Assembly (NCBI GenBank): GCA_964615985.1 | Contig: CAZTQX010000002.1 | Coordinates: forward strand, 7,805-52,349 | DNA length: 44,545 nucleotides | Reading direction: 5' to 3' | Source of the DNA: an uncultured Gammaproteobacteria bacterium | GTDB lineage: Bacteria; Pseudomonadota; Gammaproteobacteria; JAUZRS01 | Shown: positions 1 through 44,545 of the stretch, in pieces | How positions within the stretch are numbered: the stretch's first letter is position 1 | How the letters are laid out: every line of letters begins with the position of its first letter | Program-made: the position numbers and the translations under genes | The notes under the pieces: generated by a model | The model's database searches: none | What the model was told of the DNA's origin: nothing | Seen by the model: the letters and a program-made list of their open reading frames with translations, nothing else

Positions 1-1373
<1,373 letters not shown>

Positions 1374-1406
1374 TTATTACACTTGTATGAACACAAGGAG
1401 AACATC

Positions 1407-1631
1407 ATGCTAAAAGTCAAAATCACCGCCATCGGCAATTCGGTTGGCATTGTGCTTCCCAAAGAAGCATTGGCGAAATTGAAAGCCAGCAAAGGAGATC
1501 AACTCTACTTGGTGGACAGCCCTGGGGGGTTAACCCTCACCCCCTACCAGAAAGATTTCGACACTCAGATGCAAGCAGCAGAAAAAGTAATGAAAAAATA
1601 TCGCAATGCACTGCACGAACTGGCCAAATGA
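1407..1631 (+). CDS. AbrB/MazE/SpoVT-type antitoxin (74 aa)
   Basis: MLKVKITAIGNSVGIVLPKEALAKLKASKGDQLYL is a typical swapped-hairpin AbrB/MazE N-terminus. AAGGAG lies 6 nt upstream of ATG 1407, so the track TTG start at 1371 is unlikely. The stop overlaps the next start in ATGA (1628-1631). Confidence 0.8.
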   Translation: MLKVKITAIGNSVGIVLPKEALAKLKASKGDQLYLVDSPGGLTLTPYQKDFDTQMQAAEKVMKKYRNALHELAK

Positions 1632-2029
1632 ACGAACCCACTTGGGTCGTGTTCGACGTTGTGATAGCCGTGCATCAAATGCTGTTGGAGGAACATGGTG
1701 GTCTGATAGGCATCCGTGATGCGGGACTGCTCGAATCAGCCCTACACCGGCCTCGCCAACAATTCAGTTACAGCAATAAACTATCGCTGTTTGATCTCGC
1801 CGCTGCTTACGGTTACGGGCTGGCCAAAAACCACCCTTTCGTTGATGGCAATAAGCGAGTCTCTTTAACCATTTCCGCCCTCTTTTTGGAACTCAATGGA
1901 GTGTCGTTCAATGCCCCCGAAGCGGAAGCCGTATTAATCATCGAGCAACTGGCCGCAGGTAAAATAAACGAAGAAACACTCTCTAGCTGGTTTAAAAATT
2001 CATCAGCAGCCCTTTCTACCACAACATAA
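1628..2029 (+). CDS. doc: Doc (death-on-curing) Fic-family toxin
   Basis: Fic/Doc signature HPFVDGNKRVS, size 133 aa, and translational coupling to the upstream small antitoxin. Confidence 0.88.
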   Translation: MNEPTWVVFDVVIAVHQMLLEEHGGLIGIRDAGLLESALHRPRQQFSYSNKLSLFDLAAAYGYGLAKNHPFVDGNKRVSLTISALFLELNGVSFNAPEAEAVLIIEQLAAGKINEETLSSWFKNSSAALSTTT

Positions 2030-2039
2030 ATTATCACCC

Positions 2040-3392
2040 ATGCCCAAAACCAACCCCCTAAACAATCCAACCCCCCTCAGCATCACTCAGCTCAACCGCC
2101 AGAGCCGCGATTTATTGGAAGGCCATTTAGGTCACGTTTGGGTCGAGGGCGAGATCTCTAACTTTCTCCGCGCTGCCTCTGGTCACTGTTATTTCAGTCT
2201 CAAAGACAGCAAAGCTCAAATCCGCTGTGCGCTTTTCAAAGGCCGCAGTCGTTATCTCAGTTGCCGCCCCAAAAACGGGATGCAAGTGCTGGCGCGGGGC
2301 AAAATCAGCCTCTACGAACCTCGGGGGGATTATCAATTTATTGTCGAACAACTGGAAGAAGTGGGCAGCGGTCTGCTGCAACGTAAATTTGAGGCGCTGA
2401 AAACCGCCCTGCAAGCAGAAGGATTGTTTGCTGCCGAAAAGAAACAGGCCATTCCTCGTTTTCCGACTCGCCTCGGTGTGATCACCTCCAGCAAAGGGGC
2501 TGCGCTGCACGATGTGCTGCACGTTCTAAAACGGCGTTATCCCAGCCTGCCGGTGATCGTCTACCCCTGCGCGGTGCAGGGCAAAACCGCTGCCACAGAG
2601 ATCGTCACCGCGCTGCAACTGGCTCAACAACGCGCCGAGTGCGACCTACTGTTGCTGGTACGCGGGGGCGGCAGCTTGGAAGATCTTTGGCCCTTTAACG
2701 AGGAAATCGTTGCCGAAGCGATTTTTGCCTGTTCACTGCCAATCATCAGCGGCATCGGCCATGAGATCGACTTCACCATCAGCGATTTTGTGGCCGACCT
2801 GCGCGCGCCCACGCCCTCCGCTGCCGCCGAGCTGGCCACACCGGATCAACAAGAACTCCAGCAGCAGCTTCAACACCAGAAACAACGCCTGACCCAACTC
2901 ATCAAACAAAAACAGAGCGACGCTAAAAACCAACTCGACAATCTGCAAAAACGGCTGCACTTACAACACCCCAAACAGCAAATTCAGCGTCAAACGCAGC
3001 AGTTGGATCAACTGGAAAGCCGCCTGATTCGCAGCCAAAAACAACGCCTCCAACAACATCAACGCCACCTATTCCAAATCAGCGAACGCCTCAGCAGCCA
3101 CTCGCCACAAAAAAAGCTCCAGCAGCAGCACCAAACCCTCAACCAACTGCAACAGCGACTGCACAAGGCACAGACAAAACAACTGCAACAGCAGCGGCTA
3201 AAGCTGGCGGCGCTGGGGCGCACTCTGAATGCGGTCAGTCCACTGGCCACTTTGGGTCGCGGTTACAGTGTGACTCGCTCACTCGATGGTAAAAACATTA
3301 TCCACAACAGCAAAACGCTCTCCATTGGAGAGCGCATTGAAACCCAATTTTCACAGGGAACGGTTGTGAGCAAAGTGGAACGTATTGGCTGA
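2040..3392 (+). CDS. xseA: Exodeoxyribonuclease VII large subunit
   Basis: N-terminal OB-fold region (VWVEGEISNF..ASGHCYFSLKD), catalytic core (LLLLVRGGGSLEDLWPFN, GIGHEIDFTISDFVAD) and a long Gln-rich coiled-coil tail, as in XseA. It lies divergent from guaB, as in E. coli. Confidence 0.93.
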   Translation: MPKTNPLNNPTPLSITQLNRQSRDLLEGHLGHVWVEGEISNFLRAASGHCYFSLKDSKAQIRCALFKGRSRYLSCRPKNGMQVLARGKISLYEPRGDYQFIVEQLEEVGSGLLQRKFEALKTALQAEGLFAAEKKQAIPRFPTRLGVITSSKGAALHDVLHVLKRRYPSLPVIVYPCAVQGKTAATEIVTALQLAQQRAECDLLLLVRGGGSLEDLWPFNEEIVAEAIFACSLPIISGIGHEIDFTISDFVADLRAPTPSAAAELATPDQQELQQQLQHQKQRLTQLIKQKQSDAKNQLDNLQKRLHLQHPKQQIQRQTQQLDQLESRLIRSQKQRLQQHQRHLFQISERLSSHSPQKKLQQQHQTLNQLQQRLHKAQTKQLQQQRLKLAALGRTLNAVSPLATLGRGYSVTRSLDGKNIIHNSKTLSIGERIETQFSQGTVVSKVERIG

Positions 3393-3414
3393 GTTTGAAG
3401 GCAAACAACCTGTA

Positions 3415-3441
3415 GGGGCTAACCTTGTGTTAGCCCTTTTT
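3415..3441 (+). terminator. Rho-independent terminator after xseA
   Basis: Stem GGGCTAAC / GTTAGCCC with a 5-nt loop (3416-3436), followed by TTTTT (3437-3441). Confidence 0.6.
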
Positions 3442-3456
3442 CACAACCAGCAACGG

Positions 3457-6400
3457 TTACTGTAAGGTGAATTCATCCAAAACCTCACCACTGCGATTGT
3501 AACTGCCCACCCGTACCGAATTACCACTGATCACCACATGCACAAACCCCCAACGATCCAACGGAAATTCCGGCTGATCGGTCTTCCCACTGACCTCATT
3601 ACGTCTGGGATCATCAAACAGCACCGGCTCACCGGTCTGTGGATTGGTGGCGGTGAAATCATGGCCAACACCCGATTCCTTAACCTGCTTATCCCACGCT
3701 GCTGTATTCGGAATCGTGGGACTGGTTTCCCGTTGATGATGGTCTTTACCACCGTGACCACTCAAAACGTAAGTCACACCGTTGGTTTGATCAATGGAGC
3801 CATCGGCATGACGCACAATGCGCCCCGTTGCAGCATCCACTTTTAACGGCACACTGCGTTGAGAAGCGTGTTCATGACCAAACATCACCATCTTCACCCC
3901 GTACTGCTGAAACAGAGGCGAGAGCTTTTTGCGCATATCCACATTTTCTCGTTTATCCGCTGCGTAACCGTGTTTACCCGATGAAAAAATGGAGTGATGG
4001 AAAAAGGCGATCTTCCACGGTTTCGTGCTCGCTTGCAGATCAGCCTCCAACCAAGCCAGCATCGCGGGCAAACGCAATACAGCGGGGTCTCTGGGGACAA
4101 ACTTCTCTGTATCCAACATCACAAAATGGGCGTTACCCACATCAAAACTGTAATAATGTTCCGCATCTTCAGGTGGAATACCTGGCTCTATTGGAAACTC
4201 AAACGACTCAGTAAAGCCCAGCGGAATATTGCTGGCCACATTGCCGTACTCGTGATTTCCCAGAGTACCAAAGAAGGGCCGCCGCGAAAGAATGGAAACT
4301 TCTGCTGGATCAAGTGAGGCCACATTGGCCTTACCACTCATCAGATCAAAGAAATTAAAATCAAAGGTCTCAGGAGTACCGTCCTCCAGTTTGTGCAACG
4401 TCCCATCAATAAAACCGTTGCTGCTGTAGGCCAGATCCCCCACCCCAACGATAAAATCATGGGGATAATAAAAATTACCCGTGGAATCTTTGCGTGACAT
4501 CTGATCACGCACCCCGCGCGGTTGACTGTAACGTGTGCCACTGTCGCCAATCACCAAAAAGCTGGTTCCATTGGCACTGGTATCCGGCAGGGTCTTAAAG
4601 GTCATATCTTTCACCAACAACACATCGTCATGATAAAGGCTGTAGACGTACTGGGTGTCCGCTTGCAGCCCAGAGAGACCAGCTTTTTGATACACGTAAC
4701 TGCGACTGTTAGCAATGGATTGCGCAATCACGGTGGTAAATTGCGTGTCGCTCAATTTACGATAGGTAATGGTCGCTTTACCTGCATTCTCAGTACCCCA
4801 AATCACCTTGATGAGATCTGAGGTATAACCTTGAATATAAGGGTAACGACGCAAAATTGATTTACCGGCTGCGGTGGGCATCTCGGTGGCCAAACCACTG
4901 ATATCTGCCACCACACTGCCACCGCCACCAGCAGCTCCGCCTCCAGTTCCCGTCGTGCCGCCACTGCTGACCGTCAATCCCACGCTACTTTCAAAAGCGC
5001 CAATGTCCCAGCCACTGCCTTGCGGACGCGGTGTATTGGCAAAATCTTTCGGTACATCAGTGGCCAAATTGGCTCCTGCATCAAGTGCGGGACTGTTATC
5101 AGTCAAACGGTAATCACCACCGCTGACATTATTAAACAGTGGGTCAAGCGCCAAACTGTTTTGATCCACGCCGCTACGAGCGACCCACTCGCTGAACGGT
5201 ACAGCCGTATCACCTAATTTATCTTTCCAGATCAGCGTTGGCGAGGAACCATCGACACTCCAATAAATATTGTTATCCATGTGCAATTCAGCTGGCGAAA
5301 CCAAGGAGCGATAATCAATTTTCATTACCGAACGCGCACCGGTACCAATAATAATATTATTAAAAACATTGATGTTGATACCAAAGGTTTGATCGCTGAC
5401 CTCTGATTGATTGGAAATGTGAATTGCAGCATGACGATTACTGGCGGCGTTGTAACAGGTGTTGTTGTAGATCTTTACATCCCGTGATGATGCCGTGGCC
5501 AGACAAGACTCTTGCGTATTAACAATGACGTTATTACGAATCACCCCATCGTAGGTCTCATAAGGGCCATCGGTCAGTAGAATGGCATCGGTCTGCTGCC
5601 CCAACATAATGCCCTCGGCGTAGACGTTCTCCACCAGATTATTCTCGATCAAGGCGTTACGCGCGTTACCTTTGCAATAAATGCCAATGGAAGGGATGTT
5701 GTAGACATGATTATTAACCACCCAAAGATTGTCCACGCTCACACAATCGATTCCTTGCGCGTTCGCAGGACGCACAGCCAAGGTCTGAGAATTGGGAGGG
5801 TTTTGAGCCGCCAAAGCCGACCAACCCAAATTATCGTGAATTTTATTATTGGCAATCACCACATTATCAGCTTTGTTATTGACCTTGATAATGTCATTGG
5901 GCGCACTGTGCAGATCGTTATTAATCAACACCACATTGGGGTTTTCAATCTGCACTGCGTAGCGACTGCCGCCAATAATTTCCAGCCCTTCAACCCGCCA
6001 GTACATTGGCGTGCTGGTACCCGCATCGGCATTGGTATCGCCAATATAAAAGTAAAGGGTCTCAGAACGGCCACCATCCAAAATGACTTTCTCATTTTTA
6101 TAGGGACGCAAAGTAATCCAAGCATTAGCCAAACCCGCGCTGCTCGGTCCGATCAGGCTACCGGCATAACTGCCCGCTCGCATCTCAATCACATCTCCAG
6201 GAGAGACGCTGTTCACCGCCTTTTTCAAGGTCAAAAAGGGTGTGGCTAAACTGCCATCAGCAGCATCATTGCCATTGGTGGCAACATAATAAGTACGTCC
6301 TGTTCCCACCCCTGGAGTAGTTGGATCAGCAGGTTTCACTGGAGGTGCGGTTGTCCCACCTCCTGCTGAGCCGCCGTTATTAGATCCACCTGTTGAGCCG

Positions 6401-7182
6401 CCACCAGCATTTCCTCCGCCCGTACCGCCACTACTGACTGCTGCGGTGGTAAAACTCCAGCTAATATTGTTGATTTTATTACCCGCTAAATCGGCAACAT
6501 CCACCACAGCCACGGTGTAACGAGTATCGGCTTGCAACGCTCGCGGTGGTTGATAAACGGCGGTATTTCCCGTGCAGACCACTTGGCCACCGTGCAGACC
6601 AAACACCGTAAAGGTGTTCTCAATCGTGCTGCAATCCATCGTCTCACTAAAACTCACGCTGATAATCTGGTTAACAGCAATACCACTGGCACCGATGCCT
6701 GGGGTTCGTGACGTCACCACCGGCACCAGATTATCCACGCCATTGGCACCAGCACTGGCACCAGTATCAACACTGGGGGTCACGGTCAGAGTGACAGAAA
6801 CAATCGCATTGCCCGCCTGATCGGTCAGACCAGAGAGAGTCACGTTGTAGTTCTGACCCACGACAAAATCTTGGCCGGTCAAAAAGAAAATACGGTTATC
6901 GACAATACGAAATTCACCGTTATTGGCAATGGCTTCACCGCCGCCATCCACCACCAAAAACGAGGCTAAACTGAGGCTTGCTGCGCTGATCGGTTCATCG
7001 AATTGCACCTCAATCTTCTGCAAATCGGCTTTGATCAACAGCACCTTGGGTGCCGTGGTATCAGAATTTCCAGCAGCAGGAGGATTAGAAGAGCCACAAC
7101 CAACCACAAACAACAGCGGCAGCCAAGCCAACCAACGGCATCCAATCGACAGCACGGAACCACCTTTCCAATTTGTGTTCAT
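3457..7182 (-). CDS. Large multidomain lipoprotein: 2x SbsA-type Ig-like domains, right-handed parallel beta-helix, purple-acid-phosphatase-like metallophosphoesterase (1241 aa)
   Basis: AAGGAG lies 7 nt before ATG (complement of 7180-7182). Lipobox LFVVGC. Two Gly/Ser linkers. Beta-helix rungs (VVIANNKIHDN, VVNNHVYN, LIENNLVEN, IRNNVIVN, KIYNNTCYN), ending in DYRLTDNSPALDAGA..WDIGAFE. Metallophosphoesterase motifs GDSG, GDLAY, GNHEY, GHEH. Confidence 0.8.
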   Translation of the reverse strand: MNTNWKGGSVLSIGCRWLAWLPLLFVVGCGSSNPPAAGNSDTTAPKVLLIKADLQKIEVQFDEPISAASLSLASFLVVDGGGEAIANNGEFRIVDNRIFFLTGQDFVVGQNYNVTLSGLTDQAGNAIVSVTLTVTPSVDTGASAGANGVDNLVPVVTSRTPGIGASGIAVNQIISVSFSETMDCSTIENTFTVFGLHGGQVVCTGNTAVYQPPRALQADTRYTVAVVDVADLAGNKINNISWSFTTAAVSSGGTGGGNAGGGSTGGSNNGGSAGGGTTAPPVKPADPTTPGVGTGRTYYVATNGNDAADGSLATPFLTLKKAVNSVSPGDVIEMRAGSYAGSLIGPSSAGLANAWITLRPYKNEKVILDGGRSETLYFYIGDTNADAGTSTPMYWRVEGLEIIGGSRYAVQIENPNVVLINNDLHSAPNDIIKVNNKADNVVIANNKIHDNLGWSALAAQNPPNSQTLAVRPANAQGIDCVSVDNLWVVNNHVYNIPSIGIYCKGNARNALIENNLVENVYAEGIMLGQQTDAILLTDGPYETYDGVIRNNVIVNTQESCLATASSRDVKIYNNTCYNAASNRHAAIHISNQSEVSDQTFGININVFNNIIIGTGARSVMKIDYRSLVSPAELHMDNNIYWSVDGSSPTLIWKDKLGDTAVPFSEWVARSGVDQNSLALDPLFNNVSGGDYRLTDNSPALDAGANLATDVPKDFANTPRPQGSGWDIGAFESSVGLTVSSGGTTGTGGGAAGGGGSVVADISGLATEMPTAAGKSILRRYPYIQGYTSDLIKVIWGTENAGKATITYRKLSDTQFTTVIAQSIANSRSYVYQKAGLSGLQADTQYVYSLYHDDVLLVKDMTFKTLPDTSANGTSFLVIGDSGTRYSQPRGVRDQMSRKDSTGNFYYPHDFIVGVGDLAYSSNGFIDGTLHKLEDGTPETFDFNFFDLMSGKANVASLDPAEVSILSRRPFFGTLGNHEYGNVASNIPLGFTESFEFPIEPGIPPEDAEHYYSFDVGNAHFVMLDTEKFVPRDPAVLRLPAMLAWLEADLQASTKPWKIAFFHHSIFSSGKHGYAADKRENVDMRKKLSPLFQQYGVKMVMFGHEHASQRSVPLKVDAATGRIVRHADGSIDQTNGVTYVLSGHGGKDHHQRETSPTIPNTAAWDKQVKESGVGHDFTATNPQTGEPVLFDDPRRNEVSGKTDQPEFPLDRWGFVHVVISGNSVRVGSYNRSGEVLDEFTLQ

Positions 7183-7368
7183 CACCTAACTCCTTAACAT
7201 GCCACGCTGATCTCAACCAAAACGTAAAATCCACGACACATAACTTAACAAAGACTTAAAGATACCAGAATACCCATCTACTTTGATCTTTTTATTACCC
7301 AGTTCACACTATCAACTTTAACAATCAGCTCAAAAGTCTAAAACTTGATCCTTCCCACAAAGATTAAA

Positions 7369-8394
7369 TCACTCAACATGAAAACTCCAAGTCACCACCC
7401 CATCCATCACATTACCCGCTAAATCTTGCACTGCGCTCAAACGCAGGCTATAAAAACCAGCCTCATCCCATGAATCATCTGGAGTAAAATAAACCTGATG
7501 AGCATCACAGCTCAGCTCCCCCAAAACCGCCAGGTCATCAAATTCCAACCGCCCCGTTCCACAGTCAATCGCCTCATCAAAGCTGACTACCACTATCGCA
7601 TCATGATTCACCTCCAAGCTGCCATCTTGAGGCAACAGGGACAGAACGACCGGTACCGTTACATCCAACTGAGTGGTTTCCAATAAACCCACCGTGGAAA
7701 AATCCCAACGGAAAAAAGGCAGCAGATTACCGGCCAAATCCATCGCCCCCAGCAAAATCGCCTCGTAACTGGACTCTGCTTGCAGAGGTTCTGCTGGTTG
7801 ATAAACAGCGGTGCGCTCTTGACAGGAACTCAATTCAGTCACAACACCAGAAAGAGTCAAAGCCGTTTGCAAGCTGGTGCAATCCATCGCTTCGCTGAAA
7901 TTCAGAATCAACGACTGACTCAAACCAACGGCACGCTCATCAGCAGTCGGTCGATGTGAAATCAAGCGGGGAACACTCTGATCAAACGCAACTGCGTTGT
8001 TAACCACCAGCACCTTCGGCTCCACACTGACCACTGTTTTTGGCAGCGGGTTAGCCGCTCTGTCGGTCAAACCGGAGAGAGTGACGTGGTATTTTTTGCC
8101 ACTCTGAAAGGCCTGTTCTGCACGAAACTCAATAAACTCGTCAAACAGATAAAATTGCCCCTCTCTGGTCATCTCACGCTGCTGATCATCGTGTATCGTA
8201 AAGGTGTGATAACTCAGACTAGAGGCCTCAATCACCTCATCAAACTGCACCAAAATGGCATCGCTGCTGGCCGTTGCACGCACCAGCGAGGGCTGCGTCT
8301 GATCTTGACTGAGATCGTACTCACTACACCCTGAAATAGCTAAAACAGCTGCCCAGCAGAGGGACCCCCAAAGACTCACACCTTTCATTTCCAT
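7369..8394 (-). CDS. Lipoprotein made of three SbsA-type Ig-like domains, paralogous to the N-terminus of the 1241-aa protein
   Basis: Signal peptide with lipobox LAISGC. YHVTLSGLTDRAANPL aligns with YNVTLSGLTDQAGNAI of the neighbour. SEAMDCTSLQ aligns with SETMDCSTIE. TAVYQPAEPLQAESSY aligns with TAVYQPPRALQADTRY. Confidence 0.7.
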   Translation of the reverse strand: MEMKGVSLWGSLCWAAVLAISGCSEYDLSQDQTQPSLVRATASSDAILVQFDEVIEASSLSYHTFTIHDDQQREMTREGQFYLFDEFIEFRAEQAFQSGKKYHVTLSGLTDRAANPLPKTVVSVEPKVLVVNNAVAFDQSVPRLISHRPTADERAVGLSQSLILNFSEAMDCTSLQTALTLSGVVTELSSCQERTAVYQPAEPLQAESSYEAILLGAMDLAGNLLPFFRWDFSTVGLLETTQLDVTVPVVLSLLPQDGSLEVNHDAIVVVSFDEAIDCGTGRLEFDDLAVLGELSCDAHQVYFTPDDSWDEAGFYSLRLSAVQDLAGNVMDGVVTWSFHVE

Positions 8395-8532
8395 TGACCT
8401 AAAATCCTATTAAAAAACCATAGGCGCATTATGGAAGCTTCCAGAATATCTGTCTCACTACACGAGCAAAAATCCTACCAAAGCCCGAAAAAAGCAGATA
8501 GAACGTCTGTCATACAAAATTTTCAGGCCACT

Positions 8533-8560
8533 TTGTCACAGCCGCAGTTGCGGGTATAAT
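8533..8560 (+). promoter_or_regulatory. Candidate sigma70 promoter for the 8597-9325 gene pair
   Basis: TTGTCA (8533-8538), 16-nt spacer, perfect TATAAT (8555-8560), 36 nt upstream of ATG 8597. Confidence 0.45.
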
Positions 8561-8596
8561 TCTTCAACAATGGTTACCAACCTTCACTAATCGAGA

Positions 8597-8842
8597 ATGA
8601 ACATGCCTTATTATGTTTACCAAGTAACACTCGGCCCCACCGACATACTCAAACGGCTTAAACTGGAAGCCACCTTTGAACTCTATCGTGAAGCCAAAAA
8701 CTATCTCAAGGAACAACGTAAAAAACTGGCCAGCGACAGCCGACACAGCTATCAAGTGGTGTTTGCCGCCAATGCTCTACAAGCAGAAGAACAACTGATG
8801 GAAAAACGCGAAGCGCCTATCTTGCAAGAGTGGGAAAAGTAA
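8597..8842 (+). CDS. Hypothetical small protein (81 aa)
   Basis: The ORF lies downstream of a good promoter and 6 nt upstream of the next ORF. No recognisable motif. The start could be ATG 8603. Confidence 0.5.
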   Translation: MNMPYYVYQVTLGPTDILKRLKLEATFELYREAKNYLKEQRKKLASDSRHSYQVVFAANALQAEEQLMEKREAPILQEWEK

Positions 8843-8848
8843 CCTTTT

Positions 8849-9325
8849 ATGGACGAGCCTGAGTTTAAAAAAGCCTATCACGCCCTCAGTTATCGCCCCT
8901 GCCCGTTTGAAAAAACTCAGCTAGCGCGTCACAGTCGCTGTCGTTATGCCCAACAGTTTCGGATTGCGGATCGCAGCGGTCTGAGTTGCCAATCGGCGAC
9001 CGCCCAGCCGCGTTGTCAGCAGTTGTTGAAACTGCTCCGCCACAACGCTCGCTTCAGCCTCAAACTGACCGAAATCGAAGGGCCACTGCCTCATTCAAAA
9101 GAGATTAAGGTACAAACTGGCGGTTTACGAGGATTACGAAAAGCAGTACAAGGGGAGAGCAGCGAAGGGATTGTCGAAGATATTTTTGCTCTTGTGGAAG
9201 AGGCCTTAGAGCAATTTCAAGAGTTGGACAACTTACCTTACGAGCAATTTTTAGCCGAAATCAATGCGCTGGAAACGAGCTGGCGGCGGCGTAAAAAACC
9301 CAAGCCGAAACCCGAATCCGATTAA
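8849..9325 (+). CDS. Hypothetical protein (158 aa) with four N-terminal Cys and a Lys/Pro-rich tail
   Basis: Co-directional and tightly spaced with 8597..8842. Cys in RPCPF, SRCRY, LSCQS and PRCQQ. The tail is WRRRKKPKPKPESD. No family recognised. Confidence 0.55.
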   Translation: MDEPEFKKAYHALSYRPCPFEKTQLARHSRCRYAQQFRIADRSGLSCQSATAQPRCQQLLKLLRHNARFSLKLTEIEGPLPHSKEIKVQTGGLRGLRKAVQGESSEGIVEDIFALVEEALEQFQELDNLPYEQFLAEINALETSWRRRKKPKPKPESD

Positions 9326-9342
9326 ACACTTCAGTCTTTTAC

Positions 9343-12300
9343 TTAATCACTCTGTCGTTGCAAAAATTGACTCTCAATCTCCGCAGCGGGTCGAGGACGA
9401 CTGAAGAAATAACCCTGAATCTGATCACACCCGCACTCCTCTAAAAACTGCTCTTGCTGCTGTGACTCAACCCCTTCAGCGGTCACTTGCAGACCCAAAC
9501 CGTGCGCCAAGGCAACAATGCCACGAAGAATTTCAGCATCCGTCCGATCGGTGACAATCCCCTTAACGAAAGTACGGTCTATCTTTAAACAATCAATTGG
9601 AAAGCGTTTCAGGTAACTCAAAGAGGAGTAACCGGTGCCAAAATCGTCAATGGTCAGCTGTACACCCATTTTTTTCAGAGCCATCAGGGTATTAATGACA
9701 TTTTCTGGCTCTTTCATCATCGCACTTTCTGTGATTTCCAACTCAAGAACGTGAGGCTGCAGACGATTTTGTTGTAAATGTTTATTAACAATCTCCAACA
9801 GAGCCACTTCATCCAACTGTTTAGCAGAAAGATTAACCGCCATGCGAATGCTTCGATAGCCCTCATCCAACCACATCCGAGCCTGCTGGCAGGCTTTAGA
9901 CAAAACCCATTCACCTAGCGCGACAATCATACCGCTCTCTTCCAAATAGGGAATAAACTCCGCTGGCGAGATCAGACCTCGTGTTGGGTGCTGCCAACGC
10001 AACAGAGCCTCCATGCTCTCCATGCGGCCACTTTTCAGACAGCGTTGTGGTTGGTAGTAGAGTAAAAACTCCTGCCGCTCCAAGGCACCACGAAGGTCAT
10101 GTTCCAGTTTCAAACGCCGACTAACCTCAGCTCCCATCCCAGGCTCATAGAATTGAAAATGCCCGCCTTTCTCCTTAGCTCGAAACATCGCCGTATCGGC
10201 ATGTTTGAGCATATCACTGCTGCTTTCACCATCTTCTGGATAAACCGCAACACCGACACTGGTGCCGATGTAAACCGGCTGCTCCATAAACGTAAACGGC
10301 TCTGAAATCACTTCACAGATTTTTTCAGCCACCTTGGCAACCGCCTCCAATTCACGAATATTATCCAAAATAATGGTGAACTCATCGCCACCCAATCGCG
10401 CCACCACATCGCCGCTGCGCACACAGCGTAACAATCGCTCTGCAACCGCCTGCAGCAACAGATCACCCACATCGTGCCCCAGAGAATCATTGACACTTTT
10501 AAACCGATCCAAATCTAAGAACAGCACCGCAAAACGGCGTTTCTCTTGTTCATCGCTCAACAAGGTTTGAATATGCTCCATAAACAGAGCGCGGTTGGGC
10601 AAGCCGGTCAAAGTGTCGTGATAAGCCAATTGATGCACATGTTTTTCTGCTCGACTGGCGCTTAACAATCGCGCCACACGCTGTCTTAAGACAGCGAAGT
10701 GGAGTGGTTTGGGGATAAAATCCGTCGCTCCAGCAGCAAAGGCATTATCAATGGAGTGCTCATCGTCCAGAGCGGTAATAATCACAATCGGCAGACTCTC
10801 ACCAGAGGGCAAACGCCGAATCCGCCGACAGGCTTCAAACCCACCCATCACCGGCATCAGCGCATCCATCAACACCAAATCAGGCATCTGACGTTCACAA
10901 AGAGCCAGAGCCTGCTCACCGTTACCGGCCTCTTTAACCTGATAACCGTCTCCCGCCAACACCGTCCGTAACGCCAAACGAATACCGCGATCATCGTCCA
11001 CCACCACCACAGAGAACGGATCACCGACCTCTTGCACACTCACAAGCTCCACCTCAACCCCAGAAAGCGACTCCAACTCCAATTTGACCGCGTGATACTC
11101 AGTTTCCAAACTGCGCTGCAATACCTCCGCATTACCCAACTGCTCTGAACGTCCCAACTCCTCTAAAGCCGCTGCAAACTTCGCCATCGGTTGCGCACCC
11201 AAATTACGGGCGCTGCCCTTGACACTGTGGGCAACATTGGCCATTTCAGTCATATTTTGATCACTGATCGCATTGCGTAAGGCCTGCAGATAGATGGGCA
11301 TGTCTTCCATAAACACCGTCAACAACATGAAAAAGGAGCTGCCCACGTTGTCACGTAACTCATCTAAAAAAGCGTGATCCAGAGAAACCGACTGCCGCTC
11401 TGATGATTGCTGAAACAAGGGATCTTGTTTAGATACGGAATCATTATTATTGACAAACCAGCGCTGCAAACTCTGTTGTAGACGTTGCAAATTAAGCGGT
11501 TTACTGAGGTAATCATCCATCCCAACCGCATAACAACGCTCAACCTCGGCTTCACCCACATTGGCGGTCATGGCAATAATGGGCAGATGCTGATCCTGTT
11601 CCTCGGCTCGAATGCGCAGGGTCGCCTCGTAACCGTCCAACTCCGGCATATGGCAATCCATCAACAACGCATCAAACGTGCGCTCGGCTAACATCTCCAA
11701 CGCCTGCTGACCATTATTAGCCAACTCCACCGTACAGCCCAAACGCTGCAACATGCCCAAAGCCACCTGCTGATTGGCGCGGTTGTCCTCCACCACCAAC
11801 ACCGATTTAGCAAAATGAACCGTGCTCCGCTTGGCAGCGGTTTTTACTGGCTTCAGTAAGCGTTGCGGTGGCCGTAGCACATTGGCAATCGCATCGTGCA
11901 ACGCCGACTCTTCCACCGGAGTCTCAATGTAACCGGCCGCATCCACCAGTTGAATGGTCTCGTGCCCCACCTGCCAACGACGAATCATCATAATCACAGC
12001 GGTGTCGCTTAACTTTGCATCGGCCTTAATCGCCTGACTCAAACTGGCTCCATCCATGTGCGGCATCTCCTGATCCACCATCACGACCCGATACGGTTTA
12101 TCTATCGCAGCGGCCACCTTGAGCGCTTTCAACGCATCGTGACCACAAGAGACTCCATGCTGCTGAATCCCCCAACGCTCCAAGGTCTGCTGCAAAAATT
12201 GACGATTGACCTCACTGTCATCCACCACCAGCACTTTCTCACCCGCCAGAGTACTGGAATAGCCTTCCTCCTCTCTCTCAACCGCATCCATCGGCAAGGT

Positions 12301-13770
12301 AAACCAAAAACGGCTGCCTCTGCCCAAGCGACTCCCCACTCCAATTTCGCCCCCCAACAACTCCACCAACTGACGACAGATGGCCAACCCTAAACCGGTA
12401 CCGCCATAACGTCGAGTAGTGGAACCGTCCGCTTGTGAAAACGGTTCAAAAATTCTCTCTTGCGCCTCCTCTAAGATACCGATGCCGCTGTCTTTCACCT
12501 CAAAACGCAGCAAATAACGACGCTCTTGATGGGAAACCACCGAGACCAACACCGACACCTCTCCACGCTCAGTAAACTTGATGCCATTGCCCAACAGATT
12601 CATTAAAATCTGTCGTAAACGTCCCGCATCACCAAACAATCGAGCGGGGACATTGGATTCAATCAGATAACCGATGTCCAAACCCTTGCGCTGCGCTTGT
12701 CCAGCCAACAGACCCACAACGTCCTTTTGCACATCGCGCAGATTGAAATCTTCGTTGTTGCTTTTCAGACGACCGGCCTCAATGCGAGAAAAATCGAGAA
12801 TGTCTTCAATCAACGACAGCAAGGCACGACCAGAACCTAAAGCAACCTCTATGTACTCTTGTTGTTTTGGGGTCAAGCCCATAGAACCCAATAACTCCAA
12901 CATCCCCAGCACACCGTTCAATGGGGTACGCAGATCGTGGCTCACATTAGTCGCAAACTCACCTTTCAGACGCGCCGATTTCAAGGCTATATCACGCGCC
13001 TTTTGCAACTCCGATTCACGCGCTTCCAATACATTCATCATGGTATTAAACGCTTCTTCCATGCGCATAATATCCTGCGGCCCATCCACAGCAGAACGTA
13101 CCTTTTTTTCCCCGCGCTGCGCGCGTTTCATCGCTTCAGCCAACTGCTGCAACGGCTTGGTCACTCGCGTGGTAATGGCCAACAAAACCAACAACAGCAA
13201 CGACGCCAGCAACAGAGAGATGTAGAGGTTAACTCTAAAAACTTGATTCAGAACCCGATCAAGAGACGCTTTGCTCATCACCAAGCGGGTATAACCGATC
13301 AAATCAGGAGCTGCTGTCTGCACACTAAAAGGTGAGCTGTCAGTAACTTCATCACTGAACACCGGAGCAATAAAATACCAAACCTGATCCGTCTCCCCAC
13401 CCAGTTGCGCCTTCAGTGGCCACACAGCAGCACCACCTTGTTGTAACGGGGCTGTTTTTGCACCTGCCGAAAAGAGCACATCATGATTGACCTGAAAAAT
13501 AGTAACCGAAATTACATCTGGAAAAGAGAGTGTCAGACGTGCGGCTTCTTTGGCGTTCTCCGCACTTTCATAAAGCAACGCCAAAGCACTTTGCTGAGCA
13601 AAAGATTCGGTCACTTTCAGGCCCTGCTCAAGCGCTTGCTGACGCAGCCCATCACTGGAGTAAGTCGAAATCGTAAACGAAGAGATCAACGCCAAACAAA
13701 AAATACCCAGCGTAAAAGCCAGAATAAGCTGTTGCTTAAAACCCCAACGTGAAATATGCGTAAAATTCAT
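9343..13770 (-). CDS. Hybrid sensor kinase / diguanylate cyclase / phosphodiesterase: TM-periplasmic loop-TM-HAMP-HisKA-HATPase-REC-REC-Hpt-REC-GGDEF-EAL (1475 aa)
   Basis: Residue numbers are by my own count. H-box SHDLRTPLN (His ~278); G-box GGTGLGLAI. REC Asp in MVDQEMP (~566), LMDCHMP (~705) and LMDALMP (~969). Hpt HSVKGSARNLG (~848). RSGD I-site followed 5 residues later by GGDEF (~1127). EAL motifs EALLRW, ELEITES and DDFGTGYSS. Confidence 0.92.
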   Translation of the reverse strand: MNFTHISRWGFKQQLILAFTLGIFCLALISSFTISTYSSDGLRQQALEQGLKVTESFAQQSALALLYESAENAKEAARLTLSFPDVISVTIFQVNHDVLFSAGAKTAPLQQGGAAVWPLKAQLGGETDQVWYFIAPVFSDEVTDSSPFSVQTAAPDLIGYTRLVMSKASLDRVLNQVFRVNLYISLLLASLLLLVLLAITTRVTKPLQQLAEAMKRAQRGEKKVRSAVDGPQDIMRMEEAFNTMMNVLEARESELQKARDIALKSARLKGEFATNVSHDLRTPLNGVLGMLELLGSMGLTPKQQEYIEVALGSGRALLSLIEDILDFSRIEAGRLKSNNEDFNLRDVQKDVVGLLAGQAQRKGLDIGYLIESNVPARLFGDAGRLRQILMNLLGNGIKFTERGEVSVLVSVVSHQERRYLLRFEVKDSGIGILEEAQERIFEPFSQADGSTTRRYGGTGLGLAICRQLVELLGGEIGVGSRLGRGSRFWFTLPMDAVEREEEGYSSTLAGEKVLVVDDSEVNRQFLQQTLERWGIQQHGVSCGHDALKALKVAAAIDKPYRVVMVDQEMPHMDGASLSQAIKADAKLSDTAVIMMIRRWQVGHETIQLVDAAGYIETPVEESALHDAIANVLRPPQRLLKPVKTAAKRSTVHFAKSVLVVEDNRANQQVALGMLQRLGCTVELANNGQQALEMLAERTFDALLMDCHMPELDGYEATLRIRAEEQDQHLPIIAMTANVGEAEVERCYAVGMDDYLSKPLNLQRLQQSLQRWFVNNNDSVSKQDPLFQQSSERQSVSLDHAFLDELRDNVGSSFFMLLTVFMEDMPIYLQALRNAISDQNMTEMANVAHSVKGSARNLGAQPMAKFAAALEELGRSEQLGNAEVLQRSLETEYHAVKLELESLSGVEVELVSVQEVGDPFSVVVVDDDRGIRLALRTVLAGDGYQVKEAGNGEQALALCERQMPDLVLMDALMPVMGGFEACRRIRRLPSGESLPIVIITALDDEHSIDNAFAAGATDFIPKPLHFAVLRQRVARLLSASRAEKHVHQLAYHDTLTGLPNRALFMEHIQTLLSDEQEKRRFAVLFLDLDRFKSVNDSLGHDVGDLLLQAVAERLLRCVRSGDVVARLGGDEFTIILDNIRELEAVAKVAEKICEVISEPFTFMEQPVYIGTSVGVAVYPEDGESSSDMLKHADTAMFRAKEKGGHFQFYEPGMGAEVSRRLKLEHDLRGALERQEFLLYYQPQRCLKSGRMESMEALLRWQHPTRGLISPAEFIPYLEESGMIVALGEWVLSKACQQARMWLDEGYRSIRMAVNLSAKQLDEVALLEIVNKHLQQNRLQPHVLELEITESAMMKEPENVINTLMALKKMGVQLTIDDFGTGYSSLSYLKRFPIDCLKIDRTFVKGIVTDRTDAEILRGIVALAHGLGLQVTAEGVESQQQEQFLEECGCDQIQGYFFSRPRPAAEIESQFLQRQSD

Positions 13771-13790
13771 GCTTATCGCTCAAATTTTGG

Positions 13791-14729
13791 CTAATAACGG
13801 CGCGGAAAGAGCAGGTCAAAGGCTCGAATTTGACGCGGTAAAAGGCGCAAACCAAGGTGATCCGCCGTACGCCGATTAAGGGCAAACTTAGCCTCTAACA
13901 GCGCACGAACCCCCTCATCAGTAGCGTCTTGCTGTAATTGACGTTGCGCCATTCTGGCCAAGCTTTGACCCAACGCTTCGTTATCTGCATAAAGAGAAAA
14001 GAGTGCGCCTCTTTTAGCATGCACCGAAGTACTGGAAAAAATCACAAATTCCCGTTCCCATGCTTGGCTCAACAGATTAGAAAAATTCCGACTTTGATCC
14101 ACCGTCACCCGATCCATCGGCAGCCACAATGCGTCCTTTTTAGCGTCCAACTGTTTCAACCAACGACGATAATGGCCCGCCGCTTCCTTCATACTCTCTG
14201 CTGGGATGGCATTCAAACGCAGGCCTCGACTGAGCGCCTCCTGCTGCGCCTTTTTAATCAAACAGGCGTTATTTTCCATATTATAGATCACCGTGATCGT
14301 CTCCACTTCGGGAACCAGAGAAACCAAGGTTTCAAACAGCAGCTTAGGGTCAGGCATCAAACTGATGCCCGTGCCAGCGTTGCGGCTCACCGACAGATCG
14401 GTCCCGCCAAACACCACCTTTACCAGCCCATCCAACTGCGACAGCGCTCTCGAACCTGCTCCTCCCAAGGCAATAACCACCTCAATCTCTTGCTGATCAA
14501 GCCACGCATCCAACGCATCCAATTGATAATCTGGAGATAGAGCATAACTGCGCACCGGCTCACCGATAACCGCCGTAATTCCCTTTAACATCTCGTCAAA
14601 AATCGCTTTAAAATGCCCATCCACCTGCGGATAAACCACCGCCACAGGCTGCTGTGCCAACACACCTTGTAAGGGCATGCAACACAACAACAGCAACCAT
14701 AGCCAGGCCATTCGCTTAGGTAAAAACAT
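13791..14729 (-). CDS. Periplasmic substrate-binding protein of the uncharacterised ABC_sub_bind (COG2984-like) type, with no transporter partner
   Basis: Signal peptide MFLPKRMAWLWLLLLCCMPLQGVLA. The pattern VVIALGGAGS..VVFGGTD..ITVIYN..DALWLPMD..VIFSS..GALFSL resembles PF04392-type binding proteins. The start is uncertain: the track gives TTG 14765; ATG 14729 gives the best signal peptide; ATG 14711 is also possible. Confidence 0.7.
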   Translation of the reverse strand: MFLPKRMAWLWLLLLCCMPLQGVLAQQPVAVVYPQVDGHFKAIFDEMLKGITAVIGEPVRSYALSPDYQLDALDAWLDQQEIEVVIALGGAGSRALSQLDGLVKVVFGGTDLSVSRNAGTGISLMPDPKLLFETLVSLVPEVETITVIYNMENNACLIKKAQQEALSRGLRLNAIPAESMKEAAGHYRRWLKQLDAKKDALWLPMDRVTVDQSRNFSNLLSQAWEREFVIFSSTSVHAKRGALFSLYADNEALGQSLARMAQRQLQQDATDEGVRALLEAKFALNRRTADHLGLRLLPRQIRAFDLLFPRRY

Positions 14730-14771
14730 GTGTAAAATAATCTGCATCCATAAATCGAATTTCAACCCGCC

Positions 14772-16856
14772 CTAAAAAGTATAACTCAGCTCGGCAAACA
14801 CATTCCGCCCTGCCAGAGGCAGGTCATTTGGAATCTCTGCTGCCGACGGTTCACGACGCTCCGCATCAAACAGATTACGCACCCCCAGCGCAGACTCCCA
14901 GCCTGAAGATGCAGAACGACGTCGCACCGTCAGATCCACCGAACTGTAATCGGCTACCTCTGCTCGCAGATCTCCCGCCGCTCTGGCTCTTGACATCAGC
15001 AGATTCAAACGTGAATTCACGCTCCAGGCGGGTTGAAATTGCCAGTCTGCCTGCAGATAGAGCTGATGATTGGGTGCATTGGCGGCAGATTGATTGCTGC
15101 TGTTATCCAAAGAGGATTGATAGGCTGTATTCAGCATCAAATGCAGATCAGAGGTCACCCGCCAATCCACCTCAAACTCCAATCCACCGCCACTCTGACT
15201 GCCACCATTTTGTGCTCGCTTTGACAGATCCGAGCCACTGGGATCAACGGGTTCAAAACGGATAATATCCTGCCATAAATAGGAAAACAGACTGGCGCTC
15301 AAACGCAGTCTCTCTTGAGGGTAGTATTCAAAAGCCAACTCAGTGGTTTGTATCGTCTCTGGTTTCAAATCCGCATTGCCCAACGCCACCGGATTATTAC
15401 GATTTTGGGTCTCTGCAAACGAAGGAGCACGGAATGCCTGACCGTACAGCAGCTTAAGCGTCATATTCTGCTGCAGTGACCAAATCAAGGCTAAACGCGG
15501 ATTAAGCGTCTGGCCAAAATCACTGTAATCGTCCAACCGTACCCCAGAGGTCAACTCCCAATCATTAGCCAATTTCCAGATATCCTGTAAAAAAAGATGG
15601 GCATTTTGTCGCCCCCCTTCAGGTAAAAAGACCGCCGCACTGTCCGATACATCCACCAAGGCGCCCAAGGGTGCAGGGAGAGGAGAGCCCATGGGAAATT
15701 CAAAATTTTTGCTCTCATTAACTCGGTAAATTTCACTGTCACTGTAACCCACGCCTAAACGAAGACGATGAGCAAAAAAACCAGCATACGAGGCCGAAAC
15801 GTTCCAGCGAGCATGCCGCTCAAACACTTCAGGATTACCAATAACGCCCGCTTGAAAACCCAGACCACCTGCAGGAAAAAGATTTAAATTCTCCTCAACC
15901 CGCTGGGAGGTGTCGTAAAAACTCAATTGAGTACTGATGTCCCAATCGTCAGCCAAATTAGGATTATGATAATTCAGATCCAAATTCCAACGTTCGCTGC
16001 CCAAGCGACCACTGGGATCCAGTGCCGAGGCAAGACCGACCCCCGAACCATTGTTGCTGCGACGCTGCCAACCCAAACGTGCGATAAAATCGCCCCGCCC
16101 CAGCTCCAAGCGCAGATCCAGATTATCCCGCTGTCGATTCACTGATCCTGGAGCCAAGGAGAATTGACTGCCAAACAGTTGATCTAAACCACTCTGCGCA
16201 TCCTGTTCGATAATATTCTTAGCCCCATCCGTGCGATGACTCTCTAAGGTAAAAGCAAACTGCCAACCCGCCAACTCACTGCCGTGCAACAACCAAAGAT
16301 CCTGAGCAGCAAAACTGCCGTAACGCACCCCAACCTCGGTACCGTTAATATCCGCCGCATTTTTGGTAATGACATTGATCACCCCAGCAAAGGCATCAGC
16401 ACCGTAAATCGCAGCCCCAGGGCCACGAATCACCTCAACTCTGGCGATGGCTTTGACTGGCATCCCTCCCCAGACTTGATGACGATCACCCACAAACAGG
16501 CTGTTGATCGGCACCCCATTGATCAACATCAACACCTCGGCATTGAAAGTAGAGGCGATACCCCGAAACAAATAGAGAGGGTTGTAACCATTGCTACGAG
16601 AAACATGCAGCCCAGGAATACTCTCCAAAATCTCATCCAGATCGGTCACTCCCATCGCCCGAATCTGCTTGGCAGTAATCACATTGGCCACCGCTGGAGC
16701 TTTGGAAATCGGCTGCTGCTCCCCCGTGGCAATGGTAATCATCTCCTCATCACCGTAAAGCAACAACAGATCTTGCTCCTCACGACTGTACTCTACAGCC
16801 CCTGCAGCCCCACTTAACAGCCCAAAACAGAACAGCAATGGCAGATAACCCAACAT
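14772..16856 (-). CDS. TonB-dependent outer-membrane receptor (694 aa)
   Basis: GGAGG lies 7 nt before ATG (complement of 16854-16856). Signal peptide, TonB-box-like EEMITIATG, plug motifs (ITAKQIRAMGVTDLDEILESIPGLHV, IRGPGAAIYGADAFAGVINVITK), and a C-terminal beta-barrel ending in aromatic ..ELSYTF. Confidence 0.9.
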   Translation of the reverse strand: MLGYLPLLFCFGLLSGAAGAVEYSREEQDLLLLYGDEEMITIATGEQQPISKAPAVANVITAKQIRAMGVTDLDEILESIPGLHVSRSNGYNPLYLFRGIASTFNAEVLMLINGVPINSLFVGDRHQVWGGMPVKAIARVEVIRGPGAAIYGADAFAGVINVITKNAADINGTEVGVRYGSFAAQDLWLLHGSELAGWQFAFTLESHRTDGAKNIIEQDAQSGLDQLFGSQFSLAPGSVNRQRDNLDLRLELGRGDFIARLGWQRRSNNGSGVGLASALDPSGRLGSERWNLDLNYHNPNLADDWDISTQLSFYDTSQRVEENLNLFPAGGLGFQAGVIGNPEVFERHARWNVSASYAGFFAHRLRLGVGYSDSEIYRVNESKNFEFPMGSPLPAPLGALVDVSDSAAVFLPEGGRQNAHLFLQDIWKLANDWELTSGVRLDDYSDFGQTLNPRLALIWSLQQNMTLKLLYGQAFRAPSFAETQNRNNPVALGNADLKPETIQTTELAFEYYPQERLRLSASLFSYLWQDIIRFEPVDPSGSDLSKRAQNGGSQSGGGLEFEVDWRVTSDLHLMLNTAYQSSLDNSSNQSAANAPNHQLYLQADWQFQPAWSVNSRLNLLMSRARAAGDLRAEVADYSSVDLTVRRRSASSGWESALGVRNLFDAERREPSAAEIPNDLPLAGRNVFAELSYTF

Positions 16857-17146
16857 CAATTCCCCTCCCCCTTATTAAATACACAGCGATTCGTTATTAT
16901 TGTTATTCGAAAGCCGCCAACAAAAATTTCAAAACTTATTCTAACCTTAAATTCTTTACCGCGCACTCGGACAACGTCATTGATTCGAGATAAAAAAACC
17001 AATCCTAACACCTGTATGTAACTCATAGGCTTCTAAGCATCTGACAGTTCAGGCATAATGACCCCCTTTTTTAGGGCTGAGCCAATTCGTAAGCAAGGCT
17101 TTTGCCGCCACCATAAAATCACTCGTCACTTTGGCGTGAGGACACT

Positions 17147-19807
17147 ATGACTACACTACCCGACGTTGATCCCCAAGAGACTCAAGAGTGGCTCGAAGCC
17201 CTGGAAGCGGTCATTGATGCAGAAGGTTCGGAACGCGCCCACTACCTGCTAGGCAAGTTGATCGACCAAGCACGTCGCTCAGGCACCTATTTGCCCTTCA
17301 GTGCCAACACCGCCTACCTCAACACCATTCCGACTCATCTAGAAAAACGCAGCCCTGGCGACCAAGAACTGGAACGCCGTCTGCGCTCCTACATCCGCTG
17401 GAACGCCTTGGCAATGGTGGTCAAAGCCAACCGTAAAAACCCCGATCTCGGTGGGCACATTGCCAGCTTTGCCTCCTCAGCAACCCTCTACGATGTGGGT
17501 TTCAATCACTTCTTCCATGCCCAGAACAGCGACCACGGCGGTGATTTGGTCTTTATGCAGGGTCACTCATCACCCGGCATCTACGCTCGCGCCTTCCTTG
17601 AAGGCCGCTTGAGCGAAGATCAACTGAATCACTTCCGCCAAGAGTCCGAAGGCAAAGAGATCGGCCTCTCCTCTTACCCTCATCCGTGGTTGATGCCCGA
17701 TTTCTGGCAGTTCCCCACCGTCAGCATGGGACTTGGCCCGATTATGGCCATCTACCAAGCGCGTTTTTTGAAGTACATGCATCATCGTAAGCTGGCCAAC
17801 ACCGAACCGCGCCGAGTCTGGGCGTTTTTAGGTGACGGCGAAACCGACGAGCCAGAATCTTTAGGTGCCATATCACTGGCGGGACGGGAAAAACTCGACA
17901 ACCTCACCTTCGTGGTCAACTGCAACCTGCAACGCCTTGATGGCCCTGTGCGCGGCAACGGCAAAATCATCCAAGAATTGGAAGCGGTCTTCCGTGGTGC
18001 CGGTTGGAATGTGATCAAGGTGGTCTGGGGTTCTTACTGGGATCCGTTGCTGGCCAAGGACAAAACCGGTCTGTTGCAGCAACGGATGGAAGAGTGCGTC
18101 GATGGCGAATACCAAAACTACAAAGCCAAAGGCGGGGCTTACACCCGCGAACATTTCTTCGGCAAATACCCCGAACTGAAAGAGATGGTGGCCAACCTTT
18201 CCGACGATGACATCTGGCATCTGAATCGCGGTGGCCATGATCCACACAAAGTCTTTGCGGCCTACGCCGAAGCCGTTGCCCACAAAGGCCAGCCCACGGT
18301 TATTTTGGCCAAGACCGTCAAAGGTTACGGCATGGGTGAGTCCGCCGAAGGGCAGAACATCAGCCACTCGAAAAAGAAGCTGGATGCCGACGATCTGCTC
18401 GCCTTCCGCAACCGCTTCCGTCTGCCACTGAGCGACGAACAGGCCACCAACGCCGACTACCTCAAACCCGCCGACGACAGCGAAGAGATGATCTACCTGC
18501 AAGAGCGGCGCAAAGCGCTGGGCGGTTATCTGCCCTCACGCCAACATCTGGCCGCACCGCTGGAAGTACCGCCTTTAAGCAGCTTCTCAGCAATGCTCAA
18601 AGGCAGTGGCGAACGTGAAATGTCCACCACGATGGCCTTTGTACGCATATTAACCTCTCTGACCCGCGATAAAAAAGTCGGCAAAAACATCGTTCCCATC
18701 GTTCCCGATGAAGCGCGTACCTTCGGCATGGAGGGCATGTTCCGTCAGCTCGGCATCTACTCCTCCGTGGGGCAGCTCTACGAACCTCAGGATCGTGATC
18801 AGCTGATGTATTACAAAGAGGACAAATCCGGTCAGATTCTTGAAGAGGGCATCAACGAAGCCGGTTCCATGTCGTCGTGGATTGCAGCGGCCACCGCCTA
18901 CAGCAATCATGGGATCAACATGATCCCCTTCTACATCTACTACTCCATGTTCGGTTTCCAACGCATTGGCGATCTCGCTTGGGCAGCCGGTGACATGCAG
19001 GCACGGGGGTTCTTGATCGGAGCCACCGCCGGACGCACCACCCTTAACGGTGAAGGTCTGCAACATCAAGACGGTCACGGTCTGCTGGTGGCCAACACCA
19101 TCCCCAACTGCGTCGCCTACGACCCCACCTACGCTTACGAAATGGCGGTCATTATTCACAACGGCATGCAGCGCATGGTGGAGAAGCAAGAAAACGTCTT
19201 CTTCTACATCACCGCCATGAACGAAAACTACCAGCAGCCCGCCCTGCCCGAAGGGGTTGAAGAGGGCATCCTCAAAGGCATGTACAGCCTCAAGGCATCC
19301 AGCAGCAAAGGCCCGAAAGTGCAACTGCTGGGCAGTGGCACCATTTTGCGCGAAGCCATCGCCGCCGCCGAACTGCTGGAGCAGGATTTTGGGGTCAGTG
19401 CCGATCTCTGGAGCGTCACCAGCTTCAATGAGCTGGCACGGGACGGCCACGATGTGGAGCGTTACAACATGCTCAACCCGAAGAAAAAAGCCCGCATCAG
19501 CTATGTGGAACAGTGCCTCAGCGACAGCCAAGGCCCCGTGATCGTCGCCACCGACTACATCCGCGCCTACGCCGATCAGATCCGAGGTTACGTCCCCAGC
19601 GACTACAAAGTTCTGGGTACCGACGGTTTTGGTCGCTCCGACAGCCGCGAAAAGCTGCGTACCTTCTTTGAGGTCAATCGTTATTACATCGCCGTTGCAG
19701 CACTTAAAAGCTTGGCGGATCGCAAAGAGATCGCCGCCAACAAAGTGGCAGAAGCGATTGAAAAATACGGCATCGACATCAACAAACCCAACCCCATCAC
19801 GGTTTAG
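17147..19807 (+). CDS. aceE: Pyruvate dehydrogenase E1 component (homodimeric type)
   Basis: 886 aa. N-terminus DVDPQETQEWLEALEAV, ThDP motif GDGETDEPES, followed directly by E2 and E3. Confidence 0.96.
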   Translation: MTTLPDVDPQETQEWLEALEAVIDAEGSERAHYLLGKLIDQARRSGTYLPFSANTAYLNTIPTHLEKRSPGDQELERRLRSYIRWNALAMVVKANRKNPDLGGHIASFASSATLYDVGFNHFFHAQNSDHGGDLVFMQGHSSPGIYARAFLEGRLSEDQLNHFRQESEGKEIGLSSYPHPWLMPDFWQFPTVSMGLGPIMAIYQARFLKYMHHRKLANTEPRRVWAFLGDGETDEPESLGAISLAGREKLDNLTFVVNCNLQRLDGPVRGNGKIIQELEAVFRGAGWNVIKVVWGSYWDPLLAKDKTGLLQQRMEECVDGEYQNYKAKGGAYTREHFFGKYPELKEMVANLSDDDIWHLNRGGHDPHKVFAAYAEAVAHKGQPTVILAKTVKGYGMGESAEGQNISHSKKKLDADDLLAFRNRFRLPLSDEQATNADYLKPADDSEEMIYLQERRKALGGYLPSRQHLAAPLEVPPLSSFSAMLKGSGEREMSTTMAFVRILTSLTRDKKVGKNIVPIVPDEARTFGMEGMFRQLGIYSSVGQLYEPQDRDQLMYYKEDKSGQILEEGINEAGSMSSWIAAATAYSNHGINMIPFYIYYSMFGFQRIGDLAWAAGDMQARGFLIGATAGRTTLNGEGLQHQDGHGLLVANTIPNCVAYDPTYAYEMAVIIHNGMQRMVEKQENVFFYITAMNENYQQPALPEGVEEGILKGMYSLKASSSKGPKVQLLGSGTILREAIAAAELLEQDFGVSADLWSVTSFNELARDGHDVERYNMLNPKKKARISYVEQCLSDSQGPVIVATDYIRAYADQIRGYVPSDYKVLGTDGFGRSDSREKLRTFFEVNRYYIAVAALKSLADRKEIAANKVAEAIEKYGIDINKPNPITV

Positions 19808-19816
19808 AGAGTAGAC

Positions 19817-21127
19817 ATGGCTAACGAAGAGAAAGTTTTAGTACCCGACATCGGTGATTTTGCCGGTGTCGAGGTGATCGAAATTCTGGTCGCCACCGGC
19901 GACTCCGTGCAAAAAGAAGATTCGCTTATCACCTTAGAGAGCGACAAAGCCACGATAGAGATCCCAGCACCGGCCAGCGGTGTGGTGGGCAAAATCGAAG
20001 TCGCCATCGGTGACACCATCGCCGAAGGCGATTTGGTGATGTGGTTGCAGGCCAACAGTTCGACCACTGCGACTGCGGCTGAACCCGAACCTGAAGCTGC
20101 CGCTCCAGAACCCGCCAAAGCTGAACCTACAGCTGCGGCTCCCAAAGCAGCCGCCCCCGTTGCAGCAGCGCCAACACTGGCTCCGACAGCAGCGCCAGCC
20201 AGTGGCAAAGCGGCTCACGCCAGCCCAGCGGTGCGCCGTTTTGCCCGCGAGCTGGGTGCCGACATCAACCAAATTGGCGGTTCTGGCCCCAAAGGGCGCA
20301 TCCGCAAAGAGGATGTGCAGAACTTTATCAAAGCCGCTCTGAGCGGTTCCGCTCCCGCAGCCAACGCTGCGGCCAGTGGTTCGGGTTTGGCCGTTGCTGC
20401 GATGCCCAACATCGACTACAGCAAATTTGGCCAGATCGAAACCCTACCGTTGAGCAAGATCAATAAAATCACCGGCCAAGTGCTGCACCGCAACTGGGTC
20501 ACCATCCCGCATGTGACTCAATTTGATGATGCCGACATCACCGATCTGGAGGCTTTCCGCAAACAGTTGGTGGGCGAATACAAGGATCGGGGGATCAAAA
20601 TCACCCTGCTGACCTTCTTGATGAAAGCGGTGGTGGCAGCACTGAAACAGTTCCCTCGTTTCAACGCCTCCTTGGATGCCAGCGGCGAAAACCTGATTCT
20701 GAAACAGTATTACAACATCGGCATTGCCGTCGCCACCCCCGACGGTTTAGTCGTGCCGGTGATTCGTGACGTGGACAAAAAGAGCATCGTCGAGCTGGCA
20801 CAGGAGCTGACCGCTATCAGCATCAAAGCCCGCGACAAAAAACTCGGCCCAAAGGACATGCAAGGCGGTTGCTTTAGCATCTCCAGCTTGGGTGGTCTCG
20901 GCGGCAGCGCCTTCACCCCGATTGTGAACGCACCTGAGGTGGCCATCTTAGGTGTGTCACGTTCCGCGATGAAACCGATCTACCAGCCCGATGGTGAGTT
21001 TGCCGCCCGTCTGATGCTGCCGCTGTCTCTCTCTTACGACCATCGTGTCATCGACGGTGCCGACGGCGCACGTTTCACCAGCTACCTGAGCCGCGTGCTG
21101 GCCGACATGCGCCGCGTGCTGCTCTAA
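19817..21127 (+). CDS. aceF: Dihydrolipoyllysine-residue acetyltransferase (E2), single lipoyl domain
   Basis: Lipoyl motif [11 protein letters not shown], Ala/Pro linker, E3-binding domain [16 protein letters not shown], catalytic DHRVIDG. Confidence 0.95.
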
Positions 21128-21143
21128 TCTGAGGATTTTATTT

Positions 21144-22895
21144 ATGGACAAACTGATTACCGTCAAGGTACCCGACATCGGTGATTTCGCCGCTGTGGAA
21201 GTGATCGAACTGTTGGTCTCCGTGGGCGACAGCGTCAACGCCGAAGACTCTTTGGTGACGCTGGAGAGCGACAAAGCCACCATGGAGATTCCCTCCCCCG
21301 AAGCAGGCGTGGTGAAAGAGCTGCTGATTAATATGGGCGACACCCTCAGTGAAGGCGATGCCATCATCATGCTGGAATTGGCCGACTCTGCTGAAGCAAC
21401 AACGACAGAGGAAAAACCAGCCGCTGCCGTTGCAGAAGCGCCTGCTGTCACTGCCCCCACGCTCGCTGCCGCCAGCAGCGACAGCGATCTGCACGCCGAA
21501 GTGGTGGTGCTGGGTTCAGGGCCGGGTGGTTACACCGCCGCTTTCCGTGCTGCTGATTTGGGCAAAAAAACCCTGCTGATCGAACGCTACCCCTCTCTGG
21601 GTGGGGTCTGCCTCAATGTCGGCTGCATCCCCTCCAAGGCGCTGCTGCACACCGCGCACATCATCACCGAAGCCGAGGAGATGTCCTCCCACGGCATCAC
21701 CTTCGGCCAACCTAAAATTGATCTGAGCACGCTGGTGGGCTGGAAAAACAAGGTGATCCATCAGCTCACCAACGGTCTCAAAGGGCTGGCCAAACAGCGC
21801 AACGTCACCGTGGTTCACGGCGTTGGCACGCTGCTCAACCCCCATCAGATTCAAGTAGTCAGTGAAGAGGGCAGCAAGATCATCGGCTTTGATAACCTCA
21901 TCATTGCCGCCGGTTCCGAAGCGACCCAGATCCCCGTCTTTCCCAATGACGATCCACGCCTGATCGACTCCACCGGCGCACTGGAGCTGGACGGCATCCC
22001 CGAACGCTTGTTGGTGGTCGGTGGCGGCATTATCGGTCTGGAGATGGCCACCGTGTACGATGCCTTGGGTTCCAAGGTCAGCGTGGTGGAACTCTCTTCT
22101 GGCCTGATCCCTGGTTGTGATCGTGATCTGGTACGGCCACTGGCAAAACGCATCAAAAAACGCTACGAAAACATCTACCTCAACACCCGTGTGACCGCCA
22201 TTGAATCTCAAGAGAGCGGCCTCAAGGTCAGCTTTGAGGGCAAAAAAGCCCCTGAATCCGACACCTTTGACAAAGTGCTGGTTGCCGTAGGCCGAGTGCC
22301 CAACGGCGCTAAAATCGGCGCTGAAAACGCCGGAGTGGCGGTGGACGAACGCGGCTTTATCGCCGTCGATTCCCAACAACGTACCAATGTGTCACACATC
22401 TTTGCCATCGGCGATGTCGTTGGCCAACCGATGCTGGCACACAAAGCGACCCACGAAGGCAAAGTGGCCGCCGAAGTCATCAGCGGTATGAAGTCCCATT
22501 TCGATGCGCTCACCATCCCTTCGGTGGCCTACACCGACCCCGAAGTGGCTTGGATGGGCTTGACCGAAGATCAGGCCAAAGAGCAGGGTATCGAGTACGA
22601 AAAAGGTGCGTTCCCGTGGGCGGCCAGCGGTCGTTCTCTGAGCATCGGGCGTAACGAAGGCCTGACCAAACTGCTGTTTGATAAAACAACCAAACGCATT
22701 TTGGGCGCAGGCATCGTCGGCACCAACGCCGGAGAGTTGCTGGCGGAAGCGGTACTGGCTTTGGAGATGGGAGCCGACATCGAGGACATCGCCCTCACCG
22801 TTCACGCTCACCCGACCCTATCAGAAACGATCAATTTCGCCGCTGAAATGGCCGAAGGCACCATCACCGATCTCTACATTCCTCGCAAGAAATAG
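21144..22895 (+). CDS. lpdA: Dihydrolipoyl dehydrogenase (E3) with an N-terminal lipoyl domain (583 aa)
   Basis: Residues 1-80 are a lipoyl domain ([11 protein letters not shown]). These are followed by FAD motif [14 protein letters not shown], the redox disulfide [13 protein letters not shown], and C-terminal HAHPTLSE. Confidence 0.95.
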
Positions 22896-22920
22896 ATCCG
22901 CTAGCCTTTATCCAAGGCCA

Positions 22921-22954
22921 AAAAAAAAGCCCGCCAATTGGCGGGCTTTTTTTT
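22921..22954. terminator. Bidirectional rho-independent terminator between lpdA and the convergent cytochrome b561 gene
   Basis: A8 - GCCCGCC AATT GGCGGGC - T8: a perfect 7-bp GC stem flanked by an A-run and a T-run. Confidence 0.8.
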
Positions 22955-22962
22955 GTCGAATA

Positions 22963-23505
22963 TTAGCCTTTGATCATGCGCGTTAAGGTACCGTCTTTCT
23001 GCACAAACTGATGCAGCAACGCCGCCAACACATGCACTCCCACCAACGCCATCAAAGCGTACTGCCCCAAATAATGCGCTAAGTCCACATAGCCCGCGAT
23101 GAAATCACTGTCCGGCTGCCGTGGAATAGTAAACAAGCCAAAGACATCAATAGCATGACCGCCATAAAGCGAGCCTAAAATACCCGTCAACGGCATAGAA
23201 AGCAGCAACGCATAAAGCCCCCAATGCCCCAATTTAGCCGCAATTGCCTGCCACTTTGGCTCCTGAGCGGGCAGCAAGTAATCAACACTGACACTAACCC
23301 ACAACAGGCGCAGCAAAATCAGCGCCCCTGCCAAGACACCCAACGCACGATGCAAGGCAAACATATCTCTACGTTCATCCGTGTCTTTGGGTAGATCCTC
23401 CATGTTCCAAGCGACCAAAAACAGCGCCACAATCAAAATCGCCATTCCCCAATGCAGCAGACGTGCCGTCACTCCATAACCTTGGGTCTGTTGTAACTCA
23501 CTCAT
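22963..23505 (-). CDS. Cytochrome b561 family membrane protein (CybB-like)
   Basis: Four hydrophobic helices with conserved His (ARLLHWGMAIL, ALHRALG, LGHWGLY, VGVHVLAALLH). AAGGTG lies 6 nt before ATG 23505; the track start 23514 is GTG inside the RBS. Confidence 0.8.
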   Translation of the reverse strand: MSELQQTQGYGVTARLLHWGMAILIVALFLVAWNMEDLPKDTDERRDMFALHRALGVLAGALILLRLLWVSVSVDYLLPAQEPKWQAIAAKLGHWGLYALLLSMPLTGILGSLYGGHAIDVFGLFTIPRQPDSDFIAGYVDLAHYLGQYALMALVGVHVLAALLHQFVQKDGTLTRMIKG

Positions 23506-23597
23506 AAAAATCACCTTAACTCGTCAAAAATAGGAATAAAGAAAAACAACGTTATAACATGTCAATCTAAACAGAAACTTAAACGCCTCTGACAATG

Positions 23598-23978
23598 TTA
23601 ACTCTCAAGAAGTTTCTTCATATCCTCTGCCGAAACCGGCTGAATCAACACCGCTGCCAATGGGAAAATAGCATTGAGTTTATCCAGATATTGGCGCTCA
23701 TGCTTCTGTACCAACACAACCAATTTGGTCTTAGGTGCGTAACGTTGCAAGGCGTACAACAACACGTCCAAATTACTCATGTTGATGCCAGCATAATTGT
23801 TGGCATAACCGTAAAAAAATTCAGCCACCAACCAATCTGGTGGGGTCTTTTTCACCACCATCATCGCCTTACGTTGCGATGCGACCTTCAACTCCAAAAA
23901 ATTGAATTTGGCATACAACGGTGAAAATTGAGGGTGTTGTGGTGATTCAACAATGGAAAACAGAGTGCGTTCTTTCAC
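23598..23978 (-). CDS. Hypothetical protein, receiver-domain-like fold with substituted phosphorylation residues (pseudo-receiver)
   Basis: The GTG start overlaps the glutaredoxin stop (GTGA, 23975-23978). By-eye alignment to CheY: LFSIVES vs FLVVDDF, DWLVAEFFYG vs GFVISDWNMP, KLVVLVQ vs PVLMVTA, AVLIQPV vs GYVVKPF. Confidence 0.5.
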   Translation of the reverse strand: MKERTLFSIVESPQHPQFSPLYAKFNFLELKVASQRKAMMVVKKTPPDWLVAEFFYGYANNYAGINMSNLDVLLYALQRYAPKTKLVVLVQKHERQYLDKLNAIFPLAAVLIQPVSAEDMKKLLES

Positions 23979-24358
23979 GACACACCTGTTTCAACATCCG
24001 CGAATTGCTGCTGCAAATAAGCAATAATATCGTTTGATTCGTACATCCAACGCACCGAACCGTCAGTGTCGGTAATGCGCAAACAAGGCACTTTCACTTC
24101 ACCGCCTTCTCGCAACAGCTCCTCGCGGTACTGCCCCTCTTTACGTGTATCACGAATTTCGATATTCAACCCCAGACGACGGATGGCACGCCTCACCTTG
24201 ACGCAAAAAGGGCAGGCTTCAAATTGATACAGCGCCAAATGCTCCGTTTGCGTATCCAATTTTTGCTGTGTCTCCACATCGTGTTTTGGACGACTCGGGG
24301 AAAAAATAAAATTCAATAGCAGGATAATCCGACCCAATACCCAACGAACTGCTTTCAC
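23975..24358 (-). CDS. Membrane-anchored glutaredoxin-family protein
   Basis: CPFC active site within LALYQFEACPFCVKVRRAI, VPCL further on, and an N-terminal hydrophobic segment VRWVLGRIILLLNFIF. AGGAG lies 6 nt before GTG 24358; the track TTG 24364 abuts the RBS. Confidence 0.75.
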   Translation of the reverse strand: MKAVRWVLGRIILLLNFIFSPSRPKHDVETQQKLDTQTEHLALYQFEACPFCVKVRRAIRRLGLNIEIRDTRKEGQYREELLREGGEVKVPCLRITDTDGSVRWMYESNDIIAYLQQQFADVETGVS

Positions 24359-24437
24359 ACTCAACTCCTAATAATCAGCTTAAGGACAAAAATTGAGTGC
24401 CATTTTACCTGATCCAAAATAAAAGAGAACTGGATAC

Positions 24438-25253
24438 TCAGAGGTCGTCTGCCAACTCTTCCTGCAAGGCAGATCGCCAAGCAGGCCGCCGCCCTTCGGC
24501 AAAAGCATTGACTCCCTCCCGACCTTCTTCTGAACAACGCAGGCGTGCCATTAGCTGCACACTCTCCGTCATAACCTCTTTATCAACCGGCAACACCTGC
24601 TGACGAGCCAACAAGGCTTTTGTCTCCAGCTGAGCCAGAGGCGCTACCGCTTGCAGTTTTTTCAAAAATTTATTGGCCTCCAGCGCCAATTGATTGCGCG
24701 GATAAACCTCATGTACCAACCCAATCTGTTTGGCCTCTTCAGCACTGAAATGCTCACCGGTTAACATGTAACGCCCTGCGGCTCGACTGCCAATCGCCGC
24801 TAAAACATAGGGACTGATAAGCGCAGGGACATAACCTAAACGCACTTCTGGCAAACAAAACCGCGCTTTTTCAGTCGCAAAAACCACATCACAACAGGCC
24901 AGCAAACCCACACCGCTGCCATACACTTCCCCTTGAACCAGTCCAACCACAGGTTTTGGAAAACGATCCAGTTCACGCAACAGTTGGCCTAACTGCAATA
25001 GATCTTCAACTTTATCCTCACCAGCCTCCACCAGCCGCTGCATCTCCTCTATATCACTGCCAATACAAAATTTATGGCCATTAGCAGCAATGACTATTTG
25101 ACGTACCGTATCGTCGGCAGACAAACGCCACAGCGCTTCACGCAACCTCTGGATCAAAACCGTATTCAGAGCATTATGCTGCTCAGGTCTATTGAGCATC
25201 AAACGCACCGTATGCCGAACTCGTTGTTCGATAAGAGGTGGATCATTCTGCAT
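24438..25253 (-). CDS. Enoyl-CoA hydratase/isomerase (crotonase) family protein
   Basis: Crotonase pattern: NRPEQHNAL, FCIGSDI, GEVYGSGVGLLACCD, CLPEVRLGYVP, MLTGEHFSAEEA. AGGAGGG RBS. Confidence 0.85.
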   Translation of the reverse strand: MQNDPPLIEQRVRHTVRLMLNRPEQHNALNTVLIQRLREALWRLSADDTVRQIVIAANGHKFCIGSDIEEMQRLVEAGEDKVEDLLQLGQLLRELDRFPKPVVGLVQGEVYGSGVGLLACCDVVFATEKARFCLPEVRLGYVPALISPYVLAAIGSRAAGRYMLTGEHFSAEEAKQIGLVHEVYPRNQLALEANKFLKKLQAVAPLAQLETKALLARQQVLPVDKEVMTESVQLMARLRCSEEGREGVNAFAEGRRPAWRSALQEELADDL

Positions 25254-25419
25254 TAAAAGAACCCTCCTAAGTTTCTTAAAATCTTGTCTGTGTTATGAAT
25301 GTGTTAATATTTCACAAGCATGCTGGCTGTTGCCCACAAATTACTGATTTTCCCTGTACTTTTGTGATCAAAGTAGCAGTTTCAGCTAGAAATCCAAACA
25401 TACCCAACCTAAACTGGAA

Positions 25420-25435
25420 TGGCACGCATTGCGCT
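25420..25435 (+). promoter_or_regulatory. Candidate sigma54 (-24/-12) promoter upstream of the ThDP-enzyme operon
   Basis: TGGCACGCATTGCGCT: GG at 25421-22 and GC at 25433-34, which is the canonical 12-nt offset. It closely resembles E. coli glnAp2 (TGGCACAGATTTCGCT). The -12 element lies about 78 nt upstream of ATG 25513. Confidence 0.35.
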
Positions 25436-25512
25436 GTAGTATCAAAACTCATCTATTTATAATCAAAGTAACGCATCATTGGCGATTATCTTTACATTAA
25501 ATCAGAAAAAAT

Positions 25513-27255
25513 ATGTCTGAAACTGAGGAAAACACACTGCCAGAAGTCAGTGATCTGCTGTTGGCTTATCTTGAGCAGCTCAAAATTGACTGTGTATTTG
25601 GCGTTCCTGGTGGGGGCATCGAACCCCTCTTTAATGCCCTCGCTCGCAGTCAACGTTCCGGTGGCATCAGAGCCGTCATCGCCCGCCATGAAACCGGCGC
25701 GGCGTTTATGGCCGACGGTTATTATCGCCAAACAGGCAAGCTGGGCGTCTGCTGCGCCACCACGGGACCTGGAGCCACCAACTTATTGACAGGTGTCGCT
25801 TCTGCTTATGAAAACCAGATCCCAGTGTTGGTTTTGACTGGTCAAACCTCACTGAGTCATTTTGGCCAAGGTGCATTACAAGAGTCCTCCAGCAGTGGCA
25901 TCGACACAGTGGGCATGTTTCAACACTGCACCCGTTATAACAGCTTGATCTCGCACCTTGATCAGTTTGAACGCAAATTAATCAGCGCCATTATGACGGC
26001 CTTTCAATCTCCACCGGGTCCTGTTCATCTCACCTTACCCCTAGACATACTGCGTGCTCCCTCTCCCGTACAGCAACCGCAATATTTCCTACCCCAACTC
26101 ACCAAAACCAATTTTTCTGTGGATTTGGAGCAAGTCTCAATCTTAGGAAAAAAACTGGCCGCATCAAAAGGCTTGGCCTTTGTGATTGGTGATGGAGCCG
26201 AAGCCGCCATCGAACCTCTTTGCCAACTAGCCGAAAGATTAGGGGCTTGGCTGATTGCCACCCCACACGCCAAAGGTCTGATCAATCACAATCACCCTCT
26301 GTTCTGTGGTGTGCTGGGATTTGCCGGTCATGAAAGCGCTCTCGCCACCCTAAGACAAGATCGTATTGATACAATTATGGCCATCGGCACCAGTTTAGGT
26401 GAGTGGGCCACCAACGGCTGGGACAGCGCTTTATTAAACCATCGGTTGCTGCATGTGGAAGAGATCGCAACTAATCTGACCCGTTCTCCGATGGCACAAA
26501 TGCAACTCTGTGGCAATTTACAAAAAATATGCACACAACTGCTTGCACAATCAACATCACATCAACAAGACAAAACTGCAGTTAGCCCACCTTCACCGTA
26601 CCAACAACAGATAAAGCAAGACATACTGAAGTTATCCTCTAATGCCCATGCTCTAATAAAACCTCAATGGCTGATGCAAAATCTGGGGAAATTATTACCC
26701 TCTGGCACTCTATTTCTTGCGGACTCCGGCAACAGCATTGCCTGGGCGATCCACTATTTTCACCCACCCGAGCGGCGGTTAACGGCTCGAGACGGTGACA
26801 AACCTCTGTTTCGGGGCGCGCTCGAATTCGCCTCTATGGGTTGGGCCATTGGTGCTGCTGTCGGTACCGCTGTGGGCACACAAAACCAAGCAGTTGTCTG
26901 CGTCACCGGTGATGGCAGCTGGCTTATGTCGGGCCAAGAAATCACCGTCGCCATCCAAGAATCACTCGCCATTATTTTTATTATTCTCAATGACTCTGCA
27001 TTGGGGATGGTCAAACACGGTCAACAGTTAGCCAAAGCCGAGACCATTGGATACGCTCTACCCAACATTAATTATGCCGCGATGGCGCAGGCGATGGGCG
27101 TACAAAGTTTCACCATCCGGCAACCTCAAGAATTATTGCAGCTGGATTTTAAAGCCCTCTGTAAATACCCAGGCCCGACTCTACTGGACATTCACATTGA
27201 TCCCAATGAAGTCCCCCCCATCGGGGCCAGAGTCAAAGTCTTGGGCAGTGCTTGA
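25513..27255 (+). CDS. Thiamine-diphosphate-dependent enzyme of the acetolactate synthase / 2-hydroxyacyl-CoA lyase / oxalyl-CoA decarboxylase superfamily (580 aa)
   Basis: N-terminal PYR domain (VFGVPGGGIEPLFNAL, ARHETGAAFMADGY, TTGPGATNLLTGVASAY) and C-terminal ThDP-binding motif GDGSWLM..ILNDSALGMV. Confidence 0.88.
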   Translation: MSETEENTLPEVSDLLLAYLEQLKIDCVFGVPGGGIEPLFNALARSQRSGGIRAVIARHETGAAFMADGYYRQTGKLGVCCATTGPGATNLLTGVASAYENQIPVLVLTGQTSLSHFGQGALQESSSSGIDTVGMFQHCTRYNSLISHLDQFERKLISAIMTAFQSPPGPVHLTLPLDILRAPSPVQQPQYFLPQLTKTNFSVDLEQVSILGKKLAASKGLAFVIGDGAEAAIEPLCQLAERLGAWLIATPHAKGLINHNHPLFCGVLGFAGHESALATLRQDRIDTIMAIGTSLGEWATNGWDSALLNHRLLHVEEIATNLTRSPMAQMQLCGNLQKICTQLLAQSTSHQQDKTAVSPPSPYQQQIKQDILKLSSNAHALIKPQWLMQNLGKLLPSGTLFLADSGNSIAWAIHYFHPPERRLTARDGDKPLFRGALEFASMGWAIGAAVGTAVGTQNQAVVCVTGDGSWLMSGQEITVAIQESLAIIFIILNDSALGMVKHGQQLAKAETIGYALPNINYAAMAQAMGVQSFTIRQPQELLQLDFKALCKYPGPTLLDIHIDPNEVPPIGARVKVLGSA

Positions 27256-28079
27256 TGTCCAAACAGAAAAAACAAGAAACCATTCGCAGCCATATTTGGC
27301 AAGAAGAGGCCGAAGCAGACAACCCCTTCACGGCCAAAACCTGCTACTGCTCCGGTTACGATGTCTACGGCGACCTGCTTGGCAAAGCCCGCTGGTCTGA
27401 ATACCTTTTCCTCTTGTTTCAACGCCAACCGCCACAACCATGGCAAGCTGCTCTGCTGGAAGATGTCGCCCTTATTTTGGCCAATCCAGGACCACGAGAT
27501 CTCAGTGTTCGTGCCGCCATGAACGGTGGCGTTGGCCAATCCACCAGCGCCTCTTGTTTAATGGCCGCGCTGGCCGTGGGTGCCGGTCAAAATAGTGGCG
27601 CTCACGAACTGGCTCTGGCACTGCAAGGCTGGCAGCAGTGCCAGCTCGACCTAACAGAGTGGCAAGCGTGGTTTAAGGCTCTCAACAAGGATGAACGTGC
27701 TGACATCTGGCCTGATATGGAACACTTTCCAGGTTTTGATCCACAGGGCATCTCCTGCTCCACTCCAGTACGACAAGCCTTACAACACCTCAGCAAACAA
27801 CACCCTGATGGCGCACTCAATTGGCTAATGCACGAACGTGTCTCATTTGAAGCAATCGCCAAAAAACCACTCTCCATGCTCGGTGTCACCGCAGCGGCCT
27901 TTTACGATTTGGGTTTTACACCACAGCAAGGCGAGATGCTCTATCTGCTGCTGCGTCTGCCTGGAGCCGCCGCACATGCCCTAGAGCAGATGCCTCGGGG
28001 CTGGGTTCACTACCCCTTTTTTGCTGATGGTCTACAGGTTGAGAACGACCCAAGTAAACAAGATAAACCCCATGAATAA
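27255..28079 (+). CDS. Citrate synthase-fold (citryl-CoA-lyase-like) protein 1, catalytic residues apparently substituted
   Basis: ATG 27255 overlaps the upstream TGA by 1 nt. The pattern YDVYGDLLGKARWSEYLFLLF..PGPRDLSVRAAMNGGVGQSTSASCLMAALAVGAG..SGAHE and LGFTPQQGEMLYLLLRLPGAAAHALEQ follows the citrate synthase large-domain layout. Confidence 0.6.
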   Translation: MSKQKKQETIRSHIWQEEAEADNPFTAKTCYCSGYDVYGDLLGKARWSEYLFLLFQRQPPQPWQAALLEDVALILANPGPRDLSVRAAMNGGVGQSTSASCLMAALAVGAGQNSGAHELALALQGWQQCQLDLTEWQAWFKALNKDERADIWPDMEHFPGFDPQGISCSTPVRQALQHLSKQHPDGALNWLMHERVSFEAIAKKPLSMLGVTAAAFYDLGFTPQQGEMLYLLLRLPGAAAHALEQMPRGWVHYPFFADGLQVENDPSKQDKPHE

Positions 28080-28905
28080 AACAGACACTCAACTCGAGGC
28101 TTTACTGGATGCCGAACGGCTCTGGGTAACAAAGATGGGGGGGTGGTTTGGCAAAGAACAGCGGGTTGTTTATCGTGGTAAAGACCTCTTTCACGACCTG
28201 AAAGACTTCTCATGGATGGAGCTGCTGCTGTTTGGTGTCACCGGACGAGAGTTTTCCAAACAACAGGTAGCACTCTTTAATGCCATCTGGGTCATCTGCA
28301 TCAGCTACCCTGATCCGCGACTCTGGAATAACCGAGTTGCAGCTCTAGCAGGCACCGCGCGCAGCACAGCCTCTCTGGCCATTGCTGCCGCCACAGCAGT
28401 TTCCGAGGCCACCGTCTACGGTTCGAAAGCTGGGTTACGCTCGATGAATTTTCTCCAGCGCAGTATGAAACAAAAAAAACTCGGTGTCAGTGTTGAAGAC
28501 ATTGTGGCCAACGAGATGAAAAAATATAAAACCATCTCTGGTTACAGTCGCCCAATCCCCATTCCAGATGAACGCATCACTCCCCTGCTACGCAAAGCCG
28601 AAGAGCTGAACTTAGCAAAAGGAGACTATCTATCTCTGTCTTTCCAGGTAGAAGCGGTTTTATTAACAAAACATCCACGGGGGTTTATGAATATTGCGGC
28701 CATGATCGCAGGGCTTGCCGCTGACCAAGGGTTCTCCTGCCAAGAATTGCATCAATTCATGGGGCTGGGTTTTTCAGCCGGAATCTATCCCTGTTTTATC
28801 GAAGCCAGCGAAAAGCCAGAAGGATATTTTTTTCCGCTGCATTGTGAACGTATCGAATATCGCGGTGAAAAACCACGCCAATGGAACGACAGAAAAACTC
28901 AGTAA
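28072..28905 (+). CDS. Citrate synthase-fold (citryl-CoA-lyase-like) protein 2, paralogue of the preceding gene
   Basis: ATG 28072 overlaps the upstream stop by 8 nt (ATGAATAA). VVYRGKDLFHDLKDFSWMELLLFGVTGREFS..YPDPRLWNNRVAALAGTARSTASLAIAAATAVSEA matches the citryl-CoA-lyase-like layout. The track TTG 28021 is unlikely. Confidence 0.6.
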   Translation: MNKTDTQLEALLDAERLWVTKMGGWFGKEQRVVYRGKDLFHDLKDFSWMELLLFGVTGREFSKQQVALFNAIWVICISYPDPRLWNNRVAALAGTARSTASLAIAAATAVSEATVYGSKAGLRSMNFLQRSMKQKKLGVSVEDIVANEMKKYKTISGYSRPIPIPDERITPLLRKAEELNLAKGDYLSLSFQVEAVLLTKHPRGFMNIAAMIAGLAADQGFSCQELHQFMGLGFSAGIYPCFIEASEKPEGYFFPLHCERIEYRGEKPRQWNDRKTQ

Positions 28906-28945
28906 GAACAAATTTGATAGAGAAGAAAAACTGGAAGGGAAAATA

Positions 28946-29022
28946 TGGTGGCTATGGGTGGACTTGAACCACCGACCCCAGCATTATGAATGCTGTGCTC
29001 TAACCAACTGAGCTACATAGCC
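28946..29022 (-). tRNA. tRNA-Met (CAU), elongator type, CCA encoded
   Basis: The reverse complement GGCTATGTAGCTCAGTTGGTTAGAGCACAGCATTCATAATGCTGGGGTCGGTGGTTCAAGTCCACCCATAGCCACCA folds as a cloverleaf: acceptor GGCTATG/CATAGCC, anticodon stem CAGCA/TGCTG, T stem GGTGG/CCACC. It is very close to E. coli metT. Confidence 0.93.
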
Positions 29023-29043
29023 GTGTACTGCGAAAGTGGCGCG

Positions 29044-29072
29044 ATTTTGCAATATCGTCGCCACTCCGTCAA
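29044..29072 (-). promoter_or_regulatory. Candidate promoter of tRNA-Met
   Basis: On the minus strand: TTGACG (29072-29067), 17-nt spacer, CAAAAT (29049-29044), then a GC-rich discriminator CGCGCC, about 21 nt before the mature tRNA 5' end. Confidence 0.45.
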
Positions 29073-29089
29073 GCATTATCTACAAGCAA

Positions 29090-30181
29090 TTAAACATTGA
29101 AGCGGAAGTGAACCACATCCCCCTCTTGCATCACATATTCCTTGCCTTCAAGACGCCATTTACCCGCATCTTTAGCCCCTTGTTCACCACTGCCAGCAAT
29201 AAAGTCCTCATAGGCGATCACCTCGGCACGGATAAAACCTTTCTCAAAATCGGTGTGAATCTTACCCGCCGCTTGTGGCGCGGTGTCGCCCTTCTCAATA
29301 GTCCAAGCTCGTACTTCCTTAACCCCAGCGGTAAAATAGGTCTGCAACCCCAACAATTCATAACCGGCACGAATCACTCGATCCAAACCGGCCTCTTGCA
29401 AACCCATATCGGCTAAAAATTCGACTTTATCTTCCTCATCCAGCAAAGCAATTTCCGCTTCCATCGAAGCACAAACCGCAACCACACCGGCACCTTCCGT
29501 AGCCGCATGGGCTTTGACTTGATTCAACAACGCATTCTCTTCGAAACCCGACTCATCTACATTGGCAATGTACATGGTCGGTTTAATGCTCAACAGATGC
29601 AGCTCCGCCAGCTGACTCTTTTGCAAATCCGTTGCTTCCAGTGAGCGGGCAGGCAAACCTTGATCCATATGATCCAATAGACCCTGCAAAAACGCTTTAT
29701 GAGCCAGCGCATCTTTATTACCCGATTTGCTCATCTTAGCAACCCGTAATAAAGCCTTCTCCACCGTTTCCATGTCCGCCAACAACAATTCGGTGTGGAT
29801 CACATCAATGTCAGCTAACGGTTCGATACGACCATTGACGTGAATCACATCGTCATCTTCAAAACAGCGCACCACATGCGCAATGGCATCGGTCTCACGG
29901 ATGTGGGCTAAAAATTTATTTCCTAGCCCCTCGCCTTTAGAAGCCCCTTCCACCAAACCGGCAATATCGACAAACTCCATCGTGGTCGGCAAAATACGTT
30001 CAGGGTTAACAATCTCGGACAACGCCGCCAAACGCGGATCGGGCATTGGTACCATGCCCACATTGGGTTCAATGGTACAAAAAGGATAATTCTCTGCGGC
30101 AATCTCTGCGCGTGTCAGAGCGTTAAACAGCGTTGATTTACCCACATTGGGCATGCCCACAATACCGCACTTAAAACCCAT
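29090..30181 (-). CDS. ychF: Redox-regulated ribosome-binding ATPase YchF
   Basis: [24 protein letters not shown]-loop, 363 aa, TGS-like C-terminus, conserved pth-ychF synteny. Confidence 0.96.
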
Positions 30182-30217
30182 CAGTTGTTATACCTTTTAT
30201 TAATGCCAAGCCAATAT

Positions 30218-30805
30218 TTATATTTTACGGTGCAGCTCGTTCATGGCTTTTTCCAACTCACCGTCTAAAATCTGTGGTGTGGCTCGTAACAGATCCCAAA
30301 CCACACCTTCCAACTGCTCTGCTTGCTGGCGCGTCGGGCGATCCAGAACGTAATCCACGACTTGGTCACGATGACCAGGATGATCAATACCCATGCGCAA
30401 GCGCCAAAATTCTTTGCTGCCCAACTGACTGATGCTGTCACGTAGGCCATTATGACCCCCATGCCCACCACCCTTTTTTAAGCGCAGCGCACCCACGGGC
30501 AGATCCAACTCATCATGCACCACCAAAATCGCTTCAACAGAAATCTTAAAATAACGCGCAAGTGCAGCAATCGACTGACCACTGCGATTCATAAACGTAC
30601 TCGGTTTTAACAGGCGAATATCGCGGCCACGATGATTGATTTTGGCCACTTCGCCATGAAATTTAGTTTCAGATAAAAATGCCACAGAATATTCCGCAGC
30701 CAAAGCATCCAGATACCAAAAACCCGCGTTATGGCGGGTTTCATGGTACTTGGAGCCAGGATTCCCCAGCCCCACAATCAGTTCAAACTGCGCCTTAACC
30801 GGCAT
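30218..30805 (-). CDS. pth: Peptidyl-tRNA hydrolase
   Basis: LIVGLGNPGSKYHETRHNAGF, FMNRSGQS, VVHDELDLPVG, GHGGHNGLR. Confidence 0.95.
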   Translation of the reverse strand: MPVKAQFELIVGLGNPGSKYHETRHNAGFWYLDALAAEYSVAFLSETKFHGEVAKINHRGRDIRLLKPSTFMNRSGQSIAALARYFKISVEAILVVHDELDLPVGALRLKKGGGHGGHNGLRDSISQLGSKEFWRLRMGIDHPGHRDQVVDYVLDRPTRQQAEQLEGVVWDLLRATPQILDGELEKAMNELHRKI

Positions 30806-30815
30806 CGTTCAAACC

Positions 30816-31433
30816 TTATTCTGCTGGCGTTTCAGCAGCTGCCTCATCTTTGACAACACGAGGTGCGTGGACAGCAACAACAGCACTGTCATGGCCTTCA
30901 CCGTGACTCAATGCTCTCAGCTCAACACCTTCAGGCAGCACCATTTCAGACAGGTGAACGGACTCACCCATCGCTACATTGCTCATATCCACCTCAATAA
31001 ACTCAGGTAAATTCGCTGGCAAACAAGAGACTTCGACTTCAACCACAACATGATTGACTGCACCACCGGCTTTCACACCAACACAAACGTCTTCATTGAT
31101 AAAATGCAATGGCACATGAGCGTGCATTATTTCATTGACGCTAACACGTTGAAAATCAGCATGTAAAATAATGGGTTTAAACGGATGACGTTGCAAGTCA
31201 CGCAAAACCACACTCTCGGATTGACCCGCAATATTCAAGGTGAGGATATGAGAATAAAAAGACTCATTACTCAAGCTTTTTAACATCTCGTTCTGTGACA
31301 AACTCAAAGAGACCGGCTCAGCAGTACCACCATAAACCACCGCAGGGACTTTACCTGTGCGACGTAGGCGGCGGCTCGCACCTTTCCCCATGTCTTGGCG
31401 CAATTCTGCTTCTACCGTAAAAGAGATACTCAT
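30816..31433 (-). CDS. rplY: 50S ribosomal protein L25 / general stress protein Ctc (long form)
   Basis: GKGASRRLRRTGKVPAVVYGG N-terminus, 205 aa with an acidic C-terminal extension, AGGAG RBS. Confidence 0.93.
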   Translation of the reverse strand: MSISFTVEAELRQDMGKGASRRLRRTGKVPAVVYGGTAEPVSLSLSQNEMLKSLSNESFYSHILTLNIAGQSESVVLRDLQRHPFKPIILHADFQRVSVNEIMHAHVPLHFINEDVCVGVKAGGAVNHVVVEVEVSCLPANLPEFIEVDMSNVAMGESVHLSEMVLPEGVELRALSHGEGHDSAVVAVHAPRVVKDEAAAETPAE

Positions 31434-31452
31434 TTTTAACTCCTAAAATAAC

Positions 31453-31472
31453 AAAAAACCGCTCGAAAGCGG
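31453..31472 (-). terminator. Terminator-like hairpin between prs and rplY (possible attenuator or leader element)
   Basis: Minus strand: CCGCT-TTCG-AGCGG followed by TTTTTT. It ends only about 20 nt before the rplY ATG and is preceded by a second hairpin, CCCCTT-N7-AAGGGG (about 31481-31499). Confidence 0.5.
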
Positions 31473-31518
31473 CATAAACCCCCCTTTGCGACCAAGGGGG
31501 ATAAAAAAAGGCTGCTGA

Positions 31519-32472
31519 TTAATCCATATAAAGCGAGCTAACGGACTCTTCCATGTGGATCCGACGGATGGTCTCCGCCAACATGCCCGACACCGATAGT
31601 TGACGAATTTTTTTACACTGGGTCGATAATTCAGTCAATGGAATGGTATCGGAAACCACCAGTTCATCTAACTCAGAGCCGTTCAAGTTATCCAACGCAG
31701 GACCGGAAAGCACGGGGTGAGTGGCGTACGCCACCACTTTTTTCGCCCCCCGCTCTTTCAAGGCCTTTGCTGCTTGCATCAACGTACCGGCGGTATCAAC
31801 CAGATCATCCACCAAAACGCAGCTCTTACCTTCCACCTCACCGATAATGTGCATCACCTTAGCCACATTGGCTTTCGGGCGACGCTTATCAATAATGGCC
31901 AGATCCGCATCATCAAGACGTTTCGCGACCGCTCGCGCTCGAACCACGCCCCCCACATCAGGAGAGACGATGATCAAGTCTTCGTATTTCTGTCGCCAAA
32001 TATCACCCAACAACAGCGGTGAAGCGTAGACATTATCCACCGGAATATCAAAAAAACCCTGAATTTGATCCGCGTGCAGATCAACGGTCAAAACCCGATC
32101 CACACCAACACTGGTGAGCATATTGGCCACCACCTTGGCGGTAATCGGCACTCGCTGTGATCGAACCCGTCGATCCTGACGAGAGTAACCAAAATAGGGA
32201 ATCACCGCGGTAATGCGATTGGCAGATGCACGCCGCAGGGCATCCGTCATCACCAACAGCTCCATCAAATTTTGATTGGTGGGCGCACAGGTAGGCTGAA
32301 CCAGAAAGACATCACGACCTCGGACGTTTTCAAGAATTTCTACGGTGATTTCGCCATCGCTAAAGGCTCCGACATGAGCTTTACCGAGAGACATATTGAG
32401 GTGATTAACGATCTGCTGAGCCAAAGCAGGATTTGCATTACCGGCAAAGACCATCATCGGACTATCGGCCAC
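31519..32472 (-). CDS. prs: Ribose-phosphate pyrophosphokinase
   Basis: GTG start. [27 protein letters not shown] loop [12 protein letters not shown]. Confidence 0.96.
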
Positions 32473-32497
32473 GATTGGTTACTCTAATACTGAAAAA

Positions 32498-32572
32498 TGG
32501 CTGGGTCGGCAGGATTCGAACCTGCGCATACTGGGATCAAAACCCAGGGCCTTACCGCTTGGCGACGACCCA
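32498..32572 (-). tRNA. tRNA-Gln (UUG), CCA encoded
   Basis: Reverse complement TGGGTCGTCGCCAAGCGGTAAGGCCCTGGGTTTTGATCCCAGTATGCGCAGGTTCGAATCCTGCCGACCCAGCCA. Acceptor TGGGTCG/CGACCCA, anticodon stem CTGGG/CCCAG with loop TTTTGAT, T stem GCAGG/CCTGC. Confidence 0.93.
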
Positions 32573-32583
32573 ATAAAAAGTTC

Positions 32584-33444
32584 CTAGCGCAACGATTTTT
32601 CAAACTCAAGCCGTTTTAGCAGCGGAGAGCGATTGCAACCTTTGGCAACAAACCCAATCCATCCACTTGGCAAGGCAGAAAAAATCTGCTCCGCTTGCGC
32701 TCTATTTTCGAATGCAGAAAAAACACAACCACCGGTTCCGGTCAATCGTGCTGCACCGTGATCGGATAACCAATCCAGTGCATCTGCAACTCTAGAATAA
32801 AGCGCCTTCACCACAGGTTCGCAAACATTTTCGGTTTGCCCTGCGAGAAAGGCGCGTATTGTGATAGCAGAACAGTTCCTTGTCAATTGCGAATTTGAAA
32901 AAATTTCTGCGGTGGAGACTTGACACTCAGGCACAATTATCAAGTACCACGGCTGCGGTATCTCCACGAGGGTCAACTGCTCCCCCACACCTTCCGCCCA
33001 AGCCGCTGAACCACGAACAAAAACCGGCACATCGGCTCCCAGTTGCAGCGCCAATTCCGCCAGTTGATCAACATCAAATTTCAGACCCCAAAGTTGATTC
33101 AGCGCCACCAACGCGGTTGCCGCATCGGAGCTACCGCCACCCAAACCACCGCCCATCGGCAGAATTTTATGCAGCGTAACAGCCACCCCCAAAGAGGCTT
33201 TACTTTGAGCCGCCAACAATTTGGCCGCACGAATCACCAAATCATCCGCTTCGGCCACCCCAGCAACCTCGTTGAGACGGATAATTTTTCCATCCTCACG
33301 CACACTAAAATCCAGTGAATCAGAGTAATCCAAAAATTGAAACAGGGTCTGCAACTGATGATAACCGTCCTCTCGCCTGCCAGTAATGTGCAGAAACAGA
33401 TTCAGTTTGGCTGGCGCAGGCCAAGCTTTTAACAACATGTTCAT
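32584..33444 (-). CDS. ispE: 4-diphosphocytidyl-2-C-methyl-D-erythritol kinase
   Basis: WPAPAKLNLFLHITGRREDGYHQLQTLF and the GHMP kinase motif PMGGGLGGGSSDAA. Confidence 0.93.
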   Translation of the reverse strand: MNMLLKAWPAPAKLNLFLHITGRREDGYHQLQTLFQFLDYSDSLDFSVREDGKIIRLNEVAGVAEADDLVIRAAKLLAAQSKASLGVAVTLHKILPMGGGLGGGSSDAATALVALNQLWGLKFDVDQLAELALQLGADVPVFVRGSAAWAEGVGEQLTLVEIPQPWYLIIVPECQVSTAEIFSNSQLTRNCSAITIRAFLAGQTENVCEPVVKALYSRVADALDWLSDHGAARLTGTGGCVFSAFENRAQAEQIFSALPSGWIGFVAKGCNRSPLLKRLEFEKSLR

Positions 33445-33468
33445 ATCTCAATTTTAAGTTAAGGGTAT

Positions 33469-34095
33469 TTAACCGCTTGGCGGACGCAAGCGTGAAGAGG
33501 CTGGCGACTCAAGCGGAGCCAATTGCCACTCGTGAATGGCCAGACGCAACTGCAAACCCCGATAGCGTAAAAAAAGCTCACTTGGCAGCACTAAATCAGC
33601 AACCGCTTCGTAGGCTATAAATTCCACCTGCCAACCTTGATAAACCAAAGAGTGCAAATATCCCTGATCGTTTAATTCAATCTGCGTCGCTTTAGCAGGC
33701 AAACCCAAAACCCAAAAACGCAAACTCTGCAACGGCAACGACCAACCCAACGTCTGTTGCAATAGCTCCTCTGCATTAGCAGCGCGAAGAGGACGACCGG
33801 AAGCCGGATAGAGAGCCACCTCAGACTCATCACCCCGAATGCGCAACTTACCAACCCCAAACGGCGGTGTCACACGCAGATCAAAACGCTGTTGATTTTG
33901 TCGCCACCAAAGCTGCGCAGAGCCGCTCTGTTGCTCAGAACGCAGAGCCAACTTGCCCTGCAACTGCCAACTCTGAATGGCCAACAACGGACGTTGATGT
34001 TCCTGCCACGCAGCCTCAATGTCTTCCACAGGGGGTGGTTTCGGGGCAGTGCTGCAACCGGCAATCAGCAACACCAGCAGCATAAACCCTCTCAT
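33469..34095 (-). CDS. lolB: Outer-membrane lipoprotein LolB
   Basis: Lipobox LLIAGCS, about 200 aa, conserved position between the TPR protein gene and ispE. The start overlaps the upstream stop (TGATG). Confidence 0.75.
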   Translation of the reverse strand: MRGFMLLVLLIAGCSTAPKPPPVEDIEAAWQEHQRPLLAIQSWQLQGKLALRSEQQSGSAQLWWRQNQQRFDLRVTPPFGVGKLRIRGDESEVALYPASGRPLRAANAEELLQQTLGWSLPLQSLRFWVLGLPAKATQIELNDQGYLHSLVYQGWQVEFIAYEAVADLVLPSELFLRYRGLQLRLAIHEWQLAPLESPASSRLRPPSG

Positions 34096-35876
34096 CAGGG
34101 TTTGAGACGCTGCATCGCTTCTTTGAGAATGTCGTCATCGGGAGAGGTTTTTAGAGCATGATTCCAAACCGTATTGGCGCGCTGTTTATCGCCACTGACC
34201 CACAGAACTTCACCCAAGTGCGCAGCAATTTCAGGATCTTCCAACAATTTATGCGCCCGACCGAGTAACTCCAAAGCCTTATCATGTTCTCCGGAACGAT
34301 AATACCACCAACCCAAACTGTCGATCACTGCTGGATCATCAGGGCTGAGAGCAAGCGCTCGGCGGATATAACCACCGGCTTCTTGCAAACGTTGTGGCTG
34401 TTCAATCAAAAAATAACCCAAGGCATTCAAACCATGAGCATTTTCTGGCTCCAAGATCAGCAACTGCGTTAAGTCCGCTTCAAACTGATCAAACTTCTGC
34501 AATTTTTCCGCAACCAAAGCCCGTGCATAGAGCAGATCAACATTTTTTGGCTGATCTTGCAGCGCCTCATCAAACAGCTGCAACGCCTGCTCATGCTCTC
34601 CTGCCGCACGCAGTATTTCTCCTTCGGTAAGGAAAAACCGTACTGCGTAAGAGGCCTCTGTGTGCAACAGGCGTAAGCGCTTCAATTGCAGACGTGCCTG
34701 ATCAATTTTTCCCAACTTAGCCAACATCTCCGCCATGCGCACCTGCGCGTCAAGACGATCCTCACCCTCCGTTACATTTTGGTAATGCTCCAGTGCCTTT
34801 TTATAATCACGACGACTGTCGGCAATCCGCCCCAAATAATAATTGGCTTCATTTCCACGCTGACCCAAAACCAACAACTGCGAGAAATACTCCTCAGCTT
34901 CATCGTAGCGGCGCGACTCCACCGCCAACAACCCCAAGGCAAACACCACATTTTCTTGATCTGCATAACGCTTAAACAACGCTTTCAACTGCACCGCAGC
35001 ACGTTCATATTGACGCGCTTTGACCAACAAGCGTGCATAACCCAAACGTAACGCTCTGTTATCAGGACTCTTCTCGATGGCACTGGACAAACCGGCAATC
35101 GCCCGCTCCGAACGCCCCATTTTCAACAGCAATTTAGCGCGCAACAACAGCGCCTCTGCATCACCGGACTCCAATTCTAAGGCCTTATCCAAAGAGGCCA
35201 AGGCGGCCTCTTGATCGTTATTGCGCAACTCAAAACGCGCCCTTGCGAAATGCAGCACCGCACTTTTAGCATGCTGCTTTAACAACGCCCTAACAATCGG
35301 CAGCGCCACTTGCGACTTTTTCTCTTGTAACAAAATCGCCGCAATCAAAGAGAGCACATGCTGTTGCGAAACGCTGTCCTTAGCTGCTTGCAGTGAAATC
35401 ATCTTTTTAAACGCTTTCAGAGCTTGATCTTTATTGCCCTGTTTTAACTGCACCACCGCCAAAACTCGATGCGCTTCCAAACCTTCGGGAGCCAAATCTA
35501 ACCAACGCGCCACACCTTGTGAAGCCTGCGGCCAAGCTTGAGCAAAGAGGGCAATGCGAGTTGCCTGACGCGCCAAGCGCACATCGTTAGAAGCCTCCGC
35601 AATCAGCAAGTATTGCTGCAATGCCAAGGCAACATCCCCGCGTCGCAACGCCAATTCGGCCACCAAAACTCGATAGATCAAATCAGGATCATCAGCCGAA
35701 CTAAAAGGGATCGGTGATTTTAACGCCTGTTCTTGACGATGAATCGCGCGGCTTTCCCTCTCCGCCGAAGAAAGATCATTCTTATTCTGAGGCGATGACT
35801 GAGACACACTCGGCACACCACTACAGGCCGCACCACTCAAACCCAACAGACAGACCAGCAATAACCTTTTAGACAT
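34095..35876 (-). CDS. Tetratricopeptide-repeat (TPR) protein with signal peptide, probable lipoprotein
   Basis: Repeated Ala/Leu/Tyr TPR helices throughout. N-terminal LLVCLLGLSGAACSG. Occupies the conserved position divergent from hemA and upstream of lolB. Confidence 0.75.
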   Translation of the reverse strand: MSKRLLLVCLLGLSGAACSGVPSVSQSSPQNKNDLSSAERESRAIHRQEQALKSPIPFSSADDPDLIYRVLVAELALRRGDVALALQQYLLIAEASNDVRLARQATRIALFAQAWPQASQGVARWLDLAPEGLEAHRVLAVVQLKQGNKDQALKAFKKMISLQAAKDSVSQQHVLSLIAAILLQEKKSQVALPIVRALLKQHAKSAVLHFARARFELRNNDQEAALASLDKALELESGDAEALLLRAKLLLKMGRSERAIAGLSSAIEKSPDNRALRLGYARLLVKARQYERAAVQLKALFKRYADQENVVFALGLLAVESRRYDEAEEYFSQLLVLGQRGNEANYYLGRIADSRRDYKKALEHYQNVTEGEDRLDAQVRMAEMLAKLGKIDQARLQLKRLRLLHTEASYAVRFFLTEGEILRAAGEHEQALQLFDEALQDQPKNVDLLYARALVAEKLQKFDQFEADLTQLLILEPENAHGLNALGYFLIEQPQRLQEAGGYIRRALALSPDDPAVIDSLGWWYYRSGEHDKALELLGRAHKLLEDPEIAAHLGEVLWVSGDKQRANTVWNHALKTSPDDDILKEAMQRLKP

Positions 35877-36036
35877 AGATAATCCTCTTATCCTTAATTT
35901 AAGGCCACATCGATGACATCGACTATACCCGATTTTTTAGCCAAAACGGATGCCAGCAAATCACACAATGGATCCCCTCTTGTAATCCCTTCGCCAATAG
36001 CGCAGAATTTTGCGCTTTTGGACAGCTCCACTTGCC

Positions 36037-37302
36037 ATGTCACTGCTTGCTCTGGGTTTAAATCATAAAACGGCACCACTGGAAATTCGTGAGCGAGTCG
36101 CCTTTGCGCCAGACAAACTCCAACAGGCGCTCAACAGTCTGAAACAGGTTGAGGGTGTCCGTGAAGCTGCCATTGTCTCCACCTGCAATCGTACCGAACT
36201 CTATTGCTGCCTCCACGATCATTCGTCACAAGCGGTGATCGATTGGTTCCATCAGTACCACAACATTGATGCCGAGCAGATTACCTCCTATCTGTTTCAG
36301 CACCAAGATCGCGATGCGATCAAACATCTGCTACGGGTCTCCAGCGGCCTCGACTCACTGGTCTTGGGTGAACCGCAAATCCTTGGCCAGATCAAAACCG
36401 CCTACCAAGCCGCCAGCCAATTTGGTAGCCTCAACCAACAACTGAATAAACTCTTTCAACACGCTTTCAGCGTTGCCAAACAGGTACGCACCGACACCGC
36501 CATCGGCTCCAGTCCGGTCTCCGTTGCTTTTGCCGCCGTCAGTTTGGCCAAACAGATTTTTGGTGATCTAAAGCCCCTCTCCGCTCTGATGATCGGCGCA
36601 GGTGAAACCATTGAACTGGCGGTGCGCCATCTGCACGCCAACAACATCGGCCACATCACCATCGCCAACCGCACCGTTGAACGAGCGCGGACACTGGCCG
36701 ATGAGTTTGAAGGTGCCAACGCGATCAGTCTTAATGATATTCCCAACGTCTTACCACAAGCGGATATTGTCATCTCCTCCACCGCCAGCCCGCTGCCCAT
36801 CTTGGGCAAAGGTGCGGTGGAACACGCGCTCAAGATACGAAAACATCGCCCCATGTTTATGGTCGATATCGCCGTTCCACGAGACATTGAAGCCCAAGTA
36901 AGCGAACTGGACGACGTGTACCTCTACACCGTCGATAACCTGGAAGAGGTGATCGAAGAAAATCTGCAATCGCGCCGCGAAGCCGCCGCCCAAGCGGAAG
37001 AGATGATCGAAGCCCACGTCGAGCGTTTTATGGCTTGGCTGCGTTCTCTGGATGCCGTCGATACGATCAAATCCTACCGCCAGCAAGCACAAAAAACTCA
37101 GCAAGAAGTGCTAGAACAAGCACAAAGACGGCTCGCTCAAGGCCGTCCTGCGGAAGAGGTCTTGGATTATCTCGCCCACACCCTGACCAACAAACTGCTG
37201 CACACCCCCAGCGAGCAACTACGAACAGCAGGCCAAAACGGCCAACGTGAGCTGATTATCGCCGCTCGTGAACTCTTCAACATCAAAGACTCAGACACAT
37301 GA
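36037..37302 (+). CDS. hemA: Glutamyl-tRNA reductase
   Basis: [23 protein letters not shown], active-site [14 protein letters not shown] motif [14 protein letters not shown] 36037 matches the family N-terminus; the track TTG 36010 adds 9 unlikely residues. Confidence 0.94.
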
Positions 37303-38387
37303 AAGCCTCAATTTTAAACAAACTGGAACAGCTTGCCGCCCGTCACGAAGAGGTCGGTATTCTGCTCTCCGAACCGGAGGTGTTAAGCGACCAAAATCGT
37401 TTTCGCAACCTCTCGATGGAATACTCTCAACTGGAGCCGGTGACGCAAAACTACAGCGCCTACCAACAAGCCCAAGAAGATCTCGAAAACGCCAATGAAA
37501 TGCTGGCGGAAGACGATGCCGAACTACGCGAGATGGCCAATGACGAGATCAAAACCGTCAAAGCTCAGTTGGTAGAGTTGGAAGTGGATCTGCAAAAACT
37601 GCTGCTGCCCACTGATCCGCACGATCAGAGCAACGTCTTTTTGGAGATTCGCGCCGGAACCGGCGGTGATGAAGCGGCGCTGTTCGCCGGAAATTTGTTT
37701 CGCATGTACAGTCGTTACGCCGAAAACCACCGCTGGCAGATCGAAATTCTCAGCGAACGCGAGGGCGAACACGGCGGTTACAAAGAGATCATCGCCCGCA
37801 TCATCGGCACCGGAGCCTATTCGCGGCTCAAATTTGAGTCCGGCGCACATCGAGTCCAGCGCGTTCCCGAGACCGAATCACAAGGTCGCGTCCACACCTC
37901 GGCGGCCACCGTGGCCATTCTGCCTGAGCTGGCCGCCATCGAAGAGATCGACATCAACCCCAGCGACCTGCGCGTGGACACCTTCCGCGCCTCCGGTGCC
38001 GGTGGTCAGCACATCAACAAGACCGACTCCGCCATTCGCCTCACCCATCTGCCCACCGGCATCGTGGTGGAGTGTCAAGACGAACGTTCGCAACATAAAA
38101 ACCGCGCCAGAGCCATGTCGCTGCTGCAATCACGCATCGTCGGTGAACAGCGTGAGAAACAGGCCACCGAGCAGAGCGAATCGCGCCGTTTGCAGGTGGG
38201 CAGTGGGGATCGTTCCGAACGCATCCGCACCTACAACTACCCGCAAGGGCGCATCACCGATCACCGCATCAACCTCACCCTCTACAAACTGGATGAGATC
38301 CTCATCGGCTCACTGGATCAACTCATCGACCCGCTACTGAGCGAGCATCAAGCGGATCAACTGGCGGCACTGAGTGAAACCTTTTAA
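37299..38387 (+). CDS. prfA: Peptide chain release factor 1
   Basis: GGQ motif [19 protein letters not shown] tripeptide ([10 protein letters not shown]), ATGA overlap with hemA. Confidence 0.97.
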
Positions 38388-38415
38388 GCCGTTGAGTAAC
38401 TAAATCATCACCACG

Positions 38416-39255
38416 ATGAACAACATCAAAAGCCACTTGGAACAGGCAAGCCAAACACTGCACAACAGTGACAGCCCACGTCTGGATGCTGAGGTGCTGC
38501 TCGGTTTTGTGCTGCAAAAACCGCGCAGTCACCTTTTTAGTTGGCCAGACAAAACCCTCTCTGAAGCACAACAACAGCACTTCACCACCCTCGTTCAGCA
38601 ACGTTACAACGGCCAGCCCATCGCCCATCTCACCGGAGAACGTGAGTTCTGGTCACTGCCGCTGAACGTCACCGCTGACACCCTTATCCCACGCCCCGAC
38701 AGCGAACTGTTGGTGGAGATCGCGCTGGAAAACCTGCCAGCTCAAGCCCGCATTTTAGAGCTGGGCACCGGCACTGGGGCGCTCTCATTGGCGCTGACCA
38801 GTGAACGCCCCGATGTGCAGATTATCGCCACCGACCGCTCCTCTGCGGCGCTACAAGTGGCAACGGACAACGCACAGAGACTGGGGCACAGCAACATCAC
38901 TTTTCTGCTTAGCGATTGGTTTGAGCAGATCCCCGCTCAGCAATTTGAGCTGATCCTCTCCAACCCGCCTTACATCGCCGCCGATGATCCTCATCTACAA
39001 CAAGGCGATCTGCGCTTTGAACCCAGCAGTGCTTTAATTAGTGAAAACAATGGGCTGGCCGATCTCAGCAAAATCATCCAGCAAGCGCCTGCCTTTTTAG
39101 CTCCTCAAGGACGTTTACTGCTGGAACATGGCCATCAACAAGGGAAAAAGGTGCGTAACTTGCTGGAAAAGTCCCAGTTCCAAAATCTGGGCACTCGATC
39201 TGATTTAGGCGCAAATGAACGTGTTACTCTAGCAGTCAGACCGCTCCGCCCATAA
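38416..39255 (+). CDS. prmC: Release-factor glutamine N5-methyltransferase
   Basis: SAM motif ILELGTGTGA and catalytic NPPY (LSNPPYI). Lies downstream of prfA. Confidence 0.92.
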   Translation: MNNIKSHLEQASQTLHNSDSPRLDAEVLLGFVLQKPRSHLFSWPDKTLSEAQQQHFTTLVQQRYNGQPIAHLTGEREFWSLPLNVTADTLIPRPDSELLVEIALENLPAQARILELGTGTGALSLALTSERPDVQIIATDRSSAALQVATDNAQRLGHSNITFLLSDWFEQIPAQQFELILSNPPYIAADDPHLQQGDLRFEPSSALISENNGLADLSKIIQQAPAFLAPQGRLLLEHGHQQGKKVRNLLEKSQFQNLGTRSDLGANERVTLAVRPLRP

Positions 39256-39287
39256 CATCCGCCAAGTTAGGCCTTGGAGTCATTTAT

Positions 39288-39680
39288 ATGCCAATCAAAC
39301 ATCGTGAAATAAGTTTTTGTCAACTCCACCCCGATCGCCAACAAGCGCGCAGCGCATCACTGTTGCTCTCCGATTTTGACGGCGTTTTAGAAGCGCTGCC
39401 ACTGGAAGACGGCCTGCACTTGCAGATCAGTTACAGCCTGCGAGAAACGTCACTGTTAGAGCTGGAAACCTTTCTGGAAGAACAGGGTTATCACCTCGAC
39501 AACACCCTACTGGCCAATTTGCGCCGCTCCCTTTACCACTACAGCGAAGAGACCGAAATTCATAACCGTTACCTCGAAGCAGAAAAAAACAGCACTCGAA
39601 GCGTCTTTATCAGCCGTTACACCCAGAGTGAACGGGGCTGCCGGGATCGTCGTCCAGGCCACTGGCGACGTTATCTCTGA
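39288..39680 (+). CDS. Hypothetical protein (130 aa)
   Basis: GGAG lies 8 nt before the ATG. It fills the prmC-moeB gap exactly, with its stop 4 nt before the moeB ATG. No motif recognised. Confidence 0.5.
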   Translation: MPIKHREISFCQLHPDRQQARSASLLLSDFDGVLEALPLEDGLHLQISYSLRETSLLELETFLEEQGYHLDNTLLANLRRSLYHYSEETEIHNRYLEAEKNSTRSVFISRYTQSERGCRDRRPGHWRRYL

Positions 39681-39684
39681 CCTT

Positions 39685-40428
39685 ATGAACGATGATCAAC
39701 TGCTGCGTTACAGCCGCCAGATTATGCTGCCCCAAGTGGGCATTGAAGGCCAACAGCGACTGCTGCAAAGCCACGTCACCCTGTTTGGCCTCGGTGGTTT
39801 AGGCGCACCCATCGCCATGTATTTGGCCGCTGCGGGCATCGGTAAGTTAACCCTAATCGACTTTGATCATGTGGAGCTGAGTAATTTACAACGCCAAATC
39901 ATTCACAGCAGTGAGGATCTGGGCAAAGACAAAGTGCAATCAGCCCGAGAGAGCTGCCTCAAGCTCAATCCTGATATTCAAATCCAGACCATCAGTACAC
40001 GCCCCGACGAGTCCCAACTGCCCAACCTCGTGCGTAACAGCGATTTGGTCATTGATGCCACCGACAACTTCCACAGTCGCTTTGCCATCAATCACGCCTG
40101 CGTATCCGAAAAAATTCCTCTGGTTTCCGGCGCGGCGATTCGCATTGAAGGACAAGTGAGTGTGTTTCGCAACGATCTGGATAACAGTCCCTGTTATCGC
40201 TGCCTCTACCCCGATTCTGGCGAAGAGGCGCAAACGTGCAGCGAAAATGGCGTATTAGCCCCTCTGGTGGGCATTATCGGTAGCATCCAAGCTTTGGAAG
40301 CGATGAAGGTTTTGATGAACATAGGCCATGAACTCAACGCACGCCTGCTGATCCTTGACGCACTGCGTATGGAGTGGCGCACAATGAAATTGCGCAAAGA
40401 CCCTAATTGCCCCGTCTGTGGCGAATAG
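39685..40428 (+). CDS. moeB: Molybdopterin-synthase adenylyltransferase (MoeB/ThiF family)
   Basis: LRYSRQIMLPQVGIEGQQRL, nucleotide loop LFGLGGLGAP, Cys pairs CYRC and CPVC. ATG 39685 gives the family N-terminus; the track start 39628 overlaps the previous ORF. Confidence 0.85.
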   Translation: MNDDQLLRYSRQIMLPQVGIEGQQRLLQSHVTLFGLGGLGAPIAMYLAAAGIGKLTLIDFDHVELSNLQRQIIHSSEDLGKDKVQSARESCLKLNPDIQIQTISTRPDESQLPNLVRNSDLVIDATDNFHSRFAINHACVSEKIPLVSGAAIRIEGQVSVFRNDLDNSPCYRCLYPDSGEEAQTCSENGVLAPLVGIIGSIQALEAMKVLMNIGHELNARLLILDALRMEWRTMKLRKDPNCPVCGE

Positions 40429-40682
40429 AAAAGCATTGCCTGCTAAGATCAGCTCTGGCAAGATTGCCCCTAACCTAGAAAAAACCCCGTTTGGCGCTTT
40501 TTTAGCCCTAAACTGATCAACTTTAAAGAAATTTAATTGAACCCATGGTTGCATCGCATTGAGTAATCAACACAACGTGACATTGCCCTCTGTTGGCAAC
40601 TGGGGAACATTAGATGGTTCAACCTCGTGCCGTTTTGGCACACCTTCACAAAAAACATCCTAGTACTACGGAGAAAAACGTT

Positions 40683-40994
40683 ATGAAAGCTGTCACTCGT
40701 TCTATGTCCATCGCCGCCGCTGTTGTCCTGACCCTGGGCTTAAGCGCATGTGGTTCTGATGGTGATAACCTCTCTGGTCTGCAAGATGAAATGGCGACCG
40801 TCTCTAAAACCGCCACCGATGCTGCCAGCAACGCTGAAGTGGCTCGTCGTGAAGCAGATGAAGCCAAACGTCTGGCTAAAGACGCTTGGACCAACTCTGA
40901 AGATGCCAAAACCATGGCCAGCGAAGCCCAAGCAACTGCTAACGATGCTAACGCACGCGTTAACAGTGCTTTCAAAGGCTCAATGATGAAATAA
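40683..40994 (+). CDS. Lpp/OprI-like alpha-helical outer-membrane lipoprotein ending in Lys (103 aa)
   Basis: GGAG RBS, lipobox LGLSAC. The mature part is rich in Ala, Asp, Glu and Lys (AEVARREADEAKRLAKDA..ASEAQATANDANARV), similar to Braun lipoprotein and Pseudomonas OprI. C-terminal ..GSMMK. Confidence 0.7.
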   Translation: MKAVTRSMSIAAAVVLTLGLSACGSDGDNLSGLQDEMATVSKTATDAASNAEVARREADEAKRLAKDAWTNSEDAKTMASEAQATANDANARVNSAFKGSMMK

Positions 40995-41002
40995 TTCATC
41001 TG

Positions 41003-41025
41003 CCGCCAAGGACGGCGGATTTTTT
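41003..41025 (+). terminator. Rho-independent terminator after the Lpp-like gene
   Basis: Stem CCGCC / GGCGG with a 6-nt loop (41003-41018), then A and TTTTTT (41020-41025). Confidence 0.65.
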
Positions 41026-41026
41026 A

Positions 41027-41971
41027 TCACAGTGGTTGTTTCAAAATTGGCACTGGGATACCCCGCCGTTCCAGCACCGCTCGTTTTACCGCTCGACCGC
41101 TGACCAACCCCAACTCTTCATGACCCACTCTGGCTTTATTGATCGCCTCCATTGCGGCATGACGTAACGTCTGTTCAATATGTTCATCCTCGTCCAATGG
41201 CGGATGCACCTCCAGATACAACATTCCCATAAACCAGCCTGCTTTGACCGGTTGATTAACGATGTTCACCTTGGTGTTCACATCCACCAGATCAAACAGC
41301 TCGGCAATGTCCTCAGGGTAAAAACGCAGACAACCGTGACTGACTCGCATCCCCACGCCAAAAGGTTTATTGGTGCCATGCATCAAGTAACCGCTCATGC
41401 TCAAGCGCAATGAATGTTGTCCCAAGGGGTTGTCTGGCCCCGCTGGCACCACATCGGGCAACGGCTCACCTTTCTCAAGCGCCTCTTTTTTAATCGAAGC
41501 GGGAGGGTACCAAGCGGGATCTTTGACCTTTTTGACGATGCGGGTATAACCCATCGGCGTTTTCCAATCCATCCGACCAATGCTGACGGGATAGGTAATC
41601 AACTTCGCCACCTCACCTACGGTGAGCGGTTTGGGATAATAGTAAACCCGCATCTCTGGCAAATTCAGCACCAGACCACGCCGTGGCGCAACGGGCAAAA
41701 TATAACGGGTTGGTAACAACACCGTCGTTCCGGCTCGTGGCAACCAGTGATCCACGCTCGGATTGGCGTGATCAATCTCGTTATGTCCTAGATCAAAACG
41801 CCGTGCGATGTCCGACAACGACTCCTCTTTTTGCGCCACCACCTCGCGCAAGCTACCGACCAGATCGGTGCCTACGGGCGGTAAAATCAGCTGTTCTGCA
41901 TGAGCAGGTGCGCCCATCAAGAACAGCAGCGCTGCGGGCAACGTGTTTACTTTCAAACCAAAAAATCTCAT
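41027..41971 (-). CDS. L,D-transpeptidase (YkuD/ErfK/YbiS family) with N-terminal LysM domain
   Basis: Catalytic motif MRVSHGCLRF. LysM-like LSDIARRFDLGHNEIDHANP. Signal peptide MRFFGLKVNTLPAALLFLMGAPAHA. GAGG lies 8 nt before ATG 41971; the track start 41992 adds 7 residues. Confidence 0.88.
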   Translation of the reverse strand: MRFFGLKVNTLPAALLFLMGAPAHAEQLILPPVGTDLVGSLREVVAQKEESLSDIARRFDLGHNEIDHANPSVDHWLPRAGTTVLLPTRYILPVAPRRGLVLNLPEMRVYYYPKPLTVGEVAKLITYPVSIGRMDWKTPMGYTRIVKKVKDPAWYPPASIKKEALEKGEPLPDVVPAGPDNPLGQHSLRLSMSGYLMHGTNKPFGVGMRVSHGCLRFYPEDIAELFDLVDVNTKVNIVNQPVKAGWFMGMLYLEVHPPLDEDEHIEQTLRHAAMEAINKARVGHEELGLVSGRAVKRAVLERRGIPVPILKQPL

Positions 41972-42068
41972 TAATACAACCTCATACAGCATATTTCAAA
42001 CCATAATAGAGACGTTATACCCTATCTGTTGTGCAATGGCCTTATTTTAGCGTATTCTTGCGATTTTC

Positions 42069-42542
42069 ATGGCTGAACTTCCCATCAAAATGCAAAAAAT
42101 CAACACCCTCTATCGAACCTTCACCCTCTCCACTCTGCTGCTTTTGAGCAGCGCTTGCAGCCTCATCCCCACTAAAAGCCCCCTATCTCCCATCGCAGCA
42201 GCACTGCCGCCAAAACAGTACGACTCTCCTTTGGAGCAAAAGGTCGATGAAGTGATGCAATGCATTCAAGAAAAGTGTGAACAGCAGCTCGAAAAACGCT
42301 TTGTACTCAAGGAAATGAGTTACGACAACTACAACCAGTGGGCGAGAACCGACATCGACTACCTGTTTGAAAACGCCAAGCTTCAGTGTGACAAACCCTA
42401 CCAAGATCTGCGCTGGGAGGCTCTGAAAAAACGCATGTCAGCCAAACAACTGGAGAACAGTTACAACAAGGAGGGCTTACAGATGTGCATTCAGAGCATT
42501 GCCAGCGGCTGGCGCAAGCAGCCGAAAGATGGGGCGAAGTGA
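42069..42542 (+). CDS. Hypothetical lipoprotein (157 aa) with four Cys in the mature part
   Basis: Lipobox LLSSAC after a hydrophobic stretch. No family recognised. The start could be the internal ATG (MQKIN). Confidence 0.55.
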   Translation: MAELPIKMQKINTLYRTFTLSTLLLLSSACSLIPTKSPLSPIAAALPPKQYDSPLEQKVDEVMQCIQEKCEQQLEKRFVLKEMSYDNYNQWARTDIDYLFENAKLQCDKPYQDLRWEALKKRMSAKQLENSYNKEGLQMCIQSIASGWRKQPKDGAK

Positions 42543-42562
42543 AGGTTTAATGATGGCCGTAT

Positions 42563-42994
42563 CTATTGGTTTAACCTGCCGTCTTCCAGTTGAGCTATCA
42601 CCATTTTTTTGATTTTGGTAGACGATGTTCGTGGATGGTATTTAATTTGAATTACTTTTTTTCCTTGCACATTAAAGTAGTTTTCCACATTCTGATTATG
42701 CGGCTTTCTGCCCCAGTCTTCGCCGATAACAAAAATATCCGCTTTAACTTCCTTACAAACCGTCAGATAATCCAATTCATGATATGGCAATACAATGTCC
42801 ACGCAACGCAGTGCTTGCAGCATTTCAATCCGTTGTTCAAGCGGCACAATAGGAATTCTGGGTTTGTACAGCTTGACCACCTCATCAGACGCAACACCAA
42901 CCGCAACCGTATCGCCCAGTGTGGCACAGTATTCCAACAAGGCCAGATGCCCAACATGCAACAGATCAAACGTACCCACCGTATAGACGACCAT
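42563..42994 (-). CDS. Cytidylyltransferase of the TagD / glycerol-3-phosphate- or phosphoalcohol-cytidylyltransferase family (143 aa)
   Basis: VYTVGTFDLLHVGHLALLE (HxGH nucleotidyltransferase motif) and C-terminal RTSSTKIK (RTxGISTT-like). AGGAG lies 12 nt before ATG 42994; the track TTG 43006 abuts the RBS. Confidence 0.85.
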   Translation of the reverse strand: MVVYTVGTFDLLHVGHLALLEYCATLGDTVAVGVASDEVVKLYKPRIPIVPLEQRIEMLQALRCVDIVLPYHELDYLTVCKEVKADIFVIGEDWGRKPHNQNVENYFNVQGKKVIQIKYHPRTSSTKIKKMVIAQLEDGRLNQ

Positions 42995-43062
42995 TTTTCT
43001 ATTCAACTCCTAAATTAAAACATTCACGCCATTATTTTTATCAAACTTTTCTTTTTATTTTT

Positions 43063-43716
43063 CTACATGAGTTTTGCACCGTAGATTGCCGTTATGCCAA
43101 GAGTATAAGCAGCCAAGATCCAAACATTAATTGGGTTACCAGACAGCTTGGGGGTTTTGAGTTGCGACACATTTAAAGCCGCCAGTGCTAAACCACTCAG
43201 ATACAGCACAACGGAAAATTCACCAACACTAAAAAACCCTTCGAACAAAAACACCGCAACCAGTATGAGATTATTATTATCCAGCGCCAAACCGGTGTAC
43301 TTCGACCCACCCGCAAGACCAAACACACTGAAATAACTCAATCTTATTGCGCTAGCGGAGAGCATTAAAAAAGCCCCCACCAAAAAAAAGGGCTCAAATT
43401 TTCCATAGCTGAGCAGAAGCACAGCCGGTGCAACGCCGTAACTCACAATGTCGATTAGGACATCAAGCTGCCCTCCAAAGGCACGGTCATCACCGGTTCG
43501 CCCCTTCATTCTTCGTGCAACAAGCCCATCAGCCCAGTCAAAGGCAACCGCCCAGACCATCCCAATCATGGCCGCTGAATAAACACCCAATATACTGAAA
43601 TAAATGGCCAATAACGTACAAGCCAAACCGGCCAAGGAACAGAGATTGGGCAGATCTTTTACATAAGAAAGAATCGTCGGCGGTAAGGCTTTGTTTTTCA
43701 CATCAACGGTCATCAT
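43063..43716 (-). CDS. CDP-alcohol phosphatidyltransferase family membrane protein (217 aa)
   Basis: DWADGLVARRMKGRTGDDRAFGGQLDVLIDIV, that is D-x2-DG-x2-AR-x12-G-x3-D-x3-D. Multiple hydrophobic helices. AGGA RBS. Confidence 0.85.
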   Translation of the reverse strand: MMTVDVKNKALPPTILSYVKDLPNLCSLAGLACTLLAIYFSILGVYSAAMIGMVWAVAFDWADGLVARRMKGRTGDDRAFGGQLDVLIDIVSYGVAPAVLLLSYGKFEPFFLVGAFLMLSASAIRLSYFSVFGLAGGSKYTGLALDNNNLILVAVFLFEGFFSVGEFSVVLYLSGLALAALNVSQLKTPKLSGNPINVWILAAYTLGITAIYGAKLM

Positions 43717-43744
43717 CGTTATCCTAAACTTTAAAAATCATTAT

Positions 43745-44401
43745 TTATATTCGCAATAAAACAGTCTCTAAGCTGTGCCGTGACTTAGGAATTTTTGCAT
43801 TAGGGTCATCATCAGGATGGTGATAACCAATCGCCAAAGCGACATCGCACTGATAACCTGCCAACTCTTTTACGAACTCCTGATTAACCAACTCCGTATC
43901 AATGCCCTCCATCGGCGTGGAGTCTATTTTTAGCCGTGCTAACGTGTGCAGCGTATTACCCAAAGCAAGATACGTTTGTGCTTTTGTCCAACCGCTGGTG
44001 TCTCCCGCTGCATCGGTATTCAACTCTGCAAACATAAAAACACCGAAGGCCTTTTCTCGCTCTTCTGCTGTTATGCGCTGATCCTCAATGGCTTTATCCA
44101 CCACTTTGGCGTAATCATCGCGCGTGTAACGGGGGTTGTAAGCAAAAAGAATAATCTGTGAGCTATCAAAAACATGAGACTGATTGTATTGATGCTTCTG
44201 AGCAAAGGTTTTACTCATGCGCTCTTTTGCTTCACGACTCTCAATCACCACGAATTTCCACGGTTGTGAGTTAATGGATGAAGCAGACAGGCGCATGGCC
44301 TCAAAAAGCACATTCAGATTCTCTTGAGACACTTTTTTATTGGCATCGTATTTTTTGGTCGCATGTCGCCAAAGCAGATCTTCTATGATCGGATGAATCA
44401 T
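43745..44401 (-). CDS. NAD(P)H nitroreductase family protein (NfsB-like)
   Basis: RHATKKYD..LNVLFEAMRLSASSINSQPWKFVVI is the typical nitroreductase N-terminal FMN-binding pattern. 218 aa. Confidence 0.88.
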   Translation of the reverse strand: MIHPIIEDLLWRHATKKYDANKKVSQENLNVLFEAMRLSASSINSQPWKFVVIESREAKERMSKTFAQKHQYNQSHVFDSSQIILFAYNPRYTRDDYAKVVDKAIEDQRITAEEREKAFGVFMFAELNTDAAGDTSGWTKAQTYLALGNTLHTLARLKIDSTPMEGIDTELVNQEFVKELAGYQCDVALAIGYHHPDDDPNAKIPKSRHSLETVLLRI

Positions 44402-44545
44402 CTATTGCTGGACTCCTAATGGGTTCCTGAGGGAGGGAATCTGAGTAAGGCTGAAAAAACTGAGGCAACAAGAGATTTACTCGTTTAAAAATAACGTAAC
44501 TACTCAGCCCACCGATAACGTGCAACCTATTGATAATAAAAGATA

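Follow-up and report, generated by a model that had tools for sequence, protein, structure and literature searches.

A widespread TonB-dependent receptor, binding protein and sensor cassette with predicted c-di-GMP output in an uncultured gammaproteobacterium

The window analysed here, a 44,545-nucleotide stretch of DNA from an uncultured gammaproteobacterium, contains three co-directional minus-strand genes coding for a TonB-dependent receptor (TBDR), a periplasmic substrate-binding protein (SBP) and a membrane kinase. We propose, with a probability of roughly 60%, that together they form an envelope-spanning, binding-protein-dependent sensor with c-di-GMP output. The same arrangement was seen again in dozens of unrelated genomes, and it is therefore more than a chance association. 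From these comparisons, TBDR, SBP and sensor appear to constitute a widespread conserved sensing cassette, and the role of the SBP as a dedicated signalling partner of the kinase, and not as a transport component, is well supported by comparative genomics.

The ORF calls agree with the layout described in the initial annotation. The TBDR ORF (14772..16859, minus strand) codes for 695 aa, with ATG 16856 as the likely start; the SBP ORF (13791..14765, minus strand) codes for 324 aa, or 306 aa from its likely true start at ATG 14711; and the kinase ORF (9343..13770, minus strand) codes for 1475 aa. The kinase ATG (13770) follows the TAG stop of the SBP gene (13791-13793) after 20 nt, as given previously. 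From the TBDR stop it is 6 nt to the earliest possible SBP start (TTG 14765) and about 60 nt to the most plausible one (ATG 14711). A Pfam scan found every family that had been predicted in the three proteins. Applied to every window ORF of 120 aa or more, it detected neither a permease nor an ATPase of the ABC type, in line with the initial annotation.

The TBDR matches the Pfam families Plug (3e-23) and TonB_dep_Rec_b-barrel (4e-41), and carries a signal peptide, a TonB-box-like segment (EEMITIATG), a Plug starting at residue 51 and a 22-strand barrel domain. Neither Pfam nor inspection of its N-terminus revealed an STN/FecA-type signalling extension, in agreement with the initial annotation. 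As in the FecA/FecR/FecI system, signalling towards the cytoplasm would begin at an outer-membrane TBDR, but here the receptor has no STN domain, no anti-sigma or ECF sigma genes were detected by Pfam among the window ORFs, and a soluble SBP would relay the signal to a kinase instead.

The SBP belongs to the Pfam family ABC_sub_bind (PF04392; 1.8e-10, 41 bits, cutoff 25.9) and, when translated from ATG 14711, starts with a cleavable signal peptide (MAWLWLLLLCC..VLA/QQ, the slash marking the cleavage site). It can be assigned to a divergent PF04392 subfamily with the invariant motifs RGALFSLYPDN and AVNxRTAxHLG, which comprises at least 1997 clusters at 90% identity and is present in at least 561 species-level genomes. 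In the AF2 model (pLDDT 88.9), for which the best Foldseek matches are 3LFT, 3LKV and CD0873, the protein is predicted to retain a complete two-lobe type I fold, nearest to ligand-bound amino-acid binders. PF04392 is named after ABC substrate-binding proteins, and the members that have been characterised, TrpX among them, work in transport (PMC10443332), so that the SBP might serve an ABC importer encoded elsewhere, with the TBDR and kinase merely co-located or co-regulated. This reading is strongly disfavoured, and we consider it very improbable: the subfamily is far from the transport-type members (45 bits against the TrpX model, cutoff 390), and both the gene neighbourhoods and the co-variation of the SBP with the sensor described below point to signalling.

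The gene-neighbourhood survey suggested in the initial annotation covered 78 related loci, in which ORFs were called with a crude custom ORF picker; sensor adjacency was scored in 74 loci, and 37 loci have full flanks. In all 74 scored loci, the very next gene after that of the SBP codes for a membrane sensor whose periplasmic domain is homologous, and an orthologous TBDR is located no more than three genes away in 59 of the 78. A regular-expression search retrieved only two ABC-ATPase-like ORFs in the 78 loci, neither of them adjacent (one is about 9 kb away and the other on the opposite strand). The TBDRs linked to the cassette in 47 loci score 378-1287 bits against the window TBDR, versus 67 bits for an unrelated TBDR. 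Their genes lie upstream or downstream in the same direction, or in convergent orientation, giving three gene orders. An orthologous TBDR is present in 33 of the 37 full-flank loci; about a quarter of all loci have none near the SBP-sensor pair, many of these being cut contigs. Mirror-tree correlations across 35 loci, whose values are raised by common phylogeny and by the non-independence of the pairs, were highest between the SBP and the periplasmic domain of the sensor (r=0.88, partial 0.65), compared with the TBDR (r=0.75, partial 0.25) and the kinase core (r=0.63, partial 0.11). Of the interpretation first put forward for this locus, the SBP-kinase partnership is supported by the 74 scored loci, whereas the descriptions of the periplasmic loop as unrecognised and of the wiring as uncharacterised are not upheld.

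Pfam and motif inspection resolve the kinase into HAMP-HisKA-HATPase-REC-REC-Hpt-REC-GGDEF-EAL, with all catalytic motifs intact. Residues 1-205 (13156..13770, minus strand, as are all its domains) comprise TM1, the detector and TM2, an assignment based on hydrophobicity, profile comparison and the 74 loci; hydrophobic segments at residues ~15-35 and ~180-203 bound a periplasmic stretch of ~145 aa, the length originally estimated. A detector profile built from 28 sequences (A3) matches the periplasmic detector domain of GacS (PDB 5O7J, E 2.8e-8), which identifies the loop as a GacS-type PDC/PAS detector domain. The HAMP, HisKA and HATPase_c core (residues 199-495; 12286..13176) has the H-box SHDLRTP, with His279, and intact N, G1 and G2 boxes. 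It is followed by REC1 and REC2 (residues ~514-771; 11458..12231), with the acceptor Asp in the contexts VVMVDQEMP and LLMDCHMP, by an Hpt domain (residues 816-895; 11086..11325) with histidine 848 in the motif HSVKG, and by REC3 (residues 921-1032; 10675..11010; LVLMDALMP), which is placed like a fused response regulator. The GGDEF diguanylate cyclase domain (10162..10626) has an intact motif, preceded at five residues by an RxxD I-site (RSGD), and the EAL phosphodiesterase domain (9394..10098) retains EALLR, DDFGTG, KID and EGVE.

Besides the homologous detector, the kinase has the HAMP-HisKA-HATPase-REC-Hpt order in common with GacS/BarA, and BarA is its best NCBIfam match (2e-160), but at 536 bits it is under the equivalog cutoff of 890, and it contains one REC more and ends in REC-GGDEF-EAL; its NCBIfam similarity to LuxQ and TorS is limited to the kinase core. 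The pairing with an SBP, constant in the cassette family, is not known for GacS/BarA, the ligand of which is still unknown (PMC7695008).

The sensors of the related loci have at least four output architectures, namely kinase only, kinase-REC (684-784 aa), the full c-di-GMP fusion, and a detector joined directly to GGDEF-EAL (~812 aa, in Gallionella-type relatives). GGDEF/EAL domains are present on 36 of 69 complete sensors, and for 13 of the other 33 the locus encodes such domains on a protein of its own, in most cases REC-GGDEF-EAL. c-di-GMP is thus the recurrent output of the cassette family. Kinase-only relatives have a separate REC-(PAS)-GGDEF-EAL protein encoded within the cluster, and the window kinase can be described as a fusion of the 535-aa kinase of these relatives with that regulator.

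In LuxP-LuxQ, TorT-TorS and ChvE-VirA, a hybrid kinase is modulated by its own dedicated SBP, which docks on a periplasmic domain of the PAS/PDC type. These systems have an SBP of another family and no TBDR, and they signal by passing phosphate to Hpt and regulator proteins that are separate from the kinase, not through c-di-GMP. The NspS-MbaA pair of Vibrio cholerae consists of an orphan SBP encoded beside an inner-membrane GGDEF-EAL enzyme, which it controls via the periplasmic domain of the enzyme, and is a precedent for this part of the proposed wiring. The layout of this pair is exactly that of the Gallionella-type relatives, but NspS is a PotD-type polyamine binder and not a PF04392 protein, and the system has no TBDR, nor is its sensor connected to the c-di-GMP enzyme by a kinase or a phosphorelay.

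The closest parallel, contrary to the suggestion that the wiring was uncharacterised, is the TBDR to periplasmic SBP to histidine kinase pathway described as PahS/PahP/PahK/PahR in Cycloclasticus sp. P1 (Wang et al. 2023, iScience, PMC10570129), for which binding of the SBP to both the TBDR and the kinase was reported (PMC10570129). The two systems, compared by gene order and sizes, share the order TBDR, SBP, kinase and have near-identical sizes (687 and 318 aa for PahS and PahP, versus 695 and 306-324 aa here), while PahK, with 771 aa, matches the kinase-REC variants of the cassette family (PMC10570129). Also as here, the Pah TBDR has no ECF-sigma partner, and the SBP, whose two lobes are joined by a three-strand hinge, lacks a transporter. 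The Pah kinase was described as having 'no annotated sensor domain'. It works with a GacA-like regulator, and such a partner is consistent with the GacS-type detector and BarA-like core of the window kinase. That regulator, an unlinked DNA-binding protein of the GacA type, forms the output of the Pah system, whereas the window kinase carries its output as a fused REC-GGDEF-EAL module. A PAH-degradation context (PAH, polycyclic aromatic hydrocarbon) is absent from the window, and the PAH ligands claimed for that system should not be assumed for this one. The Pah work comes from one laboratory (papers of 2021 and 2023), and its ligand assignments are nanomolar SPR constants for very hydrophobic PAHs, which need not transfer.

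In the YfiB-YfiR-YfiN (TpbB) relay, a protein of the outer membrane controls, by way of a periplasmic one, a c-di-GMP cyclase in the inner membrane. The protein families are unrelated to those of the cassette, and the mechanism is repressor sequestration, not ligand delivery, with no phosphorelay. By analogy, the SBP could shuttle between TBDR and kinase according to envelope state or TonB energisation, with no small molecule involved, and PahP was indeed reported to be bound to the TBDR in the resting state and released on stimulation (PMC10570129). We find such a ligand-independent switch quite improbable, since the modelled SBP keeps its full two-lobe fold, the TBDR still has the plug and TonB box expected of an active transporter, and the enzymes linked to the cassette suggest small-molecule chemistry.

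These enzymes form a trio on the plus strand (25513-28905), a region outside that considered in the initial annotation. The first (25513..27255, 580 aa) is a cytoplasmic thiamine-diphosphate (TPP) enzyme with Pfam TPP_enzyme_N/M/C domains, whose nearest solved structures are BbmA and CsmA (2e-85), ahead of acetolactate synthases (2e-55), and which has orthologs of 500-640 bits in 28 of the 37 full-flank loci. The second, protein 'a' (27252..28079, 275 aa), has no Pfam match, but its orthologs adjoin the cassette in other genomes (up to 357 bits), and its family profile matches the citryl-CoA lyase (CCL) 6HXP at 1.3e-19, with substituted catalytic positions. The third, protein 'b' (28021..28905, likely start ATG 28069, MNKTDTQ...), has orthologs of up to 285 bits and a family profile matching 6HXP at 3.6e-16, in which GYGH is changed to GYGR and the NVD aspartate is lost; both CCL-like proteins are thus predicted to be catalytically degenerate. 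The trio is linked to the cassette in 23 of the 37 full-flank loci, in three gene orders. Many Beta- and Gammaproteobacteria have all six genes in a single tight co-directional cluster (gaps of -4 to 27 nt in locus L016), and the linkage is kept after rearrangement in Desulfuromonadales and other Gammaproteobacteria. We consequently assign the window trio, on this comparative basis, to the conserved gene set of the cassette, although here 8.6 kb separate it from the cassette and it is encoded on the opposite strand, so that co-regulation is not evident.

The trio would probably make, modify or consume the sensed molecule. If it makes it, the product could be released, re-imported through the TBDR and read by the SBP and the GacS-type sensor, in a TonB-gated autoinducer or metallophore-like loop instead of environmental nutrient detection. 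Self-made siderophores are classical TBDR substrates, the trio enzymes have no signal peptides, and the TPP enzyme resembles BbmA/CsmA and ScyA-related carboligases more closely than it does acetolactate synthases, all of which, like the persistent linkage, would fit such a circuit. We nevertheless regard it as rather unlikely: the cluster has no conserved exporter and no further conserved genes for biosynthesis, canonical catalytic residues are missing from the CCL-like proteins, the complete trio is not detectable in 14 of the 37 full-flank loci, and enzymes clustered with a sensor are equally compatible with catabolism of an imported compound.

In the binding-protein-dependent sensor that we favour, the dedicated TBDR would bring a small molecule across the outer membrane, our best guess for which is an aromatic or hydrophobic compound. 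The transporter-less PF04392-type SBP, whose partnership with the sensor comes from comparative genomics, would capture it in the periplasm and dock on the GacS-type PDC detector, by analogy with LuxP-LuxQ and the claims for PahP-PahK, shifting the autokinase/phosphatase balance of the kinase. Phosphate may then flow within one polypeptide from His279 to the Asp of REC1/REC2, to His848 of the Hpt domain and to the Asp of REC3, the phosphorylation state of which would determine how the activities of the GGDEF cyclase and the EAL phosphodiesterase, both intact, are balanced. Relative to the wiring already reported, the c-di-GMP output, the GacS-like sensor domain and the linked enzyme trio appear to be new.

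The window carries three adjacent, co-directional ORFs on the minus strand, which encode a TonB-dependent receptor (TBDR; 14772..16859, 695 aa, with Plug and TonB-dependent barrel domains), a binding protein (SBP; 13791..14765, 324 aa, PF04392 or ABC_sub_bind, at 41 bits against a Pfam gathering score of 25.9) and a sensor kinase (9343..13770, 1475 aa, with HAMP, HisKA, HATPase_c, three receiver (REC), Hpt, GGDEF and EAL domains). Every Pfam family predicted in the initial annotation was found in these ORFs by the Pfam scan, and the arrangement and short gaps it described were read again in the sequence: the kinase ATG is 20 nt from the SBP stop, and the first possible SBP start lies 6 nt after the receptor stop. 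The most plausible SBP start is the ATG at 14711, about 60 nt after the receptor stop, from which the protein begins with the signal peptide MAWLWLLLLCC...VLA/QQ. All kinase motifs are intact, including the H-box His279, the N, G1 and G2 boxes, the acceptor aspartates of the receivers and His848 of the Hpt domain. The GGDEF motif at 1127 is also intact and has an RxxD I-site (Pfam E 1.6e-50), as are the EAL motifs EALLR at 1254, DDFGTG at 1375, KID at 1395 and EGVE at 1432 (Pfam E 9.8e-78). The receptor N-terminus comprises a signal peptide, a TonB-box-like EEMITIATG and the Plug domain, which starts at residue 51; there is no FecA-type STN hit (Pfam), in agreement with the earlier view that this receptor lacks a signalling extension. 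In contrast to FecA-type transducers, the receptor is thus devoid of STN, and no sigma or anti-sigma genes are found in the window. Promoter and terminator consensus scans gave matches at chance level only. Two further ORFs were noted, one of 158 aa at 8849-9325 (+), convergent with the kinase gene and lacking both a family in Pfam or NCBIfam and a counterpart in related loci, and one for a Fic/DOC-family protein of 133 aa at 1628-2029 (+), beside xseA and unrelated to the cassette.

The AlphaFold model of the SBP, built from a 21-sequence alignment, has a two-lobe type I fold (AF2, pLDDT 88.9), and its nearest Foldseek matches are the PF04392 proteins 3LFT (with L-Trp bound) and 3LKV (both at E ~1e-14 to 1e-15) and CD0873. 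The ligands known from PF04392 structures are all aromatic amino acids (PMC10443332). With 45 bits against the TrpX model (cutoff 390), the window SBP is assigned as a very divergent PF04392 member, and its subfamily has the invariant motifs RGALFSLYPDN and AVNxRTAxHLG. We found nothing on signalling in the literature on PF04392 or COG2984.

In order to survey relatives of this protein, a degenerate-pattern scan was run on one genome per GTDB species, which revealed SBP relatives in at least 561 genomes, and the best 80 of at least 561 loci were kept. A search with the SBP family consensus gave at least 1997 clusters at 90% identity (E <= 1e-25). A tblastn search of plasmids with the SBP gave no match. 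The carriers among these best 80 include Methylomonas, Alteromonadaceae, Chromatiaceae and Acidiferrobacterales in the Gammaproteobacteria, Gallionella, Rhodoferax, Azonexus/Dechloromonas, Aquabacterium, Sulfuricella and Thiobacillus in the Betaproteobacteria, and also Desulfuromonadales. Carriers that can be cultured include Methylomonas subterranea, Aquabacterium soli, Rheinheimera sp. F8 and Dechloromonas sp. ARDL1. ORFs were called in 84 loci and labelled by phmmer, with pieces of the window proteins as queries; six loci without an SBP call were left out of the locus counts.

In every locus where a gene follows that of the SBP (74/74), it lies on the same strand and encodes a membrane sensor that shows homology, over its first ~200 residues, to residues 1-200 of the window's kinase. 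What follows this N-terminal part varies: a kinase-REC-Hpt-REC-GGDEF-EAL arrangement of the window type (26 loci), a kinase only (~535 aa, 23 loci), GGDEF-EAL directly, without a kinase (~812 aa, 9 loci), a kinase-REC (~690-780 aa, 7 loci), and other architectures in a few loci. Independent gene calls with precomputed Pfam labels concur with our own ORF calls on these architectures. A constant input module joined to interchangeable outputs indicates that the SBP is a dedicated co-sensor and not a transport protein, and that SBP and sensor are partners is, in our judgement, very probable. An ABC_sub_bind protein might be expected to serve ordinary ABC transport, but this is very improbable here: the Pfam scan, which covered all window ORFs of at least 120 aa, found no ABC permease or ATPase, as the initial annotation had stated, and its proposed neighbourhood survey found no ABC genes next to the SBP in any of 78 related loci. 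Only two ABC-ATPase-like ORFs were seen across the loci, one 9 kb away and the other on the opposite strand. Two variants of the arrangement were also observed. Five loci (L029, L033, L061, L062 and L064), in genomes labelled Janthinobacterium, Burkholderiaceae or just Pseudomonadota, have two tandem SBP copies before one sensor, and in the gammaproteobacterial kinase-only group a ~290-aa protein without a Pfam hit, missing from the window, is encoded directly upstream of the SBP (loci L001:8866-9759, L009 and L090:1185-2048).

The periplasmic part of the sensor, in which no known fold had been recognised initially, could be assigned. A profile of 28 sensor N-termini, with the window sequence first, matches PDB 5O7J_A (E 2.8e-8), with profile positions 40-168 aligned on chain residues 22-143 (~125 residues). 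The structure in this entry, from Pseudomonas aeruginosa GacS, is that of the periplasmic detector domain, described by its authors as a distinct PDC/PAS fold required for GacS function (PMC5595915). Since a single-sequence AF2 model of the window detector reached a pLDDT of only 35, the assignment as a GacS-type PDC/PAS domain between two TM segments rests on sequence homology. The kinase is most similar to BarA (NCBIfam, 2e-160), over residues 248-876 only, but its 535.7 bits fall below the equivalog cutoff of 890, so it is not BarA/GacS itself. It shares with GacS/BarA the GacS-type periplasmic detector between two TM helices, and differs in having an additional REC plus REC-GGDEF-EAL. No GacA/UvrY-type regulator or Rsm/Csr sRNA was found in the window. 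The GacS ligand was still unknown according to a 2020 review (PMC7695008), and our literature search gave no report of GacS-type kinases that work with an SBP.

The TBDR, too, is part of this conserved set. A TBDR is found within three genes of the SBP in 59/78 loci, and in 33 of the 37 loci with full 10-kb flanks, many of the loci without a nearby TBDR being cut contigs. The linked receptors score 378-1287 bits (median 636) against the window receptor, compared with 67 for an unrelated TBDR in one locus, which identifies them as one orthologous subfamily. The linkage outlasts gene rearrangement: in Betaproteobacteria and many Gammaproteobacteria the receptor gene precedes the SBP–sensor pair on the same strand, in Desulfuromonadales it follows the pair on that strand, and in Aquabacterium and a further gammaproteobacterial group it is convergent with the pair. 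At loci L060 (12000-20386) and L087, one SBP–sensor pair has several paralogous TBDRs nearby, all from the cassette subfamily (at 513-595 bits when compared with the window receptor).

A mirror-tree comparison of pairwise distance matrices, for 35 loci with all parts, gave the highest correlation for the SBP and the periplasmic domain (r 0.88, partial r 0.65), followed by the SBP and the receptor (r 0.75, partial r 0.25) and by the SBP and the kinase core, which is on one polypeptide with the periplasmic domain (r 0.63, partial r 0.11). This pattern, in which the correlations are inflated by shared ancestry, fits a contact between the SBP and the periplasmic domain. A ligand-free partner switch, where the SBP would act on the sensor with no small molecule involved, we consider improbable, and we favour an SBP that carries a ligand to the detector.

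The sensor itself carries GGDEF/EAL domains in 36 of the 69 complete sensors, and a separate c-di-GMP protein is encoded in the locus for 13 of the 33 sensors without their own, usually a ~850-aa REC-(PAS)-GGDEF-EAL protein from the distal end of the cluster. Judged from these domains, c-di-GMP is a recurrent output of the cassette family. The window protein thus appears to combine a kinase and the response regulator of that kinase in one fused polypeptide, which supports an internal His-Asp-His-Asp relay ending at REC3 before GGDEF-EAL. In Gallionella-type loci, with their detector-GGDEF-EAL sensors, a response regulator of the LytTR type (BtsR-like, ~254 aa) is found a few genes downstream of the sensor (L016:12933-15964, L018, L025, L051, L052 and L072), directly preceded in L016 and L025 by a 756-aa protein without a family hit; this regulator may be a second output branch. 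In the window, downstream of the sensor gene and past a small opposite-strand ORF, two large secreted-type proteins are encoded at 3457-8394 (-), the first of 341 aa with three Big_5 Ig-like domains, and the second of 1242 aa, in which Big_5 is combined with a right-handed beta-helix and with a metallophosphatase of purple-acid-phosphatase-like type. These adhesin- or exoenzyme-like proteins could be c-di-GMP-controlled surface proteins.

We therefore propose, at a probability of roughly 60%, that the signal passes from receptor to SBP, detector, phosphorelay and GGDEF/EAL. The receptor would probably admit a small molecule, the dedicated SBP would bind it and dock on the GacS-type detector, and the phosphorelay, for which the domains are present, would set the balance between GGDEF and EAL. 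Partial parallels exist among known systems. In LuxP-LuxQ an SBP acts on a kinase PAS/PDC domain, in YfiBNR an outer-membrane protein acts through a periplasmic protein on a cyclase, and in NspS-MbaA an orphan SBP acts on GGDEF-EAL; the last is a functional analogy only, as the window SBP belongs to PF04392 and has no PotD or SBP_bac hit.

The closest parallel is the Pah cluster of Cycloclasticus sp. P1 (Wang et al. 2023, iScience 26:107912; PMC10570129), so the wiring from TBDR to SBP to kinase, which the initial annotation took to be uncharacterised, has in fact been published. There, pahS (TBDR, 687 aa), pahP (periplasmic substrate-binding protein, 318 aa) and pahK (histidine kinase, 771 aa) are adjacent, in that order, and transposon mutants in each were unable to use PAHs (PMC10570129). 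The three genes have the locus tags Q91_0827, Q91_0826 and Q91_0825. PAH-modulated binding of PahS to PahP and of PahP to PahK was reported by co-immunoprecipitation, SPR, two-hybrid and FRET. PahK itself was reported to bind no PAH and to have "no periplasmic sensor domain", and to act with a GacA-like cognate regulator, PahR (PMC10570129). In both systems, adjacent and co-directional genes encode a TBDR that lacks a signalling extension, an SBP with no transporter and a histidine kinase of the membrane, and the two share gene order, sizes, an orphan SBP, an unannotated periplasmic region and a link to GacA. On the basis of gene order, sizes and description, the window cassette is probably a member of the Pah family. 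The PAH ligand assignment should not be transferred, the evidence coming from one laboratory (2021 and 2023 papers). Cycloclasticus was absent among the matches listed for the window SBP search (24 hits) and the 29-sequence alignment (55 hits), and among those listed for the consensus search (best 120 of 1997) and the genome scan (best 80 of at least 561); two 318-aa PahP candidates proved to be other variants.

Beside the cassette, many related loci encode a ~600-aa TPP enzyme and two paralogous ~270-aa proteins without a Pfam family. The window has orthologs of all three on the plus strand: the TPP enzyme (25513-27255, orthologs at 500-640 bits) and two citryl-CoA-lyase-like proteins, CCLa (27252-28079, orthologs up to 357 bits) and CCLb (28021-28905, orthologs up to 285 bits). 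Orthologs of this trio adjoin the cassette in at least 31/78 loci, and in at least 23 of the 37 with full flanks. In Betaproteobacteria, as at locus L016 (trio at 3614-7021), all six genes are packed in one direction into a single tight cluster, the gaps being -4 to 27 nt. The trio is also linked to the cassette at L012:3389-7663 and L010:9750-13232, and in Desulfuromonadales and another gammaproteobacterial group the linkage is kept with a changed order. Within the window itself, 8.6 kb lie between the trio and the receptor, which are on opposite strands; this interval contains aceE-aceF-lpd, genes for a cytochrome b561 and an enoyl-CoA hydratase, and two small ORFs, of which one is glutaredoxin/GST-like. 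The aceE gene beside the receptor was considered as the TPP enzyme of the cluster but belongs to another family, the true ortholog being 25513-27255. Rfam found only two tRNAs in the window, at 28949-29022 (-), immediately after the trio end, and at 32501-32572 (-), and no riboswitch before the receptor.

The nearest solved structures to the TPP enzyme are deposited as BbmA and CsmA (2e-85), with acetolactate synthases well apart (2e-55); we found no functional description in the literature on BbmA, CsmA and their PDB codes. CCLa and CCLb are homologous to the citryl-CoA lyase 6HXP (1e-19 and 4e-16), in relation to which DHG is replaced by NPG and GYGH by GYGR, and the NVD aspartate is lost. 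As these are positions that we take to be the citrate-synthase catalytic His/His/Asp, the two proteins are probably not lyases. No signal peptide was found in any of the three proteins. The ligand may, loosely, be an aromatic or hydrophobic small molecule, to judge from the ligands known for PF04392, from the Pah claim and from a TPP enzyme of the carboligase type. The linkage of the trio raises the alternative that the signal is self-made by these enzymes, which is compatible with the core model but unlikely. More doubtful is a self-contained circuit of the six genes, in which the trio would make a dedicated metabolite that re-enters only via its own TonB-gated channel, and the SBP, docked on the detector, would read this metabolite and so set c-di-GMP. 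Such a circuit, if real, would represent a new class of TonB-dependent autoinducer sensing and, for a GacS-type detector, the first ligand route to be defined; it would also hint that partner proteins may serve canonical GacS/BarA detectors as well.

Two elements are already known, namely the wiring from TBDR to SBP to kinase (published once) and c-di-GMP enzymes under SBP control. From the literature searched, four features are apparently undescribed: how large and broad the family is, its modular outputs, among which c-di-GMP dominates, the assignment of the detector to the GacS type, and the conserved enzyme trio. The proposed route from receptor to c-di-GMP would show that TonB-receptor signalling can reach the cytoplasm without the FecA/anti-sigma route, through a soluble SBP and a two-component kinase, and would connect the biofilm/motility switch directly with active uptake across the outer membrane. 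This SBP relay seems common (at least 561 species) and not a curiosity of hydrocarbon degraders. The GacS ligand has been sought for decades, and the cassette family offers a tractable handle, with an SBP that is soluble, purifiable and screenable, and linked enzymes that hint at the chemistry of the signal. Its undescribed features make the family a practical route to how GacS-type detectors get their signal.

Follow-up and report, generated by a model that had tools for sequence, protein, structure and literature searches.

The question raised by this locus is what a ThDP-dependent enzyme does together with two small proteins, A and B, whose genes overlap with each other and with its own. 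The original prediction, made from the letters of the window (the whole stretch of 44,545 nucleotides from an uncultured gammaproteobacterium that was analysed), joined this trio to a divergently transcribed crotonase gene in a pathway forming or cleaving C-C bonds of CoA thioesters.

Gene layout and conserved partners

The coordinates, the three plus-strand genes and their overlaps all hold (Table 1). At the ThDP/A junction, TGATG at 27253-27257, the TGA stop and the ATG start have the A in common; at the A/B junction, ATGAATAA at 28072-28079, the ATG of gene B comes before the TAA stop of gene A and thus lies 8 nt within the end of that gene. The list of open reading frames also allows TTG starts further upstream (27252 and 28021), but we prefer the ATG starts, which are favoured when each protein is aligned with 40 homologues. 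Overlaps of stop and start codons are frequent within operons and by themselves do not exceed chance; the gene order, which is kept across 80 species-level genomes, does. The divergent arrangement with the crotonase gene over an AT-rich spacer was likewise confirmed (34.7% GC, against 50.9% for the whole window). In the lineage of the window, this spacer presumably holds the promoter of the trio; no Rfam family, such as a riboswitch, matched within it, and promoter-like matches were not commoner there than in shuffled sequence.

Table 1. Features of the window, with strand and description.
Feature	Position	Strand	Description
Hybrid sensor histidine kinase	9343-13770	-	1475 aa, Pfam domains
Periplasmic substrate-binding protein	13791-14765	-	324 aa, PF04392 at 2e-10
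TonB-dependent outer-membrane receptor	14772-16859	-	695 aa, plug and beta-barrel domains
Crotonase-family gene	24438-25253	-	271 aa
Spacer between crotonase and ThDP genes	25254-25512		259 bp
ThDP-dependent enzyme gene	25513-27255	+	580 aa
Gene A	27255-28079	+	274 aa
Gene B	28072-28905	+	277 aa
tRNA-Met (CAT)	28946-29022	-	downstream boundary of trio

Linkage was counted at 80 species-level loci, which hold the closest relatives of protein A (53-80% identity) and do not cover the at least 344 other matches. The original prediction had staked itself on the three-gene linkage, and indeed the ThDP gene is upstream of A at 68 of 70 loci and B downstream of A at 68 of 69. On the same strand after B there follow a TonB-dependent receptor (53/58 loci), a TrpX-like binding protein of PF04392 (46/56) and a hybrid histidine kinase with GGDEF and EAL domains (35/50), giving the usual one-strand order ThDP-A-B-receptor-binding protein-kinase. 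In an unbiased clustering of all neighbouring open reading frames, the only families present in more than 13 loci were those of the ThDP enzyme, B, the receptor, the binding protein and the kinase; neither an inner-membrane transporter nor a CoA ligase or transferase was conserved at the locus in this clustering. PF00891 O-methyltransferases or FabG-like SDRs are found inside the cluster, at varying positions, in about 9 loci. The most distant loci, from Nannocystis (L050), Planctomycetota (L082) and Dongiaceae (L083), have the trio without the sensing genes. The six-gene unit is widespread in Gammaproteobacteria, with carriers that include hydrocarbon degraders (Cycloclasticus, Porticoccus) as well as chemolithoautotrophs and methanotrophs (Nitrosococcus, Thiohalobacter, Sedimenticola, Parabeggiatoa, Methylococcaceae). 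Among those that can be cultivated are Cycloclasticus, Nitrosococcus, Methylogaea oryzae, Porticoccus litoralis and Collimonas sp. OK242.

In the window itself, the site that the receptor gene takes after B in most other genomes is occupied by tRNA-Met. The sensing genes (9343-16859) share clusters with those of the other loci, and the receptor, 43-59% identical to the trio-adjoining receptors of other genomes, is their orthologue. The sensing genes have undergone an inversion and a shift of 8.6 kb upstream, to the other side of aceEF-lpd from the trio, and the two halves are no longer co-transcribed. Lying on the minus strand beyond the coordinates of the original prediction, these real partners of the trio had been overlooked there. 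The crotonase (ECH_1, 6e-49), on the other hand, had been counted as part of the cluster, yet it was beside the trio at none of the 80 species-level loci. It is syntenic only in close relatives at 80-100% identity (L085-L089), where it is first in a minus-strand run of its own, followed by a glutaredoxin-like gene, a 126-aa open reading frame and cytochrome b561, and is a lineage-specific neighbour outside the conserved module. Since the constant partners of the trio are the receptor, the binding protein and the GGDEF-EAL kinase, and not the crotonase, the unit looks like a system for making and sensing a small molecule, with the three plus-strand genes best explained as its enzymatic half.

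The ThDP enzyme and the A/B pair

All three TPP domains were matched in the ThDP protein by Pfam (TPP_enzyme_N 6e-41, TPP_enzyme_M 1e-20, TPP_enzyme_C 2e-28), the cofactor-activating Glu60 is present within HETG at residues 59-62, and so is GDG-X24-ND at residue 466. The top NCBIfam match is the acetolactate synthase (ALS) large subunit (TIGR00118, 4e-86), in agreement with the ALS type proposed originally; its 290 bits are nevertheless far short of the cut-off of 538, and a ScyA-related model scores about as high (273 bits) while its cut-off is likewise missed widely. Among solved structures the nearest are BbmA (8X3X, 2e-85) and CsmA (8X3Z, 3e-79), with E. coli ALS I behind them (2e-55). The window enzyme thus has its three-domain architecture, cofactor motifs and length in common with ALS, ScyA, BbmA and CsmA, but it misses every curated cut-off widely, and in place of the ACT-type small subunit of ALS its partners have a predicted citryl-CoA-lyase fold. 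2-Hydroxyacyl-CoA lyases are detectable relatives (1.5e-38), as is benzaldehyde lyase (2.5e-29); still, ALS, BbmA and CsmA are much nearer to the protein than is either 2-hydroxyacyl-CoA lyase or oxalyl-CoA decarboxylase (290 versus 135 bits). By these comparisons it belongs to the acetolactate-synthase-like superfamily and is likely a carboligase or decarboxylase.

For A and B, the citrate-synthase assignment that had been proposed is borne out only as a shared fold with distant homology. Citryl-CoA-lyase models of NCBIfam match the two at 1e-11 to 1e-13 (A 2e-11, under cut-off; B 5e-13), and profiles of their homologues reach PDB entry 6hxp, the citryl-CoA lyase of Hydrogenobacter thermophilus, at 5e-9 (A) and 3e-10 (B). 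Foldseek searches with AlphaFold2 models of only moderate quality found citryl-CoA-lyase modules at TM about 0.5 and E 5e-4 for A (pLDDT 65) and at TM 0.69-0.74 and E 2e-9 for B (pLDDT 75). PF00285, by contrast, failed, with an E of 0.11 for A and no match for B. A and B are thus detectably homologous to citryl-CoA lyase, the citryl-CoA-lyase module of ATP-citrate lyase and citrate synthase, with a common fold and a similar size of about 270 aa. Proteins of the citrate-synthase fold are obligate dimers, and these three enzymes form dimers or tetramers, with active sites at the interface. The catalytic residues of citryl-CoA lyase, His of HGGA, His of GYGH and Asp of NVD, are each replaced in A and in B (in B by Tyr, Arg and Ala), while A keeps the arginine of 'LRLPGAAvH' and B that of 'DER', so that between them they retain two carboxylate-binding arginines of the citrate-synthase pocket. 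The original prediction had read acyl-CoA C-C chemistry from the fold; since both proteins have lost His/His/Asp, Claisen-type chemistry of this kind is not supported, and A and B could be non-catalytic.

The two proteins behave as an obligate pair. A has 3507 homologues, A and B always co-occur, and their genes overlap or are at most about 60 bp apart in every locus with called genes. Nannocystis has tandem-fused versions, and the B protein of a planctomycete locus carries a fused SRPBCC/polyketide-cyclase domain. Comparison of the A and B profiles (probability 90%, E 1.7e-6) suggests that B is an ancient paralogue of A. The pair stands beside a ThDP gene and not beside a citryl-CoA synthetase. 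Because of this pairing, the replaced catalytic residues and the missed PF00285, public annotation as 'citryl-CoA lyase' or 'citrate synthase' is probably wrong as to function. The literature yielded no paper on the ThDP-A-B trio and no characterised operon matching it, in line with the original view that the cluster matches no known operon.

The sensing genes and comparable systems

The window receptor has a hydrophobic N-terminus with a signal peptide and is without an N-terminal STN signalling domain; its top NCBIfam families are haem and siderophore receptors, all with scores far under cut-offs. The binding protein is distantly TrpX-like (NCBIfam TrpX 8e-12, under cut-off), matches PDB entries 3lft and 3lkv, has a signal-peptide-like N-terminus and lacks a cognate ABC permease or ATPase. 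In the kinase, a periplasmic domain of about 140 aa between two transmembrane segments (11-37 and 176-205) is followed by HAMP, HisKA, HATPase, three receivers, Hpt, GGDEF and EAL; the motifs GGDEF, EALLR, DDFGTG and EGVE are intact, and the core resembles BarA, TorS and LuxQ (NCBIfam).

Receptor, periplasmic binding protein and histidine kinase are found in the same gene order in PahS, PahP and PahK of Cycloclasticus sp. P1, a relay from TonB-dependent receptor over binding protein to kinase with experimentally determined pairwise interactions, in which the ligands are claimed to be PAHs and adjoining enzyme genes go unmentioned (PMC10570129; PMC8547461). PahK is reported to have 771 aa and to be without GGDEF-EAL, with 318 aa for PahP and 687 aa for PahS (PMC10570129; PMC8547461). 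Cycloclasticus carries the six-gene locus too, but there the kinase has 1487 aa, the binding protein 323 and the receptor 691, and at no offset do the pocket residues published for PahP match this binding protein. A protein identical to it has the accession AFT67463.1, which probably belongs to strain P1.

In LuxP-LuxQ (AI-2) and TorT-TorS (TMAO), a hybrid kinase relies on a binding protein. Like them, the locus has a transporter-less periplasmic binding protein beside a hybrid kinase whose periplasmic domain is small, and the TorS and LuxQ models match the core of this kinase. The locus differs in the outer-membrane receptor that precedes the pair, in a binding protein of PF04392, and in a kinase with three receivers, Hpt, GGDEF and EAL output of its own. 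In CqsA/CqsS of Vibrio and LqsA/LqsS of Legionella, the genes of a synthase and a sensor kinase are neighbours, and signalling is by an alpha-hydroxyketone, a class of product that is the hallmark of ThDP carboligases. This is a resemblance only; CqsA and LqsA are PLP-dependent acyl-CoA transferases rather than ThDP enzymes, and neither system has a TonB-dependent receptor or binding protein.

Competing readings and a possible make-and-sense pathway

Many carriers, such as Cycloclasticus and Porticoccus, degrade hydrocarbons, and the Cycloclasticus relay of like architecture is needed for PAH use (PMC10570129; PMC8547461), which would fit a catabolic or processing module: the sensors would detect an exogenous hydrophobic or aromatic compound, and the ThDP enzyme with A/B would cleave or convert it, or a derivative, in the cytoplasm. 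The chemistry would be that of an acyloin or diketone lyase, for example benzaldehyde lyase, and acyloin-cleaving lyases are indeed found in the same superfamily. We consider this possible but doubtful, since neither an inner-membrane transporter nor further catabolic genes are conserved, the locus occurs equally in chemolithoautotrophs and methanotrophs, the output is c-di-GMP turnover with no transcription factor, the embedded O-methyltransferases suggest tailoring and not breakdown, and orthology to PahS, PahP and PahK is uncertain, given kinases of 771 and 1487 aa and published residue numbers that do not match. Synthesis genes beside a TonB-dependent receptor are also the classic siderophore layout, and the trio might make a small, citrate-like alpha-hydroxy-carboxylate chelator, whose metal complex the receptor would import, with metal status coupled to c-di-GMP through the binding protein and kinase. 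Acetolactate synthase chemistry, in which carboligation of 2-oxoacids gives tertiary alpha-hydroxy acids, would suit such a metallophore, as would the arginines kept in A/B and the haem and siderophore families heading the receptor's matches. A metallophore is unlikely, however, given that those receptor scores are so far under their cut-offs, that the binding protein is of the TrpX/PF04392 and not the siderophore-binding type, and that the locus has no conserved inner-membrane permease, reductase, exporter, Fur box or metal-related gene.

The pathway originally proposed, in which the ThDP enzyme, two active citrate-synthase-like enzymes and the divergent crotonase act on CoA thioesters through 2-hydroxyacyl-CoA or 2-oxoacid chemistry, was right about the trio as a unit, the ALS type and the fold of A and B, and it could draw on the kinship with 2-hydroxyacyl-CoA lyases and on crotonase synteny in the close lineage. 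It is very improbable in view of the crotonase's absence from the species-level loci, the lost catalytic residues, the bit scores favouring the ALS side and the lack of a conserved CoA ligase or transferase. We give hardly any credence to an ALS (acetohydroxyacid synthase) isozyme in which subunits of citryl-CoA-lyase fold replace the ACT-domain IlvN/IlvH and the link to sensing genes is incidental: TIGR00118 is the top match, and catalytically dead A/B might serve as effector-binding subunits, but the ALS cut-off is missed, the trio is consistently linked to receptor, binding protein and kinase, and its neighbourhood holds no ilv genes.

Our preferred reading, which we put forward tentatively, is that the product of the trio is an acyloin-type compound, small and possibly aromatic, which the receptor brings back in and which is then sensed in the periplasm, with c-di-GMP under its control. 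A signal that a cell makes itself is not usually taken up by a TonB-dependent route, and this counts against the reading. The embedded O-methyltransferases and SDRs and the B-SRPBCC/polyketide-cyclase fusion, in turn, are signs of small-molecule biosynthesis. The trio enzymes, the ThDP protein included, are without signal peptides, while the receptor and binding protein have them and the kinase has its periplasmic domain. We infer that a cytoplasmic carboligase-type ThDP enzyme, co-made with an A/B heterodimer, would couple or decarboxylate 2-oxoacids to a labile alpha-hydroxy-beta-keto-acid or acyloin-type product, which the A/B pair would bind and process. An SDR ketoreductase or phenol-type O-methyltransferase embedded in the cluster may tailor this product in some genomes. 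The compound would then exit the cell and be carried back over the outer membrane by the TonB-dependent receptor. As no inner-membrane transporter is conserved, the ligand would be sensed in the periplasm rather than imported: the TrpX-like protein, without an ABC importer, would bind it and signal to the hybrid histidine kinase, whose phosphorelay would balance its own GGDEF domain against its EAL domain and thereby set the c-di-GMP level of the cell.

Conservation of the trio and its neighbours

In the window, the gene for the ThDP-dependent enzyme is followed on the plus strand by genes A and B, which encode two citryl-CoA-lyase-fold proteins (the three genes together are called the trio here). 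Bases 27253-27257 at the junction of the ThDP gene and A read TGATG, bases 28072-28079 at the junction of A and B read ATGAATAA, and the spacer between the ThDP gene and the divergent crotonase gene spans 259 bp with 34.7% GC, as compared with 50.9% for the window. The coordinates, the overlaps and the AT-rich spacer of the original prediction were thus exact when we re-read the sequence. The ATG starts of A and B are backed by the N-termini of 40 homologues each; a mechanical ORF list gave longer TTG starts. Overlapping stop and start codons are ordinary in operons, and the weight of the trio rests on its conservation across genomes and not on the overlaps. Rfam revealed no riboswitch or regulatory RNA in the 259-bp spacer, its only matches in the window being two tRNAs, and scans for promoters and terminators gave the same counts as in shuffled sequence, so we make no claim on transcription units.

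Positions of the genes discussed, in the window and in homologous loci of other genomes
Sequence	Feature	Position	Strand	Remark
Window	Protein with Big_5, beta-helix and purple-acid/calcineurin-like phosphoesterase domain	3457-7185	-	1242 aa
Window	Big_5 protein	7369-8394	-	341 aa
Window	Hybrid kinase	9343-13770	-	1475 aa
Window	PF04392 binding protein	13791-14765	-	
Window	TonB-dependent receptor	14772-16859	-	
Window	aceE-aceF-lpd operon	17147-22895	+	
Window	Glutaredoxin/GST-N-like gene, 126-aa ORF, cytochrome b561 gene	22963-24364	-	129, 126 and 183 aa
Window	Crotonase	24438-25253	-	271 aa
Window	ThDP-dependent enzyme	25513-27255	+	580 aa
Window	Gene A	27255-28079	+	274 aa
Window	Gene B	28072-28905	+	277 aa
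Window	tRNA-Met	28946-29022	-	
L006	IS200-like Y1 transposase ORF	9231-9767		Between ThDP gene and A
L008	IS200-like Y1 transposase ORF	9177-9713		Between ThDP gene and A
L024	IS200-like Y1 transposase ORF	9342-9893		Between ThDP gene and A
L050	Citryl-CoA-lyase-like paralogue	3-1526		Tandem-fused double module
L050	Citryl-CoA-lyase-like paralogue	6331-8061		Tandem-fused double module
L050	Citryl-CoA-lyase-like paralogue	8110-8910		
L082	B with a C-terminal fusion to an SRPBCC (Polyketide_cyc2) domain	10822-12108		
L090, L093	ThDP gene called in two pieces	8168-9998		217-aa N-domain, 278-aa C-domain
L090, L091	flgA, flgM, flgN and PilZN-PilZ gene	1-1997		

The conserved object is larger than, and different from, the one originally proposed. 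A protein collection contained 3507 homologues of A, from Methylogaea, Cycloclasticus, Nitrosococcus, Piscirickettsiaceae and other groups, and relatives were found in at least 424 species-representative genomes. These loci were found with an alignment of A homologues as query, as a single-protein search with B gave none. Linkage was counted in the best 80 of the at least 424 loci, with the loci long enough to tell as denominators. The ThDP gene lies directly upstream of A in 68 of 70 loci (66 on the same strand) and B directly downstream in 68 of 69, so that the three-gene linkage holds in other genomes. Further downstream of A we found a TonB-dependent receptor (53/58 loci), a PF04392 binding protein (46/56) and a hybrid kinase with GGDEF-EAL domains (35/50), henceforth the sensing genes. 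The downstream genes are nearly always on the same strand, in the order B, receptor, binding protein, kinase, and the majority of the 80 species loci show all six genes collinear. The same set emerged when all ORFs of the loci were compared all against all and clustered without bias: only these five linked families exceed 13 loci. Distant loci in Nannocystis, Planctomycetota and Dongiaceae carry the trio and lack the sensing genes. We thus describe a widespread, uncharacterised six-gene unit in which an orphan ThDP enzyme and the triad-less proteins A and B are coupled to an envelope-spanning c-di-GMP sensor.

In the lineage of the window, the sensing half is inverted and split from the trio, with aceE-aceF-lpd, cytochrome b561, two small genes and the crotonase in between, and the 3' end of B now adjoins tRNA-Met and ychF. 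The sensing genes of the window nevertheless share ORF clusters with those of the other loci, and its receptor is 43-59% identical to theirs, which is high for this family. Recent horizontal acquisition was considered and rejected, since all six genes have a GC content (0.49-0.54) that matches the window mean of 0.51 and the position is stable in a relative at 80% identity.

The crotonase, a clear member of ECH_1 (6e-49), had been put forward as a partner of the trio, a role that the comparison does not bear out: it occurs anywhere in the locus in 0 of the 80 species loci (tblastn 1e-8, coverage at least 40%). It adjoins the trio only in five relatives at 80-100% identity (L085-L089), a lineage of uncultured gammaproteobacteria that includes MAGs with the AMOR20 isolate label. 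Syntenic only in those relatives, too, are the three genes 3' of the crotonase, namely a glutaredoxin/GST-N-like gene whose product has a hydrophobic N-terminus, a 126-aa ORF that overlaps it by 4 nt and has no family match, and cytochrome b561; the run of four genes is kept in L085, the relative at 80% identity. Where classical enoyl-CoA hydratases have their first catalytic Glu, the crotonase carries Gly (GSGVGLLACCD), while the second Glu is retained (PEVRLG), and its best models, PRK07468 and gamma-carboxygeranoyl-CoA hydratase, score under their cut-offs; the enzyme may therefore be other than a simple hydratase. A DSF/RpfF-type signal synthase, raised because of the c-di-GMP link, was rejected, as the crotonase is never linked to the trio outside the close lineage.

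The aceE-aceF-lpd operon sits right between the halves of the split locus, and its lpd product (dihydrolipoamide dehydrogenase, 583 aa) has an additional lipoyl domain at its N-terminus. The position directly upstream of the ThDP gene is taken in Cycloclasticus by another 2-oxoacid dehydrogenase operon, sucA-sucB-lpd. E2 genes occur near the trio in 13/84 loci and E3 genes in 10/84. With so few loci and different complexes, we rejected a functional link, and the proximity is probably lineage synteny.

The ThDP enzyme and the citryl-CoA-lyase-fold proteins

All three domains expected of the ThDP protein are present, with matches to PF02776 (6e-41, N-terminal Pyr), PF00205 (1e-20, middle) and PF02775 (2e-28, C-terminal PP), in agreement with the original prediction. 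The cofactor-activating Glu60 is found in HETG (residues 59-62), and the diphosphate-Mg motif GDG-X24-27-N(N/D) of the family is present as GDGS-X24-ND at residue 466. The best curated family is the biosynthetic acetolactate synthase (ALS) large subunit (TIGR00118, 289.7 bits against an equivalog cut-off of 538), followed by the ScyA-related model (273 bits, cut-off 1000) and ScyA (252, cut-off 1020; NF035923/NF035927), all far under their cut-offs. Among solved structures, BbmA (2e-85) and CsmA (3e-79) are nearest, with E. coli ALS I (2e-55) and 2-hydroxyacyl-CoA lyase (1.5e-38) well behind. Unlike in an acetolactate synthase holoenzyme, the genes 3' of the ThDP gene encode the two citryl-CoA-lyase-fold proteins and not an ACT-domain subunit, and neither the window region nor the conserved neighbourhood contains such a small regulatory subunit (IlvN/IlvH). 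In three related MAG loci (L006, L008, L024) an IS200-like transposase ORF sits between the ThDP gene and A, the intergenic gaps being widened to match. In two Cycloclasticus metagenome scaffolds (L090, L093) the ThDP gene is called in two pieces with no middle domain, which is either pseudogenisation or an assembly error; the remainder of the six-gene locus is intact there.

The original prediction had also assigned a citrate-synthase fold to A and B. The Pfam threshold for PF00285 (Citrate_synt, cut-off 27) is reached by neither protein (A 11.9 bits, E 0.11; B no match), with some B homologues carrying a precomputed match, and scores with the NCBIfam citryl-CoA-lyase subfamilies are 25-49 bits, where the cut-offs lie at 193-261 (A 2e-11, B 5e-13). 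The family profiles match the Hydrogenobacter citryl-CoA lyase 6HXP (A 5e-9, B 3e-10). In Foldseek searches with AlphaFold2 models, which are monomeric and of moderate quality, B matched 6hxp (E 2e-9, TM 0.69/0.74, pLDDT 75) and A matched citryl-CoA-lyase modules (E 5e-4, TM about 0.5, pLDDT 65); all matches were to citryl-CoA-lyase, ATP-citrate-lyase or citrate-synthase structures. These profile and model matches indicate that the fold assignment was right, with both proteins predicted to adopt the all-alpha fold of citrate synthase and citryl-CoA lyase. The two are anciently diverged paralogues, with no significant BLASTP similarity to each other but a match in a profile-profile comparison (90% probability, E 1.7e-6).

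The catalytic triad of citrate synthase consists, in the pig enzyme, of H274 in HGGA, H320 in G(F/Y)GH and D375 in NVD, and oxaloacetate or citrate is bound by R329, R401 and R421'. We aligned 40 homologues each of A and B with 6HXP (HMMER, MAFFT). The His of HGGA is replaced by a variable residue in A (Asn in the window) and by Tyr in B, that of GYGH by a PGFDPxG insertion in A and by Arg in B, and the Asp of NVD by Gly in A and Ala in B. The His-His-Asp triad is thus absent from both proteins, and its replacements are conserved over the 40 homologues of each. Of the arginines, the R329 equivalent (DPR in 6HXP) is deleted in A and retained in B as DER, and the R401 equivalent (GRVPGLVAH in 6HXP) is retained in A as LRLPGAAvH and lost in B, so that each protein has one of the two and neither has both. 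Each family is 50-65% identical across orders, with its own invariant Arg, His, Glu and Cys, and this strong conservation argues that these are not decaying genes. A and B therefore appear to be neofunctionalised or non-catalytic citryl-CoA-lyase-fold proteins and could plausibly form a heterodimer with one composite carboxylate-binding site. With the triad lost, the public names "citryl-CoA lyase" and "citrate synthase" should not be taken as functions, and by the residue analysis they are unlikely to be right.

Variants of this arrangement were seen in two distant loci. In the Nannocystis MAG (L050), further citryl-CoA-lyase-like paralogues surround the trio, with a LysR regulator and a cupin close by and no sensing genes; two of them are tandem-fused double modules, which would fit an A-B heterodimer. 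In the Planctomycetota MAG (L082), B is fused to an SRPBCC domain, and the trio stands without receptor, binding protein and kinase.

The sensing genes and the Pah relay

From sequence, the receptor and the binding protein are predicted to be exported, and the trio enzymes to lack signal peptides. No STN signalling domain is present in the receptor, and the binding protein is distantly TrpX-like (PDB 3lft, 3lkv). In the kinase, two transmembrane helices flank a periplasmic domain of ~140 aa and are followed by HAMP, HisKA and HATPase domains, three receiver domains and Hpt; its GGDEF and EAL motifs are intact, and its core resembles BarA, TorS and LuxQ. No ABC permease/ATPase or other inner-membrane transporter family is conserved in the loci, as judged from the ORF clustering. 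The layout is that of a relay, with the exported orphan binding protein beside a kinase that has a periplasmic domain and the receptor preceding them in a conserved order; as in LuxPQ and TorTS, a binding protein is paired with a hybrid kinase. Just past the kinase gene in the window lie genes for a 1242-aa and a 341-aa Big_5 protein, which are likely secreted or surface proteins. In two Cycloclasticus loci (L090, L091), sucAB-lpd and the six-gene locus are preceded by flgA, flgM, flgN and a YcgR-like, c-di-GMP-binding PilZN-PilZ gene, an arrangement that may reflect a link of the c-di-GMP output to flagellar control or be a coincidence.

A literature search found no paper on the trio, nor one specifically tying PF04392 to TonB and GGDEF. 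In Cycloclasticus sp. P1, the TonB-dependent receptor PahS (Q91_0827), the binding protein PahP (Q91_0826) and the kinase PahK (Q91_0825) are described as an interacting relay that is needed for PAH use, with PAH binding observed by surface plasmon resonance (PMC10570129, PMC8547461). The Cycloclasticus copy of the six-gene locus agrees with the Pah genes in order and in host genus. Against the two being the same genes, the reported sizes are 687/318/771 aa versus 691/323/1487 aa in that copy. AFT67463.1, which we believe to be from strain P1, is identical to the binding protein of the Cycloclasticus locus. The published PahP pocket residues fail to map at any offset, with at most three of the six matching, and the three PahS residues map only at an offset of +28, which could be chance. 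Should the Pah genes prove to be these sensing genes, a PAH would be an unlikely natural ligand, because nitrifiers, methanotrophs and sulfur oxidisers have the locus too and because it lies beside genes for cytoplasmic enzymes; an endogenous, or at least a more general, ligand would then fit better.

A candidate self-made compound

In most of the 80 species loci, biosynthetic genes adjoin putative cognate sensor genes in a synthase-plus-receptor layout, a pairing similar to that of loci for a signal synthase and its receptor. We read the six-gene unit as a candidate for a known kind of locus, one that makes a small molecule and senses it. Hints of biosynthesis come from PF00891 O-methyltransferases inside the cluster at varying positions (L001, L027, L045, L061, L065), from FabG-like SDRs (L001, L004, L083, L084) and from the fusion of B to a polyketide-cyclase domain; PF00891 is a small-molecule family that often methylates phenols. 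Our tentative proposal, put forward at somewhat less than even confidence, is that the trio makes a small, perhaps aromatic, acyloin-type compound that is re-imported and sensed in the periplasm to set c-di-GMP. The ThDP enzyme would carboligate or decarboxylate one or more 2-oxoacids to a labile alpha-hydroxy-beta-keto-acid or acyloin-type product, which A and B would bind and process. The small, possibly aromatic, compound would leave the cell, be re-imported by the receptor and captured by the binding protein, and this would signal to the kinase, which would set c-di-GMP. Alpha-hydroxyketones are a classic product of ThDP carboligases and the signal class of CqsA/LqsA; the parallel with the proposed product is a resemblance only.

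Other explanations of the locus account for part of these data. A module that breaks down or processes an exogenous aromatic compound once it is sensed would be in line with the Pah precedent and with the hydrocarbon-degrading hosts, but is unlikely given that no transporter or catabolic genes are conserved, that some hosts are autotrophs, that the output is c-di-GMP and that O-methyltransferases occur in the cluster. Synthesis and uptake of a metallophore, for which the receptor and the citrate-pocket arginines are suited, is quite improbable, as no metal-related genes are conserved. The three-gene observation and the fold of the original prediction stand, but its CoA-thioester pathway with the crotonase has become very hard to sustain in view of the missing crotonase linkage and the lost catalytic residues of A and B. 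An ALS isozyme in which A and B serve as novel regulatory subunits is contradicted both by the family scores and by the genomic context, and we give it scarcely any credence.

A bolder version of the proposal of a self-made compound, which we regard as rather doubtful, is that the locus represents an unrecognised class of self-signalling in several hundred gammaproteobacterial species, where the product of a ThDP carboligase and a repurposed, triad-less citryl-CoA-lyase-fold heterodimer would be perceived only after TonB-dependent re-import, by way of a periplasmic binding protein and a hybrid kinase that itself makes and breaks c-di-GMP. If true, this would also make PAHs questionable as the natural ligand of the relay published for Cycloclasticus.

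At least 424 species-level genomes carry the trio, among them those of cultivated nitrifiers, methanotrophs and marine hydrocarbon degraders, and throughout them the annotation of its genes reads "citryl-CoA lyase", "citrate synthase" or "acetolactate synthase". Its near-constant coupling to the sensing genes provides a testable handle on the product of an orphan ThDP enzyme family, on the role of the citrate-synthase fold after loss of the catalytic triad and on the natural ligand of a widespread envelope-spanning c-di-GMP sensor. Should the product be a signal that the cell makes for itself, it would represent a new autoinducer chemistry together with a new, import-gated mode of perception, and would bear on biofilm and motility decisions in environmentally important bacteria.

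Follow-up and report, generated by a model that had tools for sequence, protein, structure and literature searches.

In textbook accounts, bacterial phospholipids obtain their head groups by way of CDP-diacylglycerol, and the bacterial routes of Kennedy type that we know of come from only a few host-associated species. In the Kennedy pathway and in the LicCA-CPT system of Treponema denticola, a soluble cytidylyltransferase acts first, followed by a membrane enzyme of the CDP-alcohol phosphotransferase family. Members of this family differ in donor and product: bacterial Pcs, which has an x12 spacing in its motif, uses CDP-diacylglycerol, and DIPPS is a membrane enzyme of the family that makes a solute. 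To our knowledge, phosphodiester solutes of the latter kind are confined to hyperthermophiles.

The locus considered here lies at one end of the window, i.e., the whole 44,545-nt stretch of DNA that was analyzed, from an uncultured gammaproteobacterium of a vent. It places a CDP-alcohol phosphotransferase (PT) beside a small cytidylyltransferase (CT), and it most likely represents a route that joins a CTP-activated polar head group to a membrane lipid and has not been described for bacteria; no description of the CT-PT pair was found in the literature searched. The features are as follows.

42543..42562, no strand: island boundary; synteny with same-genus genomes stops at ~42550
42563..42994, minus strand: CT gene, 143 aa, HxGH-type cytidylyltransferase, PF01467
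42995..43062, minus strand: PT-CT spacer, 68 nt with the ATG start, Shine-Dalgarno AGGAG
43063..43716, minus strand: PT gene, 217 aa, CDP-alcohol phosphotransferase of the x12 subfamily
43717..43744, minus strand: spacer between the nitroreductase (NR) gene and PT, 28 nt, Shine-Dalgarno AGGA, terminator-like site absent
43745..44401, minus strand: NR gene, 218 aa, NfsB-like nitroreductase, PF00881
44402..44545, minus strand: region upstream of NR up to the contig end

The layout in the first-pass annotation, three minus-strand genes separated by 28 and 68 nt, is borne out by the list of open reading frames, and its by-eye impression of an AT-richer block now has figures behind it: GC content is 43.7%, compared with a genome value of 50.8%, and ranks at the 1.5th percentile among 4242 equal-length windows of the genome, and GC3 of the block genes is 45-48% against 57% in the neighboring Ldt gene. 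The three proposed Pfam assignments all score above their gathering thresholds, and both of the CT motifs that had been quoted (LLHVGH and PRTSSTKIK) are present. The CT start is likely the ATG at 42994, which is preceded by AGGAG; the alternative TTG at 43006 (ORF 42563-43006) directly abuts AGGAG and is less plausible. In the 44 tandem loci, the median PT-CT spacer is 53 nt. No terminator-like sites were found between the three genes, and from this layout their co-transcription is plausible. Contigs from RNA libraries match NR in part, at 99% identity, and a relative's CT in part, at ~90% identity; these are weak evidence of expression, as DNA can occur in such libraries. Only parts of CT and NR are covered by them, and their gaps, including PT, carry no evidential weight. 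Contigs from DNA runs, at 85% likeness, leave none of the 30 bins of the stretch uncovered. A search against Rfam revealed tRNAs near two of the loci but no leader RNA.

Related loci show that the functional unit is smaller than the annotated operon. Among 83 locus contexts, taken from a related-locus search and a genome search, CT adjoins PT in 76, in tandem or divergent order and across many marine phyla. Pairwise distances of the two proteins are correlated (r = 0.40; Mantel test, none of 999 permutations as high). Apart from CT and PT, no neighbor cluster occurs in more than 15 of the 83 loci, and the sole recurring one is the nitroreductase, found in 15 loci and in three arrangements; the immediate neighbors (n = 118) carry 176 Pfam families. 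The functional unit is thus PT plus CT, a tightly co-conserved pair, as the earlier pairing of the two had suggested. The three-gene operon does not hold up as a unit, since the nitroreductase, present in so few loci, is an optional passenger. NR itself passes PF00881 (69 bits; gathering score 23.5) and falls short of the NfsB model PRK11053 (176.5 bits against a cut-off of 227).

The cassette is foreign to its host and has spread horizontally. Carriers include Gamma-, Alpha-, Zeta- and Betaproteobacteria, Campylobacterota, Verrucomicrobiota and Myxococcota, psychrophiles and cold deep-sea genera among them; the type strain of Psychromonas hadalis is a cultured carrier. Within the host class, the distribution is patchy, with the cassette in 15 of 400 sampled genomes (~4%) and 12 of 320 genera. 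In same-genus genomes, the site is empty at this locus and the cassette lies elsewhere; synteny with them ends at the 3' end of a convergent lipoprotein gene (42069-42542). At the other end, the last ~55 nt of the contig (44491-44545) belong to a dispersed repeat of 50-64 nt, of which they form one copy and at which the assembly breaks. An IS element at this end was ruled out: contig C178, which the repeat flanks, codes for Fer4 and NarI-like proteins and for no transposase. Purifying selection on both proteins is very strong (dN/dS 0.04-0.07 for the cassette genes, dS saturated); one genome retains the two genes in decayed form. Since synonymous sites are saturated, very recent transfer can also be ruled out as an explanation for protein identities of 70-85%. 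No relative of the cassette was found on viral contigs, and plasmid matches are only 32-36% identical and belong to another system, a rhizobial one of kinase and NTP-transferase type. There, the distant PT homologs sit with NTP-transferase, GHMP kinase, and catabolic or transport genes.

PT passes PF01066 (40.9 bits; cut-off 22) and carries on TM2-TM3 the catalytic motif D60-x2-D63-G-x2-A-R68-x12-G81-x3-D85-x3-D89, in which D60, D63, G64, A67, R68, G81, D85 and D89 are invariant in 73 orthologs. Its AF2 model (pLDDT 91.9) has a PssA-like helical architecture, and the best Foldseek match is the phosphatidylserine synthase of M. jannaschii (7b1k/7pow; TM 0.69-0.77), ahead of DIPPS (4mnd; TM 0.53) and CHPT1/CEPT1 (TM 0.44 or less). 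Nevertheless, PT misses the models for PssA (TIGR00473, 64 against 107), archaetidylserine synthase (NF038087, 86 against 240), Pcs (NCBIfam, 16-19 bits against cut-offs of 300-440, despite the shared x12 spacing) and PgsA (equivalog, 17 against 304). The host encodes its own PssA, with an x8 motif, on contig C29 and its own PgsA on C77. Judged by these profiles and separate genes, PT is not the housekeeping PssA or PgsA, a placement that the first-pass annotation had named as fatal to its proposal.

CT likewise belongs clearly to its superfamily (PF01467, 77 bits against 21; HVGH and PRTSSTKIK present), and H13, G15 and H16 are invariant in 67 orthologs. The best folds for its AF2 model (pLDDT 90.5) are the Fom1 CyTase, HldC, 3glv and TagD, all at ~33% identity. 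Among solved structures, the best profile matches are human phosphoethanolamine cytidylyltransferase (80.5 bits) and the Fom1 2-hydroxyethylphosphonate cytidylyltransferase (73 bits), both of which act on two-carbon X-CH2-CH2-P substrates. CT falls below every NCBIfam equivalog cut-off, including that of TagD (TIGR01518, 63 against 165); the best score is for the heptose-1-phosphate adenylyltransferase domain (TIGR02199, domain II of RfaE/HldE; 90 against 181.5), and the gathering score for FAD synthetase is also missed (PF06574, 19.9 against 27). The host's true HldE (482 aa, 202 bits) is encoded on contig C59, and CT is neither this RfaE/HldE enzyme nor an FAD synthase, the two identities that had been named as refuting the proposal. 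The CT clade is discrete, with no other relative above 38% identity. A search for longer proteins in which CT is fused to another part turned up nothing informative (one transposase-fragment fusion, the others HldE-type), and the ESM Atlas returned the family name only.

A guide to function comes from the nearest relatives of PT. PTs partnered with an HxGH CT form one clade (SH-aLRT 100) on a long stem, within a 98-supported clade that also holds PTs 51-61% identical to them. In 80 metagenome loci, these sister PTs never have an HxGH CT beside them; their neighbors are an NTP_transf_3/LicC-like CT and a CobD-like PLP enzyme (TIGR01140, 187 bits), optionally with a Metallophos gene or, often, a PmtA-like SAM methyltransferase. 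The CobD-like enzyme is predicted from its sequence to be a phospho-amino-acid decarboxylase. Fifty PT positions are kept at 97% or more across both cassette types, and only three discriminate between them (Y46/F, Y93/F and S184/A), each of which adds a hydroxyl in the HxGH clade. That one PT lineage has been combined with two non-homologous CT families argues for a PT donor that is a CDP-activated small head group rather than CDP-diacylglycerol. Because the nearest PT relatives pair with a LicC-type CT and a CobD-like decarboxylase with the PT core almost unchanged, an ethanolamine- or serine-type amino-alcohol is, by analogy, the most likely head group.

From these comparisons we infer substrates, product and physiological role as follows. 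On the chemistry of its family, the soluble HxGH CT would join CTP to a small, widely available phospho- or phosphono-alcohol, giving CDP-X (or CMP-X). The PssA-like membrane PT would then use its D-x2-DG-x2-AR-x12-G-x3-D-x3-D site to pass phospho-X on from CDP-X to a membrane alcohol, at its hydroxyl, with release of CMP. The acceptor would most likely be diacylglycerol, an assumption based on membrane location and the PssA-like fold, and the result would be a phospholipid made without CDP-diacylglycerol. Taken together, PT and CT may make up a self-contained module of two genes, spread horizontally, that handles a CDP-activated head group in a Kennedy-type lipid route, a reading to which we give even chances. 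The earlier suggestion of a Kennedy-like pathway is strengthened by the sister clade with its different CT family and CobD-like decarboxylase. Several points count against the reading: CT stands equally far (~33% identity) from Fom1, HldC and TagD, and homology does not fix X; the PT fold is far from the diacylglycerol-using eukaryotic CPT/EPT; and it is not evident what a cell would gain from a redundant PE/PS route.

Also on this side, no gene for supplying the head group is part of the cassette, and searches of the host genome found no choline/ethanolamine kinase, no CobD-like enzyme of the sister type, no PEP mutase and no PhnW; a source of phosphoethanolamine or 2-aminoethylphosphonate (AEP) is therefore unexplained. 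Given a cassette without decarboxylase in a host without ethanolamine kinase, X may be phosphoserine, or else scavenged phosphoethanolamine or AEP. If it is phosphoserine, the product would be PS, which the host would decarboxylate to PE. CDP-serine is not a metabolite known to us, and a literature search for it returned only an unrelated mention. A more detailed version can be put forward tentatively, as a doubtful conjecture: in a CdsA- and kinase-independent route, the HxGH CT would form CDP-serine, or else a CDP/CMP-aminoalcohol if it draws on scavenged phosphoethanolamine or AEP, and the x12 PT would attach either product to diacylglycerol, so that marine bacteria could re-head diacylglycerol pools to PS/PE-type or phosphonate lipids, with Y46, Y93 and S184 marking the donor switch from the decarboxylase-fed sister cassettes.

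Other acceptors and donors are conceivable. CT might make CDP-glycerol (or CDP-ethanolamine) and PT add the phospho-alcohol to a lipid-linked glycan, an LPS/LOS precursor or another membrane-anchored glycoconjugate at the cytoplasmic face; a changed surface, e.g., for evasion of phages or grazers, would explain the spread as a flexible gene, and genes of surface variation typically show such a patchy, island-like distribution. Outside the cassettes, the nearest relatives of CT (32-38% identity) do sit in clusters for polysaccharides that also hold GT2, GDP-mannose dehydratase and Asn-synthase-like genes, and a G3P cytidylyltransferase has been reported beside a CDP-alcohol phosphatidyltransferase in a cell-wall polysaccharide/phage-receptor cluster of an Actinomyces host (PMC11032452). 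However, no glycosyltransferase, flippase or polysaccharide gene is co-conserved in the 83 loci, PADLOC gave no match for any of four genes, and an acceptor common to all seven carrier groups listed above would be needed. With the sister cassettes pointing to an amino-alcohol lipid head group, decoration of the envelope appears rather unlikely. A soluble product is a little less probable again. PT would then join CDP-X to a soluble alcohol (or its phosphate), and the phosphodiester formed, such as DIP, GPI or diglycerol phosphate, would be a compatible solute or a small signaling or opine-like compound; an occasional neighboring phosphoesterase would remove its terminal phosphate. DIPPS sets the precedent for such a membrane enzyme, the rhizobial-plasmid homologs have a layout resembling such a system, and phosphoesterases, representing three folds, turn up repeatedly in the vicinity of the cassette (5 loci with Phosphodiest, 3 with Metallophos, 5 with PHP), but in only ~15% of loci. 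The PmtA-like methyltransferase of many sister cassettes fits lipid head-group chemistry instead, and the hyperthermophile-only occurrence of the known solutes sits poorly with carriers from the cold deep sea. The inositol solute of IPCT/DIPPS type, the other pathway offered by the first-pass annotation, is unlikely in particular: the 96.4%-complete genome has no match to inositol-1-phosphate synthase (PF01658), the PT fold is much closer to lipid-using PssA (TM 0.71-0.77) than to DIPPS (0.53), and hosts include psychrophiles.

Seawater is rich in AEP, and a phosphonolipid can also be envisaged, in which CT would cytidylylate imported AEP (or hydroxyethylphosphonate) and PT would attach it to diacylglycerol, yielding phospholipase-resistant lipids without PEP mutase. 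CT finds its best match, by both structure and sequence, in the Fom1 cytidylyltransferase domain, though HldC and TagD resemble CT no less. Of PEP mutases, 23.6% carry a fused PF01467 domain (PMC6697681), and two of five other cassette carriers searched encode, elsewhere in the genome, a bona fide PEP mutase with a CT-sized fusion. The enzyme is nevertheless absent from the other three and from the host, which also has no detectable PhnW, and no phosphonate transporter or other phosphonate gene is co-conserved with the cassette, which makes phosphonolipid synthesis improbable. Least probable of all is that the two proteins work apart, PT as a second PssA- or Pcs-like enzyme on CDP-diacylglycerol and a small alcohol, and CT on an unrelated nucleotide-activated compound. 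The fold and best family scores of PT, which are PssA- or archaetidylserine-synthase-like, would suit this, as would the x12 spacing also seen in CDP-diacylglycerol-using Pcs. Such independence is hard to reconcile with an adjacency kept in two gene orders and many phyla without a third partner, with the recruitment of two unrelated CT families by one PT lineage, and with PT scores far below the Pcs and PssA cut-offs.

If the Kennedy-type reading is right and the cassette makes a lipid, it would be an unrecognized, transferable route of membrane remodeling in the ocean. PT and CT would also provide two small, easily expressed enzymes with which donor specificity in the CDP-alcohol transferase family could be defined, and their kinship with the LicC/CobD cassettes amounts to a natural experiment in swapping of the activating enzyme.

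Compared with described enzymes, PT is closest to Type II PssA, represented by the M. jannaschii synthase, its best match in both structure and sequence over the full length of PT, with the catalytic Asp motif in common. Identity is only 25%, however, and the spacing is x12 rather than x8; PssA does without a cytidylyltransferase, whereas PT is an obligate partner of one. CT has the HxGH fold in common with the Fom1 CyTase, TagD, HldC and HldE domain II (31-34% identity; target-normalized TM 0.64-0.83) and is equidistant from Fom1, TagD and HldC. The IPCT/DIPPS and GCT/GPIPS systems of hyperthermophiles employ the same two enzyme classes in series, but IPCT is of NTP_transf_3 type and usually fused to DIPPS, whereas the present CT is of HxGH type and its hosts are mesophilic or psychrophilic. 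The LicC/CobD cassettes differ in their non-homologous CT, PLP decarboxylase and methyltransferase; they share the x12 PT subfamily with its 50-position core and are likewise mobile in marine metagenomes. With the Kennedy pathway and the T. denticola system, the cassette shares the order of soluble CT and membrane transferase, and CT has the HxGH fold of ECT and CCT. In contrast to the roughly 390-aa CPT/EPT of that pathway, PT has 217 aa, PssA architecture and x12 spacing. Neither the cassette nor its host has a kinase for the head group, and the cassette is a mobile two-gene unit in marine bacteria.

Three minus-strand genes at the end of the window, read in the first-pass annotation as a nitroreductase (NR), a CDP-alcohol phosphatidyltransferase (PT) and an HxGH cytidylyltransferase (CT), were confirmed as real ORFs, and PF01467, PF01066 and PF00881 were each matched above the gathering score. 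The ORF list places them as follows.

42563-43006 from TTG, more plausibly 42563-42994 from an ATG downstream of AGGAG; minus strand; CT
43063-43716; minus strand; PT
43745-44401; minus strand; NR

The 28-nt and 68-nt gaps recorded earlier match the spacers exactly, the latter holding with the ATG start of CT. The block had also appeared AT-richer by eye, and its calculated GC content is indeed 43.7% vs 50.8% genome-wide, at the 1.5th percentile of windows of equal length in the 2.43-Mb genome; the GC3 of its genes lies below that of the flanking Ldt gene. The window occupies positions 7805-52349 of contig C2 in genome G000, leaving 144 nt upstream of NR before the end of the contig.

The three genes were initially read as one operon. 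Across 83 loci, however, the conserved unit is PT plus CT, which remain paired as neighbors in 76, and NR is present in 15. In most of the loci without an adjoining CT, PT lies near a contig end. The pair is found in tandem (PT then CT) in 44 loci, with a median gap of 53 nt, and divergently in 27, with a median spacer of 106 nt. Clustering of all flanking ORFs from the 83 loci yielded no other co-conserved family in more than 15 loci, and the 118 immediate neighbors of the cassette represent 176 different Pfam families. NR is the sole recurrent neighbor (14 of the 118) and occurs in three arrangements: before PT and CT, as in the window; after both, as in locus L087; or directly after PT, where four Campylobacterota loci carry a 211-aa NfsB-like protein only 26-29% identical to the window NR. 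Thus, NR is a non-random but optional passenger. Less frequent neighbors include Zn-dependent quinone-oxidoreductase-like genes (4 loci) and phosphoesterases of three folds (Phosphodiest in 5 loci, PHP in 5, Metallophos in 3).

Homologues of PT with 70-85% identity are present in MAGs and isolates, nearly all from marine, vent or plume samples. Gammaproteobacterial carriers include Methylophaga, Cycloclasticus, Thiotrichaceae, Halioglobus, Colwellia, Kangiella, Psychromonas hadalis and Amphritea; others belong to the Alpha-, Beta- and Zetaproteobacteria, Campylobacterota (Sulfurimonas, Arcobacter), Verrucomicrobiota and Myxococcota. In about 11 of the 27 divergent spacers, the palindrome TGCTATnATAGCA occurs with at most two mismatches some 70-90 nt upstream of PT (L056:4113-4205, L072:5888-6003, L091, L044, L041, L036, L061, L090). 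It is found across Gammaproteobacteria and Campylobacterota, occurs neither in the tandem arrangement nor in the window, and is probably a -10 element with an overlapping operator.

The cassette at this locus occupies an insertion site. In two same-genus genomes, synteny (MoeB-like, lipoprotein, Ldt, 157-aa lipoprotein) extends up to about 42550, past which lie genes that sit on other contigs of the window genome. These relatives carry their cassettes elsewhere, one retaining only a 42-codon NR remnant; thus, they hold "empty" alleles of the site. The 157-aa lipoprotein ORF (42069-42542, plus strand; signal LLLLSSAC), convergent with CT across a 20-nt gap, is 75-77% conserved in these genomes, lies on the host side of the island boundary and has no Pfam or NCBIfam match. 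Distribution is sparse: PT was detected in 15 of the 400 genomes sampled from the class (E <= 1e-50), and carriers occupy 12 of 320 genera among its high-quality genomes. The cassette can also be lost by decay, since in one complete 3.4-Mb genome (L105, G051:C1:1781254-1782259) PT contains six in-frame stops and CT is in pieces. Integrases or transposases adjoin it in a few other loci, and in two unrelated hosts tRNA genes lie about 0.5-1 kb away (L015:5107-5191, L053:4813-4884), consistent with tRNA hotspots as insertion sites. Even in comparisons with the closest relatives, synonymous sites are saturated, and dN/dS is 0.04-0.07; very recent spread was therefore rejected as the source of the high protein identity. 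The distances in PT and in CT are correlated (r = 0.40; Mantel 0/999 permutations), and the PT tree places Campylobacterota in one clade with the proteobacterial classes intermixed.

The contig end itself (44491-44545) carries a dispersed 50-64-nt repeat, core GGCTGAGTAGTTAC, with 29 copies in the genome, of which 27 lie no more than 120 nt from a contig end (including those of C102, C178, C26, C190, C112, C49, C32, C175, C42 and C113). The 2.5-kb contig C178, with Fer4 and NarI-like genes, is bracketed by 64-nt inverted copies with 91% complementarity. None was seen in the same-genus regions examined. An IS identity was rejected, and the repeat resembles an intergenic element of the REP or MITE kind that fragments the assembly.

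PT carries the motif D60-x2-D63-G-x2-A-R68-x12-G81-x3-D85-x3-D89, and the x12 spacing is common to all aligned members of its subfamily, which is small (42 clusters at E <= 1e-30 when 1.84 billion representatives were searched exhaustively). Its high-confidence model (pLDDT 91.9) superposes along the entire protein on Methanocaldococcus jannaschii phosphatidylserine synthase (TM 0.69-0.77, 25% identity) and fits PIP synthases, DIPPS, PgsA and eukaryotic CPT/CEPT much more poorly. It is not a housekeeping PssA or PgsA: it falls under all curated NCBIfam cut-offs (archaetidylserine synthase, 86 against 240; PssA, 64 against 107; Pcs, about 18 against at least 300), and the genome separately encodes a PssA with the x8 motif, a PgsA and one further small protein of the family.

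The nearest relatives of PT (51-61% identity) were compared in 80 metagenome loci, none of which contains an HxGH CT. Wherever flank was available, these sister PTs are preceded by an NTP_transf_3/LicC-like nucleotidyltransferase and a class I/II PLP enzyme that matches CobD threonine-phosphate decarboxylase best (187 bits, under the cut-off); a SAM methyltransferase often follows, and a Metallophos gene once. In a tree rooted with the host PssA, HxGH-partnered PTs form one long-stemmed clade (SH-aLRT 100) nested in a 98-supported clade with LicC-type PTs. A single PT lineage has therefore been combined with two unrelated cytidylyltransferase families, which argues that PT consumes their product: the predicted donor is a small molecule activated with CDP, and a CDP-diacylglycerol donor would be hard to reconcile with this pattern. 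Across the two kinds of cassette, 50 positions of PT show at least 97% conservation, and only three discriminate between them (Y46/F, Y93/F, S184/A), each gaining a hydroxyl in the HxGH-partnered clade. In L103 (5935-7641), a sister-type PT and SAM methyltransferase lie without a cytidylyltransferase between an IS91-family transposase and an rve integrase, possibly a partial cassette in transit. Rhizobial and marine alphaproteobacterial plasmids, represented by Sinorhizobium meliloti pSmeRU11a (L097, 14087-18477) and one from Roseibium aggregatum (L098), encode a remote PT homologue (about 35% identity). Its operon also contains an NTP-transferase, a GHMP kinase and amino-acid-type enzymes, and it faces genes for a DeoR regulator, an alkaline-phosphatase-family protein and an ABC binding protein; this layout resembles a system that both makes and breaks down a soluble, opine-like phosphodiester.

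CT contains the motifs HxGH and RTSSTKIK (model pLDDT 90.5) and is equally close (31-34% identity) to the Fom1 2-hydroxyethylphosphonate cytidylyltransferase domain, HldC, a Thermoplasma RfaE-like protein and TagD. When 67 orthologues were combined into a profile, its best match was human phosphoethanolamine cytidylyltransferase (ECT, 80.5 bits), followed by Fom1 (73 bits). It is not the housekeeping heptose enzyme, as a true HldE is encoded on contig C59. In the 400 genomes, CT forms a discrete clade: cassette copies are at least 64% identical, and the next relatives (at most 38%) lie in polysaccharide clusters, are fused to PEP mutase or reside within HldE.

In the proposed pathway, CT would convert CTP and phospho-X to CDP-X, from which PT would transfer phospho-X to a membrane alcohol, probably diacylglycerol, yielding an X-phospho-lipid and CMP. 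ECT and Fom1 both act on two-carbon substrates. The sister cassettes, together with the affinity of CT for these two enzymes, make an ethanolamine- or serine-type X the most likely. Since the cassette travels by itself, X is expected to be either available in any host or scavenged. Choline/ethanolamine kinase, the sister-type CobD-like enzyme, PEP mutase, PhnW and inositol-phosphate synthase were not found in the window genome, making kinase-fed choline/ethanolamine routes unlikely, as well as inositol routes such as the solute pathway cited earlier as a precedent. Candidate substrates are phosphoserine, glycerol-3-phosphate, and imported phosphoethanolamine or 2-aminoethylphosphonate (AEP).

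A rival reading in which AEP is scavenged would make the product a phosphonolipid; PEP mutase is encoded elsewhere in the genome in 2 of 5 other carriers searched, so that a phosphonate link is possible and not required. The product might alternatively decorate a glycoconjugate or be a soluble phosphodiester, and PT could also be a PssA/Pcs-like enzyme uncoupled from CT, a reading opposed by the two cytidylyltransferase families recruited to its lineage. A lipid head group of the ethanolamine or serine type remains the preferred product.

The window DNA derives from hydrothermal-vent metagenomes. In two microbial-mat metatranscriptome libraries, contigs cover part of NR (99% identity) and a relative's CT (about 90%), indicating presence in RNA libraries only, which falls short of proving transcription or an operon. 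No description of the PT and CT pair was found in full-text searches of the literature. The cassette is widespread, mobile and strongly constrained, and its predicted chemistry is a variant of the Kennedy-type, CDP-alcohol head-group kind.
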